Virus record (IMG/VR): IMGVR_UViG_3300046092_000227 | Location: 1-51,371 of that record | DNA length: 51,371 nucleotides | From: a virus | Taxonomy: Duplodnaviria; Caudoviricetes | Direction: 5' to 3' (one strand) | In this document: positions 1 to 51,371 of the stretch, piece by piece | How the letters are laid out: every line of letters starts with the position of its first letter | Position numbering within the stretch: position 1 is the first letter of the stretch | The notes under the pieces: model-generated | Told to the model about the DNA's origin: nothing | The model's input: only the letters and a program-made list of their open reading frames with translations | Database searches by the model: none | Position numbers and translations under genes: made by a program

Positions 1-37
1 GTAATATACTGATTATTTTAAGCCGCGCAAGTTTTAT

Positions 38-457
38 TTAACATATTTCCATTAAATCATCGGCCATTTTATCTATAAAGAATTTTTTCAATTTATTGGA
101 CAATTTAAGGCAAGCGCGGAAAGTTTTTTCGGCACTTCTGGAATCTTGGTCATATCCAAATTCATCACAGAACTCTTCAAAGTTATTGGGGCAATTAAAT
201 TCTGCTGAGCAGCAAGTCAAAGCATCGTATGCTCGTAATTCAGTCACGCCTTTTTGAAAATTATTCATGGAATCAAAAAAGTCAAAAGAAATTTTTTCTT
301 TGCCTTTCTTGAAAGAAACTAAGAAATGATTAGAAAACCTGCGGGAATCATCATATTCATCATTCCAGTTTGGCGTTTTAGTATTTGCCAATTTAAACGA
401 GAAAGTGATTCCATGTTTAGTTAGGAAATTGGTGGCTTGTGTGTCGAATTCGTTCAT
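38..457 (-). CDS. Conserved phage hypothetical protein
   Basis: 139 aa ORF. The motif FEEFCDEFGYDQDS resembles a recurrent uncharacterised phage family (recalled, not searched). Confidence 0.7.
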   Translation of the reverse strand: MNEFDTQATNFLTKHGITFSFKLANTKTPNWNDEYDDSRRFSNHFLVSFKKGKEKISFDFFDSMNNFQKGVTELRAYDALTCCSAEFNCPNNFEEFCDEFGYDQDSRSAEKTFRACLKLSNKLKKFFIDKMADDLMEIC

Positions 458-464
458 AATGTTA

Positions 465-698
465 TTATAGAGCAGGGTTTTTTAGAATCAAGCAATTAAT
501 TAATTTATTTTTTGCGGCATCTTTAGTCCAAGTGTGCCCAATCATCTCATTGTTCTCGCCGATTCCCTTATGGACACGCCATGCATTTTTATCTGTTTTA
601 CTGTCGCGAGGCTTAAAGATGAAACCAAATTCTTTATTGTTGATAACCAATACTTCAAGTGTGGCTTTACTAGTTTGGGGGATGGATTTCCAAGTCAT
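465..698 (-). CDS. Hypothetical early protein
   Basis: 77 aa ORF preceded by TTGACA-N16-TATCTT shortly before the ATG. Confidence 0.65.
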   Translation of the reverse strand: MTWKSIPQTSKATLEVLVINNKEFGFIFKPRDSKTDKNAWRVHKGIGENNEMIGHTWTKDAAKNKLINCLILKNPAL

Positions 699-916
699 AA
701 TGTTAAGATAAAGAGTTTCCGCTATTTGTCAAGCTTATTTTTACAAACAAACAGGGGCGATTTCCGTGTAACCGCTCCACAGATTAGGATTCTTTTTTCT
801 CAATTTTGAGAGTTCTTCTGGCGTTGGTTTATTTTCTTGCTTAGTTAGCCAATCCATGAATTGAAGTTTATCGGTTAGCTTGTTGTGGCTAGAATAAAAG
901 TGTTGGATTTGTGTTT

Positions 917-1153
917 TCATTTCATTTCCTCCCGTGCTTTAATCATTGCGTCTGCCTGTGCATAGGCTCTGCCTGATATTTCTTTAAAGGTAGTCTCTGG
1001 CGTGCAATACAAGCTACCAATGATTGCTGTCATGGCCTGACCCGCTAACCAGTCGCGGAGGTACATACCGCTATGTGCTGTTGGTTGATCTGGATTTTTT
1101 CCAAAATCTTCCCAAGGAAAAGCTGGGCCGCCATTGTTTATTTGTGTTTTCAT
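917..1153 (-). CDS. Conserved small phage protein (GGPAFP / GMxLRDW / AYxxADAM family)
   Basis: Contains GGPAFP...GMYLRDWLAGQAM...AYAQADAMIKAR, a widespread phage family pattern. Confidence 0.8.
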   Translation of the reverse strand: MKTQINNGGPAFPWEDFGKNPDQPTAHSGMYLRDWLAGQAMTAIIGSLYCTPETTFKEISGRAYAQADAMIKAREEMK

Positions 1154-1158
1154 TTTGT

Positions 1159-1186
1159 AATATACCAGCGTCTTTAATTATGTCAA
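1159..1186 (-). promoter_or_regulatory. Sigma70-type promoter with extended -10, leaderless
   Basis: Minus strand reads TTGACA-N16-TATATT with TG one base upstream of the -10, then 5 nt to the ATG at 1153. Confidence 0.75.
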
Positions 1187-1373
1187 GATTATTCTTTGGA
1201 ATTAAGGATCATCGCTTGGCAATGATGATGATTATAATCAGAAATTCCACCAAGATATGGGTTTCCATATAAAATCCACCCTTGATTTAAATGGTTTTCA
1301 ACTTCTTGTGATAATTGAATGTAAGTTCTACCTACTACTATTTTGTATTTCATGCGTTTAATATATCACTTAT

Positions 1374-1619
1374 TTATTTGCTGTCAAGATTAATTTTCTC
1401 TAATTCGCTTTTTAAGCTGCCAGTGTATGAAAATGGAATCTCCTTGATAAGATTTCCAGCCTTGTTAAAAACCTTGTATTTGCCAGCGTATCCGCTTCTG
1501 CAATTTCCACAGTGCTCTTGGATGATTTTAGCGTTGGAGGATTCCCACTCAGTTTTTCCCTCAAATAAACCAATGCCATTTGAAGAAATTAATTTAAAAT
1601 TTAAGTCGATTTTATTCAT
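1374..1619 (-). CDS. Hypothetical protein
   Basis: 81 aa ORF with TTGACA-N17-TAATTT-6nt-ATG upstream. Confidence 0.6.
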   Translation of the reverse strand: MNKIDLNFKLISSNGIGLFEGKTEWESSNAKIIQEHCGNCRSGYAGKYKVFNKAGNLIKEIPFSYTGSLKSELEKINLDSK

Positions 1620-1661
1620 GGCGATAAATTAACATGAACTTTTAACTTTGTCAAGTTTATT

Positions 1662-1838
1662 TTAAACTTCGCTTGTATGCTGAATCCATTGATCCCTGAG
1701 TTGTTCGATGTATCGCCTGTTTTCGCTTGTGTGAACCCTTACCACTTCGCCATTTAGAATGAGCTTGAGCGTCCAATATTCATGTGGATGATTTGGTATG
1801 CGATGCTTCATTTCGTAAGATTTGGTTTGTGCTTGCAT
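1662..1838 (-). CDS. Small hypothetical protein (58 aa, not in ORF track)
   Basis: Manual translation MQAQTKSYEMKHRIPNHPHEYWTLKLILNGEVV...; fills the gap in the gene array. Confidence 0.55.
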   Translation of the reverse strand: MQAQTKSYEMKHRIPNHPHEYWTLKLILNGEVVRVHTSENRRYIEQLRDQWIQHTSEV

Positions 1839-1999
1839 ACGAGATTATTATTATTTTGTTGCCGAAATTAATTTCTTGATTCCTGTTAAGCTATCCGCTT
1901 TAAGAAAGCCCTGCCCTTCGATAAAGGCGGAATACATACCAGAGTGTTTGATTTTCTCAATCAGTGTGTTTTTGTAAATCATGGGAAGAATATACTGAT

Positions 2000-2122
2000 T
2001 TATTCGTTGCTGTCAATTTTTTTATTTCGCTTGTAATCTTTTTTTGATTTCATGCGGAATGAAGGCGGCGGAAGATGGCGGCGCATCTTTGGTTGTTTTG
2101 GGGAGACGGTGAAAAGAATCAT
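2000..2122 (-). CDS. Small basic protein (40 aa)
   Basis: Manual translation MILFTVSPKQPKMRRHLPPPSFRMKSKKDYKRNKKIDSNE, with a TTGATT...TATCAT promoter directly upstream. Confidence 0.5.
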   Translation of the reverse strand: MILFTVSPKQPKMRRHLPPPSFRMKSKKDYKRNKKIDSNE

Positions 2123-2357
2123 ACTTTATGATACACCGCATATTAGAAAAATCAAGTATTATTTTAATTTTTCCGATTACCCTTGCTCATCCAATGAGAT
2201 TTTGCCAACAGTTTTCCAATCTGGCAACGTCAACTTCAAAAATGCAGATAGTTTTTCCCGCGCTTTATTTTTTGATGAAGCGAAAACAATATCTTTGTGT
2301 GTCTGGAAAATATTTTGACCACAAGAAATTTCTGTTCTAGCGTAAAATGCTTTCATG

Positions 2358-2654
2358 TTACCAGTTCTTCCAGCTTAACGCTTCGATGATTTTTGTCAAG
2401 CGTTTCTTTTGCTTGGGAGCTTCTGCTGGCCTAAGGTGTTTTGGTAATTCAGGCATTTGAATGCGCGCCAATACATATTTGGCCAATACTGAGTTTGATA
2501 GACACACCATGGGATTCCCCATGTTTACCTCGCGATAACAAAGATATTCAGTAGCGGCATCAATTTGTCTCGCCCGAACAAAGGTGTTATCAAGATTTGT
2601 TTCCGTAACTTGTGGGATGAGGATTTTGCGTTTATGGGATTTGCGTTTGGTCAT
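2358..2654 (-). CDS. Hypothetical protein
   Basis: Start moved to MTKRK, which follows TTGCGG-N17-TACATT-5nt. Confidence 0.6.
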   Translation of the reverse strand: MTKRKSHKRKILIPQVTETNLDNTFVRARQIDAATEYLCYREVNMGNPMVCLSNSVLAKYVLARIQMPELPKHLRPAEAPKQKKRLTKIIEALSWKNW

Positions 2655-2705
2655 GGATGAATGTATCATAGAATTATTTGCGCCGCAAGTTATTTTCGCA
2701 TTTAT

Positions 2706-3644
2706 TTAATCCAAAAATGTTTGGATAGTTTTCCAAGCGATTTTGCCCTTCTCAGTGATTTGTCGCTTGCCATCAATTCTGATGAAGTGCTTGCTTAGCA
2801 GATACGGCTCTAAATCGTTCATAATAGCGGTTCTAGAGATTGAGGTAGCACCACGAAGATCATTCAAGGAACAAGAACCATTCTGAGCTAATACCCTCAA
2901 GATTTGAATTTCTCCTGAGTTCAAACCATAGGGTTTAACGTCATTCATTGCAGAATATTTTTGCCAATCCAATGCAGTGAAGTGAGTATTTTTACTGATT
3001 AAACAGTATTTTTTGATACCATTAGATGCTTTAATTGCATCGCGAGGATTTCCCCTAAGAGAATCGCAGATAACACCGACGGTTCCTTCTGCAAAGAAAA
3101 TCTCTTTACAATTTTTAACAAGAATTTCACCTAAATCTTCTGGCTTGTAGCTTGCCAAAGCTACGATTTCCATTCTATCTTTTAGCGGGGCGAAAATTTT
3201 ATCAGGCTCACTACTCATAAACATAAAAATATGTTGCAAAGTATTGATCCTCATGTCTCCGTTATCAGTAGGTATCACTCGCTCAATTTTATCATCAACC
3301 TCAACTGTTGTCAAGAGAAGTTGCTGGATAATATCTGGCAAATTATGAGCCTCGTCCAACAAAATAATTGAGTGCTTGTCTTCGATTTTTGGCTTATAAA
3401 CCTGCTCGAAAAAAGAACCCACATTTTTAATTGTGGCGCAGTTAATCAAATGACCCTCAAAACGAGAATCAGCTTTTTTAATTTCAACAGCTAATTGTTT
3501 AGCGAATTGAGATTTGCCGCCGCCCTTACCTCCCGTGAATAAAAAGTGAGGAAGTGCAGCACCTTGCTTAAAGGATTCAAGGTGAAATTTAAGTTTATTC
3601 TTTAAACTTGATTGGCCGATTAGGTTTTTGAATGGTTCGTTCAT
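2706..3644 (-). CDS. ruvB: RuvB-like Holliday junction branch-migration AAA+ ATPase
   Basis: N-terminal FKNLIGQ, HFLFTGGKGGGKS (Walker A), LLDEAH (Walker B), APLKDR, RGNPR and a C-terminal winged helix with LEPYLL...RQITEKG. Confidence 0.85.
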   Translation of the reverse strand: MNEPFKNLIGQSSLKNKLKFHLESFKQGAALPHFLFTGGKGGGKSQFAKQLAVEIKKADSRFEGHLINCATIKNVGSFFEQVYKPKIEDKHSIILLDEAHNLPDIIQQLLLTTVEVDDKIERVIPTDNGDMRINTLQHIFMFMSSEPDKIFAPLKDRMEIVALASYKPEDLGEILVKNCKEIFFAEGTVGVICDSLRGNPRDAIKASNGIKKYCLISKNTHFTALDWQKYSAMNDVKPYGLNSGEIQILRVLAQNGSCSLNDLRGATSISRTAIMNDLEPYLLSKHFIRIDGKRQITEKGKIAWKTIQTFLD

Positions 3645-3719
3645 GAGTTAATTTAAACTATTTTAGGTTGTTGTCAAGCTCTTTTTCTTTTTTATTTAAT
3701 TCCATCGAATTCGATGGTT

Positions 3720-4070
3720 TTAGATTGCCATGATGCCTTTTTTGGTCACCAAAACCCAAGTGGATTCACTGATTTTTTCACCGCTTTCTTGGTCAATAAA
3801 ATGCCCAGCAATGTATGGATTATACTTGACAAATCTGATATTAGGGGGCGTAACGCTTGCTATATCAGAGTATTCACCCTCTACAAAAGCGTGAACATTT
3901 TTTCGTTTTTCCTTCAGGACTCTCTCACGACCTGCTTGTGAGACTTTGAATTTGACATTCATTAGCTCAATTTGCTCTAGATGCTTCCAGAGTCTCCAGC
4001 CTTTTTCAGTGCGATGGAGGACAGAGAGGCATTGCTTGTGAAGATTGCGATATACGCGAACGTTTTTCAT
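3720..4070 (-). CDS. Conserved phage protein
   Basis: VRVYRNLH...FKVSQAGRERVLKEKRKNVHAFVEG, a common uncharacterised phage family pattern. Confidence 0.75.
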   Translation of the reverse strand: MKNVRVYRNLHKQCLSVLHRTEKGWRLWKHLEQIELMNVKFKVSQAGRERVLKEKRKNVHAFVEGEYSDIASVTPPNIRFVKYNPYIAGHFIDQESGEKISESTWVLVTKKGIMAI

Positions 4071-4420
4071 GATTTAACTATATCACATAAAAAATCTCGC
4101 GCAAGTTATTTAATTAAATTATTTTTCTTTATCCATCATGAACGCAAAAGTTGCCATTGCTAGGCATGAACCAATAAACAAAAAACCAACCCAATTAGGT
4201 ACTGGTTCATTATTGCCTTTATAAAAGATGACAGTAGATAAAATTAGGCTCATATCACTCAGCGTTTAACTCTACTTCATCAATACTGTAACTGATCGAC
4301 CGATTATAAATCCTATAAGCAACGTCTTTATCAGTATAAACACCGATAATGATATTATATGAGTTTTTATAATAGTGTTCGCACAGTTCAGAGACTACCC
4401 AGATTTTTTGTTTTTTCATG

Positions 4421-5011
4421 TTATACTTCTCCAGAAAAAAGTTTTGCCTCTTGACTTCTTCTCTTCACTAACCCTTTGAGCGTTTTACCGTCCGCTTTCA
4501 CATAGAGTTGCATAACGGAAGGAATCACAGAAAAATTTCCATCATTTAAGCGACCTTTGCGGCACACTAGGTTTTTGAGGTTGGTTTCCCCACAGTTAAA
4601 ACAGAAAGATATTAATGCGGCTTCTTGATATGGCGAAAGTCTAACATTGACGTATTTCTTCACGATACCCTTAGTCTGTGGAATGATTTCATTGACAAGG
4701 ATATTTCGCGCCTCTTTCTCTGTCATTTTTTTTCTGCTTGTGTATTTTGGCTCTGTGAATCCGTAGCCGATAGTTTTTTGCCCTGCTGGACAATAGTAAA
4801 CCTTGGAGCGAAAACCTTCATGGCTCATGATCAGGTTAACAAGCTTTTCTTGCGCATCATTTTGAAACGCTATGGCGCGGGGCACGGCTTCCTCTTCCGC
4901 TAGCTCTAAGCGACAAGGGATCACGACTTGAGCTTGCTTTTCAGGCTTGTAGAGCATACAAGCTTCGATAGCCAAAATGAATAAGAGGAGGATAAAAAAA
5001 GAAATTTTCAT
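4421..5011 (-). CDS. GH24 phage lysozyme with N-terminal membrane segment
   Basis: HEGFRSKVYYCPAGQKTIGYG (E-x8-C-x5-T), ALISFCFNCG and LKGLVKRRSQE; residues 3-15 are hydrophobic. Confidence 0.9.
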   Translation of the reverse strand: MKISFFILLLFILAIEACMLYKPEKQAQVVIPCRLELAEEEAVPRAIAFQNDAQEKLVNLIMSHEGFRSKVYYCPAGQKTIGYGFTEPKYTSRKKMTEKEARNILVNEIIPQTKGIVKKYVNVRLSPYQEAALISFCFNCGETNLKNLVCRKGRLNDGNFSVIPSVMQLYVKADGKTLKGLVKRRSQEAKLFSGEV

Positions 5012-5020
5012 AGTATTAGA

Positions 5021-5206
5021 TTAGAAGACAGGTAAACCTTTTTCAATGTCATTTTTGCCGTTTTGAGTCAACCACACTTGAGCAGGGTTAACGCTGCCAA
5101 TTTCAAAGAGATTATGATTTAGTGCTTGCTCTTCTGTGCCGAACATCACAAAACCATCGCCGTTTCTTTCGTAACTTTCCCAAACGTTTATAAGTTCTTC
5201 TTTCAT
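5021..5206 (-). CDS. Hypothetical protein
   Basis: 61 aa ORF with its own promoter cassette. Confidence 0.55.
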   Translation of the reverse strand: MKEELINVWESYERNGDGFVMFGTEEQALNHNLFEIGSVNPAQVWLTQNGKNDIEKGLPVF

Positions 5207-5236
5207 GTTTCTACTCTACCACATAAGAGACATAGA

Positions 5237-5690
5237 TCAACTCTTTTGTGTGATTATTTAATCTGAGGGTCTTCTTTGGTGAGGTGATCAGCAGCAACTT
5301 TTTCAGCCTGTTTAGTTTCACCTGTTTACCACCAATAGATAATAAATAAAATCCAAAACATATAAACAAATATTTCAATATATTCTATCATATTATTATA
5401 TGGTTGTTTCTTCTATAGTCAAGGCGATAATTACCATCCTGATGCTTTATTATAGCCTTTTTCTTCGAAGAATGTCGCTACTTGATCCCAGAAAGAGATT
5501 TGTGATTCGTAGCGAGAACTCCAATAAAATTCATGCTTTTTAGTCGAAATGATAGTTTCGTTTTCTTCTTCGCGATATTCTACGTTGAATCCGTAGAATT
5601 TAGCGACCTCAATGATGGTGGGGTTGATGTCGGTCATATTTCTACATTATCACATAGGAGAGATAAGTCAACTCTTTTGTGTGATTATTT
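5237..5690. repeat. Duplicated promoter cassette (copies at about 5211-5260 and 5642-5690)
   Basis: The 24-mer tcaactcttttgtgtgattattta occurs in both copies with similar flanks; each copy precedes a small gene. Confidence 0.8.
5431..5637 (-). CDS. Hypothetical protein
   Basis: 68 aa ORF lying between the two cassette copies. Confidence 0.6.
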   Translation of the reverse strand: MTDINPTIIEVAKFYGFNVEYREEENETIISTKKHEFYWSSRYESQISFWDQVATFFEEKGYNKASGW

Positions 5691-6010
5691 ATTTTTTCGC
5701 GCATTTTATTCTTCAGAGCCTTCTTAATGATTTGAACCATCATTTGTTTGCTGAATTTACTAGGCGAGACCATACCTCTTTCAATCCGATTGAAACCATG
5801 CATTTCATACCAATTAGCAACTCCATTCTCGTAGCAGATCATTCCAATAGGAGCGAGAAAGTGCCAGTTTTCTTCGCGCCAACTTTTAGGGCGGATATGA
5901 AAATTAACTTTTGAGCCTGTAAGATGCAAGACATCAATCATGCGATCATAAAGTTTCAAAGGGTTTTCAAAATTTTCAAAGCCAACGTGTTTAGAGAATT
6001 CGTATTTCAT
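5642..6010 (-). CDS. Hypothetical protein
   Basis: Start moved to MKYEFSK to avoid overlap with the upstream gene. Confidence 0.55.
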   Translation of the reverse strand: MKYEFSKHVGFENFENPLKLYDRMIDVLHLTGSKVNFHIRPKSWREENWHFLAPIGMICYENGVANWYEMHGFNRIERGMVSPSKFSKQMMVQIIKKALKNKMREKINNHTKELTYLSYVIM

Positions 6011-6033
6011 ACTACTACTACTATAAATTATTC

Positions 6034-6225
6034 CTACGCATAGATTGCATCCCAAAGCTTTTCTTGCAGTGGATACATTTGCTCCCATAACTCATCATCG
6101 CCTGTCATCCATGCATGATAAGCTAACGTAGATGCTGCTCTTGCTACCTTAGCTTCTTTGCGCCTCGTTACGAGGCAAACCCACACGCGATAAATTAAAG
6201 ATGGTTCGGTTTTTTTGTTGGTCAT
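6034..6225 (-). CDS. Hypothetical protein
   Basis: 63 aa ORF with TTGACT-N16-TATAAT-6nt-ATG upstream. Confidence 0.65.
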   Translation of the reverse strand: MTNKKTEPSLIYRVWVCLVTRRKEAKVARAASTLAYHAWMTGDDELWEQMYPLQEKLWDAIYA

Positions 6226-6231
6226 GTTTTT

Positions 6232-6259
6232 ATTATAGAGTTATTTCTTCTTTAGTCAA
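6232..6259 (-). promoter_or_regulatory. Near-consensus sigma70 promoter, leaderless
   Basis: TTGACT-N16-TATAAT; shares CCTTGACTAAAGAAGAAA with the promoter at 6770-6797. Confidence 0.8.
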
Positions 6260-6415
6260 GGCAAATATGGATCAAGAAGACTAAATTCACCATCAGTGAA
6301 TGAATCCCAGCTACTACTGCCATGTTCATCAATCATTTTAGCCCCAGCCTCATATACCAGTTCCTTACCATAAATACTAGAAAGCCATGCAATATATTCA
6401 ATGTAGCCCATATTT

Positions 6416-6763
6416 TTAATCAATAATGTGACCAGTCTTTTTGTCAATTCTTACCAACACTTCTGAATTTGTATTTGAGTCTAAAAGTACTATCCATTCC
6501 CAACCGCGCTCCTTAAAATTATTAGATAGAAATAGTCCGCGATGTTTATATTCACCAATCTCAATTACCTCGCCAAATGCATCTCCAATCTCTACTAACT
6601 CACCTTTTACTTCTAGTGTATCGCGATATGTTTTAGCGACTGTATTAATGTCGCGACGAACCTTCTCATCACCAAAGTTATTGCCAGTAGCTAACTTTTT
6701 TTCAAGAGTCCGCAATTTGAGATATAAACTTTCGATTTCTTGTTGGATTTCTTTTTTATTCAT
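6416..6763 (-). CDS. Hypothetical protein with N-terminal coiled coil
   Basis: Start moved to MNKKEIQQ, 6 nt after TATAAT. Confidence 0.65.
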   Translation of the reverse strand: MNKKEIQQEIESLYLKLRTLEKKLATGNNFGDEKVRRDINTVAKTYRDTLEVKGELVEIGDAFGEVIEIGEYKHRGLFLSNNFKERGWEWIVLLDSNTNSEVLVRIDKKTGHIID

Positions 6764-6769
6764 GATGTT

Positions 6770-6797
6770 ATTATACAAGCTTTTCTTCTTTAGTCAA
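6770..6797 (-). promoter_or_regulatory. Near-consensus sigma70 promoter, leaderless
   Basis: TTGACT-N16-TATAAT-6nt-ATG. Confidence 0.8.
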
Positions 6798-6810
6798 GGA
6801 AATTAATTCT

Positions 6811-7119
6811 TTATTCACTTAGCCACTTAAAAAGTTCTTTCGCAGATCCAAAAAGGACAAAATCTAAGGCAGGATTACCAAGGACTTTTTCGATAGTGCC
6901 GCAATAATCAAAGTCTATATCTACTCCGTATCCATTACCATGCTCAAAACCTTCGCGAGACATTACGAAGTAAGAATGATTGTCGTAGTATTTTGTCATA
7001 ACAAGAAAACATTTCTTATCTGGATAGCTTTTGGGAAACGCCCCGACAAAAGGATATTTGGGCAAGTCTGATGCAAGAATTTCTTCTTCAAGAATTGGTT
7101 TGGTAATGATTTTTTTCAT
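6811..7119 (-). CDS. Hypothetical protein
   Basis: 102 aa ORF in the array. Confidence 0.65.
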   Translation of the reverse strand: MKKIITKPILEEEILASDLPKYPFVGAFPKSYPDKKCFLVMTKYYDNHSYFVMSREGFEHGNGYGVDIDFDYCGTIEKVLGNPALDFVLFGSAKELFKWLSE

Positions 7120-7137
7120 ATTTTTTACAAGATTAAA

Positions 7138-7374
7138 TTACTCTGTTTCGTCCGAAAGGTCAAGCGATTCTACAAAAATTTGATCTTTTGTATTTTCGTT
7201 TTCAACCTCGCTAAACTCAGTTTCAGCATTTGCCGATCCTAGTGTTTCCTGAAGTAACTCATACCATACTCGACTAATTTTGATTTTTGATCCAGCAGGA
7301 AGTTTGGATACAAGCTCCGATAGGGGAACCATAATTAGGGTTTGGCTTTTGGGGCCGCGTTTTTGTGTTGTCAT
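7138..7374 (-). CDS. Small protein with basic N-terminus (KRGPK) and acidic tail
   Basis: 78 aa ORF with TTGACA-N17-TATACT-6nt-ATG upstream. Confidence 0.65.
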   Translation of the reverse strand: MTTQKRGPKSQTLIMVPLSELVSKLPAGSKIKISRVWYELLQETLGSANAETEFSEVENENTKDQIFVESLDLSDETE

Positions 7375-7465
7375 GAATTTAGTATAGTTTATATTTGTAT
7401 ATTTGTCAATTTATTCTGTAAAAATTTTTGGCGGGGTGTAATTTTGGTAGAAACATTTAAATATC

Positions 7466-7951
7466 ATGATGCAATCAATTATCGTGCATTGGAACTATCT
7501 ACCAATCAACAAACCAAAGAATCTATCTCATGCGCAGATCAAAACATCCATACAACAAGCCGCATTGCAGTGGAACGAATGTCTCAAAGGCATGGTATTG
7601 TTTGTTGAAGGGCGTGGAGACTTACAAGCAAGGTTTGCATTTGATACAAAGATAGATAAACAAAAGCATCCTGATCGTATAGGAGAGTGCAGGGATTACA
7701 ACAATCCTAAATCGTGGGAAATATCATTTGATTTGAGAGAGAAATGGAACATTGGTGGGTACAGAAAGTTCTTGGGTATTGGATACGATTTGCGTTCCAC
7801 CGCATTACATGAATTTGGCCATATAATTGATTTGCCACACGCAATGCGATATGACTTTATAATGCATAAAGATTACAATGAGCAAATCAAATTAAATAAA
7901 GATGAAATTAGATCATATCGTGACCATTACATCTCAATGAACAGTGATTGA
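7466..7951 (+). CDS. Matrixin-like (M10/metzincin) zinc metallopeptidase
   Basis: ALHEFGHIIDLPH (HExxHxxxxxH) followed by a Met-turn (FIMH); N-terminal AALQW. Confidence 0.85.
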   Translation: MMQSIIVHWNYLPINKPKNLSHAQIKTSIQQAALQWNECLKGMVLFVEGRGDLQARFAFDTKIDKQKHPDRIGECRDYNNPKSWEISFDLREKWNIGGYRKFLGIGYDLRSTALHEFGHIIDLPHAMRYDFIMHKDYNEQIKLNKDEIRSYRDHYISMNSD

Positions 7952-8449
7952 GGTTCCATAATCGGGAAAGAATACTTCTGAATCATTATCCCAAAGAATC
8001 TTAGCTTGGTAAACCTCTGGAGAGTTTTGTTTGTGGCGTTTTGCAATCTCTGTAAACCAACTGAGTCTATAAGAATATTTCTTAAGGCGAATCTTTGGCC
8101 TATTTGCATCGTCGGTTTTAAGTGCTCCTTCTTTGTCGTAAACAAGAGTCAGTGAATGCAGTTCGCGATCAATTAGAGCCTCCTTTTGAGCGTCATTAAG
8201 ACTTTCCCAAGCAGAACCATCAATAGTGATTTCCGCATCTGCAAATCCCTTGACGCGATTCTTTAGAGAGGAGATTTTTGTAAAAGCAAGAACAGGATAA
8301 CCTCCTTGTTTTACTGGATATTCAGCCTTATCATTGTAGGCGAGAACAGCATCGACTGTTACATTATTTGCGTGTAGTTCGGAATGATATTTTTCCCTAG
8401 TTGAGTTAATAAGGTCAAGGAGTTCTTGGGTTGGTGTATCGTAGTGCAT
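7934..8449 (-). CDS. Putative phage metallopeptidase-family protein with degenerate zinc motif
   Basis: DAEITID...W..L...QKEALIDRELHSL; the family normally has DHELxH at this position. Confidence 0.7.
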   Translation of the reverse strand: MHYDTPTQELLDLINSTREKYHSELHANNVTVDAVLAYNDKAEYPVKQGGYPVLAFTKISSLKNRVKGFADAEITIDGSAWESLNDAQKEALIDRELHSLTLVYDKEGALKTDDANRPKIRLKKYSYRLSWFTEIAKRHKQNSPEVYQAKILWDNDSEVFFPDYGTSITVH

Positions 8450-8455
8450 GGTATA

Positions 8456-8665
8456 TTAATTTGCGGAGTGGATGTTGTTGTCTTTTGTGGCTGGAACATA
8501 ATATAAAACTTTTGAGCGGTCAAGAACTTTTTTCTTTTGCGCCGAAAAATCTTGAATGTATTTCAGTCCTATAATTGCTAAAAAGATAGGAGATGCGACT
8601 AAACAAGCTAACCATGTAATGATAAAAGCAAGTAGTCCTTTAATTAATTGTAGTATTTGATTCAT
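8456..8665 (-). CDS. Small membrane protein
   Basis: Start moved to MNQILQL; contains a long hydrophobic segment. Confidence 0.55.
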   Translation of the reverse strand: MNQILQLIKGLLAFIITWLACLVASPIFLAIIGLKYIQDFSAQKKKVLDRSKVLYYVPATKDNNIHSAN

Positions 8666-8669
8666 AAGA

Positions 8670-8855
8670 TTATATTTTATTAGTTTCAAGGATAACAAAG
8701 TTTCCTTCACTGTCCATATCTGCAAGGCGAAGATCCATTGCAGCATCAGAGATGATGTCAACAGTATCAATGCCCCATTCTTTCTCACGCTCTAAAATGC
8801 GCAAAACAAATATAGTAAACATTTTGTATCGGTGTTGTTGTTCTTGGTTTGTCAT
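8670..8855 (-). CDS. Hypothetical protein
   Basis: MTNQEQQ start after TTGACA-N16-TATGTT. Confidence 0.6.
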   Translation of the reverse strand: MTNQEQQHRYKMFTIFVLRILEREKEWGIDTVDIISDAAMDLRLADMDSEGNFVILETNKI

Positions 8856-9067
8856 GGTGGTTAACATATTGATTATTTAATCACTGTCAAGACTTTTTTT
8901 TCGCGCAACCAAAACCTTTACAACACTCCCATTTATTTTGTTCGTTCTTCGTCATGATGGGAGTGTGCTGACTATGACCTAACCAAATAAAACCAGCTTT
9001 TCGATTGGATAGTTTTCGAGATTGACCGCATTTGTGGCATGATACTTTCATGTTATTAAGTGATTAT

Positions 9068-9289
9068 TTATTCTTGGGAAGTGCCGCTGGTCGGACTTGA
9101 ATCAACAACTTCATACCAAACATAACATCCATCTACATCGCTCAACGTGTCATGTCTAGAGTTCTTGCCTTCATTATCAAACCATCCGTTTCTAAAGATT
9201 GCCTTATAAGACCAGACGCACGAACCGCTAGTGTCTGCAAAACAAAGTTTAACGCTGGTGTTTTCCTGTAATTTGCCTTTGTTTTTCAT
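9068..9289 (-). CDS. Hypothetical protein
   Basis: 73 aa ORF in the array. Confidence 0.55.
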   Translation of the reverse strand: MKNKGKLQENTSVKLCFADTSGSCVWSYKAIFRNGWFDNEGKNSRHDTLSDVDGCYVWYEVVDSSPTSGTSQE

Positions 9290-9304
9290 ATTGTAAACTA
9301 TTAT

Positions 9305-9562
9305 TTAGATATATTGGATAGTTTTTGTAGTTGTTTTATTAAGTCTTTTGTCAAACAGGTTGTAGGCGTGTTTCTTGATAGCTTCTTTAGCTATTTCAAT
9401 CGAAGTAAATTTTCCGCCCCAATTTTCTGCGTTTTCCCAAAAATCCCCATTTATATCAAGGTACTGATAATTAAAAAACGATCCATATTTCACCCAATAA
9501 TAAATTTCCCCGCTTGTGTTTGTCTCCAAGATTTTATAGGTTTTTTTAAATGGATTAATCAT
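9305..9562 (-). CDS. Hypothetical protein
   Basis: 85 aa ORF whose start overlaps the upstream stop. Confidence 0.6.
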   Translation of the reverse strand: MINPFKKTYKILETNTSGEIYYWVKYGSFFNYQYLDINGDFWENAENWGGKFTSIEIAKEAIKKHAYNLFDKRLNKTTTKTIQYI

Positions 9563-9755
9563 CTGAAAAATTAGAATTTGTTTTTCTCCTGCATTGACCG
9601 TATGTGTTTTCGGTTATTTTCCAACCAATGAAACAAGAAACTTTTTTCCAGATAGGCGACCAACCAAAACCATGTTGGATGTTTACTTCATCCTCGCGTT
9701 TAATCTTTTCGCCGATTGTTAAAAGTCTCATGTTATTAAAGGATTTTTTATTCAT
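9555..9755 (-). CDS. Hypothetical protein
   Basis: 66 aa ORF. Confidence 0.55.
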   Translation of the reverse strand: MNKKSFNNMRLLTIGEKIKREDEVNIQHGFGWSPIWKKVSCFIGWKITENTYGQCRRKTNSNFSDD

Positions 9756-9849
9756 GGAGTAATGTGCTTCGTTTATTCAACAACTGGCTCCGACGAAGCT
9801 CGCGGAAAGTGTGTGTCTTATTCTTTTTTGGTTTTTAAAAGCCTCGCAT

Positions 9850-10077
9850 TTATGTTAGAAAAGCATAAAACAAAACAGTTTCGTCAAAACTATAATCGCG
9901 ATAATCCAAGATGTCAACATATTTCGCCACTGTTACGCGAGGATATGAGGGAGAGTTCATTACGTTTGTCAAAACAAGAATTGCTCTTTCTTTATTGAAA
10001 TGACGAAAGATCGAATCGTCTTCTTGAATGTCGCGCCAGAAAATATCAGTTTTGCCGTTGTTGTCAAGGGGATTCAT
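9850..10077 (-). CDS. Hypothetical protein
   Basis: 75 aa ORF directly after the tRNA. Confidence 0.55.
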   Translation of the reverse strand: MNPLDNNGKTDIFWRDIQEDDSIFRHFNKERAILVLTNVMNSPSYPRVTVAKYVDILDYRDYSFDETVLFYAFLT

Positions 10078-10099
10078 TATTTTTCTTTAATGGAGAAAT

Positions 10100-10175
10100 T
10101 GGTACTCAGTGAGGGATTCGAACCCACAACCAAGGAATTATGAGTTCCCTGCTCTAACCATTGAGCTAACCGAGT
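10100..10175 (-). tRNA. tRNA with CAT anticodon, most likely tRNA-Ile2 (lysidine type)
   Basis: ACTCGGT-TAGCTCAATGGTTAGAGCA-GGGAA-CTCATAA-TTCCT-TGGTT-GTGGG-TTCGAAT-CCCTC-ACTGAGT-A-CCA, 76 nt. D and anticodon arms resemble E. coli ileX. It lacks the initiator C1:A72 mismatch. Confidence 0.9.
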
Positions 10176-10181
10176 AAAATT

Positions 10182-10415
10182 TTAAAATTGAATTCTCTTT
10201 ACTTCTGGAAGAATGCGCTCAATGAAGTCATTGGGAGATACGCAATCAACTCTTCTGCTAAATAAAGAGCCATCGGAGTTAGTGATTTTGTTATAAGAGT
10301 CGATACAATATTTTTGGCAAAAACAACCGTGTGAATTAACAAAAAACTGATCTATTTTAACATCGCCAAAAGTGAGCCTTTTAGTTTCTTCTTCTTGTTT
10401 GAGAATGAATTGCAT
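10182..10415 (-). CDS. Hypothetical protein
   Basis: 77 aa ORF. Confidence 0.6.
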   Translation of the reverse strand: MQFILKQEEETKRLTFGDVKIDQFFVNSHGCFCQKYCIDSYNKITNSDGSLFSRRVDCVSPNDFIERILPEVKRIQF

Positions 10416-10442
10416 ATTTGTTTGTTTGAAAATGTTTACTGC

Positions 10443-10628
10443 TTAGTCAATTCTAACATAATCCTCTCCTTCTGTCAAGTTGCAAATATTTATTTTCCAA
10501 TTTTCATCGTCGATTTCTTCGCCCGAAATAAATTTTTCTGATTCCCACCAAGTATTCCAGCAGCAACCATCGCCGCATTCAGAGCCATTGTCAACCAAAA
10601 TATAGCAGTCTTGTATTAGTTTAATCAT
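10443..10628 (-). CDS. Small acidic Cys-containing protein
   Basis: 61 aa ORF with ECGDGCCW and its own TTGACA promoter. Confidence 0.6.
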   Translation of the reverse strand: MIKLIQDCYILVDNGSECGDGCCWNTWWESEKFISGEEIDDENWKINICNLTEGEDYVRID

Positions 10629-10705
10629 TTTTTAAAATAGTCTATTTTGGTTATTTGTCAAGTTTTTTGTTGATATTTGTTTTGCGCGACTGTAAAGTAG
10701 AAAGA

Positions 10706-11332
10706 ATGAAAGCATCTTCCTTGGCTAAAAAAATGTTACGCGAGTTCCCTGAGGAAGTCCAGAACTATTTCTTTTATTTGGATAAAAAATGCCAAAAGAA
10801 TAACATAACCTTGAGGCTTTCCTCTGGCTTTTGTGTTAATAACGTTGGCAGATGTTCGGGGTATTTTGATAGTCTTGGAGGTGAATTAGCTGTGGCGTTG
10901 AAAAGAGGATGGGAACACAGTTTTGCTGTTGCTATTCATGAAAGCGCGCACCTTGACCAAAAAAATGATTTTAAGAGTATTTGGCACTCAGAAATTGCGG
11001 AGGAACACTCTTTATTCTTTCAATGGCTTGGCGGAAAAAACTTTAAAAATCCTGAGAAATTTGCATTATCTGCAATGCTTCTCGAAAGAGATTGTGAAAG
11101 ACGCGCACTAAAATTAATTCGCCAAAAATACTCTCACCTTATTGATCCAGAAAAGTATATACTTAGGTCAAATTGTTATCTTGCGGGACACGCTTGGATT
11201 TTAAAAAATAGAAGATGGTTTAGGAAAAGCCCTTACGTTTCTAAATTAATGGCTCATTGTCCATCAAAACTAATAAAATCATTTGATGACATACCAGAGA
11301 ATTTGACATTGGCAATGGATAGATTTCTCTAA
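10706..11332 (+). CDS. HExxH zincin-like metallopeptidase
   Basis: AIHESAHLDQ with downstream LERDCE; start moved to MKASS after CTGTAA. Confidence 0.7.
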   Translation: MKASSLAKKMLREFPEEVQNYFFYLDKKCQKNNITLRLSSGFCVNNVGRCSGYFDSLGGELAVALKRGWEHSFAVAIHESAHLDQKNDFKSIWHSEIAEEHSLFFQWLGGKNFKNPEKFALSAMLLERDCERRALKLIRQKYSHLIDPEKYILRSNCYLAGHAWILKNRRWFRKSPYVSKLMAHCPSKLIKSFDDIPENLTLAMDRFL

Positions 11333-11356
11333 GGAGAACGTTCCATTAAAGCAAAA

Positions 11357-11382
11357 AACCCACACCCGAAAGAGTGTGGGTT
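11357..11382. terminator. Rho-independent terminator between convergent genes
   Basis: AACCCACAC-N8-GTGTGGGTT hairpin with a run of A on the left, which reads as a U-tract on the minus strand. Confidence 0.8.
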
Positions 11383-11401
11383 AATTATTGGGAATTATTT
11401 T

Positions 11402-11578
11402 TTACTTTTTCTTAAGATTCAGAGCCAACCAAGAAACAGCTTTTTGAGCATAGCCGATATATTTATTCTCGGAATCTCCAGGGATAAGATTAGCGACAAG
11501 GGATGCAACAGTGACAACTCCAGTCACGATGGCAACGATTGTTTCAGCATTAGCGTAGATGTAATTGATGATTTCCAT
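11402..11578 (-). CDS. Holin-like small membrane protein (58 aa, not in ORF track)
   Basis: MEIINYIYANAETIVAIVTGVVTVASLVANLIPGDSENKYIGYAQKAVSWLALNLKKK: a TM helix, amphipathic helix and basic tail, with GTGTAA upstream. Confidence 0.65.
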   Translation of the reverse strand: MEIINYIYANAETIVAIVTGVVTVASLVANLIPGDSENKYIGYAQKAVSWLALNLKKK

Positions 11579-11761
11579 AGATATTTAAAAGGGGGTCTAT
11601 AGAACTTTACACCTAAATTTTCCACATTTCCGCCCATAGTCTTTGAGATGATCTTCTGACTCTGTTTTGCAATGAAACTTTTTTATTGCGTCCATATAAA
11701 AACCATAGAGCAATACTGATTATTTTTAAACCCCACCAAGTGATAAGTCTTGTGATTATTT

Positions 11762-12205
11762 TCAAGAGTCAAATTCTACATTGTGAATATTCGCCATGAC
11801 AAAATGCTTAGCCCAAGATGGGTAATCTAATTCAAAAGGATTTAAAACTCCAAATTTATCCTTACTCCAAAAAGATCCGTTTTCCCAGACAACCTCCCAA
11901 TCAAGTCCACCGCTGCCAGAAACGATATTATTATAAGACAATGATTTAATTTTATCGCCCAAATAAATTTTTTTACCCGCCGAATCCTCGTAACCAGTCC
12001 AAGGTTCTACGGAAAATTCTCTTGGAGAATGAACTTCGCTAAATTCACCATCAGGTGAGTTAATAAGTTCTACGATTTCCCCCGAAGTGGACAATAAAAA
12101 ATCACTTGTCGTTATCTGATTTGACGGCCAAAATTGGCTATTGGTATAAAGATTATGTTTTTTACTAAAAATTCTAATATTCAAAATTCGATCCTCCCTT
12201 TCCAA
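11762..12205 (-). CDS. YopX-family protein
   Basis: IRIF...PWTGYEDSAGKKIYLGDKI...VMANIH. Confidence 0.75.
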   Translation of the reverse strand: MEREDRILNIRIFSKKHNLYTNSQFWPSNQITTSDFLLSTSGEIVELINSPDGEFSEVHSPREFSVEPWTGYEDSAGKKIYLGDKIKSLSYNNIVSGSGGLDWEVVWENGSFWSKDKFGVLNPFELDYPSWAKHFVMANIHNVEFDS

Positions 12206-12544
12206 GCTCTAATAAAATCTTCTTTTAATTCCAAACTAATACCCCAACTTGTTATAATTGACAGATACAAAAATACAAAAGGGTATCCTACTGGAGCTAA
12301 AATTAAAATCAATAACCTTCTAAGGAAGGTGTTTTTTATTTCATCTATTCTCATTTAATATTAACCTTTCTTATTGAAAATATTCAAAGTATTTTATTGG
12401 TTCTGAATTTACAATCGGGCGAGGTGCAAAATAATTGATGCCTATTGGCCGATAAAAATTTAAAACACTTTGGGCAAATTCCAAAAGCTGAAATTATTTT
12501 ATTAACCCAGTAATTAGTGCGGAGAATTAATTTGTGCATTAAAA

Positions 12545-12901
12545 TTAATAACCTTCCAAGAAACTCTTTAAATTATAAAGATTAGTTGCGGCGGAGCATC
12601 CAAAATCAGGGGTGAACCCGAAATCATTTTCTAAAATTTTAAAAACGTCATTCAACTGAAATTCTAATTCTTCATTAGCACTCTCTAGTTCGTCATTAGA
12701 GTCTTCTAAATCTGATTTTATTTGTTCGTAATTACGGATTTCATCTTCCAAATATTCAATTTGATCTAATAGTGAATTTTTAGTTGACCCAGCAGATGTT
12801 TCACTAATTTGAATTACTGTTTTGTCACCCAATGGATAAGTTCTGGAGATTGGATAACGGTTAAAATCAAAGTCTTCAACGATTAGAGTACCCGTGTTCA
12901 T
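12545..12901 (-). CDS. Coiled-coil hypothetical protein
   Basis: Acidic heptad-repeat segment. Confidence 0.65.
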   Translation of the reverse strand: MNTGTLIVEDFDFNRYPISRTYPLGDKTVIQISETSAGSTKNSLLDQIEYLEDEIRNYEQIKSDLEDSNDELESANEELEFQLNDVFKILENDFGFTPDFGCSAATNLYNLKSFLEGY

Positions 12902-12980
12902 TTTTTATTTGGAGTGGAGAATGTTAATATTAAATAATATCATGTTTTGCGTAATTGTCAATATTTATTGTGGGTGATTT

Positions 12981-13196
12981 TTAATCATTCAAATCTTCCT
13001 CCCATTTTTCAAAAAGATCCTCGCAGTGATTAGTGATGAACTCAGTAATATCTACTCCCTTGTAGAAAACGTTTTCGATAACCCTTCTTGCTGAAATCGG
13101 TGGATCTCCGAGGGAAAACATAAATTCACCAGAACTTTTTTGTGCGGGTAAAATTGCAACGTCGAAGCTTAAGTTGGGGTAGGATGGATGATTCAT
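12981..13196 (-). CDS. Hypothetical protein
   Basis: 71 aa ORF with TTGACA-N16-TAAATT-6nt-ATG upstream. Confidence 0.65.
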   Translation of the reverse strand: MNHPSYPNLSFDVAILPAQKSSGEFMFSLGDPPISARRVIENVFYKGVDITEFITNHCEDLFEKWEEDLND

Positions 13197-13226
13197 AATC
13201 TTAATTTACTCATTAATTGGGGTTTG

Positions 13227-14036
13227 TCAAGCGTCTTGTTCTCCTTTAACTGTTAAAGGCAAAATTTTATTCATAAACTCTACTGGGGAAGTTTTTTCAT
13301 CATAATCTACTGGTGCGTAATTTTTTGAATCCCAAATATATAAAAGATCACAATCCCGCCAGTCGGAATAATTTTGATATTCGTTTTCCCAATGAACAAC
13401 TAATGTATGTTCTTTCCAACCTTTTGCCGTTTTCCAGATTCTATTGAGGGAGTTAGCATAATTGCTATGTGGAAGCTCTGAATAAACTACCCACATTCCA
13501 TCAACAATATCATTATATTCTAGGCCGAATTTTAATTTATTTTCATTTTCTTTCGCCGATTTAATTAGTAAATCCCTAATAGCTCGCCATTCTGGATTTC
13601 TATACGCGCTCTCCACATAAATATAGGGGGAAGATAAATTATGTTTTTGCGAGGCTATAAAGTCTTCGGCATTTTCCCTAATAAAAAATGCCTGTTCGAA
13701 ACGGTCGATGAGTTTAATATGACGAATCTCCCAATCATCTGGGTCAAAATCATCATCTGAAACTGGGCACTTGGGCATGGGGTTGTCAATTTCTTCGCCG
13801 CTAGCATCAATACTAGTAGTGCGATAAGCCGTAGCCAGATAGTATGCTGATTCTAGGTCTTCAAATTCTTGGGGCGAAAGTTCTGTATAATCATCATCGC
13901 CAGATTTCAAGTAAACAGCTTTGTCGTAATCAAAATTGCTATCAACACAGATTTCCTGTTTACTATATACAACATATATAGGGTCAGAAGTCCCCAAATG
14001 ATTCTGTGTTAAAATGGATTGTAGATTTTTAATCAT
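13227..14036 (-). CDS. Ead/Ea22-like domain protein with C-terminal extension
   Basis: TSDPIYVV...AFFIRENAEDFI..QKHNL..PYIYVESAYRNPEW resembles the P22 Ead-associated domain (recalled). Confidence 0.65.
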   Translation of the reverse strand: MIKNLQSILTQNHLGTSDPIYVVYSKQEICVDSNFDYDKAVYLKSGDDDYTELSPQEFEDLESAYYLATAYRTTSIDASGEEIDNPMPKCPVSDDDFDPDDWEIRHIKLIDRFEQAFFIRENAEDFIASQKHNLSSPYIYVESAYRNPEWRAIRDLLIKSAKENENKLKFGLEYNDIVDGMWVVYSELPHSNYANSLNRIWKTAKGWKEHTLVVHWENEYQNYSDWRDCDLLYIWDSKNYAPVDYDEKTSPVEFMNKILPLTVKGEQDA

Positions 14037-14201
14037 GATGTTTTTGATAATTTATTTTACCTTCTGGCCAATATAAAAACTTTATGGAAGAAGTCAAATA
14101 CTAATCGAAAAAAATAATATGGAGTCATAACTGCCATCCACAACAGTGTGAATAGTAGAGCCAAAATTTTGAAAGAAAATAAGTAAGTGATGAGTTTGAT
14201 T

Positions 14202-14558
14202 TTATTCTTCCCAAAGATTTAATGTTTTAAGAAATGCTTCAGCACGTTGGTCTGCGGCGGCGTGAACTGCTGTAAAAAAATAAACCTTATTCCAATCAGA
14301 TTCTGCATCTGGAAAAGCACATAACTCACGCAAGTGAAACCAATAATCACCTTCTTTGCAGAGCCTTTCAATAATTTTCTCCGCCTCATGCATGGCATTA
14401 AGGTCATTTAGATAATCTGGGATAGCTTCTAAATACCATTTTTTATTCGGTTTTTCGGGGGGTGTGAGAAGAAGCGGCCATCCTGAATCCGAAAAGTCTT
14501 TCAATTTTTTCCACCCAACAGCTTCTGCGATTTTAATTTGCTGTTTTTCTTTGTTCAT
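14202..14558 (-). CDS. Phage ABA-sandwich-like protein
   Basis: KIAEAVGW...PDYLNDLNAMHEAE...QRAEAFLK pattern. Confidence 0.65.
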   Translation of the reverse strand: MNKEKQQIKIAEAVGWKKLKDFSDSGWPLLLTPPEKPNKKWYLEAIPDYLNDLNAMHEAEKIIERLCKEGDYWFHLRELCAFPDAESDWNKVYFFTAVHAAADQRAEAFLKTLNLWEE

Positions 14559-14564
14559 AATTTG

Positions 14565-14942
14565 TTATTTGATGAAGCTTGAAACTTTCTCCAAGATGTA
14601 CATACGAGGAGCAATTAGAGGATAAAACACATCCATAATATGACTCCAAAAAGTAATATTTGCGATAATAAAGTAACCTACATTAAAAACAACTAATGGC
14701 AAATCACCATAATTAGCTTTAAAATAACATTCACTCTCTTTACATTTGATGTGAATAAAGATGGCGCTCAAGATAGCAATAAATGCAATCAGCGGAACCA
14801 CAAGCTCTGACACTGCTCCCCACATGAGAATTTCTTTGCCAAGTTCAGGGGTTTGTGTTTCCACAAATTTTGCTACATCTTCTGCGGTTTTCATACCGCC
14901 AGCGAGTAATTTTTCAAAGTAAGGTTTGTATATTTCGTCCAT
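14565..14942 (-). CDS. Two-TM membrane protein
   Basis: Two hydrophobic helices and a C-terminal IAPRMYIL. Confidence 0.7.
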   Translation of the reverse strand: MDEIYKPYFEKLLAGGMKTAEDVAKFVETQTPELGKEILMWGAVSELVVPLIAFIAILSAIFIHIKCKESECYFKANYGDLPLVVFNVGYFIIANITFWSHIMDVFYPLIAPRMYILEKVSSFIK

Positions 14943-14948
14943 ATTATC

Positions 14949-15200
14949 TTAAGTGATTTCTGAGTTTATAAAGTGCTGTTCGTGCATTGCTAGTAATGCG
15001 GCACGCAGTTGGTCAATTTTATGAGCCATACGAAGCTCATTCTCCTCATGTTTGCGCTTAATATCTTGCAGTTCATTTCTCTGGCGTTCAAGCATTTGTG
15101 CGAAAGCTAACATTTCGCTATAGACGTATTCGTCTCTGCACGCTGCTATTAAATTCCTATTTAAAGCGTCTGTTTGGGGTGTTGGCGGTAATTCATTCAT
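14949..15200 (-). CDS. Hypothetical protein
   Basis: Start moved to MNELPPTPQTD. Confidence 0.6.
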   Translation of the reverse strand: MNELPPTPQTDALNRNLIAACRDEYVYSEMLAFAQMLERQRNELQDIKRKHEENELRMAHKIDQLRAALLAMHEQHFINSEIT

Positions 15201-15201
15201 A

Positions 15202-15444
15202 TTAGAGACGGAATAGTGGAATAACTTGGCTATGAAAGATGCAATCAATTTCACTGCCGCGCACAACGTCGAATCCGTCAACAGCATCTTTGTTGGTTGC
15301 AGTGACAAATTGTTCTAGCTTTTCAAATGCTGGAACTGACATAACAGATTTAAATTCTTTTAAATGCTGTTGCTGAATGTCTAAACCTTGCTGTTTAGTA
15401 AAGTTTAAATCTTTTTGTGCTTGGGTGCGATGCGTTGTTTTCAT
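15202..15444 (-). CDS. Hypothetical protein
   Basis: Start moved to MKTTHR after a TTGACT promoter. Confidence 0.55.
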   Translation of the reverse strand: MKTTHRTQAQKDLNFTKQQGLDIQQQHLKEFKSVMSVPAFEKLEQFVTATNKDAVDGFDVVRGSEIDCIFHSQVIPLFRL

Positions 15445-15480
15445 ACTATAATATGGCTGGGTTTCCGATTCAGTCAACTG

Positions 15481-16071
15481 TTATTCACGAATAATTCCAG
15501 CTTTTACGCCATGCAAATTGTCAAAGTTACTCTCTTGCTGTTTGGTTGCCATTGCTGCAAGAACTCTTTCTAAGCTAATGGGGCGATAGGCATGGCAATC
15601 CACACCAACATCAAAGCTCTTGGAGTTGGGATCATCTGGCAGAGTGCCATGCGAATGACCATACAAGTGCAGCGCTCCTCTGTGGCTTTGATTCCATACC
15701 CTCATTGCATAGTGGCACAAAACAAATTGATGACCCTCAATTTTAGTCTCCAGAAATTCTGGGTAAATGGTTATTTTAGTCCCCATGCCATGTGGCACAG
15801 AGTAAAACCATTTGAGAAAAGGCTTGTCATGGTTGCCTTTGATGAAATGCATGTGCTTGAAGTTGAGTCGTTGCATCACATCGTTGACTTGATCAACGTC
15901 ACCAAATGCAAAGTCACCAAGATGATAAACAATATCATCAGTAGTCATTACATTGTTCCAATTAGCAACGAGAGTTTCATTCATATCTTGCGCATCAGCA
16001 AAAGGCCGATTGCAGTATTTGATGATGTTAGAATGGTAAAAGTGCGTATCGCTTGTGAAGAATGTTTTCAT
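15481..16071 (-). CDS. Calcineurin-like metallophosphoesterase
   Basis: SDTHF, HLGDF, KGNHD, HLYGHSHG and DVGVD motifs. Confidence 0.9.
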   Translation of the reverse strand: MKTFFTSDTHFYHSNIIKYCNRPFADAQDMNETLVANWNNVMTTDDIVYHLGDFAFGDVDQVNDVMQRLNFKHMHFIKGNHDKPFLKWFYSVPHGMGTKITIYPEFLETKIEGHQFVLCHYAMRVWNQSHRGALHLYGHSHGTLPDDPNSKSFDVGVDCHAYRPISLERVLAAMATKQQESNFDNLHGVKAGIIRE

Positions 16072-16088
16072 ATTTTATTTATTTTTTA

Positions 16089-16340
16089 TTATTCTGGAGT
16101 GACAGTAAATGGATCTGTAATCAATTTGAAGCTACTCTCATGACCATCAAAGATTTGATAAAGTTCTCTGTAGGGTTCTGCCCAAGAAATGCCATCAGTA
16201 AGGCTAACGAGAACGTAATCTCCTGGCGGCTGTAGTTCGGCCACGATATATAATTCTTGTGAATCCTCTTCAATATAGAATTGACCAACATCAATTTTTG
16301 ATTCTTGCTTTTCTTTTGTGTATTTGATTTTGTTTTGCAT
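16089..16340 (-). CDS. Hypothetical protein
   Basis: 83 aa ORF. Confidence 0.6.
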   Translation of the reverse strand: MQNKIKYTKEKQESKIDVGQFYIEEDSQELYIVAELQPPGDYVLVSLTDGISWAEPYRELYQIFDGHESSFKLITDPFTVTPE

Positions 16341-16353
16341 ATTTTTTTTTATT

Positions 16354-16572
16354 TTATTCTTTGTCTGTGAAATTAAAAAATGTATTAAACTTTTCGTTTA
16401 AAAGGTATCCTATATAAAACATGGTCATAACAGAAACCGTGAGCAGCGAAAATAAACAAAATACTGGTGGGATACAGTTTTCTTTACATTTCTGTTTGGA
16501 GTTATCCAAGCGAATAAGAAAAGCCGCGATAAGTACCCCGACAGTATAGGTGATAATTGGAATTAGATTCAT
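16354..16572 (-). CDS. Small two-TM membrane protein
   Basis: Two hydrophobic segments. Confidence 0.6.
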   Translation of the reverse strand: MNLIPIITYTVGVLIAAFLIRLDNSKQKCKENCIPPVFCLFSLLTVSVMTMFYIGYLLNEKFNTFFNFTDKE

Positions 16573-16913
16573 AATATATTATTTTTTATTCGTATACTTT
16601 GATGTGTGCCTTCTCTGTAGTTAGAAGAGAAATTAGGATTTCCAAAATTTCAATTTTGTCACTTTTTGCGTATTCTTCTTGATTATAAGGTGTATTAACG
16701 CCTTCCATGATGCAATCAAACATTTGTTCTGCAATTTTATCGTTCATAATTTAATGATTTTTGTTTTTTCTAGCTCTACTTCTTCAGAAAAACCGCAGTG
16801 TTCTTTGGCGACTTTCTCCGCTTTCTCTTTGCTTGAGTAAGCTCCAACTATCTCAGTCCCATAATCGCATTCTTGATAAACGATATAAATGATTGGTTGT
16901 TTCATTGTTTACT

Positions 16914-17132
16914 CTACTCTTGGCGAATAGCTTTGTCAAGTGTTAAAAATTTCTCCGCTTCAGAAATTGCGGCAAGATAACGTTTCAGAGGTTGACAGTC
17001 ATCATCACAAAGATGCCAATCTTTCTTTGAGTGATGAAAATTAGAACAATCTCCGCTTGGCGAGTGTTTTAATAGATTTTTTATTATTTCTTTTGCTTGT
17101 TTGATTGAGTTATTCAATGTCTTTCCTTCCAT
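16914..17132 (-). CDS. Small His/Cys protein
   Basis: C..FHH.....H.C...C pattern. Confidence 0.55.
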   Translation of the reverse strand: MEGKTLNNSIKQAKEIIKNLLKHSPSGDCSNFHHSKKDWHLCDDDCQPLKRYLAAISEAEKFLTLDKAIRQE

Positions 17133-17308
17133 TTGAATTCAGTCTTGTCGGCGCAGATTATCATCCATTCGGCATAACCAAGTTTAATCGCTTCTTCTTT
17201 TAAGCTATCGCTTCGTTCCGCTACGTCAGCAAGAACATAAAAAGAAACAAGTAGAGCAAATGCTAATATAGTCAAATAACAAATTAATGTACTTTCATTT
17301 TCAGTCAT
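17114..17308 (-). CDS. Small membrane-anchored protein (paralog B)
   Basis: TM helix followed by LKEEAIKLGYAEW...EFKWKE. Confidence 0.7.
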   Translation of the reverse strand: MTENESTLICYLTILAFALLVSFYVLADVAERSDSLKEEAIKLGYAEWMIICADKTEFKWKERH

Positions 17309-17309
17309 A

Positions 17310-17504
17310 TTATTTGCTTTCTTTCCATTTGAATTCTATTTTATCTTGTCCAACTACAGCCCACTCTGCGAAACCACGCTCAATAGCTTCTTGTTTAAGC
17401 GTGTCTCGTTGTTTAGCGGCCACAAGCGTGCAAATAACCGCCAAAATCATCACGGTAGACAAACAAATCAAATCATATCTAGTGTCATATCTAGTGTCAT
17501 TCAT
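17310..17504 (-). CDS. Small membrane-anchored protein (paralog A)
   Basis: TM helix followed by LKQEAIERGFAEW...EFKWKE. Confidence 0.7.
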   Translation of the reverse strand: MNDTRYDTRYDLICLSTVMILAVICTLVAAKQRDTLKQEAIERGFAEWAVVGQDKIEFKWKESK

Positions 17505-17505
17505 A

Positions 17506-17865
17506 TTATTTTTCTTTTAAATCGTCGGTTCTTAATTTTCTGATTTCAGTTCTTAACTTTTCACCCAATTTAATGTTTTTTATTTTAGTGAGTTTATAGA
17601 TAACGTCACATGCTTTTGTTAAACCATAATTGAATTCTGTTTTTGATCTGATCTTTTGTTGCTCAATTTTATGTTCTTGACGCTTTCTTAAGCCCTCTAA
17701 CTTTCTAAAGAAATCAGGATTTGCTAATTTAATACCTTTGCAGCAAGAGCAGTCTTTCAAGGCGCGAGCAATATCTGGCCCATCGTAATCGCCATACGCT
17801 GTAATGTTGCGATATTCGTTGTGACCGCAAGTTTCACACACAAAAAGTTCTGTATAAGTAGCCAT
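17506..17865 (-). CDS. Putative zinc-binding protein
   Basis: CETC and CSCC motifs. Confidence 0.6.
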   Translation of the reverse strand: MATYTELFVCETCGHNEYRNITAYGDYDGPDIARALKDCSCCKGIKLANPDFFRKLEGLRKRQEHKIEQQKIRSKTEFNYGLTKACDVIYKLTKIKNIKLGEKLRTEIRKLRTDDLKEK

Positions 17866-18227
17866 TAGTTTAAAATGTTTGCAGTGTTGTCGATTCGTTC
17901 TAGAATGAATTGCTCTTCGTGTTCTTCTGGCACTCCGCCAGTATGAACAACGCTTTTATCTTCCAAACCATAAGAGAGTGCGCCCCATTCAGTAACAGGT
18001 TGCTCAAATTCCAAGAACAATGTCATGACATCATTCAAGGCTTCGTTATAGCTTTCTACGCTTTGATAGTAAAATTTAGCAGCTTCGCTCGCTGAGGTTT
18101 TCATTTGGTTAACCAAATGAACGATTTCGTCGTTTCTCCAATTGTTGCGTTTTAGTTTTTGCATAGAATAAAGATAGCGAGATAACCGATAAGTCAATTC
18201 TTTTTTCAATAATTTTAATGATACCAT
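17865..18227 (-). CDS. Hypothetical protein
   Basis: 120 aa ORF coupled to its neighbours. Confidence 0.55.
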   Translation of the reverse strand: MVSLKLLKKELTYRLSRYLYSMQKLKRNNWRNDEIVHLVNQMKTSASEAAKFYYQSVESYNEALNDVMTLFLEFEQPVTEWGALSYGLEDKSVVHTGGVPEEHEEQFILERIDNTANILN

Positions 18228-18571
18228 TCGATGCGCCCATCTAAATAATGAACCGCAATTTCAAACGCATCTTCTTCAAAGAAGCGATAGCCCTTGCCTT
18301 TTTCCTGATGTTTAGAGGGATGTTCCCCGTAAAATATTGGTTCATCAGTGCCTAAGCTAGGCTCGCACCACCTGTCACCGCAACAAGCGCAGTCTATGTC
18401 ATTTGCAACGCCATTAAAGTATAATCCAATGTCTTCACCGCGACTTGATGCATGACTAGCATCAACAGCTTCAATAATGACGTAGCGAGTAATGCCTTTT
18501 TCTTTATTGCATTTAAAGTGTCCGCCAGAGTTGTTCTGGTAGAATGTAAAGAATTGTGTTTTTATTTTCAT
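18215..18571 (-). CDS. Conserved phage protein (QNNSGG family)
   Basis: FFTFYQNNSGG...IIEA...DCACCGDRW. Confidence 0.8.
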   Translation of the reverse strand: MKIKTQFFTFYQNNSGGHFKCNKEKGITRYVIIEAVDASHASSRGEDIGLYFNGVANDIDCACCGDRWCEPSLGTDEPIFYGEHPSKHQEKGKGYRFFEEDAFEIAVHYLDGRIEWYH

Positions 18572-18846
18572 AAAGAAACTTTGATATTGTGGTTCAGAAA
18601 GTCTTGAATGTCGTTACGAATTGACATTTGTATACGAGCGGGATTATCGCGGCATAATGTTAAAAGATCAAGGGCTTTTTTTAATTGTTTTTTAAGATTT
18701 TTAAGCTCATCTGCTCGCAAATATAAAATGTCATGTTTCCAAATTAAATCTTCGCACCAAGAGACATCACCAACTTCAGTTGGTTCGCTGGGAGGTTCTT
18801 GGTCGCCGTAGAATTGTAAGTATATTTTGTCGGGAGGATTAAGCAT
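18568..18846 (-). CDS. Hypothetical protein
   Basis: PDKIYLQ...VSWCED...YLRAD, a recurrent phage motif. Confidence 0.65.
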   Translation of the reverse strand: MLNPPDKIYLQFYGDQEPPSEPTEVGDVSWCEDLIWKHDILYLRADELKNLKKQLKKALDLLTLCRDNPARIQMSIRNDIQDFLNHNIKVSL

Positions 18847-19090
18847 AAAAATCTATTGTTGCGATCATGTGCAATTGAGCATTTTTATCTAATTTTTTAA
18901 ACTCTATGGTTAATGCTTCTAGTTTTTTAGCAGCAACGAGTCCAGAACCAGAAAAATGAAAGAAAAACTCTTGTCCATTCTCTTGTTTTTTAAACACTAA
19001 TTCATCATCTCCGATAATTAAATCAGTTAGTTTTTTCATTGAGACTCTCTTGGAGTTTTGAGAGCCTTCTACACGTGTCCATTCACCCAT
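18839..19090 (-). CDS. Hypothetical protein
   Basis: 83 aa ORF. Confidence 0.55.
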   Translation of the reverse strand: MGEWTRVEGSQNSKRVSMKKLTDLIIGDDELVFKKQENGQEFFFHFSGSGLVAAKKLEALTIEFKKLDKNAQLHMIATIDFYA

Positions 19091-19093
19091 AAA

Positions 19094-19495
19094 TTAATCC
19101 TTTTCGCTAGTAGCTTCTTCAATCATTTTTCTCATATTTTCCAATTCTTTTTTAGCCGCGCCTTCTAGTGTCGCAGCCTTTTTCTTGGCGCATTCAGCCA
19201 TATCTGCTAGAATTAGGCGCATATTTTTATTTAGCGCATAATCCAAAAGCTGTTGAGCTAATTTACTATCTACATGGGCAAATGTTGAACAGGAAGAACT
19301 TCCATAATATCCAGTATGACAATCAAGAAAAACTTTAGTCGAGAAAACCGAAAATCTGTCATCTCCGCCAAATTTTAATGCATATTTATCGCAACTTGGC
19401 TGTCTAATCTTTTCCGTATGATTATCTACAAGATTAGATAAAGTTTTTGCGGCGTTATTTAGTTGTTTGATTTTTTCAATGTTTTCTGTGTCCAT
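19094..19495 (-). CDS. Hypothetical protein
   Basis: Start moved to MDTEN, 5 nt after TTGACA-N16-TAATAT. Confidence 0.65.
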   Translation of the reverse strand: MDTENIEKIKQLNNAAKTLSNLVDNHTEKIRQPSCDKYALKFGGDDRFSVFSTKVFLDCHTGYYGSSSCSTFAHVDSKLAQQLLDYALNKNMRLILADMAECAKKKAATLEGAAKKELENMRKMIEEATSEKD

Positions 19496-19530
19496 AGGGT
19501 ATATTAAAGCGTTTTTTAGGTTTGTCAATT

Positions 19531-20034
19531 TTATTCTGCCGCTAATTCTCTGATTTTCAGTTCGGCAACTATCGCCCGACACAATGTTTTACCTTTATTG
19601 ATAAAGTCATGAGGTTTTGCATCATTGAATAGAATAACGGAGCCTTTTGACAATGTTTGGTGGGCAACTGTGCCGTTATCCTTAATGTATCCTAGATCAC
19701 CCTTCCCGTCAAGAAAGATAATTAATGAACGATGGTCTTCGCTATATTTTTCAAGACCGTCAACGTGCATTCCTACTGTTCCGAACCGAAAAACATTAGC
19801 ATCAAGCATTTCCCAGTTTAATTTTCGCGCCGCAATAAAATTTCTGACAAATTCGCCCTCGTAAAGATTATCCACGCCTACACGAAGAATTTCTTGATCT
19901 AGAGAGTCTTTTAGTTTACTGAATTTTAGCTTAGAGAGTTGCCGCTTCTCAAGTGGGGTTAGTTCCAAAGATTTACTGTTTAAAATTAAATCTTGAGCAT
20001 ACGCATCAAGCCGATTGGATAATTCGGTTTCCAT
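19531..20034 (-). CDS. 2OG-Fe(II) oxygenase / cupin-fold protein
   Basis: MHVD (HxD), GSVILFNDAKPH (distal His) and a C-terminal Arg (CRAIV). Confidence 0.7.
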   Translation of the reverse strand: METELSNRLDAYAQDLILNSKSLELTPLEKRQLSKLKFSKLKDSLDQEILRVGVDNLYEGEFVRNFIAARKLNWEMLDANVFRFGTVGMHVDGLEKYSEDHRSLIIFLDGKGDLGYIKDNGTVAHQTLSKGSVILFNDAKPHDFINKGKTLCRAIVAELKIRELAAE

Positions 20035-20048
20035 ATAGTCATTATAAA

Positions 20049-20939
20049 TTATTTTGCCGCTAATTCTCTGATCTTAAAGATGGCTCGACATTTTGATTTC
20101 AATTCACAGTCCCATAGAGCACTTTGCCCATAATCTTTTGGAAATGAAACTGGCATATCGGCATGTTTACGAGTGCCATCGACACCTTCGCTGTAATGAA
20201 AAATAGGTTCAACTGGCCAAGTGTCATGAGCCATGTTGAAAGCCTCACTATCGGTTAAACCATCAGGCAACAAAGAATGATGCAAAGTATCAAAAGTAAT
20301 TGGAATACCGCGAAAATATTCTACAAGATTCTTGACGCTCCAAAAACCATTGGCATTATCGTTATTTTCTAACACAAGACGGTTACGAACACTGTCTGGT
20401 AATTGATCGTAAACTTCCCAGACTTTAGACGCGATTTGCACTGGATCACCTTCGCGACGAACATGGACATTTAATGGTGAGCGATAATCATTTGGCAAAC
20501 CAAGAAGATCAAAAATTTCTGCGTGCTGTTGCAAATCAAGGATGCTGTTGTTGATGCATTCTGGATTATCGCTAGACAATGTGATATACTCGCTAGGATG
20601 GGCTGAAATTCTCAGAGGAGATTCGATTAAGCACTGCTTAATTTGCTCACAAACACTTTTGATTGCAGCAAAGTTTGGCAAATCTGCAATTTTAAGATTG
20701 ACATTTTTATGCGTCAAGATTGGCGCAAGGCTACTTGATAGTCGGTAGCCTTGGATATTATTAAGCTGACAGAAACGAATTGTGCGGTGCGTGTTTTTGA
20801 AATTATGCAAAATACGCTCAGATAATTCAGCTAAAGACTCTGAGAGTGGTCGCTTGCAAAATTGCGTATAAGTCATTGTCTTGAACGAATGGCCATTATC
20901 AGATAATGTTTGAGAGATGCAGCAGAGTGATAGTTTCAT
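20049..20939 (-). CDS. uvsE: UV damage endonuclease UvsE/UvdE
   Basis: YRLSS, RISAHP, NVHV, RLVLENND, ITFDTLHH, HYSE, HAD and CELKSK motifs. Confidence 0.92.
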   Translation of the reverse strand: MKLSLCCISQTLSDNGHSFKTMTYTQFCKRPLSESLAELSERILHNFKNTHRTIRFCQLNNIQGYRLSSSLAPILTHKNVNLKIADLPNFAAIKSVCEQIKQCLIESPLRISAHPSEYITLSSDNPECINNSILDLQQHAEIFDLLGLPNDYRSPLNVHVRREGDPVQIASKVWEVYDQLPDSVRNRLVLENNDNANGFWSVKNLVEYFRGIPITFDTLHHSLLPDGLTDSEAFNMAHDTWPVEPIFHYSEGVDGTRKHADMPVSFPKDYGQSALWDCELKSKCRAIFKIRELAAK

Positions 20940-21126
20940 ATTGAGCTAGTTTAACACATTAATCCTCTTCTGGCAACTCCCAAGATTGAATTGCTAGCAG
21001 ATTTATTTCTTCTGCGGCAGAAATTTGTTGATTAGTTTGGTTTAGTTCTTCTGCTGTTTTTGTTGGTTCTAGTGAGTTATTCATTGTTTTTGTTTAATAT
21101 ATTTTGTGAATATTGGAGAGAAAAAT

Positions 21127-21555
21127 ATGAAAATAAAAGTCTTAGTGTGTGGGCGTAGTCAGTCGGGTAAAACTTTTTTTGCTAATTATCTGAAAGATTT
21201 TTTAGAATTTTCTCATTTTAATGGGGACTATGTAAGGGAGTTGACTCACAATAATGACTTTACCATGAAAGGGCGAATTCGTCAAGCTCTTTGCATGAAA
21301 GATTTAGCTCAAGAATGCAAATCGCAAATTGTAGTTTGTGATTTTATCTGCCCCACAAAAGAACTTCGGAAAATATTTGCGCCCGATATAGTGGTTTATT
21401 GCGTCCACTCTGGGTCAGGTAAATATCAAGATACGGACTCTATTTTTGAACCAGTAGAAGATTCAGAAGCGGCGAAAGTTCTTGTATTGGATAGGGGAAA
21501 TGAATTAAATACCGCGAATCTTATTATAGATGCGGTAACAATGTCACTTTCTTAG
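21127..21555 (+). CDS. Adenylylsulfate (APS) kinase-like P-loop kinase
   Basis: GRSQSGKT, FNGDYVR, DFT..GR.RQ, CDFICP...R and FEP motifs of the CysC-like family. Confidence 0.75.
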   Translation: MKIKVLVCGRSQSGKTFFANYLKDFLEFSHFNGDYVRELTHNNDFTMKGRIRQALCMKDLAQECKSQIVVCDFICPTKELRKIFAPDIVVYCVHSGSGKYQDTDSIFEPVEDSEAAKVLVLDRGNELNTANLIIDAVTMSLS

Positions 21556-21971
21556 TTTTGCCGTGCGATTGTTAAAATTTTCCAGCGGTTATCAACTTTC
21601 TCAAAGCCAGAGATTTCTAAATCATGCTCTGGCAATACAGAAACATGATTTTTAAATTTACTGCCTCGACTTAAAAAAGGTCCGCCCGATGGATCAATAT
21701 ACTCTGGATCACTTTGGTCTTTTTTATAGCCAATTCTAAAACATAAGTCTAATTGCTCTCCACCAAAAAACCATTCACCATTTTGTAATTCAAAATATCG
21801 CTCTTCATTATAGCGGCTCTTAAAGGTGTAGCGGTTATTTTCAAACACTGGAGGAGGTGGAGGCAGACTATCTACCCATGCAAAATACTCTTTAATCTCA
21901 TCTTCACTAGCGGATACCAATGAATACATGCCGCTGTACCATTTGGGTTTTTTTAGTTTTTTAGTAGCCAT
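21552..21971 (-). CDS. Conserved phage protein
   Basis: YIDPSGGPFL motif; start moved to MATKK. Confidence 0.65.
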   Translation of the reverse strand: MATKKLKKPKWYSGMYSLVSASEDEIKEYFAWVDSLPPPPPVFENNRYTFKSRYNEERYFELQNGEWFFGGEQLDLCFRIGYKKDQSDPEYIDPSGGPFLSRGSKFKNHVSVLPEHDLEISGFEKVDNRWKILTIARQN

Positions 21972-22156
21972 ATTAATTAATTTGTCCGTCAATTATTTCA
22001 TTACCATATGAAATAGCATCACTGGCTAGAGTTTTTAATTTCTTTGGGAGATTACTTTTTGAAATCTCTAAAAGTGCATTTTCATACTTTTCAAGTAAGT
22101 CTATGAATGATTCAATAATTAACATCGCTTCGTCATTAGTAAAGCGGTTTTTAAAA

Positions 22157-22369
22157 TTAGTATTTTGGTCCATCTTCTTCGTCACACCAACATTGAACTT
22201 TACCCATTCGCACGACATGCAATCCGCAGTCTTGCCTTTTACAAAGATGCCAAATTTGTTCGCCATCCGTCACTTCTTTCTTTCGAAAGATTTCGTCGTA
22301 ATTGCTCCAATACGCTTGGAGATTTGCGCCTTTTCTTAATTTATCGCCTTTTCCGTTACTTGATTTCAT
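22157..22369 (-). CDS. Small conserved phage protein
   Basis: GKGDKLR...NYDEIF motif. Confidence 0.6.
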   Translation of the reverse strand: MKSSNGKGDKLRKGANLQAYWSNYDEIFRKKEVTDGEQIWHLCKRQDCGLHVVRMGKVQCWCDEEDGPKY

Positions 22370-22628
22370 TTTTTATTAGTTCAAAAGTTTCCCATTCACG
22401 AAATCCTTTTTTGTTGCAGCATCCAAGACCACCACGACCGCTGCAAATAGTGCAAGTTTTTTTATGTTTTTTTTTGTTTAAAGACTTGACCACTCCTTCT
22501 CCAGCACACATATAACAGTTCACAGAAGACTCATGACCACAAAAATAACCAATTTCACCATTTCCTTCACAATAGGGGCAAATTAAAAATCCCGCTGATT
22601 CAACAATAGATTTAATGGTTGGTGTCAT
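22356..22628 (-). CDS. DnaJ-type CxxCxGxG zinc-finger protein
   Basis: CPYCEGNG, CYMCAGEG, CTICSGRG and CCNKKG. Confidence 0.75.
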   Translation of the reverse strand: MTPTIKSIVESAGFLICPYCEGNGEIGYFCGHESSVNCYMCAGEGVVKSLNKKKHKKTCTICSGRGGLGCCNKKGFREWETFELIKNEIK

Positions 22629-22891
22629 TGCTTTATTCTATACTCAATTTCGATTTCTACAAGCTCAAATTCAAGAGAATTCTGTTTATAATATTCTATA
22701 CCATTCATAGAGCTGCGCATCAAATCTTCTTCAATGACGTTTATTGCTTTGTATGCCATGTCTTCAGGAACAAATTCATCAACAAGATGCATGTAAACAT
22801 CCCAATTGTTAATGAATGTTTCTAATGCAACCCACTTGCCTGTTGGTTTGTGTCGGTATGCAAATCTTGTTTCGGTACTAATTGTATTCAT
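22625..22891 (-). CDS. Hypothetical protein (tandem paralog B)
   Basis: FAYRHKPTGKWV...EFELVEI. Confidence 0.7.
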   Translation of the reverse strand: MNTISTETRFAYRHKPTGKWVALETFINNWDVYMHLVDEFVPEDMAYKAINVIEEDLMRSSMNGIEYYKQNSLEFELVEIEIEYRIKQ

Positions 22892-23174
22892 ATGTTACTT
22901 TTATTTCCACAAGCTCAAATTCAAGAAAGTTTTGAGCAGCATATTTTTCCCCATTCATAGTGCTAGCCTTTAAACTTGAACGCAATGAATTTTCAGTATT
23001 GATTGAAGCATCAATAAAATGCTCCACTAATTCTATTCCGTAAACATATGGATGTTTATCATTATCCCAGAGTTGGTCTTCAAAATAAACATCAATATAT
23101 ACCCATTTGTTTGTTGGCTTGTGGCGATAGGCAAATTTTTTTTCTGTATGAATCGTGATCATGGTTTGATTCAA
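22878..23174 (-). CDS. Hypothetical protein (tandem paralog A)
   Basis: FAYRHKPTNKWV...EFELVEI. Confidence 0.7.
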   Translation of the reverse strand: MNQTMITIHTEKKFAYRHKPTNKWVYIDVYFEDQLWDNDKHPYVYGIELVEHFIDASINTENSLRSSLKASTMNGEKYAAQNFLEFELVEIKVTYEYN

Positions 23175-23434
23175 TATTGTGGATTAATTGAATATTGTTG
23201 CGCCCAAGTGTGGGTAACTTCTCGACCCAAATCTCTAACGACTGATTGAATCATAGATGCATTTTCAATATTCACTGGAAAATCTATTTCTATGCTCTCA
23301 CCACAACCCAGCCAAAGACGAAATCCATTGTTATAACAATCTAAATCAAGAGAATTAGGAGTAAAAATACCCTCGCAATTTTTAATTGCTTCTGCATGAG
23401 GCTCAAGAATTTTTTTGATTGTTGTCATTGTCAT
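23171..23434 (-). CDS. Hypothetical protein
   Basis: 87 aa ORF. Confidence 0.55.
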   Translation of the reverse strand: MTMTTIKKILEPHAEAIKNCEGIFTPNSLDLDCYNNGFRLWLGCGESIEIDFPVNIENASMIQSVVRDLGREVTHTWAQQYSINPQY

Positions 23435-23581
23435 TGTTAAATCTTTCTACTAATTTATCAAGCAGCATCAAATGATATTCTCCATTTTTCATCTTGAACA
23501 AATCAGCTTGCAAAATGCTGTAGCTTGTTGAGAATTGTTTGTCTTTGCTCTCAATTGAGATTGTAATGATTTCGTCGCCTG

Positions 23582-23956
23582 TTATAAATTTAAAAGTTCT
23601 TTATTTTCCAAAATATTTCCAACCACTTCCATAGTTGGGAGCGGAGTGAATGGCCACGAACTACTCTCTATTCCGTCAAAATCAATAAGCACCCAACCAT
23701 TATGCTCCCACGCTACTAGGTCAACGAAATTAGCCTTTGGGTCATCAAAATAGTATTTAACAATATCGCCTTCATAAATTGAGACTCCATTTTTATCCTC
23801 TGCTCCAACGTATTGCTGAATGACATAATTTTCTTGATCATCTGCCTCATTAGCTTGACCGCAAGCTTCATCAATAACAAAGATTTTGCCAAGATTATCA
23901 ATTAATAATTGCTCATTTCTCTTAAGTTTGTCCCAGATTCGGAATTTTTTTTTCAT
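23582..23956 (-). CDS. YopX-family protein
   Basis: KFRIWDK...QQYVGAEDKNGVSIYEGDIV...EVVGNILEN; start moved. Confidence 0.85.
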   Translation of the reverse strand: MKKKFRIWDKLKRNEQLLIDNLGKIFVIDEACGQANEADDQENYVIQQYVGAEDKNGVSIYEGDIVKYYFDDPKANFVDLVAWEHNGWVLIDFDGIESSSWPFTPLPTMEVVGNILENKELLNL

Positions 23957-24179
23957 ATTTTTTAATTTAAATTCGGCTCGCGAAAGTAATTGTCGATTTC
24001 TGATAATGCTTTGATTACTAGATCTTCTCTCATGGCTATACGAGCGTAGTAAATGCGAAGGCAAATATCGCGAAGAATATCATGCTCTTCTGTTGTTTGA
24101 TCAAGTTTATTCATTTTGAATTTTACTAAATACGCTGTCACTACTTTGATAAAGTTGTAGATTAAAAATTTATAGCTTT

Positions 24180-24644
24180 TCATTTTTTAAAATAATCAGG
24201 GTCTTCACAAATATTACCAACGACTTCTACATCAATCCATGATGGATCATAATCAGGTGAAAATACACAAGCGTCTTTAGGCATAAACTCTATAAGAGGA
24301 TTTGATGCTAAAGAAAAACTCCCAATAATAAATTCAATAGGTCCAGTCACCATTCCAGCGTTACAAATATCGCCTTCGTAAATTTCTTTTGCGTTTTTAT
24401 CTTTTAATCCAGTGTATTGCTGGATTACATAACGAGGCTCTTTGATGATGGTTGTTCCTTGCCAATAGTATTCAACAGCAAGGGAAGATGTAAAGCTGTC
24501 GCAGCTATAATCTCCAACATAATCAACAAGATTGCCTGTGAATGGGCAAATTGTCCAATTGCTGTAGCAATGCAGACTGCTACTATTTTCAAGCCAATGA
24601 CAGTATTGCTTGTCCCAGATTCGGAATTTAATTTCTCTATTCAT
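24180..24644 (-). CDS. YopX-family protein
   Basis: REIKFRIWDK...QQYTGLKDKNAKEIYEGDI...EVVGNICE. Confidence 0.88.
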   Translation of the reverse strand: MNREIKFRIWDKQYCHWLENSSSLHCYSNWTICPFTGNLVDYVGDYSCDSFTSSLAVEYYWQGTTIIKEPRYVIQQYTGLKDKNAKEIYEGDICNAGMVTGPIEFIIGSFSLASNPLIEFMPKDACVFSPDYDPSWIDVEVVGNICEDPDYFKK

Positions 24645-24742
24645 TGTTTTATCGGTTAAGCCAAACATAAACTAGACCCAAGATCAATAAAATCCACACT
24701 ATAATAGTTGGCCAACCATCCATTACTTCATTATTTGGATCA

Positions 24743-25042
24743 TTATATCTGCTCATTTTTTTCTTCCTTTAATGGCCATTCAAACATTGGCAAGTGAAAA
24801 AGATTGTCACCTTCAATTTCTTCCAACCAAATTGCACACCAGCTAGAATAAACTTCACAATTGCGTACCGTATAAGTTTCTCCAACCTTCAAGTTGTCTT
24901 TGGCGAATTGAATAACATTGGTGTAGTGTGGATAGAAAAATCCATCAGCACTCTTGAATTTTACTTTATCACCAACGTTAGGCCATTTGCTTTCTTTCAA
25001 ATGCTTAAACATTTCTAGGTTGTTATTCATTTGTTCAGTCAT
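24743..25042 (-). CDS. Hypothetical protein
   Basis: 99 aa ORF. Confidence 0.65.
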   Translation of the reverse strand: MTEQMNNNLEMFKHLKESKWPNVGDKVKFKSADGFFYPHYTNVIQFAKDNLKVGETYTVRNCEVYSSWCAIWLEEIEGDNLFHLPMFEWPLKEEKNEQI

Positions 25043-25192
25043 CGGTCAAAAGGATTAAAGTTTTTAAATTTTGACATTGCATAGAGCAGAAATGCTATTC
25101 CAAATCCAGCCGCTGAACAAAATCCAAGCCAAAATCGCTCGTCAAAGAGCCAATCAGGAATTGTAATGGTAAGTGCTAGTAGTGTGTTCATA

Positions 25193-25477
25193 TTAGCAAT
25201 ATGTTTTATTTTTATGTAATTCTGTATCAAACTTTGTGTTTAAATCAACATCACATATAGTTTTAAAAGCGTCTGATATTGATGGTGTTATAGGATCATA
25301 TTGTGGATAACGGGTAGGATTATTAAAAAATTCCTCTTCGCTACGATCAGGAGTTTTCTTCTCAAACAAAAGAGCTAAATGATCTTTGATGATTTGAGTT
25401 TGATTTTTATCAATAGATTCTGCATTAGAAATCTCAAGGAATCCATGCAGCCAAATTGTGAATTGTTCGTAGTTCAT
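25193..25477 (-). CDS. Conserved phage protein
   Basis: QFTIWLHGFLEI...IIKDHLALLF.K.TP...YC. Confidence 0.75.
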   Translation of the reverse strand: MNYEQFTIWLHGFLEISNAESIDKNQTQIIKDHLALLFEKKTPDRSEEEFFNNPTRYPQYDPITPSISDAFKTICDVDLNTKFDTELHKNKTYC

Positions 25478-25478
25478 A

Positions 25479-25802
25479 TTATTTGTCTCTCCAATGCTTA
25501 TTTGGAATGCCTCGTTTATCTGCTACATATTGAGCAACACCATTATATCCACTTTCTCTATACATTTCAAATAGTTTCGGAATGTCTTTGTGAGGAACTC
25601 CTTCAGCATCAGCACCAGGTGCAAAATAATCGTTGACGTTTATGTAAAGTTCTGCGGTACTACCATCTTTAGATTGACTGGAAAACAAGATGCCTTCATC
25701 CAAAAGAAATGCAAGCATATCTTCTTCGTTTGGAACTTTTTCACCAGCAATTTCAAAGTAGTAATTGCGTTCGATTGTGACTGTTTCTGAATATTCTAAC
25801 AT
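25479..25802 (-). CDS. Hypothetical protein
   Basis: 107 aa ORF with NVNDYF..GADAE. Confidence 0.65.
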   Translation of the reverse strand: MLEYSETVTIERNYYFEIAGEKVPNEEDMLAFLLDEGILFSSQSKDGSTAELYINVNDYFAPGADAEGVPHKDIPKLFEMYRESGYNGVAQYVADKRGIPNKHWRDK

Positions 25803-25805
25803 AGC

Positions 25806-26312
25806 TTATTCTTTACTATAGAGTTTATCCCACAATTTGTCAACTTCATTTAGGGTTTCTTTGGCGTAGTCGCCAATTTTACCGCCTCCACATTCTTCAG
25901 CAATGATTTTCAAAGCATTAAACATTACTTCCCACTGATCTTGGAAGCAATTATAATCTTTTAAATTTATTTCTCCGTACTTACAAACCACTGCTTCGCA
26001 GTTGATGGGAGGGCAACAACCTGTCTCTCCGCAGCTATCGCATTTTGCGCAGTAGTTGTTTTCAGAATCAATTTGATTTTGAATATCTGGGCTATAATTT
26101 GCGTTCATTTTTCCATCATCACTAAACTCTGCAATGATTTCTTTGTCAATAAAATAACAAATTTCAGTTGTGTCGGGAATTCTGAAACCATAGACTGTTT
26201 CTTCATCCATAATGTCTGTTCGACCTGTACAAATACCTTCCCCTTCATATTTGTTATAGTCGTATGGACCTTGACAGTAGATCATGTATTTTTTATCTTT
26301 GATTGGAATCAT
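25806..26312 (-). CDS. Cys-rich hypothetical protein
   Basis: YCAKCDSCGETGCCPPINC...CKY; start moved. Confidence 0.65.
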   Translation of the reverse strand: MIPIKDKKYMIYCQGPYDYNKYEGEGICTGRTDIMDEETVYGFRIPDTTEICYFIDKEIIAEFSDDGKMNANYSPDIQNQIDSENNYCAKCDSCGETGCCPPINCEAVVCKYGEINLKDYNCFQDQWEVMFNALKIIAEECGGGKIGDYAKETLNEVDKLWDKLYSKE

Positions 26313-26313
26313 A

Positions 26314-26913
26314 TTATTGTTTAGTTGGCTTGTAATTATTATATGGACTTTCCTCAATAAGCTTTGGTGCTAAAGTTCTATACCACCCACCATTTGAGCA
26401 CAATTCGCCTTTCTCGCCACTAGCTTCACAGGTTTTGGAGCAAAGGTATTCTGCAAATAGAACCATCCCAGCAACTTGCTTGTCGCCACCAGAATAATAA
26501 AATCTTAGGTCAGCAAATTTTGATTTAATTTGGTCAATCTTCACTGCTGGTGGATAAACTTTATTATATTTGACGCATTTGTAGGAGCGTCTTTGAAATT
26601 TCTCAACAAAAGAAAAGAGAGGTTTGTTGTATTGCCATTTATTGAATGTCGGAAACGTTTTGATAAACAAACTATGAACCCATTTAATAAAATTAGCAAT
26701 ACCTCTCCAGAAGTAATACTTTTTATTAATTATTTGGCGCTCGCTTTGATAAGTGTTTTTTGTGTATTGCACGATAGCTCCACACAATTCATCAACGATG
26801 CCTTGCCATCCTGTAGGAACCCATGCACCACAAGGGCAATGTTTTTCACCCTCTTCGTTTTCAGAGAAAAGGTCTGGATATTTATTGGTTAAATATTGTT
26901 CGAAATCTTCCAT
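26314..26913 (-). CDS. Conserved phage protein
   Basis: GW..IVDELC...QIKSKFADLRFY...TCEASGEKG...GWYRTL. Confidence 0.8.
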   Translation of the reverse strand: MEDFEQYLTNKYPDLFSENEEGEKHCPCGAWVPTGWQGIVDELCGAIVQYTKNTYQSERQIINKKYYFWRGIANFIKWVHSLFIKTFPTFNKWQYNKPLFSFVEKFQRRSYKCVKYNKVYPPAVKIDQIKSKFADLRFYYSGGDKQVAGMVLFAEYLCSKTCEASGEKGELCSNGGWYRTLAPKLIEESPYNNYKPTKQ

Positions 26914-26915
26914 AA

Positions 26916-27134
26916 TTATTTTGATTCAGTTCCGTTAGAGTATCCATCTTCATTGAAGAAGATGTGAGTAACCTTTAGTTTAATTGCTGGTTTACTGTCG
27001 CCATCAGGGATGAACCAACAATGATCTTCTCCTGTGCTTGCGTCTGTTGTTGCAAGACCTGTCTGACCATAATTTACGCGATCCAAACCGCGTTTATAAC
27101 ATACTCCTCTTTTGATGTAGTATCCTGTTTCCAT
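26916..27134 (-). CDS. Hypothetical protein
   Basis: 72 aa ORF. Confidence 0.55.
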   Translation of the reverse strand: METGYYIKRGVCYKRGLDRVNYGQTGLATTDASTGEDHCWFIPDGDSKPAIKLKVTHIFFNEDGYSNGTESK

Positions 27135-27135
27135 A

Positions 27136-27531
27136 TTATTTTTCTAGTAGGGCGTTAACGATCTTTTCTGCGTTTTCGTGGAAAGATGGGTAGCTAAGAG
27201 TGTTGAATTCTTTTCCATTGCGGCTCATGAACCAATTCCAATCCGCAAGAGCTTGCTCACTGAGAGGTTGATTAACTGGTTTAGCTTCACTAGCTTCACG
27301 AATGATTTTTACCAACTTATCTTGCTTATCTTTTACTGCTGCGATAATCTCTGCTTTGGCAGGATAAACATTGTGATAGATTGACTTACAGCCGTCTTCT
27401 ATTTTGACTAAGTGCCAGCCTTGACGTAAGCCGTCTACGATGCTTACGTCATTGATTTGAATGTATCTATTGCCTCTTTTTTCGTATAAGGCTCTGTTTT
27501 TTTTGTCGTATATAGAGTTCATTGCGTTCAT
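27136..27531 (-). CDS. Hypothetical protein
   Basis: 131 aa ORF with TTGACA-N16-TATAGT-6nt-ATG upstream. Confidence 0.65.
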   Translation of the reverse strand: MNAMNSIYDKKNRALYEKRGNRYIQINDVSIVDGLRQGWHLVKIEDGCKSIYHNVYPAKAEIIAAVKDKQDKLVKIIREASEAKPVNQPLSEQALADWNWFMSRNGKEFNTLSYPSFHENAEKIVNALLEK

Positions 27532-27722
27532 AATCTAACTATAGTTCTATATTTGAGATTGTCAATATCTTATTTCTAATGATTAATACTGCTCCTCGAC
27601 TGTAGTTTTTAAGGCTCTAATAACAGCATTTAACGCCATATAAGACTGATGATTGTCACCGTCAAGAGTAAAGACTTCGCTTTCCAGATTTTCAATCAAT
27701 TTTAATAAAAAAGTTTTCATAA

Positions 27723-28367
27723 TTAATGGCCGAACGCTTCGATAGTATGTTTGAAGGGGTTACCTTCAATGTTCTTAACAAGCTCAAGCATGGTAGTCAC
27801 AAGCTGTCTAGTTTCAAACTGAGCGTCTTTTTTAAGTCGAAGATTACAAAGATGGATAAATGCTTGTAAACTACCCGTCCAAATAAATTTAGTTTCTAAT
27901 GCGAGAGGAAGATGGATTCTGCACTGCTCTTTAGCAACGCCAAATTTACTCATTTCATCATACACTTCTTTAGCATGGTCTAAAACAGACTGCATCTGCT
28001 CAAGAAAATATTTATTTTTATCTTCTGGAAGATCTCCAGCGCTTCCTTGTTTGCTATCTTCAGACTGAAAACGAAGTTTTTCTGGCAACCAATATGAATC
28101 AGAAAAATCTACATACCTTCCAGAAATACTATTTCTTGCCCATCCAATCTGGTGTGTGAAAAGCTGCCTTTCTACAAAAATTGGACATTCAATTCGGAAT
28201 TGAAGCTGTGGATGTCGAAATGGTGATGTATGACCATGTTTAGCTAGAAATTTGAGAAGTTTTGCGTCTTTTTCTTCAAAATTTTCAGTTTCCTTGTCGT
28301 ATGAGACTCTGGCGATATTTGCAATCATAAGATCGCTACCGAAATGGCTAAGTAATTCTGCTTTCAT
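27723..28367 (-). CDS. thyX: FAD-dependent thymidylate synthase
   Basis: ARVSY, HTSPFRH, PIFVERQLFTHQ, NSISGRYV, EQCR..LP and LRL...AQFE; start moved to MKAELL. Confidence 0.92.
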   Translation of the reverse strand: MKAELLSHFGSDLMIANIARVSYDKETENFEEKDAKLLKFLAKHGHTSPFRHPQLQFRIECPIFVERQLFTHQIGWARNSISGRYVDFSDSYWLPEKLRFQSEDSKQGSAGDLPEDKNKYFLEQMQSVLDHAKEVYDEMSKFGVAKEQCRIHLPLALETKFIWTGSLQAFIHLCNLRLKKDAQFETRQLVTTMLELVKNIEGNPFKHTIEAFGH

Positions 28368-28686
28368 TAATTTTGTATTTTTTTTCTTGGTGATCAAAGA
28401 TGATAATGTTTTTTTGAATTAAATCATAAGATATTTCTTCAAGTTGACAATGTAAGTTTCGATGTTCGCTCATATTAGCACAAAGAACGAGATTATCAAT
28501 AGAGTTGTTTAATAAGGTTCGAAAAAGAAATATTCGCTTATTAGCTGCATAATTGCATCATTGATTTGTTCTTTGATAAAGAACTCGTTTGGATTGGGGT
28601 CATGTTTAAATGCGCGATTGTAACCTAAAGCGGTTCCTTTCTCTACGCAATCAGAGATAATTAGATAATAGTTTGGTTTCATAATT

Positions 28687-29268
28687 TTAGGTCCAAAAAT
28701 ACTCGCGGTAATCAATCATTTGTTTTAAAATGTTAGCGTCTGTTTCCGAGATAAGAAGATTCATTTTGTTCATTTCTCCATAGAGTTCGTTATAGGATTT
28801 GCCTTTTAAATGATTTGGAAGAGGACGCGGAGGATAAAGAGCGTCTGCTTGAGCTTCGCAATTTGGTCTGCCAACAGTAATCCAATGATAGGAAGAGTCA
28901 AGCCAATTCTTAAATTCGCGATGTTTTTCTGTTCCATCCCAATCAACGTAAGATTTATCAGCTTCTTTCTTGAAGCTAGCAATCATTGCGAAATTAACAT
29001 CTACAATAAGACTGCTAATATCGGCCCATGTTTTAGGGATAGCTTTGCGAATTTCTTGGTGCTTGGGCTTGAAGAAACACTTTACTTTGCAAACGAGATC
29101 GTCCCACTTCCATTTGAAGCCATAAAACCAATAATAAACATCTTCTCGCAGCCAATATTGGAAAGGATATTTTTCCTTGGTTTCTTTTTTCCAAGATTCC
29201 CAGTCATCGAAAGACAAGCTATACGGAGTATCGTAGATTAAGGACTTTTTTTTATTGCTGAGTTTCAT
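28687..29268 (-). CDS. Conserved phage protein
   Basis: Trp-rich ORF ending REYFWT; start moved. Confidence 0.65.
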   Translation of the reverse strand: MKLSNKKKSLIYDTPYSLSFDDWESWKKETKEKYPFQYWLREDVYYWFYGFKWKWDDLVCKVKCFFKPKHQEIRKAIPKTWADISSLIVDVNFAMIASFKKEADKSYVDWDGTEKHREFKNWLDSSYHWITVGRPNCEAQADALYPPRPLPNHLKGKSYNELYGEMNKMNLLISETDANILKQMIDYREYFWT

Positions 29269-29475
29269 TATTTGATCCTGAAGAAATTTTTTGTTCAATA
29301 CCTTTGATAAATAGTTCATAAAGTTTTTCTAGTAGTTCTTTTGAGCTTGTATTGTATTCTTGAAAAATTGGTTTGTCAAGATTATTCCTGTCTATTCCGA
29401 TAATAACGTAATCAGTAATTAAAGTATTGAGGTGTTCTTTGGCGCAGATTAAGGCGAACTTTTGGGAAATATCGG

Positions 29476-29967
29476 TCACTTTTTGTATTGTTTGATTTTC
29501 TTTAACGAGCGACAACGTATCACATGAACCGCAGCATTGTCAATTCCAAATTTAGCCGCTGTTTCATTTGTTTTTTTGCCGTGAATAAAATGATCGCTAA
29601 AAATCTCGTAATCGCGTGGCTTGAGAACTTTGGAGGCATACCTGAAGATTTCAATTGGAAAGCGTTTTTTGGGCGCTTTCTCACGATCTGGAAGGGTGTC
29701 CAAGTTATTATCTTCTCCAATTGTAGAGAATGTTTCAGTGTGACGCTTTTTCTTATCCAGTAAATCTTTTGAACGCCAATTAACTAATTGGACTGCATAA
29801 GCTGTAGTGTTCTTTGATAAATCAATTTTATCGGCGGAAAATTTTTTCCACAAAGAAATTGTTGTATCTTGTATAACATCTTCGGAGTCGTCATAGTTTA
29901 AACCGTGATTTTTTGTCACAGATTTAAATAATGGAATAAGCGGTGAAATAAATTCTTCGAATGTCAT
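29476..29967 (-). CDS. ECF-type sigma-70 factor
   Basis: Region 2 GLNYDDSEDVIQDTTISLW...WRSKDLL; region 4 RDYEIF...G....ETAAKFGI...AVHVIRCR. Confidence 0.8.
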   Translation of the reverse strand: MTFEEFISPLIPLFKSVTKNHGLNYDDSEDVIQDTTISLWKKFSADKIDLSKNTTAYAVQLVNWRSKDLLDKKKRHTETFSTIGEDNNLDTLPDREKAPKKRFPIEIFRYASKVLKPRDYEIFSDHFIHGKKTNETAAKFGIDNAAVHVIRCRSLKKIKQYKK

Positions 29968-30059
29968 ATCGACTTAAAGATTTGAAATGGTTGTTTCAAG
30001 CTGCTCTACTGTTTTTTTTGAAGACATATTATGGGTGGTGTTTACAAGTGTAATATTTA

Positions 30060-30974
30060 ATGAAAATGAACTCAGGAATATATCGCATCACAAATATTAT
30101 TAATGGCAAATTTTATGTTGGTCAAACCATAGACTTGATCGCAAGAAAGTCAAGTCATTTTGTCTATCTTCGAGGAAATAACCATCACAACCCAAAATTA
30201 CAGGCCGCTTATAATAAGTATGGGGCCGAAGCATTTGTTTTTGAGGCTTTAGAAAGAGTTGATCGTATTAATCTAGCCGAAAGAGAGGCTTTTTGGGTAA
30301 CAAAACTGAACGCAATTGAGCTTGGTTATAATATTAAAGAAGGCGGGAGACTTGGCGGAAAACCTGGGAAAGTATTTGAATGGAAAAATTTATGTACAGG
30401 AGAAGAAATTAACTCAAGCATACCAGATTTAGCCAGAAAAGAAGGTCTTAATGATAAATTATTTTATGATGTTGTTTATGGTAAATGTAGGACCGCTTAT
30501 GGCTGGACTTTAAAATCCAATACAGACATAACGAAAGCTAGAATTCAAAAAAGGGTATTTCTTTCTATTAAGAATCATGTCACTGGAGAAATTTATGAGA
30601 ATTTATCAGTTAAAGAAGCAACTGAATTAACTGGGAGAAGTTCGTCGGCAATTACTTGTTTAGCTCGCGGCCAATACAAAAGGTCTGGAGATTGGGTATT
30701 AATTGATTACGACCCAGCTCAGTTTAACAAGAAAAAGTCATTTAAACACAGCGAACATTTTAAACATGCCGTATCTAGGTGGAGATTGACCATTCTCGAT
30801 TCATTAACAGGAAAAACCTATGCAGATTATAGAACTGGTCAATTAACTGAACTTACTGGAATTCCAACTAAACGCTGGTTAGAACTTGCCTCTGGCCGAA
30901 AAAAGACTTTACGAAATAGATATTCTTTAGTTTCCTCCTTTAGAATTGAGAAAGCTTCTCCTCAAGTTCCATAA
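30060..30974 (+). CDS. GIY-YIG homing endonuclease with repeated C-terminal DNA-binding modules
   Basis: SGIYRITNIINGKFYVGQT, H.N..LQ.AYNKYG and RE..W...GYN, followed by three TGE/TGK-initiated helical repeats. Free-standing and opposite in orientation to its neighbours. Confidence 0.9.
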   Translation: MKMNSGIYRITNIINGKFYVGQTIDLIARKSSHFVYLRGNNHHNPKLQAAYNKYGAEAFVFEALERVDRINLAEREAFWVTKLNAIELGYNIKEGGRLGGKPGKVFEWKNLCTGEEINSSIPDLARKEGLNDKLFYDVVYGKCRTAYGWTLKSNTDITKARIQKRVFLSIKNHVTGEIYENLSVKEATELTGRSSSAITCLARGQYKRSGDWVLIDYDPAQFNKKKSFKHSEHFKHAVSRWRLTILDSLTGKTYADYRTGQLTELTGIPTKRWLELASGRKKTLRNRYSLVSSFRIEKASPQVP

Positions 30975-31146
30975 CTCTTTTTTTTGAAAACCATACTTGT
31001 TTTTCGGGACTGATAAAAATACCGTCTATTGTATGAACGATAGTTCCTTTGTCAATTATTAAAACTTCTGGTTGATATATAGTTTTATTAACTCGCCTTG
31101 TTTCGCAAGACGTTAATAGGAGAGATGTTAAGATTAGGTATTTCAT
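30940..31146 (-). CDS. Lipoprotein, o-spanin-like
   Basis: MKYLILTSLLLTSC lipobox; downstream of the endolysin and the i-spanin-like gene. Confidence 0.65.
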   Translation of the reverse strand: MKYLILTSLLLTSCETRRVNKTIYQPEVLIIDKGTIVHTIDGIFISPEKQVWFSKKRVMELEEKLSQF

Positions 31147-31154
31147 ATTGTATA

Positions 31155-31412
31155 TTAACCTTGTTTGTTTTCGCTGTCAAGTTGTTGTTTCCAGATTTTC
31201 ATCTTTTTTTTCTCTTCCACAATTTCATCCAGTAAACGAGTGGCTTCTTCTTGAGAAGCGGAATTATTTTCGGCTCTTAATTTTCTTCGCCGCTCATCTA
31301 ATTTATCAATGCGGGAATCAAATTTATCAAGAGTATCAAGTGTTGTGTTTTTTATACACAGCTTTAAATATTGAACGCAGAGTTCTAGCAGAAGATTGAT
31401 TATAGTTAGCAT
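31155..31412 (-). CDS. i-spanin-like protein
   Basis: Start moved to MLTIINLLLEL (after the tRNA); hydrophobic N-terminus followed by a coiled coil. Confidence 0.55.
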   Translation of the reverse strand: MLTIINLLLELCVQYLKLCIKNTTLDTLDKFDSRIDKLDERRRKLRAENNSASQEEATRLLDEIVEEKKKMKIWKQQLDSENKQG

Positions 31413-31428
31413 ATTGATCAATAACAAA

Positions 31429-31504
31429 TGGCAACGGGCTAAGAAATCGAATCTTACACAGTCGGATTTGGAGTCCAACTCGCCACCTTGGAACATGGCC
31501 CGTT
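31429..31504 (-). tRNA. tRNA-Trp (CCA)
   Basis: AACGGGC...TTGGA-CTCCAAA-TCCGA...TAAGA-TTCGATT-TCTTA-GCCCGTT-G-CCA, 76 nt. The D stem is weak and G-U rich, and position 8 is C. Confidence 0.88.
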
Positions 31505-31514
31505 ATTTAAAAAA

Positions 31515-31697
31515 TGAAACTAGGGCGGGACTTGCACCCACTGTAGGCTATGAATTATCAGTTTCACTCCATTCCTAGCGAATGCCGCTCTAAAACTCCC
31601 CCGCGAATGCACAGGGGTTGACGCTGTTTTAGACTTCCTATGCTTCGATTCACGCGTAACGTAAACCAGCAAACTCGTCGGCTAGCGAAGCACGGCA
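31515..31697 (-). ncRNA. Candidate structured ncRNA ending in a tRNA-like module
   Basis: GC-rich island with several nested helices and a T-arm-like GTGGG-TGCAAGT-CCCGC; see findings. Confidence 0.55.
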
Positions 31698-31705
31698 AAA
31701 TCTTT

Positions 31706-31900
31706 TTAAACCAGCGAAGAAGATGTTCGCCGATATTGACCTTTTTTAAAGATATTAGACCATCGGCGATTATTATTTTGTTGCTCTTGCCAAGTATCAG
31801 CAATAGCGGCTGAAGATGTTGCGCCACGATCACAAAGATTTTTGCGGATATTGGCGAGGCGATTTTCTTGGTAAGACCAGTTGATTAGTAGGGATTTCAT
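31706..31900 (-). CDS. Leader-peptide-like ORF (64 aa, 3 Trp)
   Basis: First ORF after the promoter TTGACG-N17-TAAAGT; its 3' part forms alternative hairpins. Confidence 0.45.
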   Translation of the reverse strand: MKSLLINWSYQENRLANIRKNLCDRGATSSAAIADTWQEQQNNNRRWSNIFKKGQYRRTSSSLV

Positions 31901-31936
31901 TTTGGGTATTTGGTTGTTTTATCGAAGGATTTAACT

Positions 31937-32107
31937 TTACATGGGAATTTCATCTTCGTCAAGCAAAAACTTTTGGTCGTCGATTTCTTTTATTACTTTG
32001 CCATTAATTTGAAAGGCCGCTTGTTTGGCTAGCTTTTCAGCATCTTTTAGGTTGCCATCGTAAGTGGCAGTCCACTCGTCGTTAAGGTAAACGTGGTATT
32101 TAGTCAT
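31937..32107 (-). CDS. Hypothetical protein
   Basis: Start moved to MTKYHVYL, directly after the endolysin stop. Confidence 0.55.
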   Translation of the reverse strand: MTKYHVYLNDEWTATYDGNLKDAEKLAKQAAFQINGKVIKEIDDQKFLLDEDEIPM

Positions 32108-32108
32108 G

Positions 32109-32669
32109 TTATTTTGTACTTTGAAAATGCATTGCGTCTCTCGACCAAAAGGCTCCAGCGGATAACCATCCTTCTTTTGCAAAAGCCTCCATAACTTCAA
32201 ATGGCATTGTAGCTTTCATTGGCCAATTTACAAGATTGCCATTTTTATCAGGATAAAAATCAACTGCCGCACCGCGAGCATGAAGGCTAGGAAGACTTCC
32301 CCCTCTCATAGCTCGGTTATTAAAACAACCAGAATATTGTGCTAAAATTTCTGGATGTGTTTTGGATAATGACTGTAGAATTCTAAGCAATGAGGCTGAA
32401 ATCTTTTGATTGCATCTAATTGTTTTGACTGCTTTTCCTTCGTACTTAAGACCTAGACCGACTACGTTTAAGTTTGTTAATTTGCTCTCGTCTCCAGCTT
32501 CACCAAAAAACTTAGTTAGCGATGTTTGATCCGTTGATGGCCAAGGATTAGGGTTTGGCATCAAAGATCGAAGATATTTTTGACATGCGGCAATTGATTT
32601 TGGCCCCCAGAATCCATCTGGAGTTACGCCAATTTTTGATTGGATTGATTTAATTTGATTTGTTGTCAT
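32109..32669 (-). CDS. M15-family peptidoglycan peptidase endolysin with N-terminal PG-binding motif
   Basis: IQSKIGVTPDGFWGPKS (PG-binding), R.MRGG..PSLHARGAAVD (SxHxxGxAxD) and DAMHFQ. Confidence 0.9.
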   Translation of the reverse strand: MTTNQIKSIQSKIGVTPDGFWGPKSIAACQKYLRSLMPNPNPWPSTDQTSLTKFFGEAGDESKLTNLNVVGLGLKYEGKAVKTIRCNQKISASLLRILQSLSKTHPEILAQYSGCFNNRAMRGGSLPSLHARGAAVDFYPDKNGNLVNWPMKATMPFEVMEAFAKEGWLSAGAFWSRDAMHFQSTK

Positions 32670-32772
32670 ATTATTTTAGAAATATTTATGAAAGATTTGC
32701 TGTACCCAGCTTAAAAAACTTAATGCTGCCAATATTATTAACGCAGCAGTATCGAAAGCTCTATCAATTAAT

Positions 32773-32970
32773 TTATTTTTCAAATTTTACAAACCCCTTC
32801 TTTTCTCTAAGTGAGATGTATTCTAGCCATGACATTTTTTCTGTCAAGGTGATTTTTTTATCAGCAAAGATTTGTTGGTATTTTGCCAGCGTTTTAACCG
32901 AATCGGCGGTTAAAATAGTTGCTCCAGAAAGCAGAATTGCCCAGATGAGATTTTTGAAATTAAAGAACAT
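32773..32970 (-). CDS. Small membrane protein
   Basis: N-terminal hydrophobic segment. Confidence 0.5.
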   Translation of the reverse strand: MFFNFKNLIWAILLSGATILTADSVKTLAKYQQIFADKKITLTEKMSWLEYISLREKKGFVKFEK

Positions 32971-32972
32971 TT

Positions 32973-33209
32973 TTATGATAATTGAATTGCTACTCGACCT
33001 ACGGAATCTCCATCTTGAAGGATGCCGTGGATTTGAACATTGTCTTGGATAATGCAGCCCTTAATATCCAAAAGAAAGGACTTTTGTTCGGCCTCAATAA
33101 AAATTTGGTGCATATCTTCGCCAATATGATGAATAGAACAATCAAAAGTCTTATCTCTTAAATGTTCAGTTGCGTGATTAGTGCCGATAAATGTAATTTT
33201 AGTAATCAT
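32973..33209 (-). CDS. Hypothetical protein
   Basis: 78 aa ORF coupled to the sulfotransferase stop. Confidence 0.6.
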   Translation of the reverse strand: MITKITFIGTNHATEHLRDKTFDCSIHHIGEDMHQIFIEAEQKSFLLDIKGCIIQDNVQIHGILQDGDSVGRVAIQLS

Positions 33210-33868
33210 ATTGTTTGTGAATAATCTAGATGTTCGAAATCATTATGGAATAATTCTAGAACGATTTGACGCTCTGTTTCTCCATAGTATTCTCTCCAAT
33301 CTTTGTGCTGTGTTGAGTTTTCATGGGGTAAAGTATCAGGTAATCCGCAGATGTCAAATTGTTTTATCATTTTTTTCCAATCTGCCTGTAGTTTTTCAAA
33401 TTTTATAATGTATTTTAGCGGCCTAAAATGAGAGAACTCTGTTTGTTTAATTACTGGCCAAAAGTTTTTATCGTCCTTTTTTTTGTATAGAAGTTCACAC
33501 CAGTCACTAAATTTTCCGTCATCTGGAACTCCATATAATTTACCCCATCCTTTTCCGCGAGAAAAACTCCACTGCGAGACTTGCTTATCAAATGGATTTC
33601 TTACGCAGGTAAAAGAAAAAAAATTCTCTAATGCTCTGTAGCCGAAGATTCTTGCTGCTTCCTCTGGAAGGGCGTGAGATGGATCGAATAATCCTTGATA
33701 CTTTTTATTGCCACGAAGTTTTTCGTCAAGAACTTTTTTTTCGCGCCAAAATAAATTTCTCTCTCGTAAAGCGGCGTAAATAGATGAGGATGCACATTTT
33801 GGATTACGATAATATACAATCGTATTAATGAATGGTTTGCCGATTAACTGGCTAAGTGGATTAATCAT
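33206..33868 (-). CDS. Sulfotransferase family 2 (carbohydrate sulfotransferase-like)
   Basis: 5'-PSB motif RNPKCASSS, 3'-PB motif FTCVRNPFDKQVS, IIKFEKL..D, LPHEN and DFEHLDY; start moved to MINPL. Confidence 0.85.
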   Translation of the reverse strand: MINPLSQLIGKPFINTIVYYRNPKCASSSIYAALRERNLFWREKKVLDEKLRGNKKYQGLFDPSHALPEEAARIFGYRALENFFSFTCVRNPFDKQVSQWSFSRGKGWGKLYGVPDDGKFSDWCELLYKKKDDKNFWPVIKQTEFSHFRPLKYIIKFEKLQADWKKMIKQFDICGLPDTLPHENSTQHKDWREYYGETERQIVLELFHNDFEHLDYSQTI

Positions 33869-34068
33869 TATCCCCAAAATTTCTGAACTTGTGGCGTGTA
33901 TCTGCGTATTTATAATAACAAACGCATACATAACAACTTCCAATAACTAATGGAATAGTGCCCCATGTCTTTTCCAAAAGATAAGGTATCATGCTTATTA
34001 AATGCACCCAATGACTGTATAAAGCTAGTTTTTCCCAGCGTTGGAGTTTTTCTTTTAGTTGTTTAAAA

Positions 34069-34338
34069 TTATTCATTTGGCCAAATAAAAATGTGTTTTG
34101 TTTTTTCTTTAAACTCTTCCAGACTCATGTATCCGTCAAAAGGTTTTCCGCAGTCTTGCCTATCAATCAAATCGCCGTCAATCGCCCCATCCTCTGTTAA
34201 GTCACCAGTTTTGCTGATATAAACGCGAAGATAGCCATGCCTATAACGACCGTAGATTCTTCTATTGTCATTTGTTAATGCGTCGATTTGAAAAGGGCAA
34301 GCGCCGCCGTAATTTAAAATTTTAATTACTTCAATCAT
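34069..34338 (-). CDS. Conserved phage protein
   Basis: ACPFQ...YGRYRHGYL. Confidence 0.7.
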   Translation of the reverse strand: MIEVIKILNYGGACPFQIDALTNDNRRIYGRYRHGYLRVYISKTGDLTEDGAIDGDLIDRQDCGKPFDGYMSLEEFKEKTKHIFIWPNE

Positions 34339-34340
34339 AA

Positions 34341-34715
34341 TTAATAATTTCTTGTTTGTCGGTCAATTCTTTTCCATTCTTCCTCTTCGTATTTGCGAAT
34401 GGTTTGCTTTTGGCGTTCAATTGTTTGTTCCAAGTCCTCGATTGTTTTTTTCGCCACTTCCGAACTACGTTTGGAAACTTCTCGACGAGCAATATCAAGT
34501 GCGTACATTGGTTTTGCATTCTGTCCACAAGCAGTTGTGCCAGCAAACATATTTTCAGTCCACCCATCAAGAATTTGATCTACCACATGCTTAATCACAG
34601 CCTCGTCACACGATAAACTTTCAATCAATTCCACGCGAGTTTCGTCTTTAGCGCATTCAAGTAGGGAATGAAGGTCGAATTCAAGTTTTCCGTCTTTATT
34701 GTATTTTAATTCCAT
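34341..34715 (-). CDS. Hypothetical protein
   Basis: 124 aa ORF with a C-terminal coiled coil. Confidence 0.65.
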   Translation of the reverse strand: MELKYNKDGKLEFDLHSLLECAKDETRVELIESLSCDEAVIKHVVDQILDGWTENMFAGTTACGQNAKPMYALDIARREVSKRSSEVAKKTIEDLEQTIERQKQTIRKYEEEEWKRIDRQTRNY

Positions 34716-34730
34716 AGTGTTTTTATACTG

Positions 34731-35258
34731 TTAAGGATTTTTGGGCCATATTGAATGTTGTATCTGTCTAAGGTCTTCGGTTTTAATGAGACTAAGTAAA
34801 TCTCGTCGTCCGAATCTCTTATATCCACAATACAACGCTTTTTTTGCAGAGTCAACCTTTTTTTCTAAATCACACAGTTTTTCCGACAAATCCTTCAGGT
34901 CTTTTCTTCCAACAAGAAGAAATTCATTTTCAAGCTCAAACGCAATGTGAGAGCATCCGCCTTCTTTTGTTAACCACCCCTCTCCGCCATGGCCGTTGAG
35001 AAATTCCAGCCAAATCACTGAATAATCTACCGATTCGTCCGTTCTTTTTTTTCTTTTCGCTCCTTTTACATCGACTCTCCACTCTTTCCCATCTTTATTC
35101 AAGATGAAGTCAACATGAGAAAACTGCTCTTCGCGGCCAGCGATTCTCAAAGAATAGCCTTTTTTTTCGGCTAATTGTTTAAAAATTACCTCCGCTGAAA
35201 AGCCCATTTCTGAGCAGTCGTGGTTGTCAAGGTTGTGTTTAAATTTTTTATGTTCCAT
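34731..35258 (-). CDS. PD-(D/E)xK nuclease
   Basis: G..AE..F...HVDF...VDVKG...IWLEF....G..GW. Confidence 0.75.
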   Translation of the reverse strand: MEHKKFKHNLDNHDCSEMGFSAEVIFKQLAEKKGYSLRIAGREEQFSHVDFILNKDGKEWRVDVKGAKRKKRTDESVDYSVIWLEFLNGHGGEGWLTKEGGCSHIAFELENEFLLVGRKDLKDLSEKLCDLEKKVDSAKKALYCGYKRFGRRDLLSLIKTEDLRQIQHSIWPKNP

Positions 35259-35755
35259 TATATAGAGAATAATCCTTGACTTTCCTTGAATCCTAGTTTA
35301 TAACAATAATTCTTGAATTCTTCACCCTTCCACAGTCTGCGAATGTTCATTGCAATAAAATTACATCCTTTGTGTTTTTTATAAGCCTCAACTAAAATTT
35401 TAAAATCTTTTAAATCGGCCCATGGTTTTTTGGAATTTGATCCTGCGATTACTAATTCAATTGTTCTCTCTTGGAAATCTCCCTCCAAGCTCCAATTTTG
35501 AGGGTCAAAAAGAACAAAGCCAGTTAGGTTTCCGTTTTCAATTCTTAAGGCTAGATCCTTTTCCATAGTAAAAGAAGATCGGAAATAGTCCGAAATTTTC
35601 TTTTGCCTTTCAGAAAGTTGTCCATTAAATTCTGGCAATGGATTTCTTTTTAGGCAGAAATCCAAAAAGAGGGGCCAAACTTTTTCTCTAGTACTAATTA
35701 GTTCTTGATTTGAAATCAAGAACCATTCTGGGTTTTTATGGTGTAAAACAGTCAC
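35258..35755 (-). CDS. Possible GNAT-fold protein
   Basis: ENGNLTGFVLF strand and C-terminal YCYKLGFKE; weak evidence. Confidence 0.5.
   Translation of the reverse strand: MTVLHHKNPEWFLISNQELISTREKVWPLFLDFCLKRNPLPEFNGQLSERQKKISDYFRSSFTMEKDLALRIENGNLTGFVLFDPQNWSLEGDFQERTIELVIAGSNSKKPWADLKDFKILVEAYKKHKGCNFIAMNIRRLWKGEEFKNYCYKLGFKESQGLFSI
35741..35746 (+). promoter_or_regulatory. Putative late-promoter hexamer GTGTAA heading the tail operon
   Basis: The same hexamer precedes several counter-oriented or structural genes (7436, 11607 on the minus strand, 30048, 37114, 49902). Confidence 0.55.
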
Positions 35756-35784
35756 AGGTTGCTATTATATACTAACCAAGGATC

Positions 35785-36765
35785 ATGGCTCTATCAGAAA
35801 AATTTATCGCAGGATTATTATCCTTAAACGACCCAGCTAGTCAGCAGGTTGAATTATTCCGTTTGTATTACGATCCTATAAATGAGCCTAGTAGTTATTA
35901 CCCCATGTGTTCGTCTAGTAATGGCTATGGTGGCGCAATCTTCTGGCAAGGAGTTCAATATAATCCTTTGCCTATTGAATTTGAAAATCTTGAAACATCT
36001 ATTTTAGATAGAATGCAGCGGCCAAAATTGCGCATTTCTAATGAGGGGTTGTTAATATCTCAAATTCTTCGAAAGAAGAACGATTTAAAAGATGCTAAAA
36101 TTGCCAGAGTCAGAACTCAAATTAGATTTATTGATGATAATAATTTTGATGGTGGCGAAAATCCTTTTGGCTCGCCAGATCCAACCCAAGAAATCGTTGA
36201 TACTTTTGTTGTCTCCCAAAAACTTGGTGAAAATCGCCAAATAGTTGAGTTCGAATGTACCGCTCCATTTGATGTCACGGATTTTACTGTTCCAGCAAGA
36301 TCAGTATCTCCAAGATATTGCAATTGGCAGTATAGAGGTTGTGGTTGCAATTTTTGGGGTCCGCCAGTAAAAAAAGAAGATGGTTCCGCATTTCCAGTTG
36401 CACCGATTAACAAATTTAATTTTCAAAGTAGCGAATTTGAATGGCAATATGGGAAAGCTTATGCTGCTGGGTCAATAGCTTATGTCCCAACTAATAAAGA
36501 TCCCTTTAGAACTTATTTTGTAGCTAACGAAAATCATACTTCTAATGAAGTAAACCAGCCATCAATTAACTCTTTGATATGGAGTAAAGATGGATGTCAA
36601 AAAACCATTCAAGCTTGCCATCAACACCATGTCGCTACAGGAATCGCTTATACTGGCAATGTAACTATTCCTAATCCATTATCATATGGTTTATTGGAGA
36701 GCGAAAAGTATTTACCATTTGGGGGCTTCCCAGCAACAGATAAATACAGCAAAGGAACGCAATGA
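35785..36765 (+). CDS. Lambda gpL-like minor tail / tail-tip protein
   Basis: WQGVQYNPLPIE, RPKLRISN, VEFE, CNWQYRGCGC, GCQKTIQAC and LPFGGFP. Confidence 0.9.
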   Translation: MALSEKFIAGLLSLNDPASQQVELFRLYYDPINEPSSYYPMCSSSNGYGGAIFWQGVQYNPLPIEFENLETSILDRMQRPKLRISNEGLLISQILRKKNDLKDAKIARVRTQIRFIDDNNFDGGENPFGSPDPTQEIVDTFVVSQKLGENRQIVEFECTAPFDVTDFTVPARSVSPRYCNWQYRGCGCNFWGPPVKKEDGSAFPVAPINKFNFQSSEFEWQYGKAYAAGSIAYVPTNKDPFRTYFVANENHTSNEVNQPSINSLIWSKDGCQKTIQACHQHHVATGIAYTGNVTIPNPLSYGLLESEKYLPFGGFPATDKYSKGTQ

Positions 36766-37151
36766 TCGAAAATTTTAAATCCTGTTTAGATTTTTTTAAA
36801 AACGAAAGTTTAGCTCATACAAATCAAGAAATTGTTGGTTTGTGGGGATTGAAAAATGAAAAACCAGTTACAAAAATTGTTAAAAATCGCTCTCCAGATC
36901 CTCAAAACTATTTTGCTATTGATCCATTAGAAATGTGGCTATTTCAAAATGATTGTGAAATGTTGGCAATATTTCATTCTCATATCTATGGAGATTCTCA
37001 ATTTTCAGAATGGGATAAAATAACTGCGGAAAACTGCTGCTTGCCTTTTCTTGTATATTCTTTATGCGAAGATAAATTTGGTTTTTATGAACCTGCTCAT
37101 TGTGATGTTAGTAGTGTAAATCTTACCAAGGTACGTGAGGTATTAAAATGA
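36762..37151 (+). CDS. JAB/MPN+ domain tail assembly protein (gpK N-domain only)
   Basis: EIVG...N.SPDP...F...IFHSH......SEWD (JAMM motif). Confidence 0.88.
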   Translation: MIENFKSCLDFFKNESLAHTNQEIVGLWGLKNEKPVTKIVKNRSPDPQNYFAIDPLEMWLFQNDCEMLAIFHSHIYGDSQFSEWDKITAENCCLPFLVYSLCEDKFGFYEPAHCDVSSVNLTKVREVLK

Positions 37152-37831
37152 CAACGGTTTATTTACATGGATTACTTGGGAAAGAGTTTGGGCGCAAATT
37201 TAAATTTTCGCTAGGGCGTCCACGCGATTGCGTTTTAGCTATTGATGCTAACAAAAATGGATTTTTAAATAGACTCTTAGATTTGTCAAAAAAAGGAGCA
37301 CATTATTCTGTTGTGATTGATGGAAGATTTTCTAGCAATTTAAGCTTAGAAACCCGCGCAAAAGAATTACATATTGTTCCATATGTTTCTGGCGCGGCTG
37401 GAGCAATTGCTGTTGTGGGCGCAGTTGTTGCTGTGGCTGGTTATGCAGGGGTTGTTACTTCTGCATTTTGGACAGGAGTGCTAATTGCTGTTGGAACCGC
37501 TGCCGTATCATACGGCATTTCTAATTTAATGCAAAAAGAACAAAAGGTAGATGTTGGCTCAGCTTCTGCCGCATCTAACGCATTTAATAAATCTTTCTTA
37601 TTTAGCTCTGGAGAAAACGTGACAGAACAAGGGAATCCAGTGCCTATTGCCTATGGAAGATTAAAAATTGGTTCTTTGGTGATTCAATCTACTATTAAGA
37701 GTTTCCCAGCTAAATTTGATGAAAAATCATCATTACCTATCGCGTCTGAGTTTTCAGAGTTATCTACAAAAAGAGGATTATCTCAAATGGCTATTATTGA
37801 TAGACAAAGCGCAATCCAAACTAATCAATGA
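37148..37831 (+). CDS. Lambda gpI-like tail assembly protein
   Basis: VYLHGLLGKEFG, HIVPYVSGA, a hydrophobic hairpin and QGNPVPIAYGRLKIGS. Confidence 0.9.
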   Translation: MTTVYLHGLLGKEFGRKFKFSLGRPRDCVLAIDANKNGFLNRLLDLSKKGAHYSVVIDGRFSSNLSLETRAKELHIVPYVSGAAGAIAVVGAVVAVAGYAGVVTSAFWTGVLIAVGTAAVSYGISNLMQKEQKVDVGSASAASNAFNKSFLFSSGENVTEQGNPVPIAYGRLKIGSLVIQSTIKSFPAKFDEKSSLPIASEFSELSTKRGLSQMAIIDRQSAIQTNQ

Positions 37832-40800
37832 ACCATTTTTTAAAGAAAAACTTTTCAAGTATTTTTGGCGCTGGAGGTAAACCTGAAAAAGGAGATCCGC
37901 CGCCGCCGCCAGTTTTAAACCCACCAAAACTTGGCGCTTTAACTGCATTAACATCGTATAGCTACTCAGAATCAGTAGATGCTTTAAGTGAGGGGCCGAT
38001 TGAAGGGATCGTCAATCAAAATGGCCAACATCTTGATGGTTATCGTATTTTTGAAGGTGTTTATATTGATGATGTGCCTGTTAAAAAAACAATGAACCCA
38101 ATGGACCCTTCAATTAGCAGGTCAACGGTTTACTTGGGTGACATAATTCAACAATTAACAGCGCAGTGGTTTAGTGGAGATTTATTTCAAGATTTATCTT
38201 TAAATAATTTACCTCTTGTTAAAACATCTTATGACCCATCTTCAAGCGTTAATAATCCATACGAATCATTTAAGGTATCAAATGATAAATTAAGCGCGGA
38301 AATAATTTACGGCAAAAAAAATATATCCAAGGCAATTTTCCTAGGGATTAATACTTTGAGGCGGTTTTCTGATGATTCTTCGATACCTTCTGATTTAGCA
38401 GCTATTGCAAAACAAAAACTTTTAAAGTACGATGCGTTTTCTAGTCTTTCTATAATCGAAAATCAGTTATTAAAAGACTACCCAATCTCTACAGATTTTC
38501 CATTTTTTTGCGTTAAAATTAATCTTGGTAATATTTACAGATCCACTGAACCTGTTCAAAAAATTTTAAATCTTCCAGTAAGTAAAGAAACTAGCTTTTA
38601 TCTTGAAAATGATATTTCAAACCAAATTTTTCAACCATTAGAAATTTCAGAAATTGGGAAAACTAGAATAGTCAGGCCGTTGAAAAATATTGATACAAGT
38701 TTTTTATATAGAAACAGCACTTTTGAGGAAGAAGATAATCTCGAATTAGCAGGTTATCTTTATTTATTTGGCGTACATCAAAATAGTTTTCCAACAAAAG
38801 AAAGTTTAATATCTTTGAGAGAGAATATTAAAAACTTACATATTTTAGATTATAATCAAGCAAAATATAATTATTCAAATATTTTAGCAGAAATTAGGAA
38901 CGGAGAAGAGTTGCAACTGCCATTAGGTTTTTTCGATAAAACATATTTGGATAAGATATATGGAATTAAATTACTTGGCCCATTCTCTAATCAAGGCCAA
39001 ATTTTAAAATTGACTGATTTTAATAAAGCAAATGCAAGCGGAAAAATAAAAGGACTTTTAGAAACCAGCGCTACCACAACAGCTTTCTCTTCTGAAAAAT
39101 TAATTAGCGAAGAGGAGCTAGATTACCTTGAGGAATTATGGGGATTGGAGGGTTTTTTGAAGAAAGATGGGCAATATTACTTTGCTGTTGAGGGCTTATT
39201 TACATATCTTTCTAATTATAAAAGAATAGTATTATCGAAGACTAGTGAGGATAATTTTTCAATAGCAATCAAATACACTACATCTACTACGACTTATTAT
39301 TATGTAAGTATTACTCAACAAAATAAGAACTTTACTTTTACAGCCACTTATTATTGGTATGATAAAGGTAGTCCAGGGGCTGGTGCGCAACCAGGAAGGC
39401 CAGCAAAATGGGTTAGTGCAAAATTACAATTTACTGGAGATGATGGATGGGGAGGGGAGATAATCATTAGGAATAAAGCTCTTTTAGCTGTCACAATTTT
39501 ACTGCTATCCACAGTAGAAGGTTCTCAAGACAGTAGATCAAATAAAAGTTACTCTGGATGGAGTGAATCATCAATGTCTCAATTTGATGAGGAGCCAAAT
39601 TCCGTTATTCATGTTGTTAGGAATCCTAATGTTTCCAATGTTTTCTTGACCATGGGTATACGCGCCTTATCCGACACTGCGGAAACACCGAAAACGCTGG
39701 ACGGCACAAAAGAAAAAGTTGATATTGGAGCAAAAATACCGTCCGCTGTTAAATTTAAAATTGAAATTGGATTGCAAGATTCTAATGGAGTTGATCAAGT
39801 GCCATCAAAATCATTAGTTTATCAGGTTGTCGGCATCGCAGAAAGTCCCGCTCTTATTGATATTGGAAGAACAGAAAATGCTAATAGTATATCAAATTAT
39901 GCGAGATTCATCCAAGGAACTGAGAATATAGCTTACCCACTAACCCTTCCAGAGTCAGTTGATGGATCATTTAGGTATGTAAAAGTTACTAGAACAACAT
40001 ATGAAAGTTACTCATCTTTAGTTCGAAGAGAAATATCGCTCGAAAAGGTTACAGAAATTATTGATAGTAGATTTTCATATCCAAACACGGCGATTGTCGG
40101 CGTTAAATTAGACGCGAGAACACTATCCTCTATGCCGCCAAGATCATATGATGTTAGATTAAAGCGCATAATGATACCCACTAATTATTATCCATTGTAC
40201 GCGGATGGAAAAGATAAAAGATTTTATAAAACAAATGCTGAATTTTCAAATGCCGCGAAAGCTGATAAATTAATTTATAATGGAGATTGGGATGGGACTT
40301 TTAAAGAAGCGTGGTCGGATAATCCAGCATGGATTGTTTTTGACCTTTTGACAAATACTCGATATGGCATGGGAAATTATGTTTCCGCTGACCAAATTAA
40401 TATTTGGGAGCTTTATAAAATTGGCAGATTTTGCGATGCAGTAGATGAGGATGGTTATTTTTATGGAGTTCCTAGCTCTAGCGGAGGATTGGAGCCTAGA
40501 TATTCATGCAATATTGTTATTGCTGATAAAACAAATATTTTTGATGCTATTAAAAATCTTGTTTCTTCATTCAGAGGAAATATTTTTTACTCGAATTCTT
40601 ACATTGATTTTACAGATGACCGAGTGAAATTGCCGAATTATTTTTTCAATAATCAAAATGTTCGGGATGGATTATTTAACTACACTAATTCTAGACGCGA
40701 CCAACAGTATAATACTTTAGAGGTTAGTTACTTTGATAGGGATGACGGCTTTAAAGTTAAAACAGAATATATTGAAGATCCAGAGGATATTAAAAAACGC

Positions 40801-41874
40801 GGTGTTCTAAGAGCGGATATTGATACTTTCGGCGTGACTTCTCGCGCTCATGCTAATCGTATTGGCAAGCATATTATCTATTCAACAGTTAATGAAAATC
40901 AAGCTGTCTCATTTGGTTGTGGGCCTGAAGTTCTTGCTTGTCGGCCTGGGGACTTAATCTCAATCGAAGATGATTTAAAATCTTTGCAAAAGAACATTGG
41001 TCGAGTATTAGAAATTGATACGGCACAAAAAATATTAAGATTAGATGAGCAGTTTAAAAGCGGCGATTACCTTAATGAAGTGAGTCTTTTTATTCCTACG
41101 GGGCAAAAAACTTACAGCGATTATTATGACATGGCCGTTAGTCCGTCTAAGCTCGCAATGAATGAGCTTTATTCAAATGACGTTCCTCAAATCGCCACTT
41201 TTAAAACAACAGGTTATCACAATCTTGATTACGGTTGCTACTTATATTTAAATCCAACGGGCGAAAATATCGCCTTACTAGACAAGGCTAAGGCTGGAGG
41301 TATCTATTCAATTACCTTATCTGGACTCAAGCAAGAAATTTATAAACTTACTAGTATAAAAGAAAACTCTCCTATTGAATATGAGGTTGCCGCTATCAAA
41401 TTTGATACTGGTAAATTTGGAAGTATTGAAAGCGGCCAATCTTTAGTGGATTTTTATAATAACTATCCAAACGTATCGGCTCCAACCCAAGGGCTGGAAA
41501 CAATCTCCCAGAATAATCTGTATCAACTTAGTTACCCAGTTATCCAATCTTTTTCTACTGGAAACTATGATCAGCAAGCTGATGCAATTGATTTATCGGG
41601 TTCTTGGACAGCAGTAAATGGAGCGACTCACTATGATTACGAATTAGTAACACCAAAATACAGTTTTCTAACTGGTCGAACAACTGGATTATTTGCCGTG
41701 TTCACAGATCAAACACAGGCTGGAAGGTTCACTTTAAAAGTCTCCGCTCGTAACATCTCTAGTGTCCCAAATCCTATTAGTGCGACATATTCGTCTGGAA
41801 TCACTGTGCTTAGTTACTCAGCGCCAATTAGAACAAATAGCGTGTTTGCTGGAATTAGCATCAAAAACTCATAA
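37828..41874 (+). CDS. Lambda gpJ-like central tail fibre / host specificity protein
   Basis: DALSEGPIEG, YPNTAIVG, WDGTFKEAWSDNPAWIVFDLLTNTRYG, EPRYSCN, GVTSRAHA.R.G and RPGDLI; FnIII-like C-terminus. Confidence 0.92.
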   Translation: MNHFLKKNFSSIFGAGGKPEKGDPPPPPVLNPPKLGALTALTSYSYSESVDALSEGPIEGIVNQNGQHLDGYRIFEGVYIDDVPVKKTMNPMDPSISRSTVYLGDIIQQLTAQWFSGDLFQDLSLNNLPLVKTSYDPSSSVNNPYESFKVSNDKLSAEIIYGKKNISKAIFLGINTLRRFSDDSSIPSDLAAIAKQKLLKYDAFSSLSIIENQLLKDYPISTDFPFFCVKINLGNIYRSTEPVQKILNLPVSKETSFYLENDISNQIFQPLEISEIGKTRIVRPLKNIDTSFLYRNSTFEEEDNLELAGYLYLFGVHQNSFPTKESLISLRENIKNLHILDYNQAKYNYSNILAEIRNGEELQLPLGFFDKTYLDKIYGIKLLGPFSNQGQILKLTDFNKANASGKIKGLLETSATTTAFSSEKLISEEELDYLEELWGLEGFLKKDGQYYFAVEGLFTYLSNYKRIVLSKTSEDNFSIAIKYTTSTTTYYYVSITQQNKNFTFTATYYWYDKGSPGAGAQPGRPAKWVSAKLQFTGDDGWGGEIIIRNKALLAVTILLLSTVEGSQDSRSNKSYSGWSESSMSQFDEEPNSVIHVVRNPNVSNVFLTMGIRALSDTAETPKTLDGTKEKVDIGAKIPSAVKFKIEIGLQDSNGVDQVPSKSLVYQVVGIAESPALIDIGRTENANSISNYARFIQGTENIAYPLTLPESVDGSFRYVKVTRTTYESYSSLVRREISLEKVTEIIDSRFSYPNTAIVGVKLDARTLSSMPPRSYDVRLKRIMIPTNYYPLYADGKDKRFYKTNAEFSNAAKADKLIYNGDWDGTFKEAWSDNPAWIVFDLLTNTRYGMGNYVSADQINIWELYKIGRFCDAVDEDGYFYGVPSSSGGLEPRYSCNIVIADKTNIFDAIKNLVSSFRGNIFYSNSYIDFTDDRVKLPNYFFNNQNVRDGLFNYTNSRRDQQYNTLEVSYFDRDDGFKVKTEYIEDPEDIKKRGVLRADIDTFGVTSRAHANRIGKHIIYSTVNENQAVSFGCGPEVLACRPGDLISIEDDLKSLQKNIGRVLEIDTAQKILRLDEQFKSGDYLNEVSLFIPTGQKTYSDYYDMAVSPSKLAMNELYSNDVPQIATFKTTGYHNLDYGCYLYLNPTGENIALLDKAKAGGIYSITLSGLKQEIYKLTSIKENSPIEYEVAAIKFDTGKFGSIESGQSLVDFYNNYPNVSAPTQGLETISQNNLYQLSYPVIQSFSTGNYDQQADAIDLSGSWTAVNGATHYDYELVTPKYSFLTGRTTGLFAVFTDQTQAGRFTLKVSARNISSVPNPISATYSSGITVLSYSAPIRTNSVFAGISIKNS

Positions 41875-42200
41875 TGACCACTATCGCACCAACGACGACA
41901 ATCGCGCCGACAACGACGACAATCGCGCCGACAACGACGACAATCGCGCCAACGACGACAACGACGACAACGACGACGATCCCACCAACAACAACGATCC
42001 CGCCAACGTTAGCACCAACGACAACGACGACAACAACGGTTGCGCCAACGACAACGACAACGACGACGACGACAACAACGGTTGCGCCAACGACAACGAC
42101 AACTACCACGACAGTCCCAACAACGACTACGACAGTCGCGCCGACGACGACAACGACAACGACAACTACTACGACTACCCCAGCGCCGACAACCACGCCT
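41874..42200 (+). repeat. Low-complexity (ACG/ACA)n tract with 18-21 bp tandem units
   Basis: acaatcgcgccgacaacgacg repeated in tandem, with longer acgacaacg runs. Confidence 0.9.
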
Positions 42201-43124
42201 TCTCCTTATATTTTTGTTCCAGCCCCATCATTGCCATCTCAAAGCTCTTTTGAGCCATCGGATTTCGCAGATGGTACTGGAATAGGTTTCTCTGTGGCTC
42301 TAAGGAGGGATGTGCCTTTTGATTTTCAATTTGAGGATCGTTTTGGGAACGCTATTACTAATGATTTTGATCTTGTAAACTCTTTTGTAGATGCGTCGAT
42401 TAGTTTCGATGTTTTAACCACAGGAGATTCTTTTGCTCCAAGTGGCGAAAACTTTAGAAATGGAGTGGTGTCCACTAATTATTTATATACTTACGAGCAA
42501 AACTCTGGAGCTTTCAATGGAGATCCACAAAGATACTATAAGTTAAATTTCAAACTCCAAGAAGACGCGAAAATTAATTATAATCTTTTTACAATTTACC
42601 ATTTACCCGCCGAAATTACTGATGTTCGCGTATCTGGATATAATGAAGGGCAAACTGGTGGCGTTACGCTGTCTATTGATACGCCTAGCAATGGTACAAA
42701 TTTTTTAACCCGCCAATTCGATGTTTATACTGGGTCATCGGCAGAATTTTATCCTTTTACAGGTAATCTTTTAAAGAGTTTCCCTGTTTTTAAAACTAGT
42801 CAATCATACGATCTTCAAATAGTAAGTAACGAACAAGATAAGGGTGTCTTTTGCTATTATAAAGTTTTACCGCATGATGATTTTGCTACTGGCTTTTTTT
42901 GGACTGGTGTCGCTTCTGGCGTTATGGATTACCCAAGAGAGGCGAGGACATTTTTAGAAGCTATTCCAGTAAGAGGATCTTTTGAAGATAGGACTGGAAT
43001 TTATACTGGTTTAGCTGCTCCAGAAATTACTCCTTATGATGGTATTTCATTCTACCAAACAGGCGTCGATCAAAATTTTTTCATAATCAAATCAGGACAG
43101 TGGAAAACTGTTAATTTGAGTTAA
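41874..43124 (+). CDS. Tail-associated protein with N-terminal mucin-like Thr/Pro repeat
   Basis: About 108 aa of (I/V)APTTTT repeats, then a beta-rich (S/T)G-rich domain; TAATG-coupled to gpJ. Confidence 0.8.
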   Translation: MTTIAPTTTIAPTTTTIAPTTTTIAPTTTTTTTTTIPPTTTIPPTLAPTTTTTTTVAPTTTTTTTTTTTVAPTTTTTTTTVPTTTTTVAPTTTTTTTTTTTTPAPTTTPSPYIFVPAPSLPSQSSFEPSDFADGTGIGFSVALRRDVPFDFQFEDRFGNAITNDFDLVNSFVDASISFDVLTTGDSFAPSGENFRNGVVSTNYLYTYEQNSGAFNGDPQRYYKLNFKLQEDAKINYNLFTIYHLPAEITDVRVSGYNEGQTGGVTLSIDTPSNGTNFLTRQFDVYTGSSAEFYPFTGNLLKSFPVFKTSQSYDLQIVSNEQDKGVFCYYKVLPHDDFATGFFWTGVASGVMDYPREARTFLEAIPVRGSFEDRTGIYTGLAAPEITPYDGISFYQTGVDQNFFIIKSGQWKTVNLS

Positions 43125-43131
43125 TATAAGT

Positions 43132-44040
43132 ATGATCATACTAGATAATCTTTGGCCAGCATTTCTTGACAGTCAGGATTATCGGCAATTAAACCAATAC
43201 GGCTTATTTTTTAAAGATGAGACTGGACCTTTTTTAGATAATCCAGATAATTATCTTGTTTCTTGGGGTGAAAATATTAATAAAATTCGTCATTCAGTAT
43301 TGGAAACTGGATTTTTCTTTAATGCGATGCACTTAGATCAACATGGATTATATGAAAAATCTTCTTTTAATTTTCCAGAAGCAAAAAAAATAATTGAAAA
43401 ATTTTCGGCTCCGAAATCATGGAAAAACCTCTTATCTGAGGGTAAATTAAATCCAAAATATCCTCAACCATCCTCCTATCTTGATTGGGATGGAGTTGTT
43501 GTTATTTGCCAACATCATATAGACAGAAGTATTTGGAGAGTTGGATCGTCTGGAGATTATCATAAATTTTTAGAAAGCGCCGCGAAACACTATGGAAAAC
43601 GAGCGCTCTTTAAAAAACATCCTGTTACGCTTGGAAATAAGGATGAAATGGATAGAATAGAGAAGATAGCCTTAAAATATGGATGCGAAGTCGCTTATAC
43701 TGATACTTCTGTAATTGATAATGCCGAATCTGTTTTAGTTTATAACTCAACCTTTGTAATTGACGCTTTAATGAGGGGTAAGCATGTCAATCAATTTTCG
43801 CCTGGATATTTTTGGCAATCTGGAGTTGTCCAATATACCAAGGGAAAGTTTCCATCTAATCAAGAAAAAATTAATCTTGATTACGTTGATAAATTTATTG
43901 ATTTCCTAATATGGAAATACTGCTTTCATAAGATGCTACCCTTAGAAAAAATTGCTGAAATTATCAAAACTTTTGAAGCTAGTAGAGAATTTTTTCCTTT
44001 ACCAGTTGAATTATCTTATGGAAGCTTTATCGACACCTAA
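43132..44040 (+). CDS. KpsS/KpsC-like (capsule synthesis, GT-B) glycosyltransferase
   Basis: VLETGFF, VICQ...D, FKKHP and YNSTFVIDALMRGK motifs typical of CMP-sugar (Kdo) transferases. Confidence 0.65.
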   Translation: MIILDNLWPAFLDSQDYRQLNQYGLFFKDETGPFLDNPDNYLVSWGENINKIRHSVLETGFFFNAMHLDQHGLYEKSSFNFPEAKKIIEKFSAPKSWKNLLSEGKLNPKYPQPSSYLDWDGVVVICQHHIDRSIWRVGSSGDYHKFLESAAKHYGKRALFKKHPVTLGNKDEMDRIEKIALKYGCEVAYTDTSVIDNAESVLVYNSTFVIDALMRGKHVNQFSPGYFWQSGVVQYTKGKFPSNQEKINLDYVDKFIDFLIWKYCFHKMLPLEKIAEIIKTFEASREFFPLPVELSYGSFIDT

Positions 44041-44050
44041 TCCAATATAA

Positions 44051-44887
44051 ATGACTACAAAAATTTCTTCACGCCGAAAACTTACAATAGGAATGGCAAC
44101 GTTCGATGATTACGACGGTGTATATTTTACCATTCAATCAATAAGAATGTATCATAAAGACATACTAGATGATATTGAATTCATAATTGTAGATAACAAT
44201 CCAGAATCAGAACATGGAAAATGTCTTCGTGAATTTTGTAAATGGGTAAAAGAACCAATAAAATATATTCCCTATGTAGAAATGAAGGGGACATCATCTC
44301 GCGAACAGGTTTTTATTAATGCCACAACAGACTATGTTTTATGTATGGATTGCCACGTACTTCTTGAATCAGGCAGTATATCTGAATTAATTAAATTCTT
44401 TGATTCTGGGAATGACAATGGAAACATAGTCCAAGGACCGCTGTTGTACGACAACCTTGCTGACATCTCTACTCATTTCAAAGAAGACTGGGGTTGTCAG
44501 ATGTTTGGTAAATGGGCATTGGATGAAAGAGCCGCTCTATCGGAGGCATTTGAAATACCAATGCAGGGTCTTGGAGTATTTGCTTGTAGAAAATCATCAT
44601 GGATAGGTTTCTGCAAGGATTTTAAAGGATTTGGATGTGAAGAATTTTTTGTAGCGGAACAACACCGCCAAGCTGGTAGAAAAGTTGTATGTTTGCCATC
44701 TTTAAAATGGGTTCATAGATTTGCTAGACCTGCAAAAATTCCATACCCTATATCTGCCAAAGATAAGTATCAAAATTATCTTATCGGATTCAAAAAACTA
44801 AATCTAGATACTTCTCCAATAACAAATCATTTTTTAGATTATGTTGGACGTATTCAACTAACTGAGTGGGAGAAGGAACTCCTTTAA
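44051..44887 (+). CDS. GT-A glycosyltransferase (GT2/GT27-like)
   Basis: IIVDN, VLCMDCH (DxH), PMQGLGVFA, GFGCEE and LPSLKWVHRFARPAKIPY. Confidence 0.8.
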   Translation: MTTKISSRRKLTIGMATFDDYDGVYFTIQSIRMYHKDILDDIEFIIVDNNPESEHGKCLREFCKWVKEPIKYIPYVEMKGTSSREQVFINATTDYVLCMDCHVLLESGSISELIKFFDSGNDNGNIVQGPLLYDNLADISTHFKEDWGCQMFGKWALDERAALSEAFEIPMQGLGVFACRKSSWIGFCKDFKGFGCEEFFVAEQHRQAGRKVVCLPSLKWVHRFARPAKIPYPISAKDKYQNYLIGFKKLNLDTSPITNHFLDYVGRIQLTEWEKELL

Positions 44888-45051
44888 AAACCATATGTTC
44901 TTCGTTAATTATTTTGAGTTTTGAAGTTGGCCTTTTGGTCATTAGGCGTTCTATTGTAAAGCTTTTTAAGTCGCCGAAAAACTTTTTTACTAATAGGTGA
45001 GGATGGATCAATAATATTCCTCAGGGCTTTGGTTGCTGATTTATTCATAAT

Positions 45052-45507
45052 TTAAAGTGTTCCAATATACATTTCCGAATCTTTTTTCATGTTTGTCAAA
45101 GCATAATGCTTTTTTACCTTATCGGAATTTGGATGATTCTCAACAGAGAACATCACATATCTTTTGTATCCTATACTTTTCCCAAATCTAAGGGCTGTTT
45201 CTTTTAACTTAATACCAGCAAATGGATTTTTTGAAACCCAAAGATATTCTTGCCAAATCTTTTCTCCGATTACATAATTTTCTGTTCCCTGAAACATAAT
45301 GACAGAATCAAATTCTCCATTTTCTTCATTCGCCCAAACGTGCAGGTTGAAATTCAATAATCTACTATCAGCCCATGCCTTAATTAAAGATTCTGGATTT
45401 ATTTTTGCCCCAATGTGACCATATAGGCCATTTTCATGGCCAAACTTCATAGCTATTTGATTAGCCATGCGTTTGAAAGTTTCAGGGTTAGTGATTTTTT
45501 GAATCAA
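45052..45507 (-). CDS. GNAT-like acyltransferase-fold protein
   Basis: QEYLWVS...GIKL...A..FGKSIG....M...KVKKHY pattern. Confidence 0.55.
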   Translation of the reverse strand: MIQKITNPETFKRMANQIAMKFGHENGLYGHIGAKINPESLIKAWADSRLLNFNLHVWANEENGEFDSVIMFQGTENYVIGEKIWQEYLWVSKNPFAGIKLKETALRFGKSIGYKRYVMFSVENHPNSDKVKKHYALTNMKKDSEMYIGTL

Positions 45508-45511
45508 GCTT

Positions 45512-46255
45512 TTATTTATTTTTTAAATAACCCATGATGATGCGGCACTCTTTAGGTTGGAATAAAGATACCCGAACAACTCCATCTTCATCTTTGACAT
45601 CATCTAAGTCAATAGAAATTTTTTCCGCAGATTTCATTTCTTCAAGAATAGCCAAGAGGGATTCTTGAGTTTTCAAGCCTTTGGCGATAAGCATATTTTT
45701 AAGCTTATTATTAATATCTGGAAGAGTCGGTTGCGACTTTTCTTTTTCTGGGATCAATTTTGTTTCGCCTTTACTCATTTCCTCATCAGAAACAATATTG
45801 ATATTCAAAAACTTACGAATGCACAGGCTCAACGCTCGGTTTTGAGCTTGTGTTTCTTGGAAATTAGCCATGAAATCACCGCAGTTTCCAACGTTTGAAT
45901 TTGCCACCCAAGAAAATGTTACTGGCTTATTATCTGTTTCGAGATTCGGAAGCCAAGTGATTGTGCATTTTGCTGTGACGTAACCATTATCGACATTCAA
46001 TACTTGTTGGTCGAGTAGCGTGTATCCACGAATACGCATCAGTTCAATTAGCCCACCAATTTTCACAAGGCACTGATTATCGGCAAGACCCTCCGCAGTG
46101 CTTGGAACTGCTTGGCCACGGCGCTCAAAATATTCTTTATTTGGATAAAGATATTCGGGCGAAATCATATCGCGCCAGATAATAAAACCGTGCTTATCTG
46201 TTTTGTATTCAAGACTGTTGATGAAGCCTTCTGAGTTGCGTGTAGTGGTATTCAT
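45512..46255 (-). CDS. Rad52/Sak-like single-strand annealing protein
   Basis: VKIGGL...RIRG, VTAKCTITW and ETQAQNRALSLCIRKFLNI...EEM. Confidence 0.55.
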   Translation of the reverse strand: MNTTTRNSEGFINSLEYKTDKHGFIIWRDMISPEYLYPNKEYFERRGQAVPSTAEGLADNQCLVKIGGLIELMRIRGYTLLDQQVLNVDNGYVTAKCTITWLPNLETDNKPVTFSWVANSNVGNCGDFMANFQETQAQNRALSLCIRKFLNINIVSDEEMSKGETKLIPEKEKSQPTLPDINNKLKNMLIAKGLKTQESLLAILEEMKSAEKISIDLDDVKDEDGVVRVSLFQPKECRIIMGYLKNK

Positions 46256-47409
46256 TTGTAGATAAAAAAGTGCTCAATATCTTGAGCGAACTCTTCACTA
46301 TCGACTACAAAATCCTTACCGTCAAATTGTTTTTGAATTTTCCAGTGTGCAATTGACGCATAACGCTGGGCTTTCGAGAAAACTGATTTTTTAGTCCAAA
46401 ATTTGCAGTCTTTAGAAAGACGCTCAAGCTTATTACGATTAGGTTTGGGCATTCTTTCAACAATGTAATCAAAAAACTTTTCTCGCACATCCGAAATCGT
46501 TTCATCTTTCATTCCCACTAATACAAGATTGGGAATCAAATTTTTTGCAGCTTTAATGTATTCCAATGAAAAGTCATCTCTTTCGTCAATCAACAGGGTT
46601 AGTTGTGGAATATTTTTTTTGTTCAACTCTAGCAACTGAAGATTGATTGGTTTTTTACTAATAATCTTCACTGGGTATTTTTGCGCCCAAACGTGAGCAC
46701 AGTTTTCATCAAAATTAAGATCCATTCTTAAATTGATATTCGCCCCATTCAATTCTGCGCTTTCACCAAAAAAGTCGGGAATGATTTCTACAATGGGCAA
46801 ATTATAATGCTCTCCAATAAGTTGAGTGGAAAAATTAAAATTTATGGGCAAATCTAGTAATTTAAAAACAGATTGGCCAATGTCTTCCACTTTGATAGTG
46901 TTGACCATTTTAGGGTATTCAACTGGACCAAAAGGTGGATGTTTGCCGCCTCGATCTGGCTGCAAGTAAATAACATCTTCAGAATTTGACCAATTGCAAG
47001 GGGATTGCTCTTTGTAAATATGGGAGTATAAAGCTACAACCTTTTTACTGAATGCGGAAGCGTTATGAATTGCCAAAGAGTCGATACCGATATGAAGAAT
47101 CGCTCCTTTTTGAATATATGCAGATTGGGCATAAGTTAAAGTCAAATACTTAGCATCCACTCCATCAATAACTTGATCTTGCGGCCCACCAATTTGAATC
47201 ATTGCAATGCCAAAGTGATTCAGCACTGGCTTCAGCAAAGCGACAGCTTCTGCCCAATAGTCAAAATGTTTTGCTGGAATTTTCCCATCGCCCACATGCA
47301 ATGTTATATACTTATCAAATGGTACGGGAAAAATTTGAGTATTAATATTGGGTTTGTCTAGTGGTAAGACGCCCATGTGGGATGCGTATGTGTCTAAGAG
47401 GGAAGCCAT
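46252..47409 (-). CDS. GT9-like (heptosyltransferase-fold) glycosyltransferase
   Basis: K.FDYW, IQIGG and LHIGIDSLAIHNASAF.K.VVALY. Confidence 0.75.
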   Translation of the reverse strand: MASLLDTYASHMGVLPLDKPNINTQIFPVPFDKYITLHVGDGKIPAKHFDYWAEAVALLKPVLNHFGIAMIQIGGPQDQVIDGVDAKYLTLTYAQSAYIQKGAILHIGIDSLAIHNASAFSKKVVALYSHIYKEQSPCNWSNSEDVIYLQPDRGGKHPPFGPVEYPKMVNTIKVEDIGQSVFKLLDLPINFNFSTQLIGEHYNLPIVEIIPDFFGESAELNGANINLRMDLNFDENCAHVWAQKYPVKIISKKPINLQLLELNKKNIPQLTLLIDERDDFSLEYIKAAKNLIPNLVLVGMKDETISDVREKFFDYIVERMPKPNRNKLERLSKDCKFWTKKSVFSKAQRYASIAHWKIQKQFDGKDFVVDSEEFAQDIEHFFIYK

Positions 47410-49322
47410 TCTGCGCGGAATTTATGTTGTCTGTTCTGATATGTCATGAATCTCTGACTAGCGCCATGGGGAAGCATTACTACATCAAAAAATCCTTTGT
47501 GTTCGTTTCGTCCTGTCATGGCAAAAATATCATCCATTACAGGTAGCCAATCTAAGACTTTATGAATTTGTGGCAAATGTTCTATAAGCTCTTTAAATTG
47601 TGGTTTTGTCGCAAAATAAATTCTAAATTCGGGGTAAAGTTTTGCTACCCTAGGAATTAGAGAGTTTACCATGATTACATCGCCAGCACTTTCTGGCATT
47701 ACAATCAATAATCTCTTATCATCTGTTGCGTCAAGCAGTTCGCTAAAATCAATATTTTTATGATTCAATTGAGCGTTGTGCTGCTGGGCCACATTAACAA
47801 AGTGGTTATACACTCCTTGGTGATCATTGGATCGAGTAAGATGATCAACCCAGTGTTTCACTTGGCTGTTATTCTTGTCAACTTTTTCATGAAGAATATT
47901 AGCAAAAATATCTAATACAAAATCTTGTGGGGAAAGATTTGGCGGAGGGACATAAGATGGGTTCTGTGGTTGAGGAAGGTTCTCTGGAGAATCCCAATCT
48001 TTACTTGGAAGATTATCCAATACCTCTTCCCATTTTTTACCAATAACATCAATAGAGTAATTGTTCAAAACAAACTCGCGTCCTTGGCAACCAATTTTTC
48101 GACGCTCTTCTTCTGGCAATGAAATTAGCCATTCTACTTTTTCAACGATAGAAGATATTTTTGTGCGGCTTTTGATAAAATCAGAACCAAGTTCTACATC
48201 TGGTACCCAATCAAGAGCAAAGCCGCCGCTATTTTCTTTAACCGCATCGGTTCCACAGCTATAATTAGTAACGAGCAATGGCAATTCGCATAGCTTACTT
48301 TCAAGACAGAAAAATTCTAATCCACCGCTAGTTAATGGCAGACACGCGATGTCCATGAGGCTATATACTTCATTTAATTGAGCGTCATCTACTGCATGAA
48401 TGATATCAACCGTATTGCATGTTCCAGTTGAACCGCAAGATTTGCAATTCAAATCATGCCCACAAAATGGCTTAACTTCATAAGTTCTACATGCGCGACA
48501 GTAATAAGTCGTGAGAATATCGGCCAAATCTACATTGTTTTCTTCAGCAAATCTTTTTAAATTAAAACCTTCCTTCCATGAAGTATGAAGCAGTAGTTTA
48601 ATTTTTTTATCTGGATTACGAGCTTTTAATTCTTTTAGCGCCAAAATCAAATGCGGGAATCCCTTGCGAAGCTGATTTCGAGAAACTAAACCAACAATAG
48701 TTGTATCTTTTTCGATTCCGAATTTATTTCGTAAAGCAATCTTTTTCTCGTCTTCTAGTTTATAAAATGGAGTAGGGTCAATGCATCCATGCAAAGTTTT
48801 TACATTTGAATATCCCAACTCTTTAAATGCTTCCTCCGCAAAAGTTGCCCAAACAAAATAATTATCATATTTGCTAGCAGCATCAATAGATGATGGTAGC
48901 AAGCTAAGGGAGTCTAATGTTGTCCAAAGAATAGGGTTCGTTTTGTTGAACCATGTTTTTTTATCATATCCATCAAAAGCCCAAACATCTTCTGCGCAAA
49001 TTACTACGGCGGGTTTGTGCTGCTCAACTATTTTATCAATACCAAAATAACCATAATTTGCTGCGCGCATTTTCAAATCGCGCTCTCCATGGTTTTGGAT
49101 GGATTGTAGTTGAGCGTGTACATCTGGAGAAGCGGCAGTTCCATGGCAGATCCAAGGTTGTTTTTGCGTTTCTGGGCTATCAAAAGCTAGTCCATTTGCA
49201 GCTTCAACAATATTATATTTCCCCGTTTTATGGAGGTAGCGAAGTAGCGTTCTAGTTACTCGGCCAAAACCAGTCAATAAACGAGAAAAATTACTTTGAT
49301 AAACAATTGTTTTTTTGTCCAT
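47394..49322 (-). CDS. GT4-type glycosyltransferase with Zn-ribbon insert and C-terminal GT9-like domain
   Basis: TGFGRV, SRNQLRK, CRAC...CKSC, LNEVY..MD...SGGLE...ESKLC and C-terminal ESAGDVIMVNSL...YFATKP. Confidence 0.8.
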   Translation of the reverse strand: MDKKTIVYQSNFSRLLTGFGRVTRTLLRYLHKTGKYNIVEAANGLAFDSPETQKQPWICHGTAASPDVHAQLQSIQNHGERDLKMRAANYGYFGIDKIVEQHKPAVVICAEDVWAFDGYDKKTWFNKTNPILWTTLDSLSLLPSSIDAASKYDNYFVWATFAEEAFKELGYSNVKTLHGCIDPTPFYKLEDEKKIALRNKFGIEKDTTIVGLVSRNQLRKGFPHLILALKELKARNPDKKIKLLLHTSWKEGFNLKRFAEENNVDLADILTTYYCRACRTYEVKPFCGHDLNCKSCGSTGTCNTVDIIHAVDDAQLNEVYSLMDIACLPLTSGGLEFFCLESKLCELPLLVTNYSCGTDAVKENSGGFALDWVPDVELGSDFIKSRTKISSIVEKVEWLISLPEEERRKIGCQGREFVLNNYSIDVIGKKWEEVLDNLPSKDWDSPENLPQPQNPSYVPPPNLSPQDFVLDIFANILHEKVDKNNSQVKHWVDHLTRSNDHQGVYNHFVNVAQQHNAQLNHKNIDFSELLDATDDKRLLIVMPESAGDVIMVNSLIPRVAKLYPEFRIYFATKPQFKELIEHLPQIHKVLDWLPVMDDIFAMTGRNEHKGFFDVVMLPHGASQRFMTYQNRQHKFRAEWLPS

Positions 49323-49807
49323 TATTCGCTTTTTTGCTGTTGACCAGTAGCGTAAAAAATTTCAGCAAGGGCTGTTTCAAGAAAAACTCGAATAGCTTCC
49401 GCCTCTGCCAATTCAACACCAAGACCAATTTTCAATCCATTTCGAGTGACTGTGAGAGAAAATGCATCTTTACCATCCTTTTTTTTGTATGGAGAAAAAG
49501 AAATCTGAGTCTTATCGCTATCGAAAGTGTGAAAAGCTGAAAACTCTTTATATGCCCTAATTGCATAAATCAAACCACCAATTTCAATTTCATTGAACTT
49601 TACGCAAGCAGATTGACCTTCATCTTTATTATTGTAAAATGAACCAAGACGCTTTTCTTCGTTCCAATCTTTTTGTTTGACAGCATTTAAAAATAGCGCT
49701 GGGCCTTTATTCGTTCGGCCAAGTTGAAAAGAAATAGCAGCACCAGTAAATTGACCGTCTTTTTGAAATTTCTGAGGTTTGAAGATGGGTAGGTTCATAT
49801 TGTCCAT
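49322..49807 (-). CDS. Whirly/PC4-like ssDNA-binding protein (putative)
   Basis: Duplicated beta-strands-plus-helix pattern: VKFNEIEIGGLI...FSAFH and IGLGVELAEAEAIRVFL. Confidence 0.5.
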   Translation of the reverse strand: MDNMNLPIFKPQKFQKDGQFTGAAISFQLGRTNKGPALFLNAVKQKDWNEEKRLGSFYNNKDEGQSACVKFNEIEIGGLIYAIRAYKEFSAFHTFDSDKTQISFSPYKKKDGKDAFSLTVTRNGLKIGLGVELAEAEAIRVFLETALAEIFYATGQQQKSE

Positions 49808-49916
49808 TATACTAACTAAATTCTAAAAAATACTTACTATTGAATATGAAAACTTTTCGCGCTCTTATCTTCGCCCTTTGGTTGATGCTAACTAATCCGA
49901 AGTGTAAAACCAGTAT

Positions 49917-50189
49917 ATGCTCTCGTCATCCCCCATCACTTTCCTCGGAACATCTGTAGCCGCATTTGGATCAACTATTATTACTGGTACAGCTATTTAT
50001 ACTGGTAATTGGGCAGCAATTCGAACTTTAGACTCAGGTTTTACCTTCAACGCTGCAACTAAAACGTCAAATATCGTTAACGACTCTTACTTTAACGGCA
50101 AAACATTCTCCGCTCCTACTGAAATCGTTGGTAACTTTACTGGAATTCAATTATCAAGCGGCTCATGTATTGCTATTAAAAGCATTTAA
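49917..50189 (+). CDS. Small beta-rich virion-like protein
   Basis: IVGNFTGIQLSSGSCIA; GTGTAA lies 9 nt before the ATG. Confidence 0.7.
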   Translation: MLSSSPITFLGTSVAAFGSTIITGTAIYTGNWAAIRTLDSGFTFNAATKTSNIVNDSYFNGKTFSAPTEIVGNFTGIQLSSGSCIAIKSI

Positions 50190-50192
50190 AAA

Positions 50193-50915
50193 ATGATTAA
50201 AATAGGAATAGGATCAAGATATTTCACCGCTGCATCAGCAGCAAGAAGTCCCGTGTATGCGTTTCTTGATTATACAAATTGTTCTACTTCAACAGCAATT
50301 GGAGGCATTTATTATTCCAATACACCAACGCTTGCTCTTGGTACAGTATTATATACTGATTCGCAATTAACAGAACCTTACCAAGAGGCTAATTCTATTT
50401 TAAAAGAGCCTAGTCTTGATAACGGGGTTAATATTACTACAGATTCATTAGGAGTTATATATGCGTTTAGCAGATGTTATTCAGAACACACTTTATATGT
50501 TTCATGTGGTAATGCTGACGGTGGTGCAAATTATTATACAAGGTATAATGATGTTTTAGCAAATGGAACAGTTTTGTATACCGATAGTGATTTAATCACG
50601 CCTATAGCTGGCGTAAATTTATCTCTTGATGGCGTAATTTACTCAACAGATTCAAATGGTGTCATATCAGTAGGTTATTGTAATACGCAACTCTCTCCTG
50701 CTGCATATTCAAATTGTACTGATTACCAAAATGGGCAAAATGGAATAGGCATGTATGTGAGAAATATTGAATATTCTAATCCTCTGGCTCAAGGTACAAA
50801 AGTATACAGTGATACGCTTGCTATTAGTGAAATTTCCTCTCAAACATTCGTTTGGGACAACAATGTTTACGTTTATAATGGCAGTACAACATTAAGTAGC
50901 CAGTGCAATACATAA
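50193..50915 (+). CDS. Three-repeat, Cys-containing fibre or decoration protein
   Basis: Repeats LALGTVLYTDS, LANGTVLYTDS and LAQGTKVYSDT, each bracketed by Cys. Confidence 0.7.
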   Translation: MIKIGIGSRYFTAASAARSPVYAFLDYTNCSTSTAIGGIYYSNTPTLALGTVLYTDSQLTEPYQEANSILKEPSLDNGVNITTDSLGVIYAFSRCYSEHTLYVSCGNADGGANYYTRYNDVLANGTVLYTDSDLITPIAGVNLSLDGVIYSTDSNGVISVGYCNTQLSPAAYSNCTDYQNGQNGIGMYVRNIEYSNPLAQGTKVYSDTLAISEISSQTFVWDNNVYVYNGSTTLSSQCNT

Positions 50916-50918
50916 TTT

Positions 50919-51269
50919 ATGAACATCAAAATTCCAAAACAATTTGTTGACAACAGTGAAATTAACGAACTCATCATTGAGTTTGTTGGTAAACGCAATT
51001 ACAAAGTGCCACCCAATAATGAATTGATCAGCGTACCAGACTCTGTGTTTAATAATTGTTCAAGCATTGTATTTCACGTTGAAAATAAAAATAGTCAAAA
51101 AACAACTCTTGCGCTCGAAAAACATCAAGTGTTGTTTCCTAAAGACTTGAGTCAGTTGTATCCAGCGAAATTTGATGAAGTAATTCAGTCACAGTTCAAT
51201 AAAAAAGTGCCAATAAAAATTTTTAGTCCCGAAGATTATTTGCGAGTTAATGAAGCAGAGTGCTATTAG
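50919..51269 (+). CDS. Hypothetical protein
   Basis: 116 aa ORF in the same operon. Confidence 0.6.
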   Translation: MNIKIPKQFVDNSEINELIIEFVGKRNYKVPPNNELISVPDSVFNNCSSIVFHVENKNSQKTTLALEKHQVLFPKDLSQLYPAKFDEVIQSQFNKKVPIKIFSPEDYLRVNEAECY

Positions 51270-51371
51270 TAATAATCTCAGCACTGAAGTTATTGGAACC
51301 AAAAAACTTATCTATTACACTGTGTACGGTGAGTGGTACATTAAACTCTTGGAGAAATCCATAGAGTCTCT

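Follow-up and report, generated by a model that had tools for sequence, protein, structure and literature searches.

The locus lies in a window of 51,371 nt (the whole stretch of DNA analysed, whose numbering is used for all positions) from an uncultured freshwater phage. Two other freshwater runs (contigs X1 and X2), either of which may be the source sample, contain the tract described below in pieces along with both adjoining glycosyltransferase genes, with 0 differences. A gpJ-like gene is the final member of a lambda-type gpL-gpK-gpI-gpJ run that begins at 35785, and it is followed by seven genes, as listed here:

37828..41874, plus strand: gpJ-like central tail fibre or tail-tip protein, 1348 aa (PHROG 31, E 6.6e-118; PF13550)
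41874..43124, plus strand: candidate acceptor, 416 aa, with a Thr/Pro tract and then a beta domain with an FN3-like part
43132..44040, plus strand: KpsC/KpsS-like (PF05159) transferase, candidate chain-extending enzyme
44051..44887, plus strand: lectin-less, soluble GT-A enzyme with DxH and ppGalNAc-T-like motifs, candidate initiating polypeptide O-glycosyltransferase
45052..45507, minus strand: 151-aa lineage core gene, for which an earlier GNAT-like label was not confirmed
45512..46255, minus strand: 247-aa lineage core gene within the opposite-strand block, omitted from the sequence-only reading of this DNA
46252..47409, minus strand: GT9-like protein, lineage core, with weak GT9 matches
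47394..49322, minus strand: fusion of GT4 and GT9-like parts, lineage core, with a GT4 match and a weak heptosyltransferase match

Every ORF cited in the sequence-only reading was found where that reading had placed it. The start of 41874..43124 overlaps the gpJ stop (TAATG at 41872-41876), and spacers of 7 bp and 10 bp follow 41874..43124 and 43132..44040, respectively. This short spacing is the sole basis for the single operon that had been proposed; promoter matches were no better than chance (58 vs 58.7), and a scan for promoters and terminators found nothing beyond chance level.

The 41874..43124 product opens with a tract of 111 residues (aa 1-111; nt 41874-42206) that includes 72 T, 17 P, 9 A, 6 I and 4 V, in agreement with the earlier description of a gpJ-coupled gene that starts with about 108 aa of Thr-rich repeat and has no signal peptide. 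No signal peptide or hydrophobic N-terminus was found within the first 60 aa, where the top 15-aa hydropathy is 0.72. No other ORF of at least 60 aa in the window reaches 30% Thr over any 40-aa stretch. Because the tract reads into a domain conserved across 17 proteins and Thr, Ser or Pro tracts occupy the equivalent site in homologues, the Thr frame is the true reading frame. Downstream of the tract, the FN3-like part scored Z 8-8.8, which is near background and comes from a low-confidence model (pLDDT 45); tail-tip Ig leads for this domain score below 0.9 (Atlas), and a longer homologue matches BppL_N (E 1.7e-4). Homologues in related phages are always found directly or nearly directly 3' of gpJ. 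The product is a probable tail-tip accessory protein, with the gpJ-like protein as its likely docking site. That the domain might also occur as the fused tail of a longer gpJ was rejected, as no match was found in 38 ORFs of at least 900 aa beyond stand-alone acceptors.

The GT-A enzyme was modelled as a single domain of 278 aa (pLDDT 93). All Foldseek matches of this model listed to rank 48 were ppGalNAc-Ts (E 3e-13, TM 0.71-0.74), and VIA gave ppGalNAc-Ts Z scores of 22.6 (256 residues aligned, 3.2 A) and 21.5, with 19.5 for the best other glycosyltransferase. Among solved structures, the modelled fold is nearest to the ppGalNAc-transferases, with a structural identity of 14-17%; the enzyme is matched more closely (TM 0.82-0.83) by models predicted for uncharacterised GT2+GT7C proteins of bacteria than by ppGalNAc-Ts. 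The motifs noted earlier were all confirmed as read (D100-C-H102, PMQGLGVFA, GFGCEE and CLP...WVHRFARP...PY), GFGCEE being the window copy of the family consensus GFGGEE. D100, H102 and H222 are invariant across 96 aligned family rows, and diverse family members have DxH in 81/81 and a GFGxEE-type motif in 79/81 cases. The DxD motif and xED catalytic Asp of ordinary GT2 enzymes are absent, with DxH and GEE in their place; PMC7185993, the source of the DxD and xED motif definitions, describes DxH as a trait of GT27 and GT60. DxH combined with a C-terminal metal-binding His, as in GT27, is present in the enzyme. The only PDB sequence match of its C-terminal half is a weak one to GalNAc-T7 (E 0.72), with motifs in register, although FGGEE in the family (FGCEE in the window) stands at the position of WGGEN. 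By sequence, the enzyme and 96/96 family members match Pfam GT2 (PF00535; E 8.6e-10, residues 13-130 here); the single sequence had 0 matches in PDB, and the family profile matched mainly N-terminal halves of GT2 enzymes (best TarP, E 3.7e-7). Similarity to GT27 members was not significant (best E 0.42 and 0.72, family profiles), and no ricin-type lectin domain, N-terminal membrane anchor or hydrophobic segment was found. The proposed GT27 likeness is thus borne out by fold (Foldseek, VIA) and motif register, but not by sequence similarity, lectin domain or membrane anchor, and the comparison of GT27 with GT2 puts ppGalNAc-Ts on top among solved structures whereas Pfam and PDB sequence matches favor GT2.

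Compared with the GT27 ppGalNAc-Ts of CAZy (mouse GalNAc-T1, 8v9q; human GalNAc-T2, 6nqt/2ffu; Toxoplasma GalNAc-T3, 8uhv), the phage enzyme shares DxH, the C-terminal His, Thr/Pro-rich likely acceptors and, with GalNAc-T7, the register of P..GGLF / WGGEN / P.SRVGH. Unlike these enzymes, it is short, cytoplasmic and encoded beside its likely acceptor. The likeness in fold and motifs falls short of establishing strict GT27 membership. GT60 polypeptide alpha-GlcNAc-transferases (PF11397) are described in parts of PMC8724618 and PMC7185993 as DxH enzymes without a lectin domain that carry out mucin-type Ser/Thr glycosylation. DxH, GEE and the lack of a lectin domain are all found in the GT-A family, and three bacterial GT60 members have D[SA]H, GEE and WH. 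Membership in GT60 was nevertheless rejected, as PF11397 did not appear in the family listing of 96 members (25/26 families shown), profile comparison gave a probability of 1.8% (with a GT60 profile of only 3 rows) and hmmsearch gave about 1 bit. The GT-A family has at least 1,262 representatives at 50% identity (E 1e-30), one bacterial member being fused to GalE; tblastn with two queries against 50,697 phage records found no cultured phage with this family.

Co-occurrence of GT-A with Thr-rich genes across phages, which the sequence-only reading had put forward as a check, was strong. Among 48 clusters (at 90%) of phage loci, representing the best 84 of 517 matches, 39 contain a Thr-rich ORF, and in 37 it lies no more than 2 kb away. 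Such an ORF lies directly upstream of GT-A in 31/47 phage clusters vs 19/847 for other ORFs (Fisher p 1e-32); with clustering at 80%, the corresponding numbers are 16/28 vs 17/514. The Thr-rich partners belong to many unrelated families. Clusters without a Thr-rich ORF in the GT-A locus make up 9/48 viral and 42/74 bacterial cases, and two records (L251 and L252) have GT-A with no Thr-rich ORF within 8 kb. In bacteria (best 80 of 378 matches), GT-A relatives are fused to HprK-like, PqqD, GalE, GT25 or LicD domains, and a leader-like motif, W.xPVV..PxHA, often located 5' of a Thr run, was found in 30/80 loci, compared with 0/84 and 0/37 viral loci. In those 30 loci, the bacterial relatives adjoin predicted leader-bearing, often Thr-rich peptides. 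Parts of PMC13381572 describe linear polyphosphorylated peptide clusters of Bacillota with an RRE, an HprK-like kinase and an NTP transferase; bacterial GT-A relatives similarly sit with PqqD, HprK-like and NTP_transf_5 genes. Those clusters are described without such GT-A enzymes or Thr-rich cores ('threonine' occurs 0 times in the main text of that paper), and the phage system differs from them in lacking both a leader and an RRE.

These associations bear on the possibility that GT-A and the KpsC-like enzyme are ordinary transferases acting on polysaccharide, the host surface or DNA, and that the tract either serves unmodified as a flexible linker or receives its modification from the host. 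Phage glycosyltransferases have usually been interpreted as DNA or host-surface modifiers (sections of PMC12619734 and PMC12801897), the Pfam matches (GT2 and Capsule_synth) and the GT2 sequence matches in PDB would fit such roles, and relatives without GT-A have Pro-rich tracts. This interpretation, which we consider improbable, leaves unexplained why GT-A directly follows unrelated Thr-rich proteins, why its bacterial relatives are found in a peptide-leader context and why GT-A is lost when the tract changes; the lack of a membrane anchor also argues against it. A non-virion role of the acceptor, in which GT-A would glycosylate the tract of a protein that acts in the infected cell or as a decoy released by lysis, is likewise unlikely. 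PHROG and Pfam searches of 41874..43124 found no structural-protein match, many of the Thr-rich partners elsewhere are proteins of 100-200 aa without a family, and the bacterial partners resemble exported peptides; against this stand the coupling to gpJ wherever relatives have a homologue, the FN3-like part, the tail-tip Ig leads and the BppL_N match.

The gene at 43132..44040 matches PF05159 (E 7.7e-5), which was found in 23/31 members, and its family profile aligns weakly with KpsC chains (E 0.004) over about 110 residues of the C-terminal part, a likeness to KpsC/KpsS beta-Kdo transferases (GT107). In KpsC-like loci collected independently of GT-A, 6/8 clusters contain both GT-A and a Thr-rich ORF, in support of the earlier assignment of this gene to the same cassette. 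Unlike KpsC/KpsS, it travels with a candidate peptide glycosyltransferase and Thr tracts, and neither capsule export genes nor a capsule locus was found around the KpsC-like loci. The KpsC-like gene is missing from a 91%-complete relative, so this step is optional.

Within the lineage of related phages, GT-A was found with 3/5 poly-Thr acceptors and with 0/13 acceptors without TT, all 13 GT-A-negative records being fragments and several being near copies of one another. The poly-Thr acceptors without a visible GT-A are from records that are 8% and 14% complete (L214 and L220). The 91%-complete relative encodes one GT-A and, among 477 ORFs, one Thr-rich ORF, which is the gpJ-coupled one; an ORF with Thr/Ala/Pro repeats (T 0.42) occurs in a complete relative that has no GT-A. 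Across relatives, a poly-Thr tract is paired with a GT-A from one of three subfamilies and a poly-Ser tract with a GT8-like cassette; others have Pro-rich repeats or lack a tract altogether. This gene content suggests that the tract is exchangeable as one module with its enzymes. In a quick tree of 40 rows, a single clade of the six lineage GT-As, a group chosen post hoc, was rejected (p-AU 0.0165). Ser specificity of the GT8-like gene was not supported, as L251 and L252 have it together with GT-A, and the GT-B-like gene found in the Ser-tract cassette showed no detectable likeness to KpsC (profile probability 2.6%).

The opposite-strand genes had been regarded as encoding further extending and capping enzymes, and of their labels GT4+GT9 (GT4, E 1.3e-10; weak heptosyltransferase match at 537-591) and, weakly, GT9-like (TIGR02201, E 4e-4; PF01075 in 4/10 homologues) were retained, while family searches of 45052..45507 gave no match at all and left GNAT-like unconfirmed. 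For 45512..46255, there was no family match above the cut-off; this gene is present in 6/6 larger relatives scanned, whatever their tract type, and 45052..45507 is also kept with any tract type. The GT9-like gene was found in 37 loci, 36 of which have the GT4+GT9 gene next to it; these form 22 clusters, only 2 of which contain GT-A. The fusion gene is kept in a complete 172-kb relative without GT-A, and GT-A is present in only 1/18 and 1/10 whole records that carry the block. Because these genes are retained with Ser, Pro or no tract, with another tail module and without GT-A, they fall outside the cassette and the extending and capping role was not upheld; judged by their conservation, the GT4+GT9, GT9-like and 151-aa genes belong to the lineage core and would have a different target. 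It is accordingly unlikely that the four glycosyltransferases, together with the 151-aa gene, jointly assemble and cap a single glycan on this tract, even though the genes are adjacent in the window, a core glycosyltransferase could act on any tract present and the 91%-complete relative encodes GDP-mannose dehydratase-like and sugar-phosphate nucleotidyltransferase-like enzymes. Besides their persistence, the GT9-like and 151-aa genes occur in 0/164 and GT4+GT9 in 2/164 GT-A loci, and the additional genes lie on the opposite strand. The comparative data support a putative three-gene cassette of GT-A, the KpsC-like gene and the Thr-rich protein, so that the earlier six-gene reading is upheld in part.

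Since a Thr-rich protein encoded after gpJ is combined with a GT-A of predicted ppGalNAc-T-like shape, the acceptor is likely to be sugar-coated. We consider it probable that the Thr tract of the presumed tail-tip accessory protein is O-glycosylated in the cytoplasm, with GT-A starting and the KpsC-like enzyme extending the chains. Soluble GT-A would place the first sugar, possibly a HexNAc, on tract threonines in the host cytoplasm; by analogy with GT27, DxH and His222 point to metal-dependent transfer from a UDP-sugar donor. The KpsC-like enzyme, encoded between acceptor and GT-A, could then extend the chains, perhaps by adding an acidic sugar, for which its likeness to KpsC points to Kdo, and the glycosylated protein may assemble on the tail tip as a stiff, hydrated glycan brush that might act as the spacer, shield or bait suggested in the sequence-only reading. 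In mycobacteriophages (Che8 gp110, Corndog gp38, Myrna), as reported by Freeman et al. 2023 according to papers that cite it, the phages' glycosyltransferases O-glycosylate their own structural proteins in the cytoplasm. Here the transferase genes lie in the tail-tip gene run, and the candidate acceptor would be a structural protein; the mycobacteriophage targets are capsid and tail-tube subunits, whereas here the target would be a long Thr tract.

A broader proposal, which is tentative and rather doubtful as a whole, is that large aquatic phages have their own cytoplasmic mucin-type glycosylation, based on a new GT27/GT60-related family shared with bacterial peptide-modification clusters, and vary a tail-tip brush by swapping tract and cassette, the brush here being Kdo-extended and mimicking capsule on the virion. 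If true, mucin-type O-glycosylation would extend beyond eukaryotic secretory pathways to phages and bacteria, the GT-A family would bear on the origin of GT27 and GT60, many phage glycosyltransferases now considered DNA or host-surface modifiers could be given a function, and tail tips would carry a switchable glycan layer. A soluble, lectin-less enzyme of this size with an adjacent natural acceptor could also be a tool for O-glycoprotein production. A literature search, with subscription papers outside its scope, found no paper on the GT-A family or on mucin-like tail glycosylation in phages. The database copy of the 41874..43124 protein comprises 297 of its 416 aa, apparently shortened because gene callers cut Thr tracts off, and the pairing of tract and enzyme may thus have been missed.

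A three-gene cassette in the window, comprising a Thr-tract protein, a KpsC-like transferase and a ppGalNAc-T-like enzyme (GT-A), probably O-glycosylates a tail-tip accessory protein. The ORFs of the candidate system lie where the sequence-only reading described them; the genes of the region are:

35785-41874: lambda-type gpL-gpK-gpI-gpJ run
41874-43124, plus strand: putative acceptor (below, the acceptor), a 416-aa protein with a Thr/Pro tract
43132-44040, plus strand: KpsC-like gene
44051-44887, plus strand: GT-A gene
45512-46255: conserved unannotated gene beside the opposite-strand block, no family match
46252-47409, minus strand: GT9-like gene
47394-49322, minus strand: GT4+GT9 gene
49322-49807: second such unannotated gene, no family match

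The acceptor start sits on the gpJ stop, and the acceptor is separated by 7 bp from the KpsC-like gene, which is followed after 10 bp by GT-A. None of six proteins tested has a hydrophobic N-terminus. Acceptor residues 1-111 include 72 Thr and 17 Pro, a tract unique of its kind within the window, and contigs from two freshwater runs (X1 and X2) match it in pieces with 0 differences. ACG and ACA account for 62 of the 72 tract Thr codons (41874-42206), compared with 78 of the 165 Thr codons of six neighbouring genes, a bias that repeat expansion would produce. The tract is lost in the output of gene callers (protein P0271); the database copy of the acceptor, at 297 aa, is missing it. In all relatives that have an acceptor homologue, it lies after gpJ. 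Residues 136-244, in the conserved domain of the acceptor, are FN3-like (Z 8-8.8, in a model with pLDDT 45), with many equal matches that include tail-tip chains of lambda, T1 and T5, and a 1,003-aa homologue matches BppL_N. The position after gpJ, the FN3-like part and the BppL_N match suggest that the acceptor is a virion protein.

The proposed likeness of GT-A to GT27 enzymes was borne out by its predicted structure. With an AlphaFold model built from 96 rows (pLDDT 93), the Foldseek rows listed to rank 48 were all ppGalNAc-Ts (TM 0.71-0.74), and an independent structure aligner ranked mouse GalNAc-T1 (Z 22.6) and Toxoplasma GalNAc-T3 (21.5) before RmlT (19.5). Invariant in the 96 rows are D100, H102, G173, F194-G195-x-E197-E198, H222, R223, F224 and R226. 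The C-terminal half gave a single PDB sequence match, GalNAc-T7 (E 0.72), with three motifs in register; the N-terminal half gave GT2 matches. As far as the accessible text of PMC7185993 goes, DxH in place of DxD is a GT27/GT60 trait and the GT27 C-terminal His is a metal ligand; in animals and protists, mucin-type glycosylation starts with GT27 and GT60 enzymes (PMC8724618, partial text). We infer that GT-A acts like a ppGalNAc-T. Several points, the GT2 matches among them, speak against strict GT27 membership: GT-A has no lectin domain, is 14-17% identical to ppGalNAc-Ts and belongs to a family that reads FGGEE where GT27 has WGGEN; uncharacterised bacterial GT2+GT7C predicted models fit it better than ppGalNAc-Ts do (TM 0.82-0.83). 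GT60 membership was considered, and family and profile comparison gave no match. GT-A is best treated as a family of its own close to GT27/GT60; 1,252 of 1,468 candidates were homologues, and the family numbers 1,262 representatives at E 1e-30.

Co-occurrence of GT-A with Thr-rich proteins (40% Thr in 40 aa) was evident in viruses. Among viral loci (four found via a single protein plus the best 80 of 513 via a profile), grouped at 90% identity into 48 clusters, 39 clusters carried a Thr-rich ORF, within 2 kb in 37. The gene directly upstream of GT-A was Thr-rich in 31 of 47 clusters versus 19 of 847 other ORFs (p 1e-32, for best loci in clusters that are not fully independent). A Thr-rich partner was missing in nine of the 48 clusters, six of them represented by short or cut loci. 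The 94 Thr-rich ORFs fell into 58 groups after masking, many being too short to cluster, and the partners are thus not one family; one has Ig-like tail and head-decoration matches, and most have none.

In bacteria (the best 80 of 378 genome matches, 74 clusters), 32 clusters had a Thr-rich ORF, which lay directly upstream of GT-A in 16 of 73 versus 18 of 896 other ORFs. Bacterial GT-A domains are fused to HprK-like, PqqD, GalE, GT25, GT9, sulfotransferase and LicD domains. PqqD-type recognition elements point to a peptide substrate. A leader-like W.xPVV..PxHA motif was present in 30 of 80 bacterial loci, frequently ahead of a Thr run, and in none of the viral loci (0 of 84 and 0 of 37). The bacterial loci (L085-L164; e.g., L121:6215-10522, L135:5290-9205 and L102:7962-10486) include peptide-modification clusters in which an HprK-like::GT-A fusion, PqqD and NTP_transf_5 occur with precursors made of this leader and a Thr-rich core (30 of 80 loci); single cases show PqqD fused to a Thr tract and GT-A fused to GalE.

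Within the lineage of the window phage, acceptor homologues were gathered from 9 metagenome, 10 viral and 37 GT9-anchored loci, and 18 with an intact N-terminus were tabulated, leaving aside cut homologues and near copies (such as L183, L185 and L222-L224). Thr runs occur in five of the 18 (the window, L168, L176, L214 and L220). GT-A lies directly downstream in L168 and 8.4 kb away in L176; it was not found in L214 and L220, whose records are 8% and 14% complete and end short of the position where L176 and L225 carry GT-A. The other 13 lack a TT dipeptide: two are poly-Ser, two tract-less and nine Pro-rich. None of the 13 has GT-A in its locus; whole-record searches for nine of these (9-67% complete) gave no GT-A. 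GT-A adjoins a cut acceptor in L169 and L175 and is also present in L225, where the cut has removed the acceptor. A 148-kb relative (91% complete), 76% identical in the GT9-like gene, has one GT-A and, among 477 ORFs, one Thr-rich ORF, the gpJ-coupled one. Two contrary cases were found: one complete relative (172 kb), whose tail module differs, encodes a Thr/Ala/Pro repeat ORF but lacks GT-A, and L251/L252 carry GT-A without a Thr-rich ORF in 8 kb. Six lineage GT-As occupied three places in a quick tree, and a single clade was rejected (p-AU 0.0165), which suggests repeated exchange.

The two poly-Ser acceptors instead have directly upstream a GT8-like gene together with a methyltransferase and a third gene (L177:7551-10924, from the record that also holds L165, and L167:1-3044), a candidate second initiating system. 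GT8-like genes also follow a Ser/Thr/Pro-rich protein (L253:3114-6735) and lie beside GT-A in L251/L252. After the Pro-rich acceptor homologues at L182:11640-13398 (also L183-L185) come a GT8 gene (E 1.4e-12) and a gene of the sulfotransferase family. In L169:509-1887 and L175:2050-3461, GT-A adjoins a GT29 gene (sialyltransferase-like; E 5.6e-12 in L169) and faces the acceptor gene.

The KpsC-like gene has 37 homologues; PF05159 matches 23 of 31 family rows, and KpsC itself matches at E 0.004. Its assignment to the same cassette held up: 15 viral loci collected independently of GT-A formed eight clusters, six of which include a Thr-rich ORF and have GT-A 1-3 genes away. Of the other two, one has only a Ser/Thr ORF 6 kb away and one neither GT-A nor a Thr-rich ORF. 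The gene is absent in 164 GT-A-anchored loci and in the 91%-complete relative, and is thus not an obligatory part of the cassette. CMP-Kdo is the donor from which KpsC and KpsS transfer Kdo, and our guess is the same donor for the window enzyme. L200:1524-3671 holds two distant relatives of GT-A (E about 1e-8 against the family profile); a canonical member, a KpsC-like gene and a poly-Thr ORF are 5 kb away.

The sequence-only reading had counted the opposite-strand glycosyltransferases as part of the Thr-tract system. Of the 37 loci, which form 22 clusters, 36 have GT4+GT9 beside the GT9-like gene, and GT-A is present in two of the 22 clusters. Relatives keep the block whether they have a Ser tract, a Pro tract or none, and also when the tail module differs. 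The block is a core module of the lineage, with no tie to the Thr tract; of the proposed mucin-type system, the acceptor, KpsC-like gene and GT-A remain, and GT4+GT9 and GT9-like drop out. The block (45052-49807, minus strand, with three unannotated genes) is retained even in a complete genome whose tail module is a different one.

Phage virion glycosylation itself is already known, with phage-encoded glycosylation of capsid and tail tube in mycobacteriophages Che8, Corndog and Myrna (PMC12619734, PMC11256854, PMC13445384 and PMC12363180, partial texts). The cassette enzyme family is apparently undescribed: it had no match in 50,697 phage records, literature searches found no description, and the accessible parts of PMC13738210 and PMC12801897 do not describe it. 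RRE/HprK/NTP-transferase clusters appear in the accessible part of PMC13381572 without a GT-A-family enzyme.

The window virus record is 51,371 bp long, and 3 of 13 listed public runs, from freshwater metagenomes, share at least half of its words. Among 47 large ORFs scanned in the 91%-complete relative, a tape measure gene was present and a sheath match absent; the window phage is thus likely a large siphovirus-type phage. This relative (record G003, L206:9081-15427) encodes a GDP-mannose dehydratase-like enzyme, a sugar-phosphate nucleotidyltransferase-like enzyme and a kinase-aldolase fusion, possibly supplying donors for the core glycosyltransferases. Further window genes form a set ordinary for a large lytic phage:

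4421-5011 and 32109-32669: endolysin-like genes
27723-28397: thymidylate synthase
29476-29967: sigma-factor-like gene
30060-30974: GIY-YIG homing endonuclease

Upstream of the tail-tip run lies a sulfotransferase-like gene (33206-33943, minus strand; PHROG 3347, E 1.4e-13), with homologues in eight lineage loci without GT-A, four bacterial GT-A loci and one KpsC-like locus.
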